Assembly (NCBI GenBank): GCA_039932235.1
Contig: JBDTQJ010000003.1
Span: 1-39,996, forward strand
DNA: 39,996 nucleotides
Source: Chloroflexota bacterium
Lineage (GTDB): Bacteria; Chloroflexota; Limnocylindria; QHBO01
Direction of reading: 5' to 3'
The translations under genes were made by a program, and so were the position numbers. The notes beneath the pieces are model-generated. The model saw nothing but the letters and a program-made list of their open reading frames with translations. It made no database searches and was not told the origin of the DNA. Shown here in pieces: positions 1-39,996 of the stretch (the stretch's first letter is position 1; each line of letters begins with the position of its first letter).

Positions 1-8
1 CTGCGTGG

Positions 9-1490
9 TCAGGGTCGCGCGGCGCGACGGTGCCCGAGGCCGCGGACCATGGCCGACGGGGGATGCTCCCCGGCGATGATGGCGGCGAGGGTGGCGATGC
101 TCTCCTCGATGGCCGACTCGGGGACCATCGCGAAGCCGATCACCAGGCCGGTGGGACGCCCGGCGGGGATGGGCGCCTCGCGGTCATGAAAGCCGCCGAT
201 GCCCGCCAGCCACAGGCCGTGGCGCCACGCGCGGCGCACGATCTGGCGCTCGCGGATCGGCCGCGGCGGCTCGAGGTAGACCTGCAGGCCGGCAGCCACG
301 CCGCGGACCCGCCAGCTGGGCAGATGGGTGGCGATCGCGGCGAGGGTGACGTCACGGCGGCGCCGGTAGGCCATGCGCGCGCGACGCACGTGACGCGCCA
401 GGGTCCCGTCCTCGATGAGCTCGGCGAAGATGAGCTGGTCGATGGTCGGCGAGCCGAAGTCGTCATACGCCTTCTCGAGCGCCACCTCCCGGGCGAGCCA
501 GGTCGGCGGCGCCGCCCATCCCAGGCGCAGCCCCGGCGCCAGCAGCTTGCTCGCCGACCCGAGATACGCCACCCGGTCCGGCGCGAGGCCCTGCAGCGAA
601 GCGACCGCCTGGCGGTCGTAGCGGAACTCCGCGTCGTAGTCGTCCTCGATGATCAGGCGGGCCGCCTCGCCCCTGCCCGCGGCGCGCGCCCACCCGACCA
701 GCGCCCGCCGGCGAGGCGCGGAGAGCACCGTGCCGGTCGGGTACTGGTGCGCAGGGGTCACGAGCACCGCGGCGGCGCCCGACGACTCGAGCGCGGCCAC
801 GTCGATGCCCTCGTGGTCCACGGGGATCGGCAGCGGCTCCAGCCCGGTCCGCCGGATGAGGGCGCGCTCGGAGGTGTTGGGCCCCGGATCCTCGACCGCC
901 AGGACCGTATCGCCGCGGCGCTGCAGGGCGCGGCAGATGAGTGCCAATGACTGGGTGACGCCGGCGGTCACCACCAGGTCATCGGGCCGAGTCGCGACGG
1001 CGCGCGTCCGGGCGAGGTACGCGGTCAGCGCCGCGCGCAGGCTGGGCTGTCCGGACGGATCGCCGTACTGCAGGACGCCCAGCGGCGCGGTGCGCGCCAC
1101 GCGTGCGGCGGCCCGTGCCCAGGCGTCCCACGGAAAGAGGCTCACGTCGGGGCCGCCCGGACGCAGGTCGAACGTCGCCTCGCTGACGGCCGGAGCGTGA
1201 GCCGGCGTCGGGGCGCCGGCATCCGATGCGACCCGAGTTGCCGAACCGGGCTGGCTGGTCACGAACCCCTCCGCCGCGAGGCGTCCGTAGGCCTCGACCA
1301 CGCTGGCTCGCGAGATCCCCAGCTCGGTCGCCAGCTGGCGAGTGGCCGGCAGCGATTCGCCGGCTCGCAATCGCCCGTCCCGAATCGCGCCGCGCAGCGA
1401 CGCCTGCAGCGACCGGACGACCGCGCCGCGCCGCCGTTCGACCTCGAGGAGGAGCTCTCCGCCACCACGCATGGCCATTCGACCGTCCAT
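9..1490 (-). CDS. MocR/GabR-family regulator (GntR HTH + PLP-dependent aminotransferase domain)
   Basis: HTH LPATRQLATELGISRASVVEAY; IIEDDYDAEFRY and PLP-lysine motif GSASKLLAPGLRLGW. The start is uncertain (ATG at 1490, 1478 or 1472). Confidence 0.92.
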   Translation of the reverse strand: MDGRMAMRGGGELLLEVERRRGAVVRSLQASLRGAIRDGRLRAGESLPATRQLATELGISRASVVEAYGRLAAEGFVTSQPGSATRVASDAGAPTPAHAPAVSEATFDLRPGGPDVSLFPWDAWARAAARVARTAPLGVLQYGDPSGQPSLRAALTAYLARTRAVATRPDDLVVTAGVTQSLALICRALQRRGDTVLAVEDPGPNTSERALIRRTGLEPLPIPVDHEGIDVAALESSGAAAVLVTPAHQYPTGTVLSAPRRRALVGWARAAGRGEAARLIIEDDYDAEFRYDRQAVASLQGLAPDRVAYLGSASKLLAPGLRLGWAAPPTWLAREVALEKAYDDFGSPTIDQLIFAELIEDGTLARHVRRARMAYRRRRDVTLAAIATHLPSWRVRGVAAGLQVYLEPPRPIRERQIVRRAWRHGLWLAGIGGFHDREAPIPAGRPTGLVIGFAMVPESAIEESIATLAAIIAGEHPPSAMVRGLGHRRAARP

Positions 1491-1539
1491 CACACGTCGT
1501 ATCGTCGCGGCGCGCCGAAGGTTCGCCCCGTGCTGCGTG

Positions 1540-1566
1540 GAGCCTCCACGAGCCATTGGTGTGACA
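1540..1566 (-). promoter_or_regulatory. Candidate ECF-sigma promoter TGTCAC-N18-CTC facing the MocR gene
   Basis: Minus strand reads tGTCAC accaatggctcgtggagg CTC; same spacing as three other copies. Confidence 0.5.
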
Positions 1567-1621
1567 ACCCTGCTCCGCCGCGCCCGGTCAGGCAGGCCAG
1601 ATGCGCGTCCGCGCGGCGGCG

Positions 1622-1648
1622 CGTCACACTCCGTCGCGGTGGCGGCTC
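1622..1648 (+). promoter_or_regulatory. Candidate ECF-sigma promoter CGTCAC-N18-CTC, 9 nt before the S41 lipoprotein ATG
   Basis: cGTCAC actccgtcgcggtggcgg CTC gaagccctg ATG. Confidence 0.6.
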
Positions 1649-1657
1649 GAAGCCCTG

Positions 1658-2938
1658 ATGAACGCGCTGCTCCGCTCCGCACGCTCGCTGCTGCTGCTCT
1701 GCCTGCTTGCCACCGCGTGCGGCGCCCCGCGGGCGACGTCGAGCGCCGGGTCCGATCTGCCCGGGCGGCCCGATGCGGCGGGTGTCGCGGCTGCCAGGGC
1801 CGACCTCGACAGGTACCTCAAACGCCTCGAGGCGATCCATCCGGAACCCTTCCACGGCATCGATCGTGGCGTCTTCGTCGCCGAGCTGGACGAGCTGAAG
1901 GCGGCCCTGCCGACCCTGTCGCGGGAGCAGGCCATGGTCGAGCTGATGCGCGCGACCGCGCTGCTCAGCCGGGCCGGACGCGACGGGCACCAGATCGCGC
2001 TGCCGCTGCCCGAGGATGGCGGCATGCTGCTCCCGATGCGTGCCTTCGAGTTCGCGGACGGCCTCTTCGTCACGGCATCCCACCCTTCCGCCGAGCCTCT
2101 CGTGGGGGCGCGGGTGACCGCGCTCAACGGCCACCCCATCGAGGAGGTGCTCGACGCACTCGAGCCGCTCGTCCCGCGCGACAGCCCGGCGACGGTGGCG
2201 AACTTCCGTCCCGTCTTCATGTCGCGCGTCGACGTCCTGCGCGGGCTCGGGCTCCTCGGTGCAGCGGCGACCGTGCCGCTGACGGTCGAAGAGGACGGCG
2301 CTGAGCGGACCGTGTCGCTCGAGCCGATCACCTTTGACGCGTACCGCGACTGGTCCGGCGACCTGGGCGTCTTCCGCCTCCCATCGGCGGACGACGATCC
2401 GACCTTCAGCGTCGAGGAGCTGGCCGCGTCGCACACCCTCTACATCCGCTACAGCCAGGTCCAGCGCATCCCGGTCGAGGACCTGGCCGCGATCCGCGAG
2501 CGCGCCGCCGCCCCGGACATCGAGCGCGTGGTGCTCGACCTGCGACAGAACCCCGGCGGCGACAACCATTCCTATCCGCCGCTCCTCGCGGCGCTGCAGG
2601 CGGAGGGCGTCGACGTGCCCGGCCGGCTCTACGTGTTGACCGATCACACCACCTTTTCGGCCGCAGCCAACCTGGCCTCCGAGCTCGAGCGCACGACCGA
2701 TGCGGTCTTCGCCGGCGATCCGATGGGCGGCGGCATCAACTTCTGGGACGACGTCTCCTTCGTCAGGCTCGACGCCTGGCCGATCCCGATGCAGGTCGGC
2801 GTCTCGACCCGCTACTGGCAGATGGGCCTCCCCGATGACCCGCGGCTGACGATCGAGCCTGACCTGGCGGTCCCGTTGACTGCCGCGGACTACTTCGCCG
2901 GCCGTGACGCGGTGCTCGAGGCGGTGCTCGCCCAGTAG
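1658..2938 (+). CDS. S41-family peptidase, lipoprotein
   Basis: Lipobox LLATAC; PDZ-like segment VTALNGHPIEEV; S41 motifs VLDLRQNPGG, LTDHTTFSAA and IEPD. Confidence 0.85.
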   Translation: MNALLRSARSLLLLCLLATACGAPRATSSAGSDLPGRPDAAGVAAARADLDRYLKRLEAIHPEPFHGIDRGVFVAELDELKAALPTLSREQAMVELMRATALLSRAGRDGHQIALPLPEDGGMLLPMRAFEFADGLFVTASHPSAEPLVGARVTALNGHPIEEVLDALEPLVPRDSPATVANFRPVFMSRVDVLRGLGLLGAAATVPLTVEEDGAERTVSLEPITFDAYRDWSGDLGVFRLPSADDDPTFSVEELAASHTLYIRYSQVQRIPVEDLAAIRERAAAPDIERVVLDLRQNPGGDNHSYPPLLAALQAEGVDVPGRLYVLTDHTTFSAAANLASELERTTDAVFAGDPMGGGINFWDDVSFVRLDAWPIPMQVGVSTRYWQMGLPDDPRLTIEPDLAVPLTAADYFAGRDAVLEAVLAQ

Positions 2939-2974
2939 CGGCCGTGCGCAGGCGCCTGCTACGGTGCGCGCGCC

Positions 2975-4303
2975 GTGAACGACGACGATCTCCGCCGCCT
3001 CCTCTCGCGCCGTGCCCTCCTGGTCGGTGGGGCGCTGGGCTTGGGTGCCTTCCTGGCCGAGGCAGGCGGCAACGTGGTGCGCGCGGCGATCGCACCGCAC
3101 CCCGACATTCGCGAACCGCGGCTCATCACCGGGCGTGGATCCAAGGTCTGGGACCCGGATCCGTACGTCACCCCGGAGCACCTGGCGCCTCGTGCCGCGC
3201 CGGTGCGCGGGGCGCAGCCGACCATGACCGCAGAATTCCGGCGCCCGGGGCTGCGCACCAAGATCGGCCAGATGCTCCTCGTCGGCTTCCGCGGCACGAC
3301 GGCGGACGCGCGCAGCCCGATCGTGGCCGAGATCACCCGCAACGCGGTCGGCGGCGTCGTCCTCTTCGATCGCATCGGCAGCCGGGCCTCGACCGTCCGC
3401 AACATCAGCTCGCCGACGCAGCTCCGCGCCCTGGTGGCCACGCTGCAGGCCGCGGGCATGGCCACGCCTCCGGGGGCGCCGCTCATCGTGGCCATCGATC
3501 AGGAGGGCGGCAGCGTGGCGCGGCTCGGCCCGCGGTTTGGCTTCCCCGCCACGTACACCGCGGCCAGCCTGGGATCGCGCAACGACCCGGCGTTCACGCG
3601 GGCGCAGGGCGAGGCCATCGCGCACACCCTGGCCTCGATGGGCATCAACCTCAACCTGGCGCCGGTCGTGGACGTCAACATCAACCCGCGCAACCCGGCC
3701 ATCGGGCGCAACGGGCGCAGCTTCTCGTCCGACCCACGCCGCGTGATCGTCCACGCCGGCGCGTTCATCGAGGGCCACCACGCAGCCGGGGTGCGCACGA
3801 CGCTCAAGCACTTCCCGGGGCAGGGGAGCGCGGCGGGCGACACGCACCTCGGCGTGGTGGACGTCACGCGTCGCTGGACCGATGCCGAGCTCGGCCCGTT
3901 CGATGCGCTCGTCGGCTCCGGCCAGGCGGACGCGGTGATGACCGGCCACATCTTCAATGCACGCCTCGATCCCGACCACCCCGCGACACTCTCGTCGGCC
4001 GTGGTGACGGGGCTGCTGCGCCAGCGGCTGGGCTTCGGCGGGGTGGTCATCAGCGACGACATGCAGATGGGCGCCATCCGGGCCGCCGACAGCTGGGACG
4101 AGGCCGTCGCGCTGGCCATCGATGCCGGCGTCGACATGCTCACCATCGCCGATCCGCCGACCCGCGGTGCGAGCCTGGTCACGCGCACCATCGACCTGAT
4201 CGAGGACCAGGTGGCGGCGGGGCGCATCAGCGAGGCGCGCATCGATGCGTCGTACGATCGGATCCAGGCCCTCAAGGCAACCCTCCTCCACGCTCCGCGC
4301 TGA
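2975..4303 (+). CDS. GH3 beta-N-acetylhexosaminidase (NagZ-like) with Tat signal
   Basis: SRRALL Tat motif; IDQEGG, KHFPGQGSAAGDTH and VISDDMQMGA. Confidence 0.88.
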   Translation: MNDDDLRRLLSRRALLVGGALGLGAFLAEAGGNVVRAAIAPHPDIREPRLITGRGSKVWDPDPYVTPEHLAPRAAPVRGAQPTMTAEFRRPGLRTKIGQMLLVGFRGTTADARSPIVAEITRNAVGGVVLFDRIGSRASTVRNISSPTQLRALVATLQAAGMATPPGAPLIVAIDQEGGSVARLGPRFGFPATYTAASLGSRNDPAFTRAQGEAIAHTLASMGINLNLAPVVDVNINPRNPAIGRNGRSFSSDPRRVIVHAGAFIEGHHAAGVRTTLKHFPGQGSAAGDTHLGVVDVTRRWTDAELGPFDALVGSGQADAVMTGHIFNARLDPDHPATLSSAVVTGLLRQRLGFGGVVISDDMQMGAIRAADSWDEAVALAIDAGVDMLTIADPPTRGASLVTRTIDLIEDQVAAGRISEARIDASYDRIQALKATLLHAPR

Positions 4304-4337
4304 GCGGGGTGGCATGCGCGGTGCAGATCAACGGAGG

Positions 4338-4766
4338 ATGCAGACACTGAGCGAAGAGCTGACCGCGGTGCGGTTCAGCGCCCCCATGCGGGAGTTCCTC
4401 GACGAGGTCCAGCCCGCCATCATCGGTACCACGCGTGCCGACGGCACCATCCAGATGAACCCGATCTGGTACGAGCGCCGCGACGACGAGATCTGGATCA
4501 ACGGCACCGGCAGCCGGAAGTGGGGCCAGCGTCTCGCCGCCAACACCCCGGTGACCCTGATCATGGTCAGCCCCGCCAACATGTGGCGCTGGGCCCAGAT
4601 CCAGGGCGTGGTGCTGGAGAAGAGCTACGACGGTGGCGAGGCGCACATCGATCGCCTGTCGCAGCGCTATCTCGGCACCCAGTACCGAAACCACCAGCCG
4701 GACGATCCGCGTCTCGTGCTGCGCATCGAGCCGATCCGCATCACCGGGACGATCGACGCCGAATAG
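4338..4766 (+). CDS. PPOX-class (pyridoxamine 5'-phosphate oxidase-like) F420/FMN-dependent oxidoreductase
   Basis: IGTTRADGTIQMNPIWY, QIQG and HIDRLSQRYLG..Y typical of the PPOX class; start approximate. Confidence 0.8.
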   Translation: MQTLSEELTAVRFSAPMREFLDEVQPAIIGTTRADGTIQMNPIWYERRDDEIWINGTGSRKWGQRLAANTPVTLIMVSPANMWRWAQIQGVVLEKSYDGGEAHIDRLSQRYLGTQYRNHQPDDPRLVLRIEPIRITGTIDAE

Positions 4767-4791
4767 GGCGCGACCCCGCCCCACGGGTGAC

Positions 4792-4822
4792 CGCCCCGGT
4801 CCGCATCACGCGGGCCGGGGCG
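4792..4822. terminator. GC-rich hairpin between convergent genes (possible bidirectional terminator)
   Basis: cgccccggtccgc-atcac-gcgggccggggcg, 13-bp stem with one G-U pair; no U-tract. Confidence 0.55.
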
Positions 4823-4840
4823 CATCGGTATGCGGGCGGC

Positions 4841-5446
4841 TCAGCCCTCGACGAGCGGCAGGTCGACGAGGTGCTCGCCGACGAACCAGACCTGGAGCTC
4901 GTTGGTGCGCAGCACGTCGCCCATCAGGAGGTCGTTGCTGCCCCAGTCCTTGTTCTTCTCGGTGGTCTCGATGGCGTCGCGGACCTTGCCGAGGATCGTC
5001 TCGTGGGCCTGCAGCAGGCGCGTGATCTGGGCCGGCACGTCCTCGGCGCCGTCAGGCGCGCGCTCGATGGTGGTCAGCTCCGCCGCGTGACGCGGGTCGC
5101 CGACGGCCACGCCGCCCAACAGCTGGACGCGCTCGGCCAACTGGTCGATGAGCGCGGTCTGCTCCTCCGCGTGCTTGTCGAACAGGAGGTGGAGCTGGTA
5201 GAAGGTCGGGCCGGCAACGTTCCAATGGTGCTTCTTGTACAGCGCGTACAGGATGGTCGAGTCGGCGAGGATCTCGTTCAGGACCGTGCAGCTCTCCCTG
5301 CGCGCCTTGTCCTCGAGCGCAATCGGGAGGTCGCGCAGGGTGCCGAAGCGCTGGACCTCGACGCCGAGCTTCGCGTACTGCGGTGATGCCGAGCTGCGGC
5401 CACTGCCGCGTCCGTTGCTGGTTGCCCTGGTGGTCGTTGTCGCCAT
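4841..5446 (-). CDS. dps: Dps (DNA protection during starvation) ferritin-like protein
   Basis: YKKHHWNVAGPTFYQLHLLFD and DQLAERV ferroxidase motifs; Thr/Arg/Ser-rich N-terminal tail; GAGG SD-like site. Confidence 0.93.
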   Translation of the reverse strand: MATTTTRATSNGRGSGRSSASPQYAKLGVEVQRFGTLRDLPIALEDKARRESCTVLNEILADSTILYALYKKHHWNVAGPTFYQLHLLFDKHAEEQTALIDQLAERVQLLGGVAVGDPRHAAELTTIERAPDGAEDVPAQITRLLQAHETILGKVRDAIETTEKNKDWGSNDLLMGDVLRTNELQVWFVGEHLVDLPLVEG

Positions 5447-5566
5447 GTGCTTCGTCCTCGGTCTCGCGCTTGTCGGGGATGGTCAATTGTCACCCTCGGA
5501 CAGCGCAGGACCGATGCCAGACCGGGTTTGGAACGCGACAGGCGCGCGACGTGCACACTCCGATGC

Positions 5567-7225
5567 ATGCTGACCGATAGCCTGGGTGACCTCGCTGCCG
5601 CGCTCGAGCGTCGCGCCGCAGCCGCGCCGGGGCCGAACCGCGCCGCGCGCGCCGAGCGACTGCGCCGCCATGTCGTCGACTATCTCCTGCCCCGGGCGGC
5701 CAGCCTCGATGCGCCGCTGGTGGTGGTGCTCCTCGGCTCAACCGGCAGCGGCAAGTCCAGCCTCTTCAACGCCCTGGCGGGGCGCGCCGTCAGCCCGTCG
5801 GGGGTCCTGCGTCCGACGACCCGCCGCCCGGTGGTCCTCGTCCACCCCGACGACGCGGCCGGGCCGCTGCTCCCCGGGCTGACGGCCCGCGACGCGCTTG
5901 ACGTTCGCGCCGATCCCACGGCGCGCCGTGGCCTGGTGTTCGTCGACGCGCCGGACTTCGACAGCGTGGAGCTCGCCAACCGGGAGCTGGCGGTGGAGCT
6001 CCTCGAGGCGGCCGATCTGGTCGTCTTCGTCTCGACCGCGACCCGCTACGCCGACCAGGTGCCGTGGGCGATCCTGGGCCGCGTCCGGCAGCGCGGCGTG
6101 CCGTTGCTCGCGGTGCTCAACCGCCTCCCCGCCGATGCCGACGACGCAGCCGCCGTACTCGCCGACTACCGGCATCTGCTGCAACGCGGCCAGCTTGATG
6201 ACGCGGGCGCCTTCGGCGCGCTGGAGGTGGTGCCCGTGCTGGAGGGCGCCGTCGACCCCGTCGCGGACGCGCTCGACGCCCCGTCAATCGCTCCACTGCG
6301 CGAGGCGTTCGACCGCCTGGTGGCGGACGATGTCGCCCGGCGCGAGATGGCGAAGCGCAGCCTGGAGGCTGCCCTCGCCGGCCTGCCCGAGGCGGTCGCC
6401 GAGATCGCGGCGCAGGTCGATGACGAGCAGGCATCGGTCGCGGAGCTCCTCGCGGCGGCGCAGGGTGGGTATCGCGAGCGGCGCGCGGCGCTCGGTGACG
6501 AGATCGCGCGCGGCGCGTTCATGCGTGCCGAGGTGCTGCGCCAATGGCACGATTTCGTGGGCGCCGGCCAGGTGGCGCGCGTGCTTGCGCAGGGCGTGGG
6601 TCGCATCGGCGCGACCCTGCGCGGCCTGATCCGCCCCGGCCCCCCGGCACCGGCCGTGGAGGTCCGGGAGGCGGCCTTCGCCGACCTCGTCGCCCTCACC
6701 ACCCAGCATGCCGATGCCGCCGCCCAGCGCACGGCCGTCACCTGGGCGGAGGATCGCTACGGTGCTGCCGCGCTCGCCGCCGACGCCAGCCTGTGGGGTG
6801 CCTCCCCGGCCCTCGGCGAGCGCCTGGGTGGCGACCTGGAGGGGTGGGCCGCCGAGATCGGGCGCGAGATCCGCGAGCTTGGTGAGCAACGGCGGGGCTG
6901 GGCGCGGGTGGCGAGCATCGGGGTCAATGCGCTGGGCACCTCGGCCGTCCTGGCGGTGTTCGTCCATACCGGCGGGCTGACCGGGGCCGAGGTGGGGATC
7001 ACTGCCGCCACCGCCGTCGTCAACCAGAAGCTGCTCGAGGCGCTCTTCGGCGAGGCGAACGTGGCCGCCTTCGTGACCCGCGCCCGCGGCCGGCTGACCG
7101 CCATCCTGGACGCGGCCTTCACCGATGAGCGGGTGCGCTTCGACGCGGCGCTCGGCACGGCCGCGGACCCGGGCCTGGCCGATGCGCTGCGGACTGCCGC
7201 GCAGGGAGCGATGACGGCACCGTGA
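5567..7225 (+). CDS. Dynamin-like GTPase, subunit A of a tandem pair
   Basis: G1 GSTGSGKS, G2 RPTT, G3 DAPD, G4 LNR; long helical region and a hydrophobic paddle (VNALGTSAVLAVFV...). Confidence 0.8.
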   Translation: MLTDSLGDLAAALERRAAAAPGPNRAARAERLRRHVVDYLLPRAASLDAPLVVVLLGSTGSGKSSLFNALAGRAVSPSGVLRPTTRRPVVLVHPDDAAGPLLPGLTARDALDVRADPTARRGLVFVDAPDFDSVELANRELAVELLEAADLVVFVSTATRYADQVPWAILGRVRQRGVPLLAVLNRLPADADDAAAVLADYRHLLQRGQLDDAGAFGALEVVPVLEGAVDPVADALDAPSIAPLREAFDRLVADDVARREMAKRSLEAALAGLPEAVAEIAAQVDDEQASVAELLAAAQGGYRERRAALGDEIARGAFMRAEVLRQWHDFVGAGQVARVLAQGVGRIGATLRGLIRPGPPAPAVEVREAAFADLVALTTQHADAAAQRTAVTWAEDRYGAAALAADASLWGASPALGERLGGDLEGWAAEIGREIRELGEQRRGWARVASIGVNALGTSAVLAVFVHTGGLTGAEVGITAATAVVNQKLLEALFGEANVAAFVTRARGRLTAILDAAFTDERVRFDAALGTAADPGLADALRTAAQGAMTAP

Positions 7226-8820
7226 TCGACCCGCTCGAGGCACGCCTCGCCGCCCTGCGGGTCGCCGCCACCGCGATCCGCTCGATCGGGCTCGAGGACC
7301 CAGCCATCGCCGCCGAATCGGTGGCACGTCGCGTGGACCAGCGAGCGGGGTTCGGCGGCACGGCCTACGTGATGGCGCTTGCCGGCGGGACCGGGGTCGG
7401 GAAGTCGTCGCTGCTCAACGCGCTGGCCGGCCACACGGTCAGCGCGGTGCGCGCGATCCGGCCGACAACCGACGAGCCGCTCGCCTGGCTGGCCGATGGC
7501 GTGCGCCACCAGGCCGCGCCGCTCCTCGACTGGCTCGGGGTGCGACACGCGGTCGGGCACGCGGATGCCGAGCTGGCCTCGGTGGTGATCCTCGACCTGC
7601 CCGACGTGGACAGCGTTCGCGGGGAGCACCGTGCCACGGTCGACGAGATCCTGCCGCGCATCGATGCCGTGACCTGGGTCGCGGATCCTGAGAAGTACGA
7701 CGACCAGCGGTTGCACACGTATCTGCGTTCGCTCGCGGGCCACGCGGATCGGATGCGCTTCGTGCTCAACAAGGCGGATCGGCTGACGGCCGAACAGGGC
7801 GCCGCACTCGCGGCCGACTGGGCGCGACGGCTGGCCGAGGACGGGATCCCGGACGCCCGTGTGCATGTGGTCTCGAGCACCACGCTGGCCGGCATTCCCG
7901 AGCTGCGATCGACCATCGCGCGCGCCGCCGACGCCAAGGCCGACCTCGCCGCCAAGGCGCACGCCGACGTGCGCGATGCAGTGCTGGACCTGGCGGCGGC
8001 GGCGGGCGTTCGTCCCGATGCACCCCGCGAGCCGCTCATTCCGCCCCAGCGCCTGGCCCTCGCCATCGACGCTGCGACCAGCGGCGCGCTCGCAGTCGTC
8101 GATCCGGCCGGCGTCGCGCGCCAGGTACGCGCGGCCGTGCTTGCCGGCGTTCGACATCGGGGCGGGTCGCTCCTTGGCCGGGCGCTGGCGCTCCTGGCCT
8201 GGATGACCGGCCAGCAGCGTCGCTCTGCGGATCCGCGTGCCTACCTGCTCGACTGGCGGCGCCGCGGCTCGCTCGGCCGAGTGGTCAACCCGCTGCGCGC
8301 GCTCCTGGTCGAAGCGGCGGCAGGCCTCCCCGCCGACTCGCGGCCGGCGATCCTCGGGACGCTCGGCGCCGACGCGCCCGAAGCGATGGTGAGCAGAACG
8401 CTGGACGCAAGCGCGGCGCAGGCGGCCGCCGGCCTGCGGATTCCCGGTTCTTGGATCTGGCCGGTGGTGGGCGCCGTGCAGCTGGTCATCGGGGCCGTGT
8501 TCCTGTTCGCGGCGGCGTGGTACCTGACCCTCTTCGTCGGCGGGGGCCAGGTGCCGGTGGGTGCCTTCGACCTGCCGGTCGTCGGGCCCGTCCCGGTCCC
8601 GCTGGCGCTGCTCGTCGGTTCGGTGGCGGGGAGCGGTCTGCTCGGCTGGCTCACCGGGCTGCACGCGGGGCTCATCGGACGGCGCGTGGGACGCCGGGTG
8701 GCGCAGCGCGTCGAGGCGGCGGTCCGAACGTCGATCGAGGAGGTCGGCCTGGAGGACCTGCGCCGCGTCGAAGCGGCCCGAATGCACGTCGCGGACGCGC
8801 TCGATCTCCTGGAGCGCTGA
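7222..8820 (+). CDS. Dynamin-like GTPase, subunit B, with two C-terminal TM helices
   Basis: G1 GGTGVGKS, RPTT, DLPD, NKAD; GTGA overlap with the upstream GTPase; TM segments near the C-terminus. Confidence 0.8.
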   Translation: MIDPLEARLAALRVAATAIRSIGLEDPAIAAESVARRVDQRAGFGGTAYVMALAGGTGVGKSSLLNALAGHTVSAVRAIRPTTDEPLAWLADGVRHQAAPLLDWLGVRHAVGHADAELASVVILDLPDVDSVRGEHRATVDEILPRIDAVTWVADPEKYDDQRLHTYLRSLAGHADRMRFVLNKADRLTAEQGAALAADWARRLAEDGIPDARVHVVSSTTLAGIPELRSTIARAADAKADLAAKAHADVRDAVLDLAAAAGVRPDAPREPLIPPQRLALAIDAATSGALAVVDPAGVARQVRAAVLAGVRHRGGSLLGRALALLAWMTGQQRRSADPRAYLLDWRRRGSLGRVVNPLRALLVEAAAGLPADSRPAILGTLGADAPEAMVSRTLDASAAQAAAGLRIPGSWIWPVVGAVQLVIGAVFLFAAAWYLTLFVGGGQVPVGAFDLPVVGPVPVPLALLVGSVAGSGLLGWLTGLHAGLIGRRVGRRVAQRVEAAVRTSIEEVGLEDLRRVEAARMHVADALDLLER

Positions 8821-8922
8821 ACGCCGTCGGACCTTGCTCCGCCTGGTGCCATGACGAATGACGTAGTGCGCGTGCGCACCACGGCCGTCGACCGCGGCAC
8901 GCCGCATGCGTAGGGTCGTCGC

Positions 8923-9048
8923 ATGCTCCGCCACGAACCCATCACCGAGCGCAGGTCCACCGTCTCCGACACCGAGCTCGGGATTGCCGTCGTGCTGCTG
9001 GGCCTCGTCCTCATCTTGGCCGTCATCGTCGTCCCGCTGGTCGGCTGA
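8923..9048 (+). CDS. 41-aa single-TM small protein (absent from the ORF track)
   Basis: MLRHEPITERRSTVSDTELGIAVVLLGLVLILAVIVVPLVG*; TAGGGT box 6 nt upstream; GC3-rich codons. Confidence 0.6.
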   Translation: MLRHEPITERRSTVSDTELGIAVVLLGLVLILAVIVVPLVG

Positions 9049-9072
9049 CCCGCGCCCCGCGCGGGGAGCGGC

Positions 9073-9106
9073 TCCCAGAGGATTCCCAGCCACGGGGCGC
9101 TAGCAT
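9073..9106 (+). promoter_or_regulatory. OmpR-type tandem repeat TCCCAG-N5-TCCCAG plus -10 box TAGCAT
   Basis: Direct hexamer repeat with 11-bp period at 9073-9089, just upstream of the response regulator. Confidence 0.55.
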
Positions 9107-9115
9107 GGCCACACC

Positions 9116-9790
9116 ATGCACCTGTTGGTCGTCGAAGACGACGCGCGCCTCGGGCGCTCCCTCAAACGCCTGCTGGAGGGCGAGCGGCATCTCGTCGAGC
9201 TCGTCACAACCGGCGACGCGGCGCTCGAGGTCGCCGAGAGCGACGGCATCGAGATCGTCATCCTGGACGTCGGCCTGCCCGACATCAGCGGCCTCGAGGT
9301 GGCGCGCCGCATGCGCGACGCGGGGTCGCAGCTGCCGATCCTGATGCTCACCGCACGGGACGCCGTGCCCGACCGCGTGGCGGGCCTCAACTCGGGCGCC
9401 GACGATTACCTGGTCAAGCCGTTCGCCTACGAGGAGCTCGTCGCGCGCCTGCGTGCGCTCGACCGCCGCCAGCGCAGTACGCCGGCCCGACGCGGGGCGT
9501 TCCTCTCCAGCGGCCCGATTCGCCTCGACGAGGAGCGCCGCCAGGTCTCGGTGGAGGGCGAGGACGTCGAGCTGTCCCCGCGCGAGTTCTCTCTCCTCGA
9601 ATGCCTGCTGCGCCATCCGGGACAGGTGCTCAGCCGCGACCAGCTGCTGGAGCAGGCCTGGCCATATGGCGAGTTCCTGATGCCGAACACGGTGGACACC
9701 TACGTTCACTACCTGCGCGACAAGCTGGGGGCGGGCGCGGCCCGCATCCAGACCGTGCGCGGGGTCGGCTATCGCATGGCGGCCGGCTAG
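9116..9790 (+). CDS. OmpR/PhoB-family response regulator
   Basis: VVEDD, ILDVGLP, GADDYLVKPF and winged helix QTVRGVGY. Confidence 0.95.
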   Translation: MHLLVVEDDARLGRSLKRLLEGERHLVELVTTGDAALEVAESDGIEIVILDVGLPDISGLEVARRMRDAGSQLPILMLTARDAVPDRVAGLNSGADDYLVKPFAYEELVARLRALDRRQRSTPARRGAFLSSGPIRLDEERRQVSVEGEDVELSPREFSLLECLLRHPGQVLSRDQLLEQAWPYGEFLMPNTVDTYVHYLRDKLGAGAARIQTVRGVGYRMAAG

Positions 9791-9794
9791 ACCG

Positions 9795-11102
9795 ATGGGC
9801 CTGCGGCCCGGCACTCGCACGCCAGATGCGCCCCTGTTGCGGCGCACCCGGTGGCGCCTGGCACTCTGGAGCGGTGGCGCGACGCTGGCCACCCTGGTGG
9901 TGCTCGGGATCCTGCTCTACGTGGTCCTCAACCGCACCCTCTCCGCGGACTCGGAGGCGAGGCTGCGGAACCAGGCGGACGAGATCCAGCAGGCGGTCGA
10001 CCGCATCGGTGGCAACGCGCTGCGCTTCCTGACCCGCGACGACGGTCCGCTCGGTGGGCCACGGGTCGGCGGTCCCGGCGCGGGCACCACGACCATCGCG
10101 GTCCGTGCCGACGGCCGGGCATTCGGGGTCGTGCCCCGCGAGCTGGTCGATGAATTGCCGGTGCAGGCCGCGTTCGAGGCGGCCCTCGGCGGAGCCGACG
10201 ACGTGCGCACCGTGACCCTCGCCAACACGCCGTTCCGCGTGCGGTCCGAACCTCTCGAGATCGGCGGGGAACGGCTCGTGATCCAGATCCTGGACAACCG
10301 TGCCGCCGAGCAGCGCGTCCTCGCGACCGCGCTCATCGTCCTGCTGGTCGGTGGAGCGGTCGTCGTGCTGGCGTCCGTGGTCTTCGGCTTCGTGTATGCC
10401 GGGCGGGCGCTCATCCCGATCCGCGACTCGCTCCGCCGCCAGCGCGAGTTCGCCGCCGACGCATCGCACGAGCTGCGCACACCGATCACCGTGATCCGCT
10501 CGAGCGCCGACTACCTGCGTCGGTCGCCGGCGCTCCGGGTCGGCGAGACCGCTGCGGCGGTCGATGACATCACCGCCGAGAGCGAGCGCATGACGCGCCT
10601 GGTGGAGGAGCTGCTGCTGCTGGCGCGCGCCGACTCGGACGCCATCGAGATGCGACACGAGCGCATCGACCTGACCGATGTGGCCGGCGACGCGCTCCAT
10701 GGCCTTGCCCGCCTGGCGGACGAGCGCCGGGTGCGGCTCGAGATGGACGGCCAGCCGGCGCCGGTGGAAGGCGACCCGGACCGCCTCCGGCAGCTGCTGG
10801 CGATCCTGGTCGACAACGCGGTGCGGCACTCTCCGGCCGGGGCGGCTGTCAGCGTCCGCGTGGCACGCACCGGTCGCACCGTCTCGCTATCGGTCAGCGA
10901 CGCCGGCGCGGGCATCCGCCCGGAGGACCTGCCGCGCCTCTTCGACCGCTTCTACCGCGCTGCCGGGGCGCCGGCCGGTGGCAGCGGCCTTGGCCTCGCC
11001 ATCGCCGAGTGGATCGCGGAGCGCCACCACGGCAGGCTCACCGCCGCCAACGGGCCGGCGGGGGGTGCCACCTTCACCCTGGTCCTGCCCGCGGCAGGAT
11101 GA
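9795..11102 (+). CDS. Membrane sensor histidine kinase
   Basis: Two TMs; H-box DASHELRTP; N-box ILVDNA; G boxes DAGAGI and GSGLGLAI. Confidence 0.95.
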   Translation: MGLRPGTRTPDAPLLRRTRWRLALWSGGATLATLVVLGILLYVVLNRTLSADSEARLRNQADEIQQAVDRIGGNALRFLTRDDGPLGGPRVGGPGAGTTTIAVRADGRAFGVVPRELVDELPVQAAFEAALGGADDVRTVTLANTPFRVRSEPLEIGGERLVIQILDNRAAEQRVLATALIVLLVGGAVVVLASVVFGFVYAGRALIPIRDSLRRQREFAADASHELRTPITVIRSSADYLRRSPALRVGETAAAVDDITAESERMTRLVEELLLLARADSDAIEMRHERIDLTDVAGDALHGLARLADERRVRLEMDGQPAPVEGDPDRLRQLLAILVDNAVRHSPAGAAVSVRVARTGRTVSLSVSDAGAGIRPEDLPRLFDRFYRAAGAPAGGSGLGLAIAEWIAERHHGRLTAANGPAGGATFTLVLPAAG

Positions 11103-11146
11103 TCGGGCTGCGTGACATCGGGGTGCGCTGGGTGGACACTACGGCC

Positions 11147-11389
11147 ATGGGACCCCGACGCGACCCCTCAGACCCGAAGCCACTGCCCTCGTTCGACGGG
11201 GTGACCCAGTCGCTGGGCACCTTCCTGGCCGGCCTGGAGCAGAAGATCCTGCACGGTCGTCCGCCGGCCGCGGTGGTGGTCGAGGAGGACGAGCGCAGCA
11301 CACCGCGCACCATCAACGGGCTGAGCATCGAGATGCCGGAGCAGATCGAGCGGCCCGAGCCACCCGACACGACCGGCGCGCGTCTCTAG
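11147..11389 (+). CDS. Hypothetical protein (80 aa)
   Basis: Coding-like GC3 bias; GACACT box 6 nt before the ATG. Confidence 0.6.
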   Translation: MGPRRDPSDPKPLPSFDGVTQSLGTFLAGLEQKILHGRPPAAVVVEEDERSTPRTINGLSIEMPEQIERPEPPDTTGARL

Positions 11390-11446
11390 GCGTCCGGAAG
11401 GGGAGCGGCGCCGGCCCGTTCCCGGCGCCCACCCCACGTCGTCCGC

Positions 11447-12502
11447 TCAGAGCGCGACGAGCCAGAGTGACGAGGTGTCGCCGCCACCATCCAGGGCTTC
11501 GACGATGAGGTGATCCTCGTCACCCCTGATCAGGCTGATCCCGTTGATGCCATCCGAGCCGGGGAAGAGCGCCTCCGTGACGGCCGCCCCGTCGCAGGTC
11601 CACGTCTCGCCGTCCGCGCTCACCGCCGAGACGATGGTGGTCGGACCTGCCCCCACCGTGAAGCCGGTGTACAGGATCCGGTAGCCGCTCGCCGTCCGCG
11701 CCAGCTGCGGCTGGAACGTGGAGCCGGCGTCGAAGTCGCCGCACAGGCCCTCCTCGATGATCGGGTCGCTGGCGAGCAGGTCACGCGCCGCCGTCGAGAG
11801 GTCGAACTTGGTCCACGTCGCGGCGTCCTGAGAGGTGGCCATGCCGACCACCCCGTGGTTCGGGAAGAGGCGCGAGGAGGCCGAATACGCGGCCCGGTAG
11901 CCGCCGCCGTCCGCGACCACCGACGGGGCGAAGATGCCACGCCCGTCCCAGGCGTCGCCCTCGCCGGGCCGCAGGATGATCCCCGGATCGGCTGTCCACG
12001 GACCATCCGGGCCGGGCGCGGTGGCGCGCCACGCCACGGTGGGGGCCGGATTGGTGCCCGGCTCGAAACCCCAGCCGTAGAGCGTCCACGTCCCGTCCGG
12101 TTCGACGAGCACGCTGGTCGGAATCGGCCCGGGATCGGCCAACCCGAGGTCGATCGTCGCCCAGTCGGGGTCCGCGGCGGCCTCCCACGACAACGCATCG
12201 CTCGAGGTCAGGTGCGTGGCGCGGGTCACGCCGTCCGCGAAGGCCAGGCCGTACAGGTGATACGTGCCCTCGTGCAGGATGGCGGCGCCGGGATTGAAGA
12301 AGTCCATTCCGACCAGGGTGGTGGCACGGAAGATCGGCTCGTCGCTGGCGAGCGTTCCGCTGGCGTCGGGAAACGGGTGCCGCGTACCGGCCGCCGTCGG
12401 GCTCGGCGAGATGCTGCTGCTCGTCGGGATGGCGCTCCCACCCGCACACGCGACCAGGAGCAGCACCAGGGCCGGGAGAGCCGGGTACGTTCGACGGATC
12501 AT
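11447..12502 (-). CDS. Lipoprotein with beta-propeller glycosidase-like fold (GH43/32/130-like repeats)
   Basis: Lipobox LLVAC, Ser/Pro linker; repeats TSSDALSW, ATSQDAATW, SADGETW, WDGRGIFAPSV. Confidence 0.7.
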   Translation of the reverse strand: MIRRTYPALPALVLLLVACAGGSAIPTSSSISPSPTAAGTRHPFPDASGTLASDEPIFRATTLVGMDFFNPGAAILHEGTYHLYGLAFADGVTRATHLTSSDALSWEAAADPDWATIDLGLADPGPIPTSVLVEPDGTWTLYGWGFEPGTNPAPTVAWRATAPGPDGPWTADPGIILRPGEGDAWDGRGIFAPSVVADGGGYRAAYSASSRLFPNHGVVGMATSQDAATWTKFDLSTAARDLLASDPIIEEGLCGDFDAGSTFQPQLARTASGYRILYTGFTVGAGPTTIVSAVSADGETWTCDGAAVTEALFPGSDGINGISLIRGDEDHLIVEALDGGGDTSSLWLVAL

Positions 12503-12510
12503 GCGGCTGA

Positions 12511-12537
12511 GAGCCCCCGATGACGGGAAAGGTGACG
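12511..12537 (-). promoter_or_regulatory. Candidate ECF-sigma promoter CGTCAC-N18-CTC, 8 nt before the lipoprotein ATG
   Basis: Minus strand reads cGTCAC ctttcccgtcatcggggg CTC tcagccgc ATG. Confidence 0.62.
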
Positions 12538-12538
12538 C

Positions 12539-13342
12539 CTAGGCGGCGAGGTCCGTCGGGCCGATGCGCACCACGAAGCCCTGGCTCCAGCTTCCCTCGA
12601 GCTCGACCAGCCGGCCCCCGACGAAGAGGCGGTTGTCGTGGTAGGTGAGGCGGTCGGAGAGGAAGCCGGCGAGCTGGCCGCGCACCGTGGTGAGCTCGAC
12701 CGGGTCGCTGAAGACGATCCCCACCCCGTCGAGCAGGAATGCGGTCGCCGGCTCCACGAGCGCGTCGTCGTGGCGGTCGGTCACCGTGGCCTTCAGCTCG
12801 AGCCAGGTGACCCCCGAGCCATCCGTGTAGGTCGACGCGTAGCGTTCGACGTTTCGCAGCTTCGGGGCACCGCAGACGTGCGCCGTCATCGGCGGGGCGC
12901 TGTACCAGCCGAGCGGCTTTTCCTCGCACGTGAGGCCCATCTCGGAGAGCTGCGCGGCGATGCCCGCGGCAGTCATGTCGGGGCTGCCCGGGGTCGGGGC
13001 GACGGGAGCGCGGAGCATGCCGAGCCCGACAGCGGTGATGGTGACCGCCACCGCGGCCGCCGCCGCGAGCGAGGCCAGCCGCAGGAGGCCGTGACCGGCA
13101 CGTTCGACGACTGGCGGCTCCACGACCCGCGGGTCGAGCACGCCCGCCGGGATCCGCGCCTCGCCCGCCACCGCCAGGGCGGCTCGCGTGATGCGGGCGT
13201 CCAGCGCGGTGGCGCGCGCCGAGCGACGGGTGCAGACCGGACACCCGTCGAGGTGCGCGCGCTCCGCGGCGCCGAGCGGCTCGCCGTCGAGGAGGCGCTC
13301 GATGATCGCCGCGGTGCGGCCGCAGCGAGTCCGGGTGGTCAC
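12539..13342 (-). CDS. Zinc-binding (ZAS) membrane anti-sigma factor
   Basis: N-terminal C...HLDGCPVC (Hx3Cx2C), one TM, extracytoplasmic C-domain; GTG start overlaps the sigma stop codon. Confidence 0.82.
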   Translation of the reverse strand: MTTRTRCGRTAAIIERLLDGEPLGAAERAHLDGCPVCTRRSARATALDARITRAALAVAGEARIPAGVLDPRVVEPPVVERAGHGLLRLASLAAAAAVAVTITAVGLGMLRAPVAPTPGSPDMTAAGIAAQLSEMGLTCEEKPLGWYSAPPMTAHVCGAPKLRNVERYASTYTDGSGVTWLELKATVTDRHDDALVEPATAFLLDGVGIVFSDPVELTTVRGQLAGFLSDRLTYHDNRLFVGGRLVELEGSWSQGFVVRIGPTDLAA

Positions 13343-13881
13343 GTTTCGTCCTCCAGCCACGCGGCGACCAGGCGGCGGCGGGCGCGCGAGACGATGGCGC
13401 GGGCGTTGACGTGGGTGATCTCCAGCAGCTGCCCGATCTCGCCGAGCGAGTAGCCGTGCCCGTAGTGCAGCACCAGCACGGTGCGCTCGCGGGCCGGCAG
13501 TCGCTCGATGAGCTCCCGCAGCTCCAGGCTGCTGTTCGACGGCGTGCGGTGCAGCCACGGCAGAAGCCGGTCCAGGTGTATGCGGCGCTGGCGCTGCCGG
13601 TAGCAGCGGTGGATGGTGATCCGCGCCAGCCACGCCTCGACCGCCGCCGGGTCGCGCAGCTGGCCGATCCGCTCCCGCGCCACCAGGTACGTGTCCTGGA
13701 CGACGTCCTCCGCCCCGCCGGCACCGATCAGGCCACGCGAGATGGCAAGCAGGCGCGGGCGCGCGCGCTCGAAGGCGGCCTCCAGGTCGACGGCGGCCCC
13801 CGCGTCGGCGGGAGCAGCGATGGTCGTGGAAGCCTCGTGCGGTCGGTCGCGGTCGTGGGACAGGTCGGCCACCTGCGTCAT
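13339..13881 (-). CDS. ECF RNA polymerase sigma factor
   Basis: Region 2 AEDVVQDTYL..WLARI; region 4 LPARERTVLVLHYGHGYSLGEIGQLL. Confidence 0.92.
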   Translation of the reverse strand: MTQVADLSHDRDRPHEASTTIAAPADAGAAVDLEAAFERARPRLLAISRGLIGAGGAEDVVQDTYLVARERIGQLRDPAAVEAWLARITIHRCYRQRQRRIHLDRLLPWLHRTPSNSSLELRELIERLPARERTVLVLHYGHGYSLGEIGQLLEITHVNARAIVSRARRRLVAAWLEDET

Positions 13882-13922
13882 CGGGTCATGTCCTGGGCGT
13901 GAATGATCCTCTCACCCGCACC

Positions 13923-13949
13923 GAGGCACGAGGCCGCCCGATCGTGACA
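13923..13949 (-). promoter_or_regulatory. Candidate autoregulatory ECF promoter TGTCAC-N18-CTC
   Basis: Minus strand reads tGTCAC gatcgggcggcctcgtgc CTC, 41 nt upstream of the sigma ATG. Confidence 0.6.
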
Positions 13950-13957
13950 CGTGCGGG

Positions 13958-14398
13958 TCAGGAGGAGCGCCGGTACTCCCCGTCGAACGCCGTTCGCCAG
14001 CTGGCGCCGCCGTCGGACGAGACCTCCCAGTGCTGACGGACCGAGCCGTCTGCGTTGGGGGTCCACGTGATGCGCTGCTGGTCGACTCGCGCCGGCACGT
14101 CATCGGCTGGTGCTGTCCCCTCGAGCACCATGCTGGCTTCCACGACGCCACCCTCCAGGCGCAGCAGCGAGCCGCTCGAGTCGACCCAGGTCTGATGCCA
14201 GCGGCCCGTTCCGGTATCGAGCGCGTTGAGGCTGGTACCACGGATCCCGCCGACGCCCTCCCAGTGCTCGGCCAGCGCGGCCCCGTCGTACAGCGACTCG
14301 ATGCGGTTGGTGCCCACCTGCCGGCCGTCCGGCGCGAACACATCCCAGCTGCCCAGCCAGAAGTCGAACGCGCGACGCGGATCTTCGGTGCTCTCCAT
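13958..14398 (-). CDS. DUF1579-like beta-barrel protein
   Basis: FDFWLGSWDV, WHQTWVDSSG and RQHWEVSSDGGASW; SD GGAGG upstream. Confidence 0.75.
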   Translation of the reverse strand: MESTEDPRRAFDFWLGSWDVFAPDGRQVGTNRIESLYDGAALAEHWEGVGGIRGTSLNALDTGTGRWHQTWVDSSGSLLRLEGGVVEASMVLEGTAPADDVPARVDQQRITWTPNADGSVRQHWEVSSDGGASWRTAFDGEYRRSS

Positions 14399-14459
14399 CA
14401 CCCCTCCTACCGATACGCGCTGAGCGAGGTTCACGCCGCCCAGGTGCTAGCGTGCGCCG

Positions 14460-14996
14460 ATGCCGGTGCTCTTCCGCTGGGTGGCGGAGCCGCTCGCCTT
14501 CTTTCTCGCCATCGCGATCCTGATCGTGCTCGTGGCGCTGCCGCTCACCGTGTGGCGTGCTGGTGACGAGCGATTCGCCATCGCCGCGCGCCGCACGGGG
14601 AAGGACGTCGCGCTGCTCGTGTCGCTGGCGCTGATCGTGACCCTCACCTTCGCACCCCTGCTCGAGGAGGCACCGCGCCTGCCGGTCAACCTGCTGCCCT
14701 TCCGCGATCAGCTGCTGGCGCTGCGCGGCGAGATCCAGATGTCCCGCGCTCTCGCCGAGCTCGGCGCCAACGTGCTGCTCTTCGTGCCGTTCGGGATGTC
14801 GCTGTCGTGGAGATCGCGGCGACGCCGGGTGCTGCCGGTCGTCCTGGTGGCCCTCGCCGTCTCCGTGGGCGTGGAGGCCGTCCAGGCGCTGTCCGAGACG
14901 GGGCGCCAGGCGGACGTGACCGACCTGCTCGCCAACGTCAGCGGCGCCTTCGCGGGCGCTGCGCTGGTGCGGCGCATCGTCACCGCCCGCAGCTGA
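14460..14996 (+). CDS. VanZ-family membrane protein
   Basis: NLLPF, ANVLLFVPFG, EAVQ and DVTDLLANVSG; TAGCGT box 6 nt upstream. Confidence 0.88.
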   Translation: MPVLFRWVAEPLAFFLAIAILIVLVALPLTVWRAGDERFAIAARRTGKDVALLVSLALIVTLTFAPLLEEAPRLPVNLLPFRDQLLALRGEIQMSRALAELGANVLLFVPFGMSLSWRSRRRRVLPVVLVALAVSVGVEAVQALSETGRQADVTDLLANVSGAFAGAALVRRIVTARS

Positions 14997-15122
14997 GGAG
15001 CGCATCGGATTCGCGCGTGGCGTTCACAACTCGCGCACACACGGCGGCCACTCTCGAGACCATGTCACGAGCGGGTCGGACGATTCGGCGCGTCGGGCAT
15101 ATGAGCAGGAGTACATGACGTC

Positions 15123-15530
15123 ATGGATGGACGTGGTCTCTTCCGGTTGCTGGGCGTGATCGTCGTGATGGCGGTCCTCGCCGGCATCGGCATCGGTATC
15201 TACAACGCCGGCTTCGGTGAAGGCGTGGCCGAGGTGGCGCGCCAGGCGACCGCCAACGGCGAAACGGTCACCGTGGTGCCCCCCTACGGCTACGGCTACG
15301 GCTGGCATGGCTGGGGTGGTGGGTTCTTCCCGTTCGGGATCTTCTTCTGGATCCTGGGGGTCTTCCTGGTGCTCGGCCTGCTGCGCGCGGCCTTCGGCCG
15401 TGGCCACCGCTTCGGGGGCCCCGGTGGGCACGCGGGGTGGCGCGAGGAGCGCGAAGCACGCCTCGAGGCCTGGCATCGCTCCGCGCACGACGAGGCACCG
15501 CCCGCCGGATCCGTCCGACCGACGGCGTAG
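15123..15530 (+). CDS. Hypothetical two-TM membrane protein, first gene of a TCS operon
   Basis: Two hydrophobic segments, Gly/Tyr/Trp-rich loop, C-terminal EAWHRSAH; SD AGGAG. Confidence 0.8.
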   Translation: MDGRGLFRLLGVIVVMAVLAGIGIGIYNAGFGEGVAEVARQATANGETVTVVPPYGYGYGWHGWGGGFFPFGIFFWILGVFLVLGLLRAAFGRGHRFGGPGGHAGWREEREARLEAWHRSAHDEAPPAGSVRPTA

Positions 15531-15543
15531 GATGCCCTGACCC

Positions 15544-16224
15544 ATGGCAACCGTCCTCGTCGTCGACGACGAGCCGAAGATCGCCCGCCTGCTCCGGGAC
15601 TACCTGGAGCGGGCGGGCTTCGGCGTGTCCGTGGCCCGCGACGGCCGCGAGGCGCTGATGCGGGTCCGCACCGAGCGCCCTGACCTGGTGATCCTGGACC
15701 TGGGCCTCCCCGAGATCGACGGACTCGACGTCGCGCGGCGCCTGCGACGGGACGGCGACACGCCGATCATCATGGTCACCGCACGCGACGACGAGATCGA
15801 CCGCGTGGCCGGCCTCGAGCTCGGCGCGGACGACTACGTGACCAAGCCGTTCAGCCCGCGCGAGGTGGTGGCCCGCGTACGGGCCGTCCTTCGCCGTCGC
15901 GATGGCTCCGCACGGACCGATGCGCCGCTGCGCGCCGGTCCCCTCGAGATCGACCCGGGGCGCATGGAGCTGCGTGTCGAAGGGCGGCTGGTCGAGCTGA
16001 CCGCCACCGAGTTCGCGCTCGTCGCCGCCCTTGCGCGTCAGCCCGGGCGGGTCTACACCCGCTCCCAGCTCCTCGACGCGATCCACGGCAGCGCCTTCGA
16101 GTCCTACGAGCGCGCCATCGACGCCCACGTCAAGAACCTGCGCCGCAAGCTCGAGGCGGATCCCCGGCGCCCGCGCCTGCTGCTCACCGTCCACGGCGTC
16201 GGCTACCGGCTGACCGATGCCTGA
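15544..16224 (+). CDS. OmpR-family response regulator (BaeR-like)
   Basis: VVDDE, ILDLGLP, GADDYVTKPF, RAIDAHVKNLRRK and TVHGVGY. Confidence 0.95.
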   Translation: MATVLVVDDEPKIARLLRDYLERAGFGVSVARDGREALMRVRTERPDLVILDLGLPEIDGLDVARRLRRDGDTPIIMVTARDDEIDRVAGLELGADDYVTKPFSPREVVARVRAVLRRRDGSARTDAPLRAGPLEIDPGRMELRVEGRLVELTATEFALVAALARQPGRVYTRSQLLDAIHGSAFESYERAIDAHVKNLRRKLEADPRRPRLLLTVHGVGYRLTDA

Positions 16225-17338
16225 GCGCCGTCACGGGAGGGCGTGGCGCAATGGCCGGCCCCCATGGTGGCCGGCGGACGAGCCGTTTCCACCGGTCGAC
16301 GCGGAGGGCCGCGAGGCGTGGCGTGGCACACGCGGCCGCTTCGTGCGGCGAGCCGGTGCCTTCGGGGTGCTGGTGGCGGCCGTATTCGTCGCCGTGATCA
16401 CCGGCGTGGTGTGGCTCGTCTCCGGGGCGCTCACCTCCCTCTTCGGCCCTACCGAGGCGCCGGGCGCCGTGATCGCCCTCGCGGTCGTGCTGGCCGTCGT
16501 CGGCCTGCTGGTGGTGGGGCGGGTCGTGCGCCGTGCGGCGGCCCCGCTCGGCGAGCTGGTGGAGGCCTCGGGGCGCGTCGAGGCGGGGGAGCTGGGCGTC
16601 AGCGTGGCCGAGGAGGGGCCGCGCGAGTTCCAATCCCTCGCCCGCGCCTTCAACGCCATGAGCCGCCGCCTGGCGGACACCGATGCGGAGCGCCGGCGCC
16701 TGCTGGCCGACGTGTCCCACGAGCTGCGCACCCCGCTCGCCGTCATCCAGGGCACGGTCGAGGGGATCGTCGACGGCGTCTACCCGGCGACGTCCGAGGC
16801 CCTGACCGCGATCCTCGAGGAGGTGCGGGTGATGGAGCGCCTGGTCGAGGATCTGCGCACCCTCTCCCTCGCCGACGCTGGTCAGCTGACCCTGCACCGC
16901 GAGCCCACCGACCTCGTGGCGCTCGCGCAGGACGTGATCGCGGCGTTCGCCGCGCAGGCCGCGCGCGCCGGGGTGATCGTGACGGCGACGGCCACGGATG
17001 ACGTTGCCGACCTCGACGTCGATCCGCTGCGGATCCGCCAGGTGCTCGCCAACCTGGTGACGAACGCCCTCCGCGCCACCGACACGGGCGGCCGGGTGAC
17101 CGTCGCCGTGGCGCGCGAGCCGGGCGGCGCGCTCGTGACGGTGACGGATAGCGGCTCGGGCATGGCGCCCGATCTGGCGGAGCGGGCGTTCGAGCGGTTC
17201 AGCCGCGCGGCGGGCTCGACCGGTTCGGGGCTCGGGCTGGCGATCGTCCGCGAGCTCGTCGAGGCGCATGGCGGCACCGTCTCGCTCCGATCGGCGCCGG
17301 GTGAGGGCACCGTGGTGCGGGTGATGCTTCCCGCGTGA
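16217..17338 (+). CDS. HAMP-domain sensor histidine kinase (BaeS-like)
   Basis: Two closely spaced TMs, HAMP (LARAFNAM), DVSHELRTP, NLVTNA and GSGLGLAI. Confidence 0.94.
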   Translation: MPERRHGRAWRNGRPPWWPADEPFPPVDAEGREAWRGTRGRFVRRAGAFGVLVAAVFVAVITGVVWLVSGALTSLFGPTEAPGAVIALAVVLAVVGLLVVGRVVRRAAAPLGELVEASGRVEAGELGVSVAEEGPREFQSLARAFNAMSRRLADTDAERRRLLADVSHELRTPLAVIQGTVEGIVDGVYPATSEALTAILEEVRVMERLVEDLRTLSLADAGQLTLHREPTDLVALAQDVIAAFAAQAARAGVIVTATATDDVADLDVDPLRIRQVLANLVTNALRATDTGGRVTVAVAREPGGALVTVTDSGSGMAPDLAERAFERFSRAAGSTGSGLGLAIVRELVEAHGGTVSLRSAPGEGTVVRVMLPA

Positions 17339-17424
17339 GGGACTTGCATGTGGTGCGTATGCTGTCCCGGTCGCCGTGCCCTCGGCAGGTCAGTGGGGGT
17401 CGACCATGCCTGGAGGAACGGCGC

Positions 17425-17529
17425 ATGAGCCTCATCGCCGGCCGCGAGCTTCTCGTGGTCGTCCTGCTCGTCACCGCGCTGGTGGCCGTCATGTGGATCC
17501 TTGCCGTGACGCGCGAGACGCCGCGCTAG
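17425..17529 (+). CDS. 34-aa hydrophobic small protein
   Basis: MSLIAGRELLVVVLLVTALVAVMWILAVTRETPR*; SD GGAGG at 17412-17416; -10-like TATGCT at 17358. Confidence 0.62.
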   Translation: MSLIAGRELLVVVLLVTALVAVMWILAVTRETPR

Positions 17530-18392
17530 GCGATCGGGTGCTCCCGCAGCCAGGCAGCCACGCGCCGATGGGCATCGGTCGGATAGGGCTGCCCGATGGG
17601 CGGTCCGAGCTCGCCGGCAAGCAGCTCGCACAGCTCCAGGCACGCCGCCAGGGCTTCGCCCATCCGCTGCGGGGTGGTGTCCGTCAGCGACCGTGCCAGG
17701 CCCGACACGGCTCGCGGGTCCGCCCAGCGTTCGAGAAACCGGCCGGCATGCCACGTGTCCGTGACGCCGTTGACGACCACCGCGTGCCACGTCGCCAGCC
17801 TCGCCAGGTTCGGCGCCATGTGGCCGTTGATGCACTCGGCGGCAACCCAGCCCTCGCCCCGCAGCGCCTTCCGCGCGGTCCACACGACGTGGTACAGGAG
17901 ATCGCCGACGAGATTTGCCAGCTCCGCCGCGCTTGGTGTCTCCGCGCGGAGCACCGGCGGTGCGGCCCGCGCCTCGTCGAGCATGGTCGCCAGGAAGCCC
18001 TCCGGGTCGGCGAGTGCCCGAGCGCCACGCTGCAGGACACCGTGGATGTGGCGCGCGGCGATGGCCGCCTCGTCCGACGCGTCCGGGGGCGGAAAGAGGC
18101 TGAAGTCGACATCCACGCCGTCGGCGAAGAGGACGCGGCGCTCCCAGCCATGGCCGACCCCGGTGGGCTCGATGAAGGTGACCCACGGATCCCCGATCTC
18201 CCGAACCCAGCTCGCTTCGTCGAGCCACGCCCTGGGCTCGGTGACGAAGAGCACCACGTCCAGGTCGCTGTGCTCGTCCGCCGGTGAGACGCTGCGCGCG
18301 GCGGAGCCCACGAGCAGCGCCCCTCGGACGTCGTTGCGAGAGCCGGCCCACGCGGTGATGCGTTCGAGCAGCGCGTCGCGGGCCGCGTTCAC
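17526..18392 (-). CDS. Aminoglycoside 6-adenylyltransferase-like nucleotidyltransferase
   Basis: Pol-beta motif LLVGSAAR...DEHSDLDV, VDVDF, KALRGE and WHAGRFLERWAD; GTGA overlap with the upstream gene. Confidence 0.8.
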   Translation of the reverse strand: MNAARDALLERITAWAGSRNDVRGALLVGSAARSVSPADEHSDLDVVLFVTEPRAWLDEASWVREIGDPWVTFIEPTGVGHGWERRVLFADGVDVDFSLFPPPDASDEAAIAARHIHGVLQRGARALADPEGFLATMLDEARAAPPVLRAETPSAAELANLVGDLLYHVVWTARKALRGEGWVAAECINGHMAPNLARLATWHAVVVNGVTDTWHAGRFLERWADPRAVSGLARSLTDTTPQRMGEALAACLELCELLAGELGPPIGQPYPTDAHRRVAAWLREHPIA

Positions 18393-19072
18393 GTGGCGCG
18401 GTCCTCGATCTCCCAGGCGTGGTCGAGGGCGTGCCAGGCCGAGCGACGCACGAAGTAGCGCGGGCTCCACGGTTTCCTGACCTTGTTCGGGTCGGGGAGG
18501 GGTTCGTCGCCCGCGCGCGCTACCAGCGCGATCCGTGACGCTTCCCGGACAGCGGTCAGGCGCGTGGCGACCGATGCGTCCTTCGCCAGCTTCGGCCGCT
18601 TGCTGCCGAGCTGGTGGAGGTACGCCTCCTCCGCCTCCAGGACGTGGCCGATGATCTTGGTCAACGGCCGGCCCCCGCCGCGCGGGCCTTTGCGCAGATC
18701 GGCACCGCGATGCGCCGCCGCCGCCGCGTCGAAGGTGGCCCACGCGGCCGTCAGCAGCGCGTCAAGGCGCTCGAGGTCGGCGCCGGCCACTGGCTCGGCG
18801 TCCGCGGCTGGCGCCACGCTCGGCACGCCGAAGTCGGTGCCGCCGGCGCCGCTAGCCGTTTCCCGCACGTCCAGGTCGCGCACGGCGGCCGGCGAGTCGA
18901 ATCGCGCCCCCGCCCGCGTGGCCACCGCTGCGTAGCGCACGGCACTGGCGAGGAGCGCATCGAGCGCGGCCTCCTCTGTCTTTCCGCTGCGGCTCCAGCC
19001 GGGCCACGCGATGGCCGTCGCGAAGACGCGCTTCGCACCGCGCTCGATCTGGACGGCAATGGGCGGCGGCAT
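18389..19072 (-). CDS. Conserved hypothetical protein (HicB-like N-terminus, DinB-like helical C-terminus)
   Basis: WPGWSRSGKTEEAAL; His motifs HVLEAE and RRSAWHALDHAWEIEDR; TACGGT box 6 nt upstream. Confidence 0.7.
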   Translation of the reverse strand: MPPPIAVQIERGAKRVFATAIAWPGWSRSGKTEEAALDALLASAVRYAAVATRAGARFDSPAAVRDLDVRETASGAGGTDFGVPSVAPAADAEPVAGADLERLDALLTAAWATFDAAAAAHRGADLRKGPRGGGRPLTKIIGHVLEAEEAYLHQLGSKRPKLAKDASVATRLTAVREASRIALVARAGDEPLPDPNKVRKPWSPRYFVRRSAWHALDHAWEIEDRAT

Positions 19073-19088
19073 GCCCATACCGTAGCGC

Positions 19089-19772
19089 CTAGACCTGCTC
19101 CATTGCCTCCACGGCGGCACCGGCCGACACGCCCAGGCCGACCGGGCACGCGACGCCGGTCGAGTGGTCCGGACAATAGCCGTTGGGGTTCTTGGCCAGG
19201 TACTGCTGGTGGTAGTCCTCGGCGAAGTAGTAGATGGGCGCATCGATGATCTCGGTGGTGATCGTGCCGTAGCCGGCCTTCGTCAGCTCGGACTGGTAGC
19301 GCTCGCGCGAGGCCAGCGCGGCGGCACGCTGCGCATCGGTATGGGTGTAGATGGCGGACCGATACTGGGTGCCGCGGTCGTTGCCCTGGCGCATGCCCTG
19401 GGTCGGGTCGTGGTTCTCCCAGAACAGGCGGAGGACCTCGTCGTAGGTGATGCGCGACGGGTCGAAAACGACCTGCACCGCCTCGGCGTGGCCGGTCTTG
19501 CCGGAGCAGACCTCCTCGTATGTCGGGTTGGGGGTGTAGCCGCCGGCATAGCCGGCCGAGGTCGAGACGACGCCGGGAGTCTGCCAGAAGAGCTTCTCGG
19601 CGCCCCAGAAGCAGCCCATGGCGACGGTCGCGACCTGCGTGCCATCGGGGTAGGGCGGCTTGATGGACGAGTCGTTGACGAAATGGCGCTCAGCGGTGGG
19701 GATCGCCTGGTCTCGGCCGCGGAGCGCGTCGGCCGGGTCGGGCAGAGTGGAAGGTCTTCCGAATCCGAACAT
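19089..19772 (-). CDS. msrA: Peptide methionine sulfoxide reductase A
   Basis: [28 protein letters not shown] and AEDYHQQYL. Confidence 0.97.
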
Positions 19773-19817
19773 CCACCAAGTCTACGCCGGGGCCGGACGT
19801 TTGCTAGCCTCGGACCG

Positions 19818-20327
19818 ATGCGGATCGTGCTGGTGGGGATGATGGGCAGCGGCAAGTCCTCGGTGGGACGTGCCCTGGCAGCGCTGACGGGCTGGCCCTT
19901 TCACGACAACGACGAGCTGCTCGAGCGCGCGACGGGGCGTACGGCGCGAGAGCTCGCATCGGCCGGCGAGGCGGTGCTTCGGGAAGCGGAGTCCGCGGCG
20001 CTGCGGGCGGGCCTGGCACTGTCCCCACCCTCGATCGTGGCGAGCGCCGCGGGCGTGGTGCTCGACGGGGAGATGCGAACCCTGCTCGCGTCGGAGGGCG
20101 GCGTCGCATGGCTCCGGGCGCGCCCGGCGACGTTGCAGCAGCGCCTCAAGAATGCCGATGACGATCATCGGCCGTGGCTCGACCGCGATCCGGACGCCTG
20201 GCTTCGGCAGACCGATGCGGAACGCGCGCCGCTGTTCGCGGCGATCGCCGACCTGGTCGTCGACGTCGACGATCTGCGCCCCGACGCTGCCGCAAGCCGG
20301 ATCCTGGCGGCCTTCGGGCGGACATAG
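19818..20327 (+). CDS. aroK: Shikimate kinase
   Basis: VLVGMMGSGKSSVG, D.D, LREAES and RPWL; TAGCCT box 7 nt upstream. Confidence 0.85.
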   Translation: MRIVLVGMMGSGKSSVGRALAALTGWPFHDNDELLERATGRTARELASAGEAVLREAESAALRAGLALSPPSIVASAAGVVLDGEMRTLLASEGGVAWLRARPATLQQRLKNADDDHRPWLDRDPDAWLRQTDAERAPLFAAIADLVVDVDDLRPDAAASRILAAFGRT

Positions 20328-20362
20328 CAACACCCAGCCGGCTCGGGACGGCTGGGTGTTGC
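20327..20362 (+). terminator. Perfect 14-bp inverted repeat after aroK
   Basis: gcaacacccagccg-gctcggga-cggctgggtgttgc. Confidence 0.7.
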
Positions 20363-20478
20363 GGCGGGAGGATGGGTCCTGCCTCGATGATGGACGGGCC
20401 GCCGCGACGGGCCATCGGTCCATTGGCCGTCCGGGCGCGGGACAAATGACGTAGCGGCGCTCGGGGTACGCTGGTGGC

Positions 20479-20868
20479 GTGAGCACCGAGCCGGAGCTCG
20501 ATCGGTCCGAGGTGCGGATGGTCGAGCTGATCTTCCCGCACCAGACCAACCATTACGGCACGTTGTTCGGCGGGCATGCGCTGGGCCTGATGGACAAGGC
20601 CGGGTTCCTCTCGGCGACGCGGTTCGCGCGGCGCACCATGGTCACGGTCGCCTCGGATCGCGTCGAGTTCAAGGTCCCGGTGCGCGCCGGCCAGATGGTG
20701 GAGCTGGTGGCGCAGGTCCAGCGCGTCGGGACGACCAGCGTCACGGTCGGGGTCGAGATGTACGTGGAGGAGCTGCTCTCCCGCGAGCGGCGCCTCGCCA
20801 CGACCGGCAGCTTCGTGTTCGTTGCCGTCGACGAGGCTGGGAATCCGGTACCGATCTCTGCCGAGTGA
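20479..20868 (+). CDS. Acyl-CoA thioesterase (hotdog fold, YciA-like)
   Basis: TNHYGTLFGG..L.LMD, VTVA.D.V.F..PV and FVAVD. Confidence 0.92.
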   Translation: MSTEPELDRSEVRMVELIFPHQTNHYGTLFGGHALGLMDKAGFLSATRFARRTMVTVASDRVEFKVPVRAGQMVELVAQVQRVGTTSVTVGVEMYVEELLSRERRLATTGSFVFVAVDEAGNPVPISAE

Positions 20869-20875
20869 CGGCCCG

Positions 20876-21754
20876 ATGAGCGTTCCGGGCCGCCTGGTGG
20901 ATGTACGCGGCGAATGGATGCACATCGTCGAGCGCGGCACGGGCGACGCGGGGACGACGCCGCTCCTCCTGCTGCACGGCTTCCCCTCGAATGCCTTCGC
21001 GTGGCGCCCCGTCGCCGAGCGGCTGGCGGGGAGCATCCGCAGCGTGGCGATCGACACGGCGGGATTCGGTTACTCGACTCGCAGCCCGCGGCGCGGCGTC
21101 GATCCGGACAGCCACGCCGACCGGGTTGCGGGGGTGATGGACGCCCTCGGCATCCGACGCGCAGACCTCGCCGGCCACTCGTTTGGCGGCGGGCTCGCCC
21201 AGCGCTTCGCCCTGCGGCATCCGGACCGCCTCCGTCGGCTGGTGCTTGTCGCGCCGGTGGATGCCTCGCGGCGTCTGCCGCTCAGCGATGGCAGCCTCAT
21301 GAGCCTGTTCGGGGCGATGCTCCTGCCGGGCCTTGCCCGACGCATCGTGGCCCGCGCGATGCGCGGGGTCGCGGCGACGAGCGGCGTGCCGGCGGACGAG
21401 ATCGCGCACGGCTATGTCGATCCGCTGCTGCTCCCCGGCACGCGGCGCGTGCTGCGGCGTTTCGTGCGCGCGGTGGCCGCCGCCGAGGGGATCGACCCGT
21501 CGCGGATCGCCGCACCGACCCTCGTCATCATCCCCGGGCGCGACCGCATCGTGGCGCCCTGGGTCCAGCGCGCCCTTGCCGGACGCATCCCCAACGCACT
21601 GCTTGCCGAGGTCGCCGGTGCGGGGCACACCGTCCAGATGGAATGCCCGGACGAGGTGGCGCGGCTCATTGCCGCGTTCCTCAGTCCGCGGTCGGAGCCG
21701 TCGGGGATGCCCGCACCGCGCCGCGCCGCTGGATCAGCCACAGGCCCAAAATGA
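20876..21754 (+). CDS. Alpha/beta hydrolase
   Basis: LLHGFP, GFGYS, nucleophile elbow GHSFGG, G.D.IV and AGH. Confidence 0.9.
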   Translation: MSVPGRLVDVRGEWMHIVERGTGDAGTTPLLLLHGFPSNAFAWRPVAERLAGSIRSVAIDTAGFGYSTRSPRRGVDPDSHADRVAGVMDALGIRRADLAGHSFGGGLAQRFALRHPDRLRRLVLVAPVDASRRLPLSDGSLMSLFGAMLLPGLARRIVARAMRGVAATSGVPADEIAHGYVDPLLLPGTRRVLRRFVRAVAAAEGIDPSRIAAPTLVIIPGRDRIVAPWVQRALAGRIPNALLAEVAGAGHTVQMECPDEVARLIAAFLSPRSEPSGMPAPRRAAGSATGPK

Positions 21755-22598
21755 CCACCGCGCCGCCGACGAGGCTCAGCCAGGTCAGGGGCTCGTGGAG
21801 CAGCACCGCGGAGCTGATGACCCCGATGATCGGTACCAGCAGGGCGAAGGCAGCGGCCCGCGAGGCCGAGATGCGGCCCACCCCGACGTGCAGCAGCACG
21901 AACGCGACGACGGTGCCGAACACGGCCAGGTAGGCGATCCCCACCCACGCCTCGAGGGGCGCCGCGAGCAGGCGCGGACCGCCGCCCTCGAGGATCGCTG
22001 CCGGGATCAGGACCAGGGTCCCGATGACCGTCCCGTAGAGCGTGGCGCTCACCGGGTCGAAGCGGCGGCTTGCGACCCGACCGAGCACCGAGTAGATGCC
22101 CCAGCAGATGGCGCCAGCGATGAACATCAGGTCGCCGAGGAGGCGGGTGGGGGTGGACTCGGCCCCGGGACCAACCACCAGTACCAGTCCGGTGGCGGCG
22201 ACGGCCAGGCCGGCCGCCCCGAAGCGGCCCAGCGGCTCGCGCAGCATGCGCCAGGCGACGATGGCGGTGAACACCGGCGCCAGGCCCGGCACGATGATTG
22301 CGCCGTCGGTCGCCGGGGCGAGCGTCAACCCGGTCAGGAAGAGCCAGTTGTAGCCCGCAATCGCCGTCAGCCCCAGGCCGATCACCAGCGGCAGGTCGCT
22401 GGCGCGCAGCGGGCTCAGGCGGCGACCGGTCAGGCGCGCCCAGGCGGCGAGCAGGAGGCTGGCGGCGGCGAAGCGGAGGGTCGCGACCATGAACGGCGGG
22501 ACATGGTCCACCGCCACCGCCCCGGCGACCCAGGTGCCGCCGAAGCAGATGGCCATCCCGCTCAGCGCCGCGTAGGCGACGCGCTCGTCATCCGTCAC
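21681..22598 (-). CDS. DMT/EamA-family transporter
   Basis: About ten TMs in two repeats; LRF, LREPL and LHEPL. Confidence 0.9.
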   Translation of the reverse strand: MTDDERVAYAALSGMAICFGGTWVAGAVAVDHVPPFMVATLRFAAASLLLAAWARLTGRRLSPLRASDLPLVIGLGLTAIAGYNWLFLTGLTLAPATDGAIIVPGLAPVFTAIVAWRMLREPLGRFGAAGLAVAATGLVLVVGPGAESTPTRLLGDLMFIAGAICWGIYSVLGRVASRRFDPVSATLYGTVIGTLVLIPAAILEGGGPRLLAAPLEAWVGIAYLAVFGTVVAFVLLHVGVGRISASRAAAFALLVPIIGVISSAVLLHEPLTWLSLVGGAVVILGLWLIQRRGAVRASPTAPTAD

Positions 22599-22936
22599 TT
22601 GGGTGGCATCCCGCGAACGTGGGCAAGGGCACGGGCGAGCCACTCGTCGAGGCGTGCGCGATCCGAGCGCACTTCCTCGGGCAGCACCATGAAGCCGCGC
22701 ATCGGCCGGCCGGCCATCGGTTCGAACGGGGTTCCGCCGATGTCACCCAACTCGGCGATGTCCGGCGCGGAGAGCCGGACGATCCAGCGGTCCTCGTGGA
22801 GGCTGGTGACGAGGTGGCCGCCGGCGAAGCAGGCGGGATAGCCGAACATCTTGCGTCGGGCGGCGTCGGGCGCACCCGCCATGAGGTCGTCGGTGACCGC
22901 CGTGAACTGCGCGACCAGCTCTGGGGGCGAGGGCAT
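22595..22936 (-). CDS. TfoX/Sxy N-terminal-domain protein
   Basis: RKMFGYPACF and FEPMAGRPMRGF...LDEW; stop overlaps the DMT start. Confidence 0.82.
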   Translation of the reverse strand: MPSPPELVAQFTAVTDDLMAGAPDAARRKMFGYPACFAGGHLVTSLHEDRWIVRLSAPDIAELGDIGGTPFEPMAGRPMRGFMVLPEEVRSDRARLDEWLARALAHVRGMPPK

Positions 22937-22981
22937 GCGATCCGTGCTCCGTATACCGATGCGTGGACGTGGCGGCTCGTA

Positions 22982-23043
22982 GTATCCACCGTTGGGGATA
23001 GAGCGTGGATAAGCCACCCATCGGCCCGCAAAGTCGGGGATAA
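22982..23043. promoter_or_regulatory. Cluster of four DnaA-box-like 9-mers
   Basis: GTATCCACC (22982), reverse CTATCCCCA (22993), reverse TTATCCACG (23004), reverse TTATCCCCG (23035); 1-2 mismatches to TTATCCACA. Confidence 0.6.
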
Positions 23044-23049
23044 ACCCTC

Positions 23050-23079
23050 TTGTGGTGCCGGGCCGCGGGATCCTATTCT
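23050..23079 (+). promoter_or_regulatory. Sigma70-type promoter TTGTGG-N18-TATTCT
   Basis: Predicted start near 23086 coincides with the 5' end of the structured RNA. Confidence 0.6.
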
Positions 23080-23085
23080 GTGATC

Positions 23086-23190
23086 GTCCCGAAGGGGCAG
23101 CGAATACCGGATCACGAGATCGCATCAAGCGTTCCGGTACCGATTCAGTGGCTTCGGCCACGGGGTTGGACGCGGTCCCTTCGGGATTTT
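23086..23190 (+). ncRNA. Unassigned structured RNA, three-way junction (~105 nt)
   Basis: P1 23086-23102/23171-23187; P2 TACCGGA/TCCGGTA; P3 capped by C(UUCG)G; ends in TTTT. Confidence 0.68.
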
Positions 23191-23222
23191 CATGCTGTCC
23201 GTGGAACGCGTGGGGCACTGCC

Positions 23223-24134
23223 GTGAGATCGCCGATCGAGCCATCCGAGTCGTCGGGCGGGACCTGGACGGTGGAAGTCGAGCCCGCCGTCCTGCTGCCG
23301 TCCCGCCCTGTGGCCTGCTTCATCCGCTACCGCCCTGACAGCAGCTTCGAGGCACGCGAGGTGCGTGCCGTCCTGCGCGCGGTCGAGACGTTCCAGTACC
23401 GCCGGAGCCAGCAGACCGGGGAGACGACCACCACGGTCACCCATACCGGTCATGACGAGGTCGTGCGCGCCGAGGCGCAGCTCGCCGGGCCGATGGCCTT
23501 TCGCGCCGGCGAGGAGGTCGCCTGGGAGACGGGCTGGGAGCTGGAGCACCTCGCGCCGCCGACGTTCGAGGGGTCCGACGTGCTGCGCTGCGACTGGACG
23601 CTCGAAATCTCGGTGGACCGCGCCTTGAGGATGGACGAGCGGTGCGTGGTGCCGCTGAAGGTGGCACAGCCCACGGCGCTCCTGCGCGCCGGTGTGGTGG
23701 CCACCGGGCAGTACGGCCTCTTCGAGGATGCGCCGGTCAACATCGATGCCAATCCGGCCCAGATCCGGCTCGATCCGGTGCCGCTCTCCGTCGCGCATCC
23801 GTTCAGCGGAGAGCTCCGTCTCCAGACGCCGGAGGCGATCCAGGTCCAGGAGGTGCGGCTCGAGCTGCGGGTCCGCACCGAGTGCACCGAGCGTGGCGGT
23901 CTGACCGATGAGCTGCTCATCGCCAGTGGGCGGCTCGACACGCCGACCGGCACCTTCGGCGGTCCGTTCGCCGAGCATCCGTTCAGCGCGCCGGCGCCCG
24001 GGGTGTGGACGCCATCGGTCGACCTGCGCCACGGAACCGCGCGGGCGCAGTTCCACGTCATCCTTGCGCGGGCCTGGGCGCCCGACGTTCACTACGTCCG
24101 CGACGTGGCGCTCGCCTCGTCCGTCGATCTCTGA
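23223..24134 (+). CDS. Arrestin-fold / SpoOM-like protein with two beta-sandwich repeats
   Basis: Repeat 1 AREVRAVL...PPTFEGS...WTLEISVDRAL.MD; repeat 2 QEVRLEL...TPSV...FHVILARAWAPD. Start uncertain. Confidence 0.6.
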   Translation: MRSPIEPSESSGGTWTVEVEPAVLLPSRPVACFIRYRPDSSFEAREVRAVLRAVETFQYRRSQQTGETTTTVTHTGHDEVVRAEAQLAGPMAFRAGEEVAWETGWELEHLAPPTFEGSDVLRCDWTLEISVDRALRMDERCVVPLKVAQPTALLRAGVVATGQYGLFEDAPVNIDANPAQIRLDPVPLSVAHPFSGELRLQTPEAIQVQEVRLELRVRTECTERGGLTDELLIASGRLDTPTGTFGGPFAEHPFSAPAPGVWTPSVDLRHGTARAQFHVILARAWAPDVHYVRDVALASSVDL

Positions 24135-24685
24135 GGGGCGCGGGCCTCGATCGTCACCCGTGTCGCGTCGACCTCCTCGGCCGAGGTCAGGACCCACACG
24201 GGTGCCACCCCCTCTTCGGGAAGGGTTGGGAGCGAGGCGCTGAGCCACGACGCCTGGCGGCGAATGGCCGATGCCGGGAGGCGGCGGTCCGCGCGCGACA
24301 GGTTCCGTCCCAGCGCGACCTCCAGCGGCACGTGAAGCACGATCGCCGCGGTCGGGCGGCCGTGGCGGCGCGCAAGGGCCTGCAGGCGGCCGCGTGCCCA
24401 GCGCTCGACGTTGGTGGCATCAACAACGGTGAGCCGCCCGCGCGCGAGACGCAGCGAGGCGGCGGTATGGAGCAGCTCGAACGCGGCATCGGTCGCCGTC
24501 TGGTCGTTGGGGTCGTCGGCAACCATCGCGCGCAGCGCATCGGAAGAGAGCACCTGGATGGGCTGGAAGTGACGGCCGGCGAAGGTCGACTTGCCGCTCG
24601 CCGAGATGCCCACCAACAGGACGAGTGCATCGGCCGCCAGGCGGATCTCGCCGGGCGCGCGCTCAGGCGTCGACGGCGACGCCAT
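24092..24685 (-). CDS. Stand-alone polynucleotide kinase-like P-loop protein (AAA_33)
   Basis: LVGISASGKSTFA, LSSD..R.MV.DDPNDQ.AT and VVDATN, as in the kinase module of bacterial Pnkp. Confidence 0.82.
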   Translation of the reverse strand: MASPSTPERAPGEIRLAADALVLLVGISASGKSTFAGRHFQPIQVLSSDALRAMVADDPNDQTATDAAFELLHTAASLRLARGRLTVVDATNVERWARGRLQALARRHGRPTAAIVLHVPLEVALGRNLSRADRRLPASAIRRQASWLSASLPTLPEEGVAPVWVLTSAEEVDATRVTIEARAPQRSTDEASATSRT

Positions 24686-25382
24686 CGGTCCAGCGGGTAA
24701 GGGGCAGCAGCAGCTCGGCTCCCTCGCTGCGCACGTTGCTCACCGCGGGCGAGACGGCATAGCGCACGAATCCCTCCGTGGGCGCCGGGCGCAGCAGCGA
24801 GCGGAGGACCTCGGCCGGGGCCGCCTCGTCCAGCCAGGCGTCCCAGTCGTGCGGGTCGAGAATCACGGGCATCCGGTCGTGGACCGGTGCGACGAGCTCG
24901 TTGGCGACGGTGGTCAGGATGGTCGCCGAGTACAGGCGCTCGGCGGTCTGTGGGTCGCGCCAGATGGCCCACAGCCCGGCGAAGGCGAGCGGGGAGCCAT
25001 CCGCATGGCGGATGGCGAACGGCTCCGAGCGCACGGGTCGCTGCCGGCCCGGAGCAAACTCGCGGCGCCACTCGTAGAACGCGTCGGCGGGGACGATGCA
25101 GCGGTAGCGGCGGAACGAGGTGCGGTAGGCGGCAGACGACTCGACCGTCTCGGAGCGCGCGTTGATCATCCGCGGCCCCTCCCTGGGCGACTTCGACCAG
25201 ATCGGTACGAGGCCCCAGCGGAAGGTATCGACCGTCCGCTCCTGGTGGTGCTCGGTGATCGCGGCGACCTGGTCGGTGGGGGCAACGTTGTAGCGCTCGC
25301 CGGGGATCTCGGCGGCCACGGACGCCCCGAACAGGCGGGCCAGCTCATCGCTGGACCGGGGCTGCGCGAAGCGACCACACAT
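24663..25382 (-). CDS. SOS response-associated peptidase (SRAP; YedK/HMCES family)
   Basis: N-terminal MCGRF, YNVAP, WGLVP, INARSET, FYEW and HDRMPVIL. Confidence 0.95.
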   Translation of the reverse strand: MCGRFAQPRSSDELARLFGASVAAEIPGERYNVAPTDQVAAITEHHQERTVDTFRWGLVPIWSKSPREGPRMINARSETVESSAAYRTSFRRYRCIVPADAFYEWRREFAPGRQRPVRSEPFAIRHADGSPLAFAGLWAIWRDPQTAERLYSATILTTVANELVAPVHDRMPVILDPHDWDAWLDEAAPAEVLRSLLRPAPTEGFVRYAVSPAVSNVRSEGAELLLPLTRWTDGVAVDA

Positions 25383-25435
25383 GCCGTGCATTCTCACACG
25401 CAACCCCGTGACGCGGGACGGGGCAGAATGGGCGC

Positions 25436-26626
25436 ATGTCTGCCAGCAAGCGCATCGGGGTCCTCACCGGCGGGGGCGACGTTCCGGGCCTCAACTCGGT
25501 CATCAAGAGCGTGGTCTATCGGTCCACCGAGGCCGCCGACGCGGTCCTCGGCATCCGGCGCGGCTGGGAGGGCCTGACCCACCTCACCTTCGAAGCGGAC
25601 GGAACGCCCTCGACCGATTACGTCCGGCCGCTCGACCGTCGCGGCACGCGTGCCATCGACCGGACCGGCGGCACGGTGCTTCACACCTCGCGTACCAACC
25701 CGGCGCGCATGCCGCGCGCTCGCCTCCCATCTGGCCTCTCCGAGACCGATGCGTCGCGCTACGCGACCGGCGACGACGAGTACGACCTCACCCCGCTGGT
25801 CCTCGAGAACCTCGAGCGGCTGGGGATCAGCGCCCTGGTGGCGATCGGCGGCGACGACACGCTCGGCTACGGCGAACGCCTCGGGCGCGAGGGCTTCCCG
25901 CTGGTGGCGATTCCCAAGACGATGGACAACGACGTGCGCGGCACCGAGTACTGCATCGGGTTCTCGACCGCCGTGACCCGCGCCAAGGAGCTGATCAACC
26001 GCCAGCGCACGACGCTCGGCAGCCACGAGCGGCTCGGCGTCTTCCGCATCTTCGGCCGCAATTCGGGGTACAGCGCCTGGTACGCGGCCTACGTCACCAG
26101 CGCCCGCTGCGTCATCCCGGAGGTGCCGTTCGAGCTCGACACGCTGGCGGAGCTGCTCATCGAGGATCGCCGCCTCAACCCGTCAGGCTACGCCTTCGTC
26201 ATCGCCTCCGAGGGCGCGCTCTGGAGCGGGGGCACGCTCGAGGAGATCGGCGAGGTCGACGCTTACGGGCACCGTCACAAGGCGGACGTGGGATACGCCC
26301 TGGCCACCGAGCTCAAGCGCCGGACCGGCATCGAGACGGTCAACAGCGACCTCACCTACGACCTGCGTTCGGGTGATCCGGATGCGCTCGACCAGATGGT
26401 GGCGATCACCTTCGCCAACGTGGCGATGGACCTGCTGGCCGATGGGGTGACCGGCCGCATGGTCGCGGTGCGGGACGGGAAGTACGGACACACCACCCTG
26501 CCGGATGCGTCGAAAGGCCCGCGCCGCCTCGACGTGGACCTGCTCTACAACGCGGCGCGCCTGCGGCCGCGGTACGAGGACAAGGTCGGCGCACCGCTCC
26601 TGCTCGGCGGGGCGCCGCAGGCGTGA
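25436..26626 (+). CDS. pfkA: 6-phosphofructokinase, probably PPi-dependent
   Basis: TGGGDVPGLN, GGT.LHTSR, GGDDT and PKTMDND. Confidence 0.9.
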   Translation: MSASKRIGVLTGGGDVPGLNSVIKSVVYRSTEAADAVLGIRRGWEGLTHLTFEADGTPSTDYVRPLDRRGTRAIDRTGGTVLHTSRTNPARMPRARLPSGLSETDASRYATGDDEYDLTPLVLENLERLGISALVAIGGDDTLGYGERLGREGFPLVAIPKTMDNDVRGTEYCIGFSTAVTRAKELINRQRTTLGSHERLGVFRIFGRNSGYSAWYAAYVTSARCVIPEVPFELDTLAELLIEDRRLNPSGYAFVIASEGALWSGGTLEEIGEVDAYGHRHKADVGYALATELKRRTGIETVNSDLTYDLRSGDPDALDQMVAITFANVAMDLLADGVTGRMVAVRDGKYGHTTLPDASKGPRRLDVDLLYNAARLRPRYEDKVGAPLLLGGAPQA

Positions 26627-28026
26627 GCGGCGGGGTCCTGGCCGGGGACCGCCGCTGGCTCACGTTCGGGCTCATCGGCCTCGTCACCGCGGTGGCCTTC
26701 GAGGGGCTCGCCGTCTCGACGGTCATGCCGCGGACGGCGGGCGACCTCGATGGGCTGGGCCTCTACGGGTGGGCATTCAGTGCCTTCTGGCTGACCAACA
26801 TCCTGGGCATCACGCTCGCCGGCGGGGATGCGGACCGGCACGGCCCGAAGCGCGCCTTCATGGCCGGCGTCGTCGTCTTCGCGGCAGGCCTGGTCATCGC
26901 GACGCTGGCGGTCAACATGCCGATGCTGATCGTCGCCCGCGGGGTGCAGGGCTTTGGTTCCGGCGCCATCGGCGCGGTGGTGTACGTGGTCATCGCGCGG
27001 GCCTATCCCGCCCGGCTCCATCCACGCATGCTGGCCATCATGTCGTCGGCGTGGGTCGTGCCGGGATTGGTGGGTCCGGCGGTGGCGGCCGGGGTGGCCG
27101 AGGCCCTCAACTGGCGGTGGGTGTTCGGGGGCCTGACGGTCCCGGTCGTGGTGCTCGGCCTCGTGGCGCTGCGCCCCATCGCCGGGCTTCGACCCGTCGC
27201 CGACCATGCCGGCGACCACGGCAGCCGTGCCTGGGCGGCTCTCCGTCTCGCGGCGGGGAGCCTCCTCTTCCTGACCGGCCTGACGGTCCCGCTGCTGCCG
27301 CTCGGCATGCCGATGATCGCCGGCGGCGCGGTGCTCTCCGCGCTGGCACTTGCGCACCTGCTCCCAGCGGGTGCGATGCGCCTGCGCCCGGGGGCGGCAG
27401 CAGTGCCGCTCATCGTCTTCGGAACCGCCTTCGCGTTCTTCGGCGCCGAGGCGTATATCCCGCTCGCCATCACCAACGTGCGGTTCGGGACGCTGGCCGC
27501 CGGCGCCCTCGCCATCTCGGCGGCGACCATCACCTGGACCAGTGGCTCGTGGCTGCAGGCGCGGCTCGCGCCCCGCGGTTGGCGGCGTGGCCTGGTGGGG
27601 ATCGGCGATCTGCTCATCGCGGCCGGCATCGGGATCACCGCGCTGGTGCTGCTGCCTGGCCTGCCGCTGCCCGCTGCCGCGGTCGGCTGGGCGGTGGGCG
27701 GGCTGGGAATGGGGCTCGCCTATACGACTCTCACCCTGCTCACCCTGGAGACCGCCGAGGAGGGGCGCGAGGGATCCGCGTCGGCGGCGCTGCAGCTGAC
27801 GTTCACCCTCGGCACGGTGTATGGCACCGGGATCGGCGGGGCGTGGGTCGCCCTGGCCGACGCGGGGACGCTCGAGCTCGGGCCTTCCATCGGCATCGTG
27901 TTCGGGATCACCGCCGTCATCGCGCTCGTGGCTGCCCTCGCCTCGCGGCGCCTCGCGTCGTCAGCGCCACGCACCGCGCCGCATGCGACCGAGCCCATCG
28001 ATGCGGTTGCACCGCCCGCCCGCTGA
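26623..28026 (+). CDS. MFS transporter (drug:H+ antiporter-like)
   Basis: Many TMs; motif A DRHGPKR; ARGVQGFG and WRWVF; GTGA overlap with pfk. Confidence 0.9.
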   Translation: MSGGVLAGDRRWLTFGLIGLVTAVAFEGLAVSTVMPRTAGDLDGLGLYGWAFSAFWLTNILGITLAGGDADRHGPKRAFMAGVVVFAAGLVIATLAVNMPMLIVARGVQGFGSGAIGAVVYVVIARAYPARLHPRMLAIMSSAWVVPGLVGPAVAAGVAEALNWRWVFGGLTVPVVVLGLVALRPIAGLRPVADHAGDHGSRAWAALRLAAGSLLFLTGLTVPLLPLGMPMIAGGAVLSALALAHLLPAGAMRLRPGAAAVPLIVFGTAFAFFGAEAYIPLAITNVRFGTLAAGALAISAATITWTSGSWLQARLAPRGWRRGLVGIGDLLIAAGIGITALVLLPGLPLPAAAVGWAVGGLGMGLAYTTLTLLTLETAEEGREGSASAALQLTFTLGTVYGTGIGGAWVALADAGTLELGPSIGIVFGITAVIALVAALASRRLASSAPRTAPHATEPIDAVAPPAR

Positions 28027-28054
28027 TGACGTACCAGCTGTCGCGACAGCAACG

Positions 28055-29503
28055 TCAACGCGGGTTGGTTGGGCGACCCACCTGCAACTGCTTGATGGCG
28101 AAGCCCTCGGGCGATCCGACCGCATAGCTCGCCACGAGACCACCGCCCGTGGCCCAGACCCTGATGTCGTATGCCGACAGCGCGGAGGCCTCGTGCACGC
28201 GGAGTGGGTACATGAGGTAGGCGGGCACGCGGAGCTCGCCGCTCACCGTCACCCTGAACCAGCGCAGCCCGTCAGAGGAGATCGAGACGGCCCCGCTGGC
28301 GGCCACTGCAACGATGTCGGCGCCATCCGATGCGAGGAGCGCCGCGCCCGGAACGAGGTCATCCAGCATGCCGGACTTCGCCCACGTCCGGCCATCGGCC
28401 GAGTGCCACGCGGCGATACCGATGCCGTCGACATCTTCATATGCGCCGCGCAGCTCGGCGTCGTTGCCGATCGCGAACAATCCGCCGGCGCCGGCCAGCA
28501 CCTGCGTCATGGTGCCGCCCGCCACCGATCGGCCCTCGACGGCGGCCTGGCTCCAGGTCGCGCCGTCGGAGGATATCCAGGCGGCCGGTGAACCGACGCC
28601 GGGATGCGTGTACGGCTCAGCGGGCGAACCGGAACCGTCGGGCTCGCCGTCGCGGCCGACGATCACGAAGCCTCCGTCGTGGGCGGTGGCATCCCACGCT
28701 ATCGCGGTGCCGCTGGCGGGGAGCTCGATCGTCGCCCACGTCGCCCCGTCTCGGGAGAACGCAACGACCGAGTCGTTCGTATTCATCGGCTTGCCGACGA
28801 TCAGGATGCCGGCGGGGCTGGCCGCCACGTCGACGAGCTCTTCGCCCCGGCCACTCCAGATCGACCGCAGGCTCGAGGGATCCAGTTCACTCCAGCTGAT
28901 GCCGTCGGCCGAGCGCCAGATGCGCTCCTGGGCGATCGCGACCAGCTCATCCCCGACGGGCACCACGAAGCGCGGACACATCGTCGGCGTGCGATCGTCC
29001 CCCGACGGCACCCGCAGGCTCACATCCCAGCTCAGACCGTCGGCAGACGTGAAAAATCCGGCTGCCGAGCAAGCCAGAGCGCCATCGACCGCCCCGACAC
29101 CGACGTACGTCCCCTTCCACTCGACCACATCGTTGATGGTGAGCCGGCTGCCCTGCTCGCCTGCCACTGGGGCCGGCACATACGGGAATGGCACGACTCC
29201 GTCAGACCATTCCAGCGCCGTCCAGGACGGTGGGATCGGCGAGGGTGTCGGCGTGAGCGTGGCGGTGGCACTCGGGGTCGGCACGGTGGAGGGCGTCCGC
29301 GCTTCGCTGGGCTGGACCGATGGGGTGGGCGGCACGACCGGACCAGGGCCGCCACCGTCACGGGGGAGCATGAGCATCCCCAGCACCAGAAGGGCTGTGC
29401 CCGCCGCAGCCAACAGTCCGAGACGCACCGGGAGGCCGAAGCGCAGAGGGCTTCTGGGGAATGTCCGTTCCGCATGGCTCGCGGTGTGGTGGCGCGTCGA
29501 CAC
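28055..29503 (-). CDS. Membrane-anchored surface protein with six Asp-box (SxDGxxW) repeats
   Basis: N-terminal TM, Pro/Thr linker; SADGLSW, SADGISW, SRDGATW, SSDGATW, SADGRTW, SSDGLRW; SD GGAGGAG before the GTG. Confidence 0.78.
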   Translation of the reverse strand: MSTRHHTASHAERTFPRSPLRFGLPVRLGLLAAAGTALLVLGMLMLPRDGGGPGPVVPPTPSVQPSEARTPSTVPTPSATATLTPTPSPIPPSWTALEWSDGVVPFPYVPAPVAGEQGSRLTINDVVEWKGTYVGVGAVDGALACSAAGFFTSADGLSWDVSLRVPSGDDRTPTMCPRFVVPVGDELVAIAQERIWRSADGISWSELDPSSLRSIWSGRGEELVDVAASPAGILIVGKPMNTNDSVVAFSRDGATWATIELPASGTAIAWDATAHDGGFVIVGRDGEPDGSGSPAEPYTHPGVGSPAAWISSDGATWSQAAVEGRSVAGGTMTQVLAGAGGLFAIGNDAELRGAYEDVDGIGIAAWHSADGRTWAKSGMLDDLVPGAALLASDGADIVAVAASGAVSISSDGLRWFRVTVSGELRVPAYLMYPLRVHEASALSAYDIRVWATGGGLVASYAVGSPEGFAIKQLQVGRPTNPR

Positions 29504-29650
29504 TGGACTCCTCCCCGGGCGATGCCCGGTATCGCCCACAGCGTGGTCGCGCCCCGGGCCGCCCGCCAGAGTCGGAGGTCAGGAATCAACAGGCTCGGCG
29601 GCCCAATCCATCCGGCCGCCGGGCTTGACAGGCTGGCGGCGTGGGTGAAC

Positions 29651-29682
29651 TATAGCGGTTGCCGCTATATCGGTCCCCGATA
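29651..29682. promoter_or_regulatory. Tandem palindromic operator, likely bound by PadR
   Basis: TATAGCGG-ttg-CCGCTATA overlapping TATCGG-tcc-CCGATA; TTGACA at 29625-29630. Confidence 0.7.
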
Positions 29683-29696
29683 GAACGAGGCACGAC

Positions 29697-30020
29697 ATGT
29701 CGCATCCCGATGCCGATCTCGGACGCTTCGCCGAGCCGGCGCTCCTGGTCCTGGTCAGCCTGACCGATGGACCCAAGCACGGCTACGCGATCATGGCCGA
29801 CGTGGAGGGCTTTGGGCGCGAGCCGCTGGGGCCGGGAACCCTGTACGCGGTGCTCGCGCGGCTCGAGCGGGCGGGCCTGATCGAACCGCTCGACGCCGAC
29901 GACCGCCGCCGGCCGTATCGGCTCACCGAACGCGGGGCGGCGGCCGTCACCAGCCGTCTCGAGGGGCTCGACCGCTTTGTCGCCCTCGGCCGCGAGCGCC
30001 TCGGCGCGCCGGAGGCCTGA
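29697..30020 (+). CDS. PadR-family transcriptional regulator
   Basis: GPKHGYAI, GPGTLYAVLARLE and RRRPYRLT. Confidence 0.93.
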   Translation: MSHPDADLGRFAEPALLVLVSLTDGPKHGYAIMADVEGFGREPLGPGTLYAVLARLERAGLIEPLDADDRRRPYRLTERGAAAVTSRLEGLDRFVALGRERLGAPEA

Positions 30021-30023
30021 GCG

Positions 30024-30899
30024 ATGCGGACGCTGCATCACACGCCCGCCAGCCCGCGCCTGCTCGTGCGAATCCTGCTGCGCGCCTATCCCGCTGCATG
30101 GCGGGAACGCTACGGGGTCGAAGTGGCCGCGCTGCTGGCCGCGCAGCCGCCCGGCGCACGCCAGCTTGTTGACCTCGCGGCCGGGGCCCTCGATGCGCGG
30201 CTGCACCCGGCCCTGCTGGTCCTGCCGGCCGGCATGGTGACGAGCGCCGCGGGGCCGGCACCACGGCCGCCCGCTTCGCCAGGCTACGGCGCCGTGGCCG
30301 GGACGCCGGTCGGCGAGCTCAGCCGTCGCACCTTCATGCGCCGCGCGCTGGGCGCGGGCGCCGGGCTGCTGGCGCTGGAGTTCGTGGGCGGGACGCTCGC
30401 GTTCCTGTGGCCGCAGATCCGCGAGGGGATCGGGGCGCAGTTCCGGCTGGGGACGCTCGACGACATCCTGCGTGCCGAGCCGCGTTTCGCCGGCGGCTGG
30501 CCGTACGCCTTCGCACCGGCGCGAGTCTTCCTGCTGAACGTGCCCGCGGCCCAGGCGATGGCTACCGGCGGGGCGATCCCGCAGGCCGCCCCGACTGGCG
30601 AGCAGCTGCTGGCCCTGTGGCGCAAGTGCCCGCACCTCGGTTGCCAGGTCCCGGAACCGTGCAGCGACCTCAACCGGTTCCAGTGCCGCTGCCACGGCAG
30701 CACCTTCAACATCATGGGCGAGAAGATGAAGGCCGGACCCGCCCCGCGTGGGATGGACCGCTTCCCGGTGTCGATCGACGTGGCGGGAACCGTGATCATC
30801 GACACCTCCCAGCGGATCGCCGGGCCGCCAGCGCGCGCGTCCGCCGCGCTCGGCTTCGACGACGGCCATCCGTTTGAGGCGACCTGCTTCCCGGTCTAG
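30024..30899 (+). CDS. Rieske [2Fe-2S] protein with Tat anchor and N-terminal PadR-partner-like domain
   Basis: LLRAYPAAWRERYG N-domain; SRRTFM + TM; CPHLGC and CRCHGS; GPAPRGMDRF. Confidence 0.85.
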   Translation: MRTLHHTPASPRLLVRILLRAYPAAWRERYGVEVAALLAAQPPGARQLVDLAAGALDARLHPALLVLPAGMVTSAAGPAPRPPASPGYGAVAGTPVGELSRRTFMRRALGAGAGLLALEFVGGTLAFLWPQIREGIGAQFRLGTLDDILRAEPRFAGGWPYAFAPARVFLLNVPAAQAMATGGAIPQAAPTGEQLLALWRKCPHLGCQVPEPCSDLNRFQCRCHGSTFNIMGEKMKAGPAPRGMDRFPVSIDVAGTVIIDTSQRIAGPPARASAALGFDDGHPFEATCFPV

Positions 30900-32083
30900 A
30901 CGACGTTGAGCTCGCGCACCGGCTCCCCGCGCACCACCCGCCCGTAGCCGAGCGGGGCCAGGTCCAGCGTCTCGTAACGCCCGCCGGCGATCCACTCGGC
31001 GAGACCGCGGCCGACCGCCGGCGCCTGCTGCAGGCCATGACCGGAGAAGCCGTTGGCGAACAGGAAGCCCGGCAGCTCCGGATGCGGCCCGATCACCGCG
31101 TTGTGGTCGAGGGTGTGGACCTCGTAGTGTCCGGCCCACGCGTCCAGGAGACGCAGGTGCTCGAACGCCGGGATCCGGTGCGCCAGTGATGGCCACACGT
31201 GCTCCTCGAACGGGCGGCGGTCAACGCGCAGCTCGTCGGTGTGCGGATCCGCCTCCCCGGCGCGCGGTGCGTAGCCGGCGATGTAGGCCGGTCCCTCCGG
31301 GCGCATGTAGACGCCGCTCGGGTCGACCAGCAGCGGTGAGGCGATCCGGGCCGGCGACTCGAAGTGGTAGACCAGCCGGCGCCGCGACTCGACCGCCAGC
31401 TCGAGTCCTGCCATGCGCGCCACCGCGGCCGCGCGTGGGCCGGCGGCGTTGACCACCCACTCGGCCGAGATGCTCGTCCCGTCCGCCAGGCCCACCCCGC
31501 TGACCCGGGTCCCGTCGCGCTCGATGGACGCCACCTCGCCGGTCACGTACTCGACGCCCAGGTGCTGCGCCCGGCGCCGGAACGCGCCGAGCAGCGCGGC
31601 CGCATCGAACCAGCCCTCACCGGTGCGTCCCAACGAGCCGCCCGCGAGGTCGGCGATGTTGAGCCACGGGAAGCGCTCGAGCAGGGCTGGCGGCTCGAGG
31701 AGCACGACGTCGACGCCCAGCTCGCGCTGGATCGCGTGGTTCGACTCGAGGGTCGCGCGTCCCGCATCGGTCGCCAGGAAGAGGTAGCCGCCCTCGACGA
31801 AGTCGATCTCCGGCGACGGCTCCCCGGGCGTGCCGAGAAAGCGCGCCGGATCGCGGACCAGCTCGATCCCGAACTGGCTGATCCGGATGTTGAGCGGCGT
31901 GCTGAACTGCTGGCGGATGGAGGCGGCAGAGAGGGTCGTCGAGCTGGTGCGGTAGGACGGGTCGCGTTCGACGACCACGATCCGCCCGTCGAAGTCGTCG
32001 CGACCCGCCAGGAAGGTGGCCACCGCGCTGCCCATGATGGCGCCACCCACGATCACCACGTCAGCATGCTCACGGCTCGGCAT
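30896..32083 (-). CDS. FAD-dependent oxidoreductase (DAO / sarcosine oxidase beta-like)
   Basis: GGAIMG, SAASIRQQFS, WAGHYE and GFSGHGLQQAPAVGR; TAGGAT box 7 nt upstream. Confidence 0.9.
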   Translation of the reverse strand: MPSREHADVVIVGGAIMGSAVATFLAGRDDFDGRIVVVERDPSYRTSSTTLSAASIRQQFSTPLNIRISQFGIELVRDPARFLGTPGEPSPEIDFVEGGYLFLATDAGRATLESNHAIQRELGVDVVLLEPPALLERFPWLNIADLAGGSLGRTGEGWFDAAALLGAFRRRAQHLGVEYVTGEVASIERDGTRVSGVGLADGTSISAEWVVNAAGPRAAAVARMAGLELAVESRRRLVYHFESPARIASPLLVDPSGVYMRPEGPAYIAGYAPRAGEADPHTDELRVDRRPFEEHVWPSLAHRIPAFEHLRLLDAWAGHYEVHTLDHNAVIGPHPELPGFLFANGFSGHGLQQAPAVGRGLAEWIAGGRYETLDLAPLGYGRVVRGEPVRELNVV

Positions 32084-32115
32084 GCGCCGCATCCTAACCG
32101 CCTAGACTCGCGCCG

Positions 32116-33390
32116 ATGGCCACCGATGCGACGCGTCTCCGCCCATCCATCACGCACGAGCTGCCGCCGAGCGCCGATCTCGTGGTGGTCGGCGGCGGGA
32201 TCGTCGGCGCCGCGACGGCGTTCTTCGCCGCGCGGGCCGGGCTGCGGGTGGTGGTGCTGGAGCGCCGCGCCGCGCTCGCGACGCTGACCACGCCGGCTTC
32301 CACCGGGGCCTTCAGGCTCCAGTTCGACAACCCCGAGGAGATCGCCCTGGTCCGCGAGGGGGTGGAGCTGTTCGACGCCTTCGCCGAGCGCACCGGCCTC
32401 GACGGCTGGGACCTTGGCGTCACCCATGGCGGCTACCTCTTCGCCTCCCTGACCGATGCGACCCTTGACCGGTCCCGGCGACTGGTGGCGCGTCAGCGCG
32501 ACTGGGGCCTCACCGACGTCGAGCTTCTCGACGGCGACGAGGCGCGGCGACGCTTCGCGTACCTGGGGCCCGATGTTCGCGGGGCGCGCTATCGAGCCGC
32601 TGACGGCTGGCTCGACGTGAAGGCGCTGGCCGTCGGCTATGCCACCGCGGCCTCGCACGCGACCCGCATCCCCGATGGGCTGCCTGGCGGGGGAGCGACG
32701 TTCGTGACCGCCACCACGGTCACCGGATTCCACCTGTCGGACGATGGGTCGCGGCTGGCCGGGGTGGCCACCTCGCGCGGGCGGATCGCCACCGGGATGG
32801 CGGTGATCGCGGCGGGGCCGTTCACCGCCGTCGTCGCCGGACTTGCCGGCGTGCCGCTCGACATCCGCCCCACGCGACGCCAGAAGCTCGTCATTCCGAC
32901 CCTCGCCGCCGTGCCGCCCGACGCGCCGATGACGATCGAGGAGGAGACGGCCGCACACTGGCGTCCCGCGATGCGCGGCGCGCTCGCCCTGTTCACCGAT
33001 CCCGCCGAGCCGCCGGCCGATGCCGCCGACCCGACCCCGGTGGGCCACGACTGGGCGTTCGGACTGCTGGACCCGGCGTCCGACCATGCGCTGGCCCGAG
33101 TGGCGCCGTTCTGGCGGGAGGCATGGAACGACGGGGCGCCCACCTTCCACTGGTTCCTCCAGGCGGGCCAGTACGAGGTGACGCCCGACCGGCGCCCGTA
33201 CCTCGGGCCGGTGCGCGGCCTGGGGCCTGAGGGCCTGCACATCAACGGCGGCTACTCGGGGCACGGGATCATGGCGGGGGCGGCATCGAGCCGCCTGGTG
33301 GTGGACCTGCTCACCGAGCGGGCGGATCCCGCCTCGAACCCGCTGCGCGTGGACCGGTCCATGGACGCGCGCGAGCACGACATCCTCTGA
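32116..33390 (+). CDS. FAD-dependent oxidoreductase (DAO family)
   Basis: GGGIVG, STGAFRLQF, AGQYEVTPD and GYSGHGIM; TAGACT box 7 nt upstream. Confidence 0.9.
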   Translation: MATDATRLRPSITHELPPSADLVVVGGGIVGAATAFFAARAGLRVVVLERRAALATLTTPASTGAFRLQFDNPEEIALVREGVELFDAFAERTGLDGWDLGVTHGGYLFASLTDATLDRSRRLVARQRDWGLTDVELLDGDEARRRFAYLGPDVRGARYRAADGWLDVKALAVGYATAASHATRIPDGLPGGGATFVTATTVTGFHLSDDGSRLAGVATSRGRIATGMAVIAAGPFTAVVAGLAGVPLDIRPTRRQKLVIPTLAAVPPDAPMTIEEETAAHWRPAMRGALALFTDPAEPPADAADPTPVGHDWAFGLLDPASDHALARVAPFWREAWNDGAPTFHWFLQAGQYEVTPDRRPYLGPVRGLGPEGLHINGGYSGHGIMAGAASSRLVVDLLTERADPASNPLRVDRSMDAREHDIL

Positions 33391-33450
33391 CGGATCCGCG
33401 TCGCGCGGCATGACTGTCTGCGAGCTTGCCGGCCCGATACACTCCTCGTG

Positions 33451-35118
33451 ATGGCCAGCCCGAGCCGCACCCGCCCCGCCATCGTGGTCGTCGACGACGA
33501 CCCGCCCGTGCTGCGCGCCATCGAGCGGGACCTGCGGTCGCGCTACGGCGACGACTTCCGGATCGTGGCCGCCCCTGGGGGCGAGGAGGCGCTGGAGCTG
33601 GTGCGGCAGCTGACGGTGCGCGGCAGCGCCATCGGTCTGCTGGTGGTCGACCAGCGCATGCCGCGCATGACCGGGATCGAGCTCCTGGTCGCGACCCTGG
33701 AGCTGCAGCCCGACGCAAAGCGCGTGCTGCTCACGGCGTACGCCGACACCGAGGTGGCGATCCGCGCCATCAACGAGGTGCGCCTGGACCAGTACATCCT
33801 GAAGCCGTGGGATCCGCCGGAGGAGAAGCTCTTCCCGGTCCTGGACGACCTGCTCGCGGACTGGACCGCCACCTTCCGGCCGGCCTTCGAGGGCCTCCGG
33901 CTGCTGGCGGGCCGCTGGGCGCCGCGCGGGAGCGAGATCCGTGATTTCCTGACCCGAAACGGGATCCCGTACGCGTGGCTCGACCCCGAGGCGGACGAGG
34001 AGGGCCGGCGACTGGCCGCTGCCCAGCCCGAGCCACCGGATCCCGCGGTGCCGCTCGTGCTGCTGCCGGATGGGACGGCGCTGCGGGATCCGACGCCGCG
34101 CGAGATCGGGGAGCGCGTGGGCCTGACCACGCACGCTCGGCTGCCGTTCTACGACCTGGCGATCATCGGCGGCGGGCCGGCCGGGCTGGCGGCCGCCGTG
34201 TACGGTGCCAGCGAGGGCCTCAAGACCGTGCTGATCGAGCGCGAGGCGCCGGGCGGACAGGCGGGTACCACCAGCCGCATCGAGAACTACCTCGGCTTCC
34301 CGGCGGGATTGTCGGGTGGCGACCTCGCACGACGGGCGCTCACGCAGGCACGCCGGCTCGGCGCCGAGATCCTGACGCCCACCGACGTGCGCGGCCTGCG
34401 CCGGGAGGACCCGTACCGCATCGTCAGCCTGGAAGAGGGCGAGCTCTCCTGCCAGGCGCTCGTCATCGCCACCGGGGTGAGCTACCGGACCCTGGACCTG
34501 CCGGATGCCGGCCGTCTCGCCGGGGCGGGCATCTACTACGGCGCGGCGAGCAGCGAGGCCGTCCTGTACCGCGACGCCGAGGTGGGGGTCGTGGGTGGCG
34601 GCAACTCAGCCGGCCAGGCGGTGGTGTACCTGAGCCGCTTCGCGCGAACGGTGCACCTCATCGTGCGCGGCGGCTCGCTGGGCTCGATGTCCCAGTACCT
34701 GATCGAGCAGATCCAGGCGCTGCCGAACGTCGAGGTGCGCACCGGCAGCGCCGTGACCGCCGTTCGCGGCGAGCAGCATCTCGAGGGCGCGACGCTCAGC
34801 GGCCCAATTGGGGAGGAGGAGCGCGGGATCACCGCCCTCTTCGTCTTCATCGGCCAGCAACCACGCACGGACTGGCTCGCCGACGCCATCCTGCGCGACG
34901 AGCCCGGCTTCATCCGCACCGGCTCGGCGACGCTGACCGATGGCCGGCCGCCGGCCGGCTGGAGCCTGGCCCGCGAGCCCTTCCTGCTCGAGACGAGCAT
35001 GCCGGGCGTGTTCGCGGCCGGTGACGTGCGGCATCGGTCAGTCAAGCGCATCGCCAGCGCGGTCGGCGACGGGGCGATGGCCGTTCAGTTCGTGCACCAA
35101 TACCTGGCGGGCCTGTAG
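33451..35118 (+). CDS. Receiver domain fused to a thioredoxin-reductase-like FAD oxidoreductase
   Basis: REC: VVDDD, DQRMP, KPW. TrxB-like: GGGPAG, IATG, GGGNSA, AAGDVR. No CxxC. Confidence 0.9.
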   Translation: MASPSRTRPAIVVVDDDPPVLRAIERDLRSRYGDDFRIVAAPGGEEALELVRQLTVRGSAIGLLVVDQRMPRMTGIELLVATLELQPDAKRVLLTAYADTEVAIRAINEVRLDQYILKPWDPPEEKLFPVLDDLLADWTATFRPAFEGLRLLAGRWAPRGSEIRDFLTRNGIPYAWLDPEADEEGRRLAAAQPEPPDPAVPLVLLPDGTALRDPTPREIGERVGLTTHARLPFYDLAIIGGGPAGLAAAVYGASEGLKTVLIEREAPGGQAGTTSRIENYLGFPAGLSGGDLARRALTQARRLGAEILTPTDVRGLRREDPYRIVSLEEGELSCQALVIATGVSYRTLDLPDAGRLAGAGIYYGAASSEAVLYRDAEVGVVGGGNSAGQAVVYLSRFARTVHLIVRGGSLGSMSQYLIEQIQALPNVEVRTGSAVTAVRGEQHLEGATLSGPIGEEERGITALFVFIGQQPRTDWLADAILRDEPGFIRTGSATLTDGRPPAGWSLAREPFLLETSMPGVFAAGDVRHRSVKRIASAVGDGAMAVQFVHQYLAGL

Positions 35119-35123
35119 CCCCG

Positions 35124-36551
35124 ATGGTCACCGCCGCCGAGGCCCTCCGCGCGGCGCCGCTCTTCGCCGACCTGCCGGACGCGGAGCTGGAGCGCCTCGC
35201 GTCCCTCTGCGAGCCGGTGCGGCTGGAGGCCGGCGACCTGCTCCTGCGCGAGGGCGAGCCGGGGGACGCGCTGTACGTCATCGTTGAGGGCGAGATCGAC
35301 GTGGTGCGCGGCAGTGGGGCGGACGAGGTTGCGCTGGCGCGGGTGGGACCAGGGAGCGTGCAGGGCGAGATGGCCCTGCTCGAGGGGCGCCCACGGAATG
35401 CCACGGCACGGGCGCTCACGCAGGTCGATGCGCTGCGCATCCCGGGCACCGCCATGCTGGACCTCCTGGCCACGCGGCCAGAGGCGTCGCTCGCGATCGT
35501 CCGCACCACCCTGGGCCGGCTCCGGTCGACCGAGGCGCTGCTCGCGCAGCGGGAGCGCCTGGCCTCGCTCGGCACCCTGGCGGCTGGACTGGCCCACGAG
35601 CTGAACAACCCGGCCGCGGCCATCCGCCGCAGCGTGGTGGGGCTCAGCGCCGACCTCGCCGCGCGGACTGCCGCGGCGGAGGAGCTGGCCGCCGCCGACG
35701 CACCGCGCCTGGCGGCCCTCGTGGCGGCCCGCCCGGCCAGCAACGAGGCCCCGCGCGACGCGCTGGACCGCTCGGACCGTGCCGAGGCGATCGGTGAGCG
35801 GCTGCGCGCCCTGGGCGCCGGCCACACGGACGAGGCCGCGGCCGCGCTCGTCGACGCGGGCTGGCAGGACGATGAGCTTGCCGCGGTGCTGGCACCGTAC
35901 GCGGACGGCCCGGTCGAGGCGGCGGTCGGCTGGCTGGCCAGCGTCGCCGGCGCGGAGGCGCTGCTGGCCGAGGTGCACTTGGCCGCCGAGCGTATGGGGG
36001 AGATCGTGCGCGCGGTGAAGGGCTACGCGTACCTGGACCAGGCGCCGGTGCAGCGTGTCGACCTGCGTGCCGGGCTGGAGGACACCCTGGTCATCCTGCG
36101 CCATCGGCTCCGCGAGATCGAGGTGCGGCGCACGTTCGCCAGCGACCTGCCGACCATCGAGGCGCATGGCGGCGAGCTCAACCAGGTGTGGACGAATCTC
36201 ATCGACAACGCCGTCGATGCGATGGACGGACGCGGGACGCTCGACATCGGCCTGCAGGCGGACGGATCAGGCGTGCGCGTCTCGATCTGCGACGACGGCC
36301 CCGGCATCCCCGTCGAGCTGGTGCCGCGGCTCTTCGAGCCGTTCGTCACCACCAAGGCGCCCGGGGTGGGCACCGGGCTCGGCCTCCATATCTCGCACCA
36401 GGTCGTCGCCCGTCACGGCGGACGCCTGGAGGTGGCCTCGCGCCCGGGCAGCACCTGCTTCACGGTGACGCTGCCCGGGGTGCAGCCGCAGCGTCAGCCG
36501 CCGGTCACCACCGGCTCGGAGTCGCCGCCCTCCTCGCCGATCTCCTCCTGA
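35124..36551 (+). CDS. Cytoplasmic histidine kinase with N-terminal cNMP-binding domain
   Basis: GEMALL..PRNAT; AHELNNP; [11 protein letters not shown]; GTGLGL. Confidence 0.92.
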
Positions 36552-36781
36552 CCGAGGTCGGTGGGGTCCTCCGCCTGGCCCTCGCGCTGCCCGTAGGCCG
36601 CATCCGGACTCTGCCCGTACGCGTCCTGGGTCGTCTGCGTGGGTTGCGACGGATCGTGCTCGGCGGGCGCCCCCTCGTCGGCGGCCTGCTCGCGCTGGGT
36701 GGCGTCGCGCTCGCCGGCCTCGACCGGCTCCTGCTCCGTGCCGTGGGTCTCGCCGGTCGTCCGGCCCGGGTCGTTGCTCAT
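36494..36781 (-). CDS. Acidic, hydrophilic, probably disordered protein (95 aa)
   Basis: E/D/Q/G/T-rich; SD GGAGG 9 nt upstream. Confidence 0.65.
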
Positions 36782-36845
36782 CGGTCTGGTCCTCCAGCAG
36801 TGGGTTGACCGATGCCTGCGAGGCACGCCGCGTGCCAGCGGTGCG

Positions 36846-37313
36846 TCAGCCGAACGCACCGAACAGCTGGGCCAGCAGCCAGATCGAGAGCGCGATCCCG
36901 CCGACGATGATCAGCGCCCCGATGACGAGCACGCTGACCACGAAGCCCAGGTCCCCGCTCGTGCTGGTCTGGGGCTCCAGGGCGTGCGTGCGGAACAGGG
37001 CCACGTTGCGCTCGTTCGCCTTGAACCACAGGTCGAACGCGTCGCCGAGCACGGGGATTGCCCCGATCACCAGGTCGAGGCCCATGTTGATCAGCATCCG
37101 GATGACGGTGATGCGGGGCACCCCGTGGCCCGCGGCGCGCAGCACGACGAACAGCGAGGCGCCGCTGCTCACCAGGTCGCCGACGCCCGGCACGAAGCCG
37201 ATGATCGCGTCCAGTCCGATCCGCCGCCCGGTGCCGGGGATCGGGATGCTGTTGTCCATCAGCCACGCCAAGGCCTCCAGGTCGGCGGGCGCGCGACGGT
37301 CGCGGTTCGTCAT
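36846..37313 (-). CDS. DUF4112-family membrane protein
   Basis: [25 protein letters not shown] and GD.FD..FKAN.RN. Confidence 0.88.
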
Positions 37314-37354
37314 GCGGGCGCGTCAGCGCACGGCCCGTGCCAGCGCGGCGCCAC

Positions 37355-37384
37355 TTGACGGGCCCCCGCGGCGGCGCGTACCGT
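37355..37384 (+). promoter_or_regulatory. Sigma70 promoter TTGACG-N18-TACCGT for the T-box leader
   Basis: Consensus-like hexamers just upstream of Stem I. Confidence 0.65.
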
Positions 37385-37399
37385 CCCGCATCACAACCG

Positions 37400-37715
37400 A
37401 AGACGGCGATGATCGGGACGAGTACCCGCTCACAGCGAGCCCACAGGGAGCCGGGACAGCTGAGACCCCGGCGGCGGCGCGAGCGGTGAATGGCCCCGAG
37501 AGCTCCGGCGGCGAACGCGCCCCACGCGGGACCAACGCAACTAGCCACCGGCGGAGAGGCACCGATATCGAGGCCGAGGCCATCGAGCGGCGCGCGGGTG
37601 CGACCCACGCATCGGTCCGTGGTCGAATGAGCCGGGGACGAGAACACCCCCGGGAACAACGGTGGCACCGTGAGATGACCCCCTCGCCCGTTGCGGCGAC
37701 GGGGTCGTGTTGTTC
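37400..37715 (+). ncRNA. T-box riboswitch, Trp specifier (UGG)
   Basis: GCGATGA/AGTA, CAGGGAG and GCTGAGA motifs; GAA-TGG specifier at 37491-37493; T-box AACAACGGTGGCACCG; CAACGG/CCGTTG antiterminator; terminator 37677-37706. Confidence 0.92.
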
Positions 37716-37737
37716 TCACGGAGGCTTCAGACACGCC

Positions 37738-39057
37738 ATGACGGTCACCATCTCCCGCACCCAGCGTCGCTTCGTCCTGCCAGAGGATCGGCTGCCGACG
37801 CACTACGTCAACATCGCGGCCGACCTGCCGGTCCCGCTGCCGCCACCCCTGCACCCGGGGACCCGCGAGCCGATCGGCCCCGAGATGCTCGCCCCGCTCT
37901 TCCCGATGGCCCTCATCCGCCAGGAGGTGAGCGCGGATCCAATGATCGAGATCCCCGAAGAGGTGCGCGAGGCGTATCGCAGCTACCGCCCGACCCCGCT
38001 GCAGCGGGCGATCGGCCTCGAACGTGCGCTCGATACGCCGGCGCACATCTACTTCAAGAACGAGTCGGTCTCCCCGGCCGGCAGCCACAAGCTGAACACC
38101 GCCATCCCGCAGGCCTTCTACAACCGCGAGGAGGGCATCACCAAGCTCGCCACCGAGACCGGCGCGGGACAATGGGGGAGCGCGCTCGCCATCGCGGGTG
38201 CGATGTTCGGGCTCGACGTTGACGTCTTCATGGTCCGCGTCAGCTACGACCAGAAGCCATATCGGCGCAGCTTCATCCAGAGCTTCGGGGCCGACGTGGT
38301 CCCGTCACCGAGCGAGCGCACCAACGCGGGCCGCGCCATCCTGGCCGCCGAGCCGGACTCGACCGGCAGCCTGGGGATCGCGATCAGCGAGGCGGTCGAG
38401 GTGGCCGCCACCCACGAGGACGTGAAGTACTCGCTGGGGAGCGTGCTCAACCACGTCCTGCTGCACCAGACGGTCATCGGCCAGGAGGCCATGGGCCAGA
38501 TGGAGATGGCGGGCGAGGCACCGGACGTGGTGATCGGCTGCGCCGGCGGCGGATCCAACTTCGCGGGGATCGCCTTCCCGTTCCTGCGCGACCGGCTGCG
38601 GGGGGCGAGCAGCACGCGCTTCCTGGCCGTGGAGCCCGCTTCGTGTCCCAGCCTCACCCAGGGCGAGTATCGGTATGACTTCGGCGATACGGCCGGGACC
38701 ACGCCGCTGCTCAAGATGCACACCCTGGGCAACGACTTCCGTCCGGCGCCGATCCACGCCGGCGGGCTGCGCTACCACGGCATGGCGCCGCTGGTGTCGC
38801 ACCTCTACGACCTCGGCTTCCTGGAAGCGAAGGCCTATGCCCAGAACACGTGCTTCGACGCGGCGCTGCAGTTCGCCCGCGCCGAGGGGATCGTCCCGGC
38901 CCCCGAGTCGTCGCACGCCATCCGGGCGGCGATCGACGAGGCACTCGAGGCGCGCGAGGCGGGGGAGAGTCGGGTCATCCTCTTCAACCTCTCCGGGCAC
39001 GGCCTCTTCGACATGGCGGCCTACGACGCCTACCTGGCGGGCGGCCTGGTGGACTAG
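37738..39057 (+). CDS. trpB2: TrpB-like PLP enzyme (tryptophan synthase beta type 2)
   Basis: [40 protein letters not shown] and NLSGHG; long N-terminal extension typical of TrpB2. Confidence 0.93.
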
Positions 39058-39104
39058 ACCGATGGGGGTCGGGGCGCCCGCCTGCGGGCGCCCCGACATC
39101 GGTC
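39057..39104 (+). terminator. Long hairpin after trpB2
   Basis: gtcggggcgcccg-cctg-cgggcgccccgac (13 bp) plus outer gaccgat/atcggtc. Confidence 0.7.
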
Positions 39105-39117
39105 CATCATGGGTTCC

Positions 39118-39996
39118 ATGAGCCTGCGCTTCGGACTCCAGATCAGCTCCTTCACCTGGCCGGGCGGCGACGCTGAGATCGGTCCGACCTTCGGGCGCGT
39201 CGTGCGGACGGCCGACGAGGCAGGCTTCGACTCCATCTGGGTGATGGATCACTTCTTCCAGATCCGCAGCGTCGGCGCCGCCGACGAGCCCATGCTGGAG
39301 GGCTTCTCGGCGCTCGCCTACGCCGCGGCACTCACCCGTCGCGCGCGGCTGGGGCTGATGGTCGGCGGCATTCACTACCGGCAGCCGGCGCTGTGGATCA
39401 AGGCCGCCACCACGCTCGATGTCCTTTCCGGTGGGCGCGCCTGGTTCGGCATCGGCGCGGCGTGGAACGAGGAGGAGTCGACCGGCCTCGGCTTCCCGAT
39501 GCCGGCCCTGGGCACGCGCTTCCGGATGCTCGAGGAGACGCTCCAGATGGCCCACGCCATGTGGTCCGGCGAGCGTGGCAGCGGTGAGCGTTTCGAGGGA
39601 CGGACCGTCACCGCGACGCGGCTCCTGAATTCGCCGCAGGCCCTCAGCCGCCCGCGGATCCCGATCATGATCGGGGGTGGCGGGGAGCGGAAGACCCTGC
39701 GCCTGGTGGCGAAGTACGGCGATGCGACCAACGTCTTCGGCGGGCCGGAGCAGATCGCTCACAAGTACGCGGTCCTGCGCGAGCACTGCGACGAGCTGGG
39801 ACGGCCGTACGAGGAGATTCAGCGCAGCGTGCTGCAGCGCATCGACCTGGATGCGGAGGAGCCGGCACGCACGGTCGAGCGCTTCGCGGCGCTTGCCGAG
39901 GCAGGTGCCCAGATGATCATCTTCAGCGTGCGCGGGGTGAACGACACCGCACGCTTGGAGCGAGTCGCCAGGGAAATTCTGGAGCCCCTCCGCTAG
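39118..39996 (+). CDS. LLM-class F420-dependent oxidoreductase
   Basis: GFDSIWVMDHFFQI, TLDVLSGGRAWFGIGAAW and GGGGERKTLRLVA. Confidence 0.9.
   Translation: MSLRFGLQISSFTWPGGDAEIGPTFGRVVRTADEAGFDSIWVMDHFFQIRSVGAADEPMLEGFSALAYAAALTRRARLGLMVGGIHYRQPALWIKAATTLDVLSGGRAWFGIGAAWNEEESTGLGFPMPALGTRFRMLEETLQMAHAMWSGERGSGERFEGRTVTATRLLNSPQALSRPRIPIMIGGGGERKTLRLVAKYGDATNVFGGPEQIAHKYAVLREHCDELGRPYEEIQRSVLQRIDLDAEEPARTVERFAALAEAGAQMIIFSVRGVNDTARLERVAREILEPLR

Follow-up and report, generated by a model that had tools for sequence, protein, structure and literature searches.

Does the bipartite element YGTCAC-N18-CTC in a Chloroflexota genome (GCA_039932235.1) mark the promoters of one small regulon, and is the ECF sigma factor encoded beside one of its copies the factor that reads them? 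The question is raised by a stretch of 39,996 nt (JBDTQJ010000003.1:1-39996, hereafter the window), where copies of the element precede the genes of (i) the sigma factor, (ii) a propeller lipoprotein, (iii) an S41-family lipoprotein and (iv) a MocR-family regulator (Table 1). Placement, conservation and geometry of these four sites, examined below, make it likely that they are promoters read by this sigma factor.

Table 1. Features of the predicted regulon in the window (positions counted from its first nucleotide).
Feature	Position	Strand	Description
Promoter-like site of the sigma gene	13923..13949	-	TGTCAC-N18-CTC, CTC 41 nt before ATG 13881
ECF sigma factor, 180 aa	13339..13881	-	sigma2 and sigma4 only (Pfam)
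Membrane anti-sigma factor, 267 aa	12539..13342	-	ZAS-type HLDGCPVC, one hydrophobic helix
Operon-internal promoter-like site	12511..12537	-	36-nt gap between anti-sigma stop and lipoprotein ATG 12502; CTC-N8-ATG
Lipoprotein 1, 351 aa, lipobox LLVAC	11447..12502	-	propeller glycoside hydrolase/phosphorylase-like
Promoter-like site of the S41-family lipoprotein	1622..1648	+	CTC 9 nt before ATG 1658
S41-family lipoprotein, 426 aa, lipobox LLATAC	1658..2938	+	partial Pfam Peptidase_S41
GH3 glycosidase, twin-arginine-like signal	2975..4303	+	Pfam Glyco_hydro_3, 244 bits
Promoter-like site directed at pdxR	1540..1566	-	divergent from the S41 site, 55 nt apart
PdxR, MocR-family regulator (GntR + aminotransferase-fold)	9..1490	-	ambiguous start codon

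Motif copies and chance expectation

A pattern search of the 39,996 nt recovers YGTCAC-N18-CTC seven times, not the four times given in the original prediction. The four copies of that prediction are all present at the positions and on the strands it listed, are intergenic and are each directed into a gene. The remaining three, which lie in or against coding DNA, look like chance: one falls within the propeller lipoprotein gene (11556-11582, minus), one inside a P-loop kinase-like coding frame (24548-24574, minus) and one just beyond a stop codon, overlying the 3' end of a convergent gene (24152-24178, plus). Dinucleotide shuffles of the window contain a mean of 1.28 matches and a maximum of 5, with 7 reached in 0 of 100. 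Across the genome, the loose pattern shows no enrichment (58 matches in 2.19 Mb, where 59 permuted versions of the -35 word average 52.8); seven of the 58 matches fall in the window, which is 1.8% of the genome. Intergenic matches number 13 (control mean 4.6, control maximum 15), and six matches are directed at a called start (control mean 1.6, control maximum 6). As judged from sequence, the signal of the motif is its intergenic placement together with its conservation.

Conservation of the sites

The sigma gene is found in the genome of the window (G000) and in four congeneric genomes, G003, G004, G005 and G007. These genomes are close kin (82-93% sigma identity to G000), such that intergenic conservation could partly reflect relatedness and the genus footprints are not independent. 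Within this set, the site of the sigma gene is kept in 5/5 genomes with a variable spacer (the -10 of G003 is ATC), which is the presence upstream of orthologous sigma genes that had been proposed as a check. The lipoprotein-1 junction is likewise kept as CGTCAC-N18-CTC-N8-ATG in 5/5 genomes with a diverged spacer, as is the S41-gene site, 8-9 nt from the ATG (the -10 of G007 is ATC). A lipoprotein-2 gene outside the window retains its site in 5/5 genomes, and an M28 gene does so in the 5/5 loci that include upstream DNA. The pdxR site is kept in both genomes that carry the gene (G000 and G005), with a spacer that is diverged in G005. The comparative consensus is YGTCACa-N11-CsGnGsCTC; GTCAC and (C/A)TC are invariant across the footprints, the 18-nt spacer diverges, and the -10 of 26 aligned sites is sCTC or ATC and never CGTC.

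A weight matrix built on these sites finds eight positions above 18 bits versus none in the reversed genome; all eight are intergenic, and the matrix was trained on six of them. Each G000 site still ranks 5 to 55 among 4.36 million positions if excluded from training (S41 site, 5; sigma site, 9 by leave-one-group-out; pdxR site, 55), with the pdxR and lipoprotein-1 sites scoring only 12-13 bits (the pdxR site reaches 26.7 bits with the full matrix). The six known targets of G005 are the six best of 24 pattern matches (22-31 bits, the next being 18.5). A matrix match outside the training set, on contig C176 of G000, again precedes a lipoprotein gene (ATC-N8-ATG). Lipoproteins represent 5 of the 9 genes behind top-scoring sites versus 78 of 2140 genome-wide (P about 6e-6, with a lipobox rule that was relaxed after the targets were seen).

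Sigma factor and its probable promoter word

The sigma factor matches Pfam Sigma70_r2, r4 and r4_2 and nothing else, is recognized by the ECF superfamily model (TIGR02937 sigma70-ECF, 60.3 bits versus a cut-off of 42.9) and has a region 4 that ends at about residue 172, in agreement with the predicted short protein devoid of a C-terminal extension. Its neighbours are a DUF1579-like ORF, VanZ, the anti-sigma factor and the lipoprotein. This cluster is accessory within the genus: no sigma ortholog is found in G001, G002 or G006 (the best G006 match is 36% identical), the cluster is missing beside conserved flanking DNA in G001 and G002, and lipoprotein 2 has the same presence/absence pattern as the sigma ortholog across the genus genomes. 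G000 encodes one sigma factor of the family at E<=1e-28, while G003 and G004 each encode a second member of 50-55% identity.

Upstream of more distant, homologous sigma genes, a -35-like word is present in 26 of 28 cases (13 TGTCAC and 13 TGCAAC), and the sister sigma clade carries TGCAAC where the clade of this sigma factor has TGTCAC. The word type tracks the sigma tree, with 3 changes compared to 11.1 for shuffled labels and 0 of 500 shuffles as low, a test that includes 4 of 33 rows from unpublished genomes and whose significance is overstated because relatives share labels. The protein columns that best separate the two word types are 162 and 165, in the C-terminal part of region 4. Autoregulation, as originally proposed, is thus in keeping with both the five genus sites and the word at the distant homologs.

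Anti-sigma factor

The anti-sigma gene starts at a GTG that overlaps the sigma stop codon (GTGA), in a frame of GC3 0.90. Its product has an N-terminal HLDGCPVC (an H-x3-C-x2-C signature) with an upstream Cys, a single membrane helix and, on the predicted outer side, about 150 C-terminal residues that belong to no known family. The motif, the helix and the gene overlap uphold the earlier assignment as a ZAS-type anti-sigma factor. No Pfam or NCBIfam match is detected, with zf-HC2 of Pfam absent even at E<=1, and no PDB sequence matches below E 0.25. Among homologous loci, HxxxCxxC is present in 22 of 32 downstream ORFs. Three genomes of another family (G400, G329 and G394) encode a downstream membrane protein that lacks it, so the module can do without the ZAS feature. 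ZAS-type pairs with a membrane anti-sigma factor include RslA-SigL of Mycobacterium tuberculosis and ChrR-RpoE of Rhodobacter sphaeroides. The pair described here resembles such ECF pairs in its N-terminal HxxxCxxC and upstream Cys, in the anti-sigma gene that follows and overlaps the sigma gene, and in its single membrane helix, but differs in the missing zf-HC2 match, in an outward domain novel to known families and in having close homologs without the motif.

Leaderless geometry

The distance from CTC to ATG at lipoprotein 1 is N8 in 5/5 genus genomes and in the same three genomes of the other family, where the complete module recurs (sigma factor, membrane protein, site-N8-ATG and propeller lipoprotein). 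The predicted distance of 8-9 nt at the two lipoprotein genes of the window recurs in all orthologs and agrees with a leaderless signature seen across the genome: 317 of 1604 genes have TANNNT 6-10 nt ahead of a candidate start, versus 33 at a control offset, giving a signature in about 20% of the genes. Transcription may, therefore, start at the lipoprotein ATGs, as suggested by the N8-9 geometry and the TANNNT peak. In an earlier study, leaderless genes amount to about 5% in the 4 of 12 Chloroflexi genomes where they were detected (PMC3160421).

Predicted targets

Lipoboxes are recognized by a sequence rule in LLVAC (lipoprotein 1), LLATAC (S41), LLTTAC (lipoprotein 2), AMTGC (M28) and VLAGC (C176). 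Lipoprotein 1 has no Pfam match on its own. It is a 36% identical paralog of lipoprotein 2 (G000:C96), which scores above the Pfam thresholds of GH130, GH43 and GH32N, and the joint propeller-family profile (A1) matches the GH130 chain 7fip (E 7.5e-16). Lipoprotein 1 is a putative glycoside hydrolase/phosphorylase-like protein with a five-bladed propeller (GH130/GH43/GH32/GH117 type). The S41-family lipoprotein scores 36.5 bits against PF03572 (cut-off 24), with residues 260-319 covering only profile positions 2-61 of 165, and its nearest PDB sequences are non-peptidase IRBP modules.

The original prediction listed the downstream GH3 gene as a tentative member. The gene is on the same strand, 36 nt downstream of the S41 gene, but pattern and matrix scans find no site of its own, and it enters the regulon solely as a probable co-transcript of the S41 gene by operon arrangement. 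The proposed membership of pdxR is upheld in that the site is kept in G005, yet it is lineage-specific: the gene is found only in G000 and G005, with no ortholog found in G003 or G004. PdxR matches GntR and Aminotran_1_2 of Pfam and the NCBIfam equivalog NF052282 (377.9 bits, cut-off 320); its candidate starts are a GTG and the ATGs at 1490, 1478 and 1472, with the CTC at 1540 lying 46-67 nt upstream. The extent of the regulon was underestimated, as at least two more lipoprotein hydrolase genes lie outside the window, one on G000:C96 for the propeller paralog and one on G000:C72 for an M28/PA aminopeptidase lipoprotein. A 221-aa lipoprotein with a site (C176) is present in G000 alone. All conserved targets are predicted hydrolases, either secreted or anchored by lipid (GH130/43/32-like propellers, GH3, S41-family and M28/PA).

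Alternative readings

That the four matches are products of chance or composition in GC-rich DNA is exceedingly improbable. While the loose pattern is as frequent genome-wide as its permuted controls, and three of the seven window matches do resemble chance, this account is at odds with the shuffled windows and the reversed-genome control; it is already contradicted by the conservation data, namely the diverged-spacer footprints in up to five genomes per gene and the same module in another family of the class. It is also unlikely, though less remotely so, that the element is a genuine ECF-type promoter read by a different factor (an ECF41-like sigma or a paralog) in place of the adjacent ZAS-coupled one. 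Such a reader would suit G006, which keeps a 28.9-bit site before the M28 gene in an assembly (85% complete, 9 contigs) where the sigma ortholog and lipoprotein 2 are not found: either another factor reads the M28 site there or the sigma locus is unassembled. The ECF41 consensus has an identical -35 word and spacing, and cross-reading is possible in G003 and G004 through their second family sigma. Opposing this, no NF007214 (SigJ/ECF41) match reaches the cut-off in G000, G005, G006, G001 or G002 (best 115 versus 271 bits), no GTCAC site precedes the gene of a 337-aa extended sigma on G000:C53, G000 has only one family member, and in all members of the clade the sigma gene is immediately preceded by a site, with a word type that tracks the sigma tree.

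Operators of a DNA-binding regulator such as PdxR, in place of promoter elements, would explain why the pdxR and S41 sites are inverted relative to each other, 55 nt apart and beside pdxR, which encodes a GntR-type regulator. This explanation is very unlikely: in G003, G004 and G007 no pdxR lies beside and divergent to the S41 gene, yet the sites of the S41, lipoprotein and sigma genes are all retained; in the portions of the loci examined from the three other-family genomes, sigma and lipoprotein sites occur without a regulator of this kind; and the element consists of two parts at a constant 18-nt gap, stays 8-9 nt from the ATG and occurs upstream of sigma genes across the class. A reading of a different kind accepts the circuit and changes its purpose to the scavenging of nutrient polymers, with the outer domain of the anti-sigma factor sensing an outside glycan or glycopeptide, not envelope damage, and inducing glycosidases and peptidases. 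It is a real possibility, albeit short of an even chance. The conserved targets are all exported hydrolases, with no chaperone, cell-wall synthase or classic stress gene among them, and the cluster is accessory in the genus; by contrast, no transporter or substrate-binding protein gene has a site, and GH3, S41 and M28 enzymes also serve the turnover of the cell's own wall.

Relation to known systems

The consensus of ECF41 promoters is TGTCACA-n16-CGTC (PMC3426412), and the claimed equality of geometry holds for the -35 word and the spacing. ECF41 factors (SigJ of M. tuberculosis and Ecf41 of Bacillus licheniformis and R. sphaeroides) share with the present system TGTCAC usually followed by A, a 16-nt gap, a -10 ending in TC and small, local regulons, as far as these are described in PMC3426412 and PMC7776599. 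By contrast, the ECF41 proteins have a SnoaL-like C-terminal extension of about 100 aa that is absent from the sigma factor described here, lack a cognate anti-sigma factor where a membrane anti-sigma is encoded here, and neighbour a COE gene (carboxymuconolactone decarboxylase, oxidoreductase or epimerase) that is missing here; the -10 is CGTC in ECF41 versus (G/C)CTC. SigJ (5xe7) is the best full-length ECF match to the sigma factor among solved structures (E 7e-5). Assignment of the sigma factor to ECF41 is rejected, given no extension, an anti-sigma factor, no COE gene and an NF007214 score of 55 bits versus a cut-off of 271.

Todor et al. 2020 (PMC7776599) predict ECF regulons by autoregulatory promoters and phylogenetic footprinting and describe leaderless ECF promoters in Actinobacteria. 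Those regulons, as portrayed there, share with the one described here autoregulation by the sigma factor, few and local targets, and leaderless genes among these; the Chloroflexota host and a conserved core consisting of an operon-internal leaderless promoter before a lipoprotein gene set the latter apart from the portions of that study considered. No WhiB is found, which checks the placement of the host indirectly. The sigma cluster may already be among the clusters of Todor et al. C-terminal processing proteases of the S41 family (Prc, CtpA) cleave anti-sigma factors in cell-surface signalling (PMC10392083). As in those systems, to the extent outlined in that source, an exported S41-family protein is tied to an ECF sigma/anti-sigma pair, but here the S41 gene is a predicted target with a partial Pfam match, and a TonB-dependent receptor is missing. 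The main text of the ECF classification (Casas-Pastor et al. 2021, PMC7826278) contains neither 'GTCAC' nor 'Chloroflexi', and no description of such a regulon in this mostly uncultured lineage of soil bacteria was found in the literature.

Proposed circuit and significance

By analogy with membrane ZAS-type anti-sigma factors, the co-translated anti-sigma would hold the sigma factor at rest until an extracytoplasmic signal inactivates or removes it. Envelope stress, as in the original prediction, and zinc or redox sensing are putative labels for that signal. The freed sigma would then take RNA polymerase to YGTCACa-N16-sCTC promoters. It is predicted to drive its own operon, in positive feedback; a leaderless mRNA for the propeller glycosidase-like lipoprotein, from a second promoter inside that operon; and the leaderless gene of the S41-family lipoprotein, probably together with GH3 downstream. 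Lipoprotein 2 and the M28/PA lipoprotein would be controlled from outside the window, with pdxR (G000 and G005) and the C176 lipoprotein (G000 alone) as lineage-restricted additions. The output would be membrane-anchored extracytoplasmic hydrolases for surface glycans and peptides, of the cell's own envelope or of outside polymers.

A more speculative and rather improbable proposal is that the sigma factor, the anti-sigma factor and the propeller lipoprotein with its own leaderless promoter form a surface-sensing loop in a lineage without TonB-type transducers, in which the lipoprotein, beside the outward domain of the anti-sigma, binds or cuts an outside glycan and in doing so generates the sigma-releasing ligand. 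A single device would then combine enzyme and sensor, similar in function, though not in its components, to the glycan-sensing ECF/anti-sigma pairs of Bacteroidota polysaccharide loci, and the S41-family target could trim the anti-sigma, adding feedback.

The proposed circuit, in which the adjacent sigma factor reads the four sites, is a tidy, well-conserved case of a known type of bacterial switch, and it leaves the understanding of ECF switches unchanged. It indicates that an ECF41-like -35 word is not bound to the ECF41 protein architecture, and it contributes to the evidence for widespread leaderless genes in at least one branch of the Chloroflexota. The predicted TGTCAC- and TGCAAC-reading sister sigmas, which differ at two region-4 positions, represent a natural specificity pair of potential use for work on the code by which sigma factors recognize DNA and for designing orthogonal switches. 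For the lineage itself, a concrete, testable promoter code and a small set of targets are now assigned to one sigma factor.

Candidate sites and genes of the window

The pattern YGTCAC-N18-CTC has seven matches in the window by pattern search, compared to a mean of 1.28 in dinucleotide shuffles (n = 100), none of which reaches seven. The original prediction counted four occurrences; these are all present at the positions claimed, intergenic and directed into genes, but the pattern total is seven, and the three additional matches look like chance (Table). The description of the predicted reader as a short, ZAS (zinc anti-sigma)-coupled sigma factor that lacks a C-terminal extension is supported: the product has 180 residues, and the overlapping downstream gene encodes a 267-residue membrane protein with HLDGCPVC, an upstream Cys and one hydrophobic helix. 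The C-terminal ~150 residues of this anti-sigma match no known family in profile and solved-structure sequence searches.

Table. Genes, predicted sites and neighboring features in G000 (the genome of the window) and congeneric genomes (G001 to G007). Positions are in the window unless a contig (C) is named.
Feature	Position	Strand	Observation
Site upstream of sigma	13923-13949	-	Kept 5/5 (G003: ATC at -10); 41 nt to start in G000 and G005
Site upstream of lipoprotein 1	12511-12537	-	Kept 5/5; 8 nt to start, always
Site upstream of S41-family lipoprotein	1622-1648	+	Kept 5/5 (G007: ATC); 8-9 nt to start
Site upstream of pdxR	1540-1566	-	Kept 2/2 (G000 and G005 only); 46-67 nt to start in G000
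Chance-looking match	11556-11582		Within lipoprotein 1 gene
Chance-looking match	24548-24574		Within P-loop kinase-like frame
Chance-looking match	24152-24178		Over 3' end of convergent gene
ECF sigma, 180 aa	13881-13339	-	Pfam r2 and r4 only; TIGR02937 above cut-off
Membrane protein (anti-sigma), 267 aa	13342-12539	-	GTG start overlaps sigma TGA stop
Lipoprotein 1, 351 aa	12502-11447	-	Starts 36 nt past anti-sigma gene
S41-family lipoprotein	1658-2938	+	Partial Pfam match; closest solved sequences are IRBP modules
GH3 glycosidase	36 nt downstream of S41 gene		Co-transcription with S41 predicted
PdxR	Divergent from S41 gene		NCBIfam equivalog, 378 bits vs cut-off 320
Lipoprotein 2	C96:7739-6711		36%-identical paralog of lipoprotein 1; above Pfam cut-offs for GH130, GH43 and GH32N; site kept 5/5
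M28/PA aminopeptidase lipoprotein	C72:8178-6775		TGTCACA-N17-CTC in 5/5 loci that include upstream DNA
C176 lipoprotein, 221 aa	C176:1530-2230 (L059); site 1530-1560		TGTCACA-N17-ATC-N8-ATG
Candidate site	C39:6618-6648		Upstream of 88-aa ORF; -10 not TC
Candidate site	C2:23142-23172		Upstream of FtsX-like gene; 17.3 bits
Candidate sites	C221 and C16
Candidate site	G000:C41:304-330		GTCAC then CTCTTC; look-alikes G005:C1:98024-98050 and G006:C6:19702-19728
ORF, 158 aa	13958-14434	-	Directly upstream of sigma promoter; weak DUF1579 match (E 0.005); syntenic in 5/5 genus loci; N-terminal FDFW.G.W.V
Tandem dynamin-like GTPases, 592 and 532 aa	5447-8820	+	Adjoin divergent Dps/ferritin gene
Response-regulator/histidine-kinase pair	9116-11102
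Response-regulator/histidine-kinase pair	15544-17338

Conservation of the sites within the genus

Sigma orthologs of 82-93% identity are encoded by G003, G004, G005 and G007 and are not found in G001, G002 or G006. The motif that was to be sought upstream of orthologous sigma genes is present in all five genus genomes that carry one, and at the sigma, lipoprotein 1, S41 and pdxR sites the 18-nt spacer diverges while GTCAC and (C/A)TC stay constant. The consensus of 26 aligned sites is YGTCACa-N11-C-s-G-n-G-s-CTC. No pdxR gene turns up in G001-G004 or G006. The direct divergent neighbor of S41 in G004 and G007 is instead the lipoprotein 2 gene, which has a site of its own. The two-component genes that flank the sigma island are conserved in G001 and G002 (74-80% DNA identity), and this similarity stops at ~11.1-11.4 kb of the window; thus, the sigma island is accessory.

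Genome-wide matches

The G000 assembly (2.19 Mb, 234 contigs, 70.7% G+C) is rated 85% complete. Across it the loose pattern is not enriched, with 58 matches; other spacings yield 23-93, and permuting the -35 word yields 52.8 on average (n = 59). Since the loose pattern is no commoner than its controls, the raw count is no argument for a regulon, and the argument is instead one of placement and conservation. A weight matrix derived from the aligned sites finds eight G000 positions above 18 bits, six of which are training sites, compared to none in the reversed genome; all eight are intergenic. When each training site is left out in turn, it ranks 5th to 55th among 4.36 million positions, and the best untrained match is the C176 site. 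The 8-contig G005 assembly has 24 pattern matches, of which the six known targets rank highest (22-31 bits), with the next at 18.5. Of the nine genes that follow the highest-scoring G000 sites, five encode lipoproteins, compared to 78 of 2140 genome-wide (P ~6e-6), a value that is post hoc, as the first lipobox rule flagged one of five targets and was relaxed after the targets were seen. Among the weaker candidates, the look-alikes of the C41 site score 10.9 bits in G005, where the downstream gene is orthologous to its G000 counterpart, and 20.4 bits in G006, where the downstream gene is different.

Predicted targets outside the window

The regulon is predicted to extend beyond the window, with lipoprotein 2 and the M28 lipoprotein as further targets. 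A joint profile of the lipoprotein 1 and 2 paralog groups matches a GH130 mannobiose phosphorylase chain (E 7.5e-16) and GH117 chains (~1e-12), in support of the beta-propeller fold originally assigned to lipoprotein 1. Comparison with G005, in which S41, pdxR and lipoprotein 2 lie in that order on one contig, makes it probable that contig C96, which carries lipoprotein 2 and ends at 7931, is joined to the beginning of C3, the contig of the window; if so, the combined order would run from lipoprotein 2 through pdxR and the two divergent sites to S41 and GH3. The C176 lipoprotein is strain-specific, flanked by an HPPK gene on one side and a Lon-substrate-binding-domain gene on the other. It matches no Pfam family, and because the genus lacks an ortholog no footprint is possible.

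The M28 gene of G006 keeps a perfect site (28.9 bits; G006:C3 ~149016-149042; L042/L124) in an assembly in which lipoprotein 2, like the sigma ortholog, is not found. Either the sigma locus is unassembled, the G006 assembly being 85% complete, or a factor other than this sigma reads the site.

A core module shared with another family of the class

In three genomes of another family (G400, G329 and G394; L088, L089 and L090), the order of site, sigma, membrane protein, site-N8-ATG and lipoprotein recurs. The lipoprotein is 33% identical to lipoprotein 1, and the membrane protein is without the N-terminal part that holds the HxxxCxxC signature of ZAS proteins, while the membrane helix is kept. 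In four genomes of this family, the sigma and lipoprotein 1 sites are the only clear targets among the 30 of 44 pattern matches read. As the module recurs with these two sites only, the predicted core consists of the sigma, its membrane partner and the propeller lipoprotein; the paralog, the S41-GH3 pair and M28 would therefore be additions of the G000 genus, and pdxR of one sub-lineage. We infer a role of the regulon in envelope remodelling or polymer scavenging, as well as a signal and zinc binding for the anti-sigma.

Predicted leaderless transcripts

The fixed gap of 8-9 nt from the -10 to the ATG fits transcription that starts at the start codon. In G329, G168 and G373 (L089:280, L092:501 and L093:112), the sigma gene itself (GTG) begins 8-9 nt past its own site, a distance of 41 nt in G000; thus, an autoregulated transcript would be leaderless there. 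Indirect support for the leaderless reading comes from the G000 genome as a whole, where TANNNT forms a sharp peak 6-10 nt before candidate start codons, a strong leaderless signature, with a box in 317 of 1604 well-scored genes compared to 33 at the control offset. This share far exceeds the ~5% of leaderless genes given for Chloroflexi in the available part of PMC3160421, a figure for the 4 of 12 genomes with any detected. A WhiB gene is not found in G000.

Comparison with known ECF systems

The geometry was proposed to equal that of ECF41 promoters, and the consulted section of PMC3426412 confirms the ECF41 consensus as TGTCACA-n16-CGTC. The G000 sites share its -35 word and spacing but differ in the -10, which is sCTC instead of CGTC. 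The G000 sigma differs from ECF41 in its lack of a C-terminal extension, the presence of an anti-sigma and the absence of a COE neighbor. Among solved structures SigJ is the best full-length ECF match (E 7e-5), yet the G000 sigma reaches 55 bits with the SigJ model, whose cut-off is 271. An extended sigma (337 aa) is encoded on C53, with no GTCAC upstream, and the ECF56 motif, as presented in the sections consulted of bioRxiv 10.1101/2020.01.30.927608, differs from that of G000. An ECF41/ECF56-type sigma is rejected as reader of the motif. Large-scale predictions of autoregulated promoters, of regulons that are small and local, and of leaderless ECF targets already exist, according to the portion of PMC7776599 consulted. 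The main text of PMC7826278 includes neither GTCAC nor Chloroflexi, and a non-exhaustive literature search found neither this sigma group nor a ZAS-partnered GTCAC promoter described.

Two -35-like words in the sigma family

Of the 401 genomes sampled from the class, 39 encode a homolog of the sigma (E <= 1e-28). A -35-like word lies just upstream of the sigma gene in 26 of the 28 homologous loci read, followed 17-18 nt later by nTC, and is divided between TGTCAC (n = 13) and TGCAAC (n = 13). In the sister sigma clade, TGCAACA takes the position of TGTCACA, with unchanged spacing (L069-L072, L075, L078, L080-L083, L086, L007 and L008). On a maximum-likelihood tree of 33 rows, including four from unpublished genomes (G021, G317, G299 and G111), the two word types cluster strongly: GTCAC requires 3 changes compared to 11.1 with shuffled labels, and none of 500 shuffles is as low, although this test overstates significance because relatives share labels. 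Without those four rows the counts are 17 GTCAC, 11 GCAAC and 1 with neither, the tree itself being built with all 33. All nine rows of the G000 clade (support 99/97) have GTCAC. The word types are best told apart by protein columns 162 (A/K vs T/S) and 165 (S vs A/F/R), which lie towards the C-terminal end of region 4, a stretch that we take to be the helix that reads the -35. The TGTCAC and TGCAAC sister clades, split by region 4 positions 162 and 165, form a natural specificity pair.

What the first reader, a model, noticed from the sequence alone, without database searches (positions are those of the whole stretch)
23086..23190. Unassigned three-way-junction RNA with its own promoter and switchable ends
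The predicted transcript starts exactly at a long closing stem (GUCCCGAAGGGGC-A-GCG pairing with CGC-G-GUCCCUUCGGGAU). It encloses a 7-bp stem UACCGGA/UCCGGUA with a 21-nt apical region, and a G-U-rich stem capped by a C(UUCG)G tetraloop, followed by UUUU. Each arm of the closing stem can instead form its own hairpin (GUCCC-GAA-GGGGC; GUCCC-UUC-GGGAU plus U-tract), which allows two conformations. I do not recognise it as tRNA, 5S, SRP, 6S, hammerhead or a common riboswitch. Inference: a DnaA-linked sRNA or a cis-regulatory leader for the arrestin-like gene.
Basis: partly seen in the sequence, partly recalled or inferred. Interest (0 to 1): 0.78.

Follow-up and report, generated by a model that had tools for sequence, protein, structure and literature searches.

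The report
DnaA-box-driven small RNA gene family
The flagged stretch is a real gene for a folded RNA of about 105 bases, one of several sister copies in every genome of an uncultured soil and freshwater bacterial lineage, and each copy sits behind binding sites for the protein that starts DNA replication.

Summary
The three-way-junction fold at 23086-23190 (+) is confirmed: -57.5 kcal/mol, z -6.7. No Rfam 15 family matches it.

It is one of four paralogues in this genome. My covariance model found it in 151 of 151 genomes of the same family of Candidatus Limnocylindria (Chloroflexota), mostly 3-6 copies each. Two sister families carry diverged cassettes.

All copies share:
- a 13-bp helix clamping the two RNA ends;
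- one to three hairpins with the apical motif GAGAU-NNC-AUCAA;
- a U-rich tail;
- a promoter preceded by phased DnaA-type boxes at -93, -82 and -51 (31 of 31 copies).

The same 9-mer clusters beside dnaA at 3.9 per kb, against 0.08 per kb genome-wide. Hairpin 2 shows compensatory changes in 9 of 9 pairs.

The arrestin-like gene follows in only 13 of 28 orthologous loci, and at least 10 others face a convergent gene. It is therefore a stand-alone sRNA, not an obligate leader.

Its target is unknown, and Ro60, Hfq and CsrA are missing from nearly all genomes searched. Earlier notes of this scan found the same family on other genomes.

The parts
22982..22990 (-). Weak inverted DnaA-like box (GGTGGATAC on the minus strand)
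   Evidence: It has 2 mismatches to TGTGGAYAA and lies at -104. It is present only in the closest relatives, so it is doubtful.
22993..23001 (+). Distal DnaA-like box at -93 (TGGGGATAG)
   Evidence: Its start lies 11 bp before the start of the -82 box. The consensus is tGgGGAt across 31 copies, and it is weaker than the other two boxes.
23004..23012 (+). DnaA box at -82 (CGTGGATAA)
   Evidence: TGTGGAYAA with 0 or 1 mismatch sits at -82 or -81 in 31 of 31 copies. The same 9-mer clusters downstream of dnaA.
23035..23043 (+). Promoter-proximal DnaA-like box at -51 (CGGGGATAA), abutting the -35 region
   Evidence: It is present at -51 or -50 in 31 of 31 copies. Where it departs from CGGGGATAA it moves towards the DnaA-box consensus (CGTGGATAA, GGTGGACAA).
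23050..23055 (+). -35 hexamer TTGTGG
   Evidence: TTG is conserved at this position across copies, with an 18-nt spacer. The consensus scanner did not call it.
23074..23079 (+). -10 hexamer TATTCT
   Evidence: TAT.CT is conserved at -12 to -7 in the anchored consensus of 31 copies.
23086..23102 (+). Predicted transcript start and 5' arm of the end clamp (GUCCCGAAGGGGC-A-GCG)
   Evidence: The MFE fold is. The arm is invariant or changes only by G-U in 27 distinct rows. It is the arm shared by all architectures.
23105..23139 (+). Hairpin 1, carrying the family motif GAGAUCGCAUCAA (23116-23128)
   Evidence: The motif G[A/C]GAU-N-R-C-AUCAA lies at hairpin tips in every architecture and in three families of the class.
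23140..23169 (+). Hairpin 2 with a UUCG loop; its sequence varies but the structure is kept
   Evidence: Nine of 9 pairs show changes on both sides that keep pairing, and 0 of 500 shuffles reach the observed score.
23171..23187 (+). 3' arm of the end clamp (CGC-G-GUCCCUUCGGGAU)
   Evidence: It pairs with 23086-23102, and 99.1% of helix-1 cells are paired.
23188..23196 (+). U-rich tail, the presumed intrinsic termination tract
   Evidence: The tail consensus C.TTtc..tg follows the clamp in 31 copies, whatever lies downstream.
23223..24134 (+). Arrestin-like ORF, probably reached by read-through from the RNA promoter (an optional passenger)
   Evidence: It has a weak Arrestin_N hit (23.1 bits, cut-off 24.9). 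Homologues lie directly downstream in 13 of 28 orthologous loci. Judged from tblastn alignment starts, they begin about 13-38 nt after the clamp. The start codon at 23223 is inferred.
22595..22936 (-). Divergent TfoX_N-domain gene sharing the box-bearing intergenic region
   Evidence: Pfam TfoX_N, E 7.4e-12. It is syntenic upstream of the RNA in many loci.

Best explanation
Window 23086 to about 23194 (+) is a stand-alone small-RNA gene. It is one of four paralogues in this genome. It belongs to a lineage-wide sibling-sRNA family of Candidatus Limnocylindria (Chloroflexota).

Shown:
- the fold;
- its conservation in every genome of the family searched;
- compensatory changes in hairpin 2;
- a fixed cassette made of three phased DnaA-type boxes at -93, -82 and -51, a sigma-70-like promoter, a G start, a 13-bp helix joining the 5' and 3' ends, one to three hairpins tipped by GAGAU-NNC-AUCAA, and a U-rich tail.

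Inferred mechanism:
1. DnaA bound to the high-affinity -82 box nucleates binding at the weaker -93 and -51 boxes. From the box next to the -35 hexamer it activates RNA polymerase, so the sibling RNAs report DnaA or replication status.
2. The clamp plus the U tract terminates transcription and protects both RNA ends.
3. The conserved apical hairpin is the working part and acts in trans. It more likely binds an unidentified protein than pairs with mRNAs, because it is itself structured and its central triloop varies.
4. At this locus, and in 12 of the 27 other orthologous loci (13 of 28 counting the window), terminator read-through also feeds the arrestin-like gene.
For: - Fold: z -6.7.
- Family membership: BLAST of window 23040-23230 hit 24 of 24 other genomes of the same family and 0 of 16 genomes of other families in the class. 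Model R1 hit 151 of 151 genomes of the family, in 24 genera, mostly 3-6 hits each.
- Structure: 97.3% of cells are paired against 93.7% in shuffles. Nine pairs have double changes, all in hairpin 2. Slid controls pair only 32-52%.
- Clamp at class level: other families show A-U to G-C and U-A to G-C changes and a paired 1-nt deletion that keep the long helix.
- Boxes: the -82 site matches TGTGGAYAA with at most 1 mismatch in 31 of 31 copies. The -51 site is present in 31 of 31, with unconserved spacers between the sites.
- Box identity: the 9-mer occurs 184 times in 2.19 Mb (0.084 per kb). It reaches 3.90 per kb in the 15.4 kb just downstream of dnaA in 26 of 26 genomes, with the same variants (CGTGGATAA, GGTGGACAA, TGTGGAGAA).
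- Composite pattern (box, 38-48 nt, clamp arm): found in 49 of 50 and 42 of 44 genomes of two families, with 2 hits in total for the reversed control pattern.
- Stand-alone status: convergent genes lie downstream in at least 10 of 28 orthologous loci, and the paralogues precede unrelated genes.
Against: - There is no transcript evidence. The one run found is probably DNA.
- DnaA binding is inferred from sequence only. Another factor with a similar site is not excluded. One three-motif member (L054, L059) has no boxes.
- The -51 box differs from the consensus at two positions in most copies.
- The consensus scanner called neither a promoter nor a terminator, and the U tract is short and interrupted.
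- No target was found. No site complementary to the loop rises above chance in this genome, and the dnaA start region ranks only 486-1459 of 2900.
- Helices 1-3 are invariant within the family, so they say nothing for or against RNA pairing there.
- The alignment used for counting was fitted to the model.
Confidence: 0.55

Rival explanations
1. It is a cis-acting 5' leader or attenuator of the arrestin-like gene. The clamp-versus-two-hairpin alternative sets how much transcription reads through into the gene.
For: In 13 of 28 orthologous loci the arrestin-like gene starts about 13-38 nt after the clamp, which leaves no room for its own promoter. Both clamp arms are self-complementary.
Against: Fifteen of 28 orthologous loci lack the gene. 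At least 10 of these have a convergent gene instead: AAA_33 in 7, PMSR in 2 and DUF2652 in 1. Three same-genus relatives keep the RNA without the gene. The paralogues with the same promoter, clamp and motif precede unrelated genes or convergent ones. Both conformers place a helix before the U tract, so no on/off logic follows.
Confidence: 0.15
2. It is a real sRNA family, but the upstream sites bind a lineage-specific transcription factor other than DnaA, or they only titrate DnaA (datA-like) without controlling the promoter.
For: The most conserved site (-51, CGGGGATAA) is two mismatches from the box consensus in most copies. No binding data exist. Other promoters of this genome carry similar boxes in other geometries.
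Against: The -82 site is exactly the complement of TTRTCCACA or one mismatch from it in 31 of 31 copies. The same word and the same variants pile up beside dnaA at about 46 times background. When the -51 site varies, it moves towards the DnaA consensus.
Confidence: 0.2
3. The conserved pieces act as DNA. The two palindromic arms (GTCCC-N3-GGGRC) are operators for a dimeric regulator, and the RNA fold is a by-product.
For: Each arm is an inverted repeat. The first arm sits exactly at the predicted start. The arms are sequence-invariant within the family.
Against: Conserved G-U pairs work on one strand only. Hairpin 2 keeps pairing through changes on both sides in 9 of 9 pairs. The U-rich tail and the hairpin-tip motif are conserved in position relative to the RNA structure in all architectures.
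Confidence: 0.07

Closest known systems
Sibling sRNA families driven by one regulator (Qrr1-5 with LuxO, csRNAs with CiaR, PrrF1/2 with Fur; recalled, not tested here)
   Same: Several paralogous small RNAs per genome. Each has the same regulator sites at fixed promoter positions, a shared conserved loop element and a terminator.
   Different: The sites here are DnaA-type boxes. There are no sequence or Rfam matches. Hfq was not found in 31 genomes. The ends are clamped by a 13-bp helix. The conserved loop is itself a small structured module.
DnaA-box clusters outside oriC and the DnaA-activated sda promoter of Bacillus subtilis (PMC3245932, abstract in a search listing; PMC8203912, passages read)
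   Same: Clusters of DnaA boxes lie away from the origin, just upstream of a small transcription unit, and are thought to couple replication status to gene expression.
   Different: The product there is a small protein (Sda) or neighbouring operons, not an RNA family. A term search of the 2021 review of DnaA as a transcription factor found no occurrence of sRNA, small RNA or non-coding RNA.
Bacterial Y RNAs (YrlA/Yrn1 with Rsr/Ro60; features recalled)
   Same: A size of about 100 nt, 5' and 3' ends paired in a long conserved stem, a variable interior and several copies.
   Different: No TROVE/Ro60 gene was found in 0 of 31 genomes, although the control genome Deinococcus was detected. There is no Rfam match.
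CsrB/RsmZ-type protein-sponge RNAs (recalled)
   Same: The same short motif is repeated at hairpin tips, one to three times per RNA, over several RNAs per genome.
   Different: The motif is GAGAU-NNC-AUCAA, not GGA. CsrA was found in only 1 of 31 genomes.
EcpR1 of Sinorhizobium meliloti (PMC4414408, abstract in a search listing)
   Same: A small RNA tied to control of replication and the cell cycle.
   Different: EcpR1 is stress-induced and acts on cell-cycle genes. Here the link is the other way round: DnaA sites sit in the sRNA promoter, and pairing with dnaA mRNA found no support.

Membership tests
Any Rfam 15 family | Covariance-model score at or above the family's gathering threshold | tested here: not met
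   There were 0 matches in the whole window. In 22850-23400 at E up to 10, the only hit was a chance mir-2366 match at 17.2 bits against a threshold of 68. There were 0 matches in 12 loci holding other family members.
Y RNA (YrlA/Yrn1) | A Ro60/Rsr (TROVE) partner encoded in the genome | tested here: not met
   PF05731 was found in 0 of 31 genomes, 21 of them at least 90% complete. The control rang in Deinococcus radiodurans.
Y RNA (YrlA/Yrn1) | A terminal stem formed by the 5' and 3' ends | tested here: met
   A 13+3 bp clamp, kept in all architectures.
DnaA-regulated promoter | Two or more matches to the DnaA box TTATCCACA/TTGTCCACA near the promoter, conserved among relatives | tested here: met
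   The -82 site has at most 1 mismatch in 31 of 31 copies. The -51 and -93 sites are phased with it. The same word is enriched at the dnaA-adjacent region, 3.90 against 0.084 per kb.
DnaA-regulated promoter | DnaA binds the sites and changes transcription | not testable with these tools
   This needs a footprint or EMSA and a reporter assay.
Cis-regulatory leader or riboswitch | A constant, co-directional downstream gene or gene class | tested here: not met
   The arrestin-like gene follows in 13 of 28 orthologous loci. A convergent gene follows in at least 10. The paralogues precede unrelated genes.
Hfq-dependent base-pairing sRNA | Hfq encoded in the genome; an unstructured seed with conserved mRNA targets | tested here: not met
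   PF17209 was found in 0 of 31 genomes. No complementary site rose above chance. Hfq-independent pairing is not excluded.
CsrA/RsmA sponge RNA | Repeated GGA loop motifs and a CsrA gene | tested here: not met
   The motif differs. PF02599 was found in 1 of 31 genomes.
Intrinsically terminated sRNA | A G+C-rich helix directly followed by a U tract | tested here: inconclusive
   A clamp followed by a U-rich tail is conserved in 31 copies. The tract is short or interrupted, and the scanner did not call it.

The most novel reading that the evidence does not exclude
In Limnocylindria, which lack Hfq and Ro60 and almost always lack CsrA, the replication initiator DnaA has its own post-transcriptional output arm. 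This arm is a modular cassette: phased high- and low-affinity DnaA boxes, a promoter, an end clamp and a terminator. It expresses a set of sibling RNAs in step with DnaA-ATP. Their GA-GAU-NNC-AUC-AA hairpins capture an as yet unknown protein and so couple replication status to cell physiology.
Probability: 0.3. Interest if true: 0.82.

Novelty: new variant of a known kind. Interest (0 to 1): 0.64.

Why it matters
DnaA is known as a transcription factor for protein genes. A term search of a 2021 review of that role found no mention of small or non-coding RNA. My four paper searches found no description of this RNA or of a DnaA-driven sRNA family.

A whole bacterial class that places its main recognisable sRNA family behind DnaA boxes would be a new way of linking chromosome replication to post-transcriptional control. 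It would be seen in an abundant, uncultured soil and freshwater lineage that lacks the usual sRNA partner proteins.

The cassette is sharply defined: fixed box positions, the clamp and the loop motif. It can therefore be tested directly in vitro and in heterologous reporters, although the organism itself is uncultured.

Tried and rejected
- Rfam: nothing at gathering score in the window or in 12 member loci. The permissive scan gave only a chance miRNA hit.
- Expression: no RNA holder was listed. The single coded run X1 holds 0.05 of the sampled words and is probably DNA. When laid, it gave a 172-nt contig over 23084-23251 and a more distant one over 23073-23142. I do not use this as evidence either way.
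- Loop targets: a search for the complement of the 13-nt motif gave only the sRNA genes themselves, plus matches at the level expected by chance. The best of these (C24) is in the same sense as the loop, inside a coding region. Twelve TTGATGYRA sites gave no start-codon target.
- dnaA mRNA as target: UUGAUG at the dnaA start codon complements the loop's CAUCAA in 21 of 24 genomes of the family and 0 of 6 genomes of the sister family. The duplex energy of the dnaA start region ranks only 486-1459 of 2900 candidate start regions in this genome. I dropped it as unsupported.
- Gene calling by third-position G+C was uninformative in this 70% G+C DNA. I replaced it with Pfam on 94 candidate frames.
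- Y RNA, CsrA-sponge and Hfq-sRNA memberships were rejected.
- A mobile-element reading was rejected. The orthologous copy keeps its place between the TfoX_N and AAA_33 genes across genera.
- A small-ORF reading was rejected. There is no AUG inside, and hairpin 2 varies by indels and paired changes.

Full report
OBSERVATION

A 13+3 bp stem closes a three-way junction. One arm is the 7-bp stem UACCGGA/UCCGGUA with an irregular tip. The other is a G-U-rich stem capped by C(UUCG)G, followed by UUUU. The MFE is -57.5 kcal/mol against -36.1 +/- 3.2 for 200 shuffles (z -6.7, 0 of 200 as good).

The opposite strand also folds well (z -5.1). The strand was therefore assigned from conserved G-U pairs, the promoter and the U-rich tail.

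The region is a 150-bp intergenic gap of lower G+C. A divergent TfoX_N gene (22595-22936, minus strand) lies on one side. An ORF with a weak Arrestin_N match (probably 23223-24134, plus strand) lies on the other.

NOT A KNOWN FAMILY

Rfam 15 gives no match at gathering score anywhere in the window. At E up to 10 there is only a chance miRNA hit. Twelve loci holding other members also gave nothing.

Four paper searches found no description of this RNA. For those papers I saw listings and abstracts only. For the DnaA transcription-factor review PMC8203912 I also searched the text for terms. It has 0 occurrences of sRNA, small RNA or non-coding RNA.

A MULTICOPY, LINEAGE-WIDE FAMILY

- The genome (2.19 Mb, 234 contigs, 85% complete) holds four copies: the window copy, C110, C13 and C50.
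- Titles of close relatives' records place the organism in Candidatus Limnocylindria, Chloroflexota.
- BLAST with 23040-23230 hit 24 of 24 other genomes of the same family and 0 of 16 in other families of the class.
- A covariance model built from 22 orthologous copies hit 151 of 151 genomes of the family (24 genera), mostly 3-6 times each. Ten of these genomes are unpublished.
- In a class-wide sample the model hit 50 of 50 genomes of this family. It gave weak hits in 10 of 44, 1 of 49, 0 of 6 and 0 of 1 genomes of the other four families.
- On reading the weak hits, 8 of 9 proved to be diverged cassettes and 1 (L062) was noise.

ARCHITECTURES

Among 32 elements in the first 36 loci:
- 22 are the three-way junction of 100-106 nt (the window's type);
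- 5 are clamp plus one hairpin (62-65 nt);
- 3 are clamp plus two motif hairpins (98-102 nt);
- 2 are a 136-nt form.

All share four things: the 5' arm GUCCCGAAGGGGC, the 3' arm G(U/C)(U/C)CCUUCGGGA, a tail like cAUUUCGUUG, and hairpins tipped by G[A/C]GAU-N-R-C-AUCAA. In every fold the motif forms a 3-bp GAU/AUC helix with a triloop, set on a GA/AA internal loop.

Sister families keep the clamp, the motif and the tail. Some of their members carry other cargo in the same cassette.

STRUCTURE SUPPORT

On 28 orthologous copies aligned to the model (27 distinct rows):
- 97.3% of cells pair (shuffles 93.7%, 0 of 500 reach the observed value);
- 9 pairs have changes on both sides, and all 9 lie in hairpin 2;
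- sliding the partners by 1-3 columns drops pairing to 32-52%.

The alignment was fitted to the model, which favours it. The clamp, hairpin 1 and the motif helix are invariant or change only by G-U within the family.

At class level the clamp keeps pairing through three kinds of change: A-U to G-C (GGAGG with CCUCC), U-A to G-C at the second pair, and a paired 1-nt deletion in L058. This favours the long clamp over two separate end hairpins. It does not exclude a transient alternative.

PROMOTER AND DnaA-TYPE BOXES

I anchored 31 distinct copies at the first G. Two of the 32 elements lie at contig ends and were left out, and the C50 copy was added. The upstream consensus is tGgGGAt-n4-GTgGAtaA-n22-TcGGGGAtAA-n5-TTGc-n18-TAT.CT-n6-G.

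- TGTGGAYAA, the exact complement of the DnaA box TTRTCCACA, sits at -82 or -81 with at most one mismatch in 31 of 31 copies.
- A second site sits at -51 or -50 in 31 of 31. It is usually CGGGGATAA, and otherwise CGTGGATAA or GGTGGACAA.
- A weaker site starts 11 bp before the -82 box.
- The spacers between the sites are not conserved.

In this genome the 9-mer (at most 1 mismatch) occurs 184 times, or 0.084 per kb. Only 10 clusters hold two or more sites within 120 bp of each other. They include the region beside dnaA and two of the sRNA promoters.

In 26 of 30 dnaA loci from relatives (4 cut-off loci were dropped), the stretch just downstream of dnaA holds 60 sites in 15,399 nt. That is 3.90 per kb, with at least one site in 26 of 26. 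The gene itself holds 1 site in 35,010 nt, and the upstream region holds 3 in 39,000 nt. The variants are the same as at the sRNA promoters. This identifies the word as the lineage's origin-type DnaA box.

The composite pattern GGAYAA-N38-48-CCCGRAGGGGC occurs in 49 of 50 and 42 of 44 genomes of two families. It occurs in 1 of 49, 1 of 6 and 0 of 1 genomes of the others. The reversed control pattern gave 2 hits in all.

DnaA binding itself is inferred, not shown.

LEADER OR STAND-ALONE RNA

A homologue of the arrestin-like gene lies directly downstream in 13 of 28 orthologous loci. Judged from tblastn alignment starts, it begins about 13-38 nt after the clamp.

I ran Pfam on 12 of the 15 loci without it:
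- 7 have a convergent AAA_33 kinase gene, the gene that follows the arrestin-like gene in the window;
- 2 have a convergent PMSR gene;
- 1 has a convergent DUF2652 gene;
- 2 gave no call.

The paralogues precede a convergent UPRTase gene, or ROK, serA or sugar-transferase genes at +38 to +166. The C13 copy is followed 12 nt after the clamp by what reads as the end of a convergent frame; Pfam named none of the six frames tested there.

The RNA is therefore kept with or without the arrestin-like gene. Where that gene is present, it has no room for its own promoter and is probably fed by read-through.

FUNCTION

- No Ro60/TROVE gene (0 of 31 genomes), no Hfq (0 of 31) and CsrA in 1 of 31.
- No site complementary to the loop rises above chance.
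- The dnaA start region carries UUGAUG in 21 of 24 genomes of the family, but it is not an outlier in duplex energy.

My best reading is a set of DnaA-gated sibling sRNAs whose structured tip motif acts in trans. It more likely binds a protein than serves as a seed, because the motif is folded and its central triloop varies among paralogues. This last step is inference.

EARLIER NOTES OF THIS SCAN

Notes e1-3335395, e1-5095769, e1-1156832 and e1-758787 described the same family on other genomes. I re-derived the shared promoter, clamp and tail independently.

- the family census;
- the fixed -93, -82 and -51 geometry;
- the link to the dnaA-adjacent boxes;
- the tip motif as the common cargo;
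- the test of the leader hypothesis;
- the absence of the usual partner proteins.

VERDICT

It is an undescribed but real sRNA family with a probable DnaA input. Its function is unknown.

Noticed in passing
G000 contigs C5:15832-15894, C95:5806-5866, C15:5383-5414, C141:4485-4505, C8:10577, C54:5832: Other promoters of this genome carry TGTGGAYAA boxes just upstream of, or over, TAnnnT -10 elements. C5 has three phased boxes. C95 has the same 39-nt distance from box to -10 hexamer as the sRNA promoters. This suggests a wider DnaA regulon.
   Followed up: partly
G071:C1, G103:C4, G012:C2 (copies against dnaA): In three near-complete genomes, all family copies on the contig that holds dnaA lie about 220-560 kb from dnaA, in genomes of 2.1-2.2 Mb. 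None lies in the terminus half, and most run in the direction of replication. Synteny is shared, so the genomes are not independent.
   Followed up: partly
L063-L086, dnaA start codons: The dnaA start region reads GGAGAcggcuGUUGAUGGAUGCGAAG in most genomes of the family. UUGAUG (21 of 24) complements the loop's CAUCAA, and it is absent in 6 of 6 genomes of the sister family. Energy ranking gave no support.
   Followed up: yes
window 23188-23205 and the same place in other copies: The conserved tail runs on as TTTCGTTGTGCCCGG-like sequence beyond the U tract, whatever gene follows. The TTGTCC part resembles half of an inverted DnaA box. Its meaning is unknown.
   Followed up: no
L058 (G191), minus strand about 1400-1960: Two cassettes stand in tandem, each with three DnaA-type boxes. 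The second encodes an RNA of about 186 nt with two motif hairpins and further stems inside the same clamp.
   Followed up: partly
L054 (G202) and L059 (G248): A 136-nt member with three motif-type hairpins has a TAGAGT promoter but no recognisable DnaA boxes. Box control is therefore not universal in the wider family.
   Followed up: no
window 22937-23050: The divergent TfoX_N gene starts 57 bp from the distal box, so its promoter must overlap the box cluster and may be co-regulated.
   Followed up: no
window 23084-23251: A 172-nt contig of the coded run X1 (RNA-seq by label, probably DNA) begins 2 nt before the predicted start and runs through the clamp. This is too weak to use.
   Followed up: no
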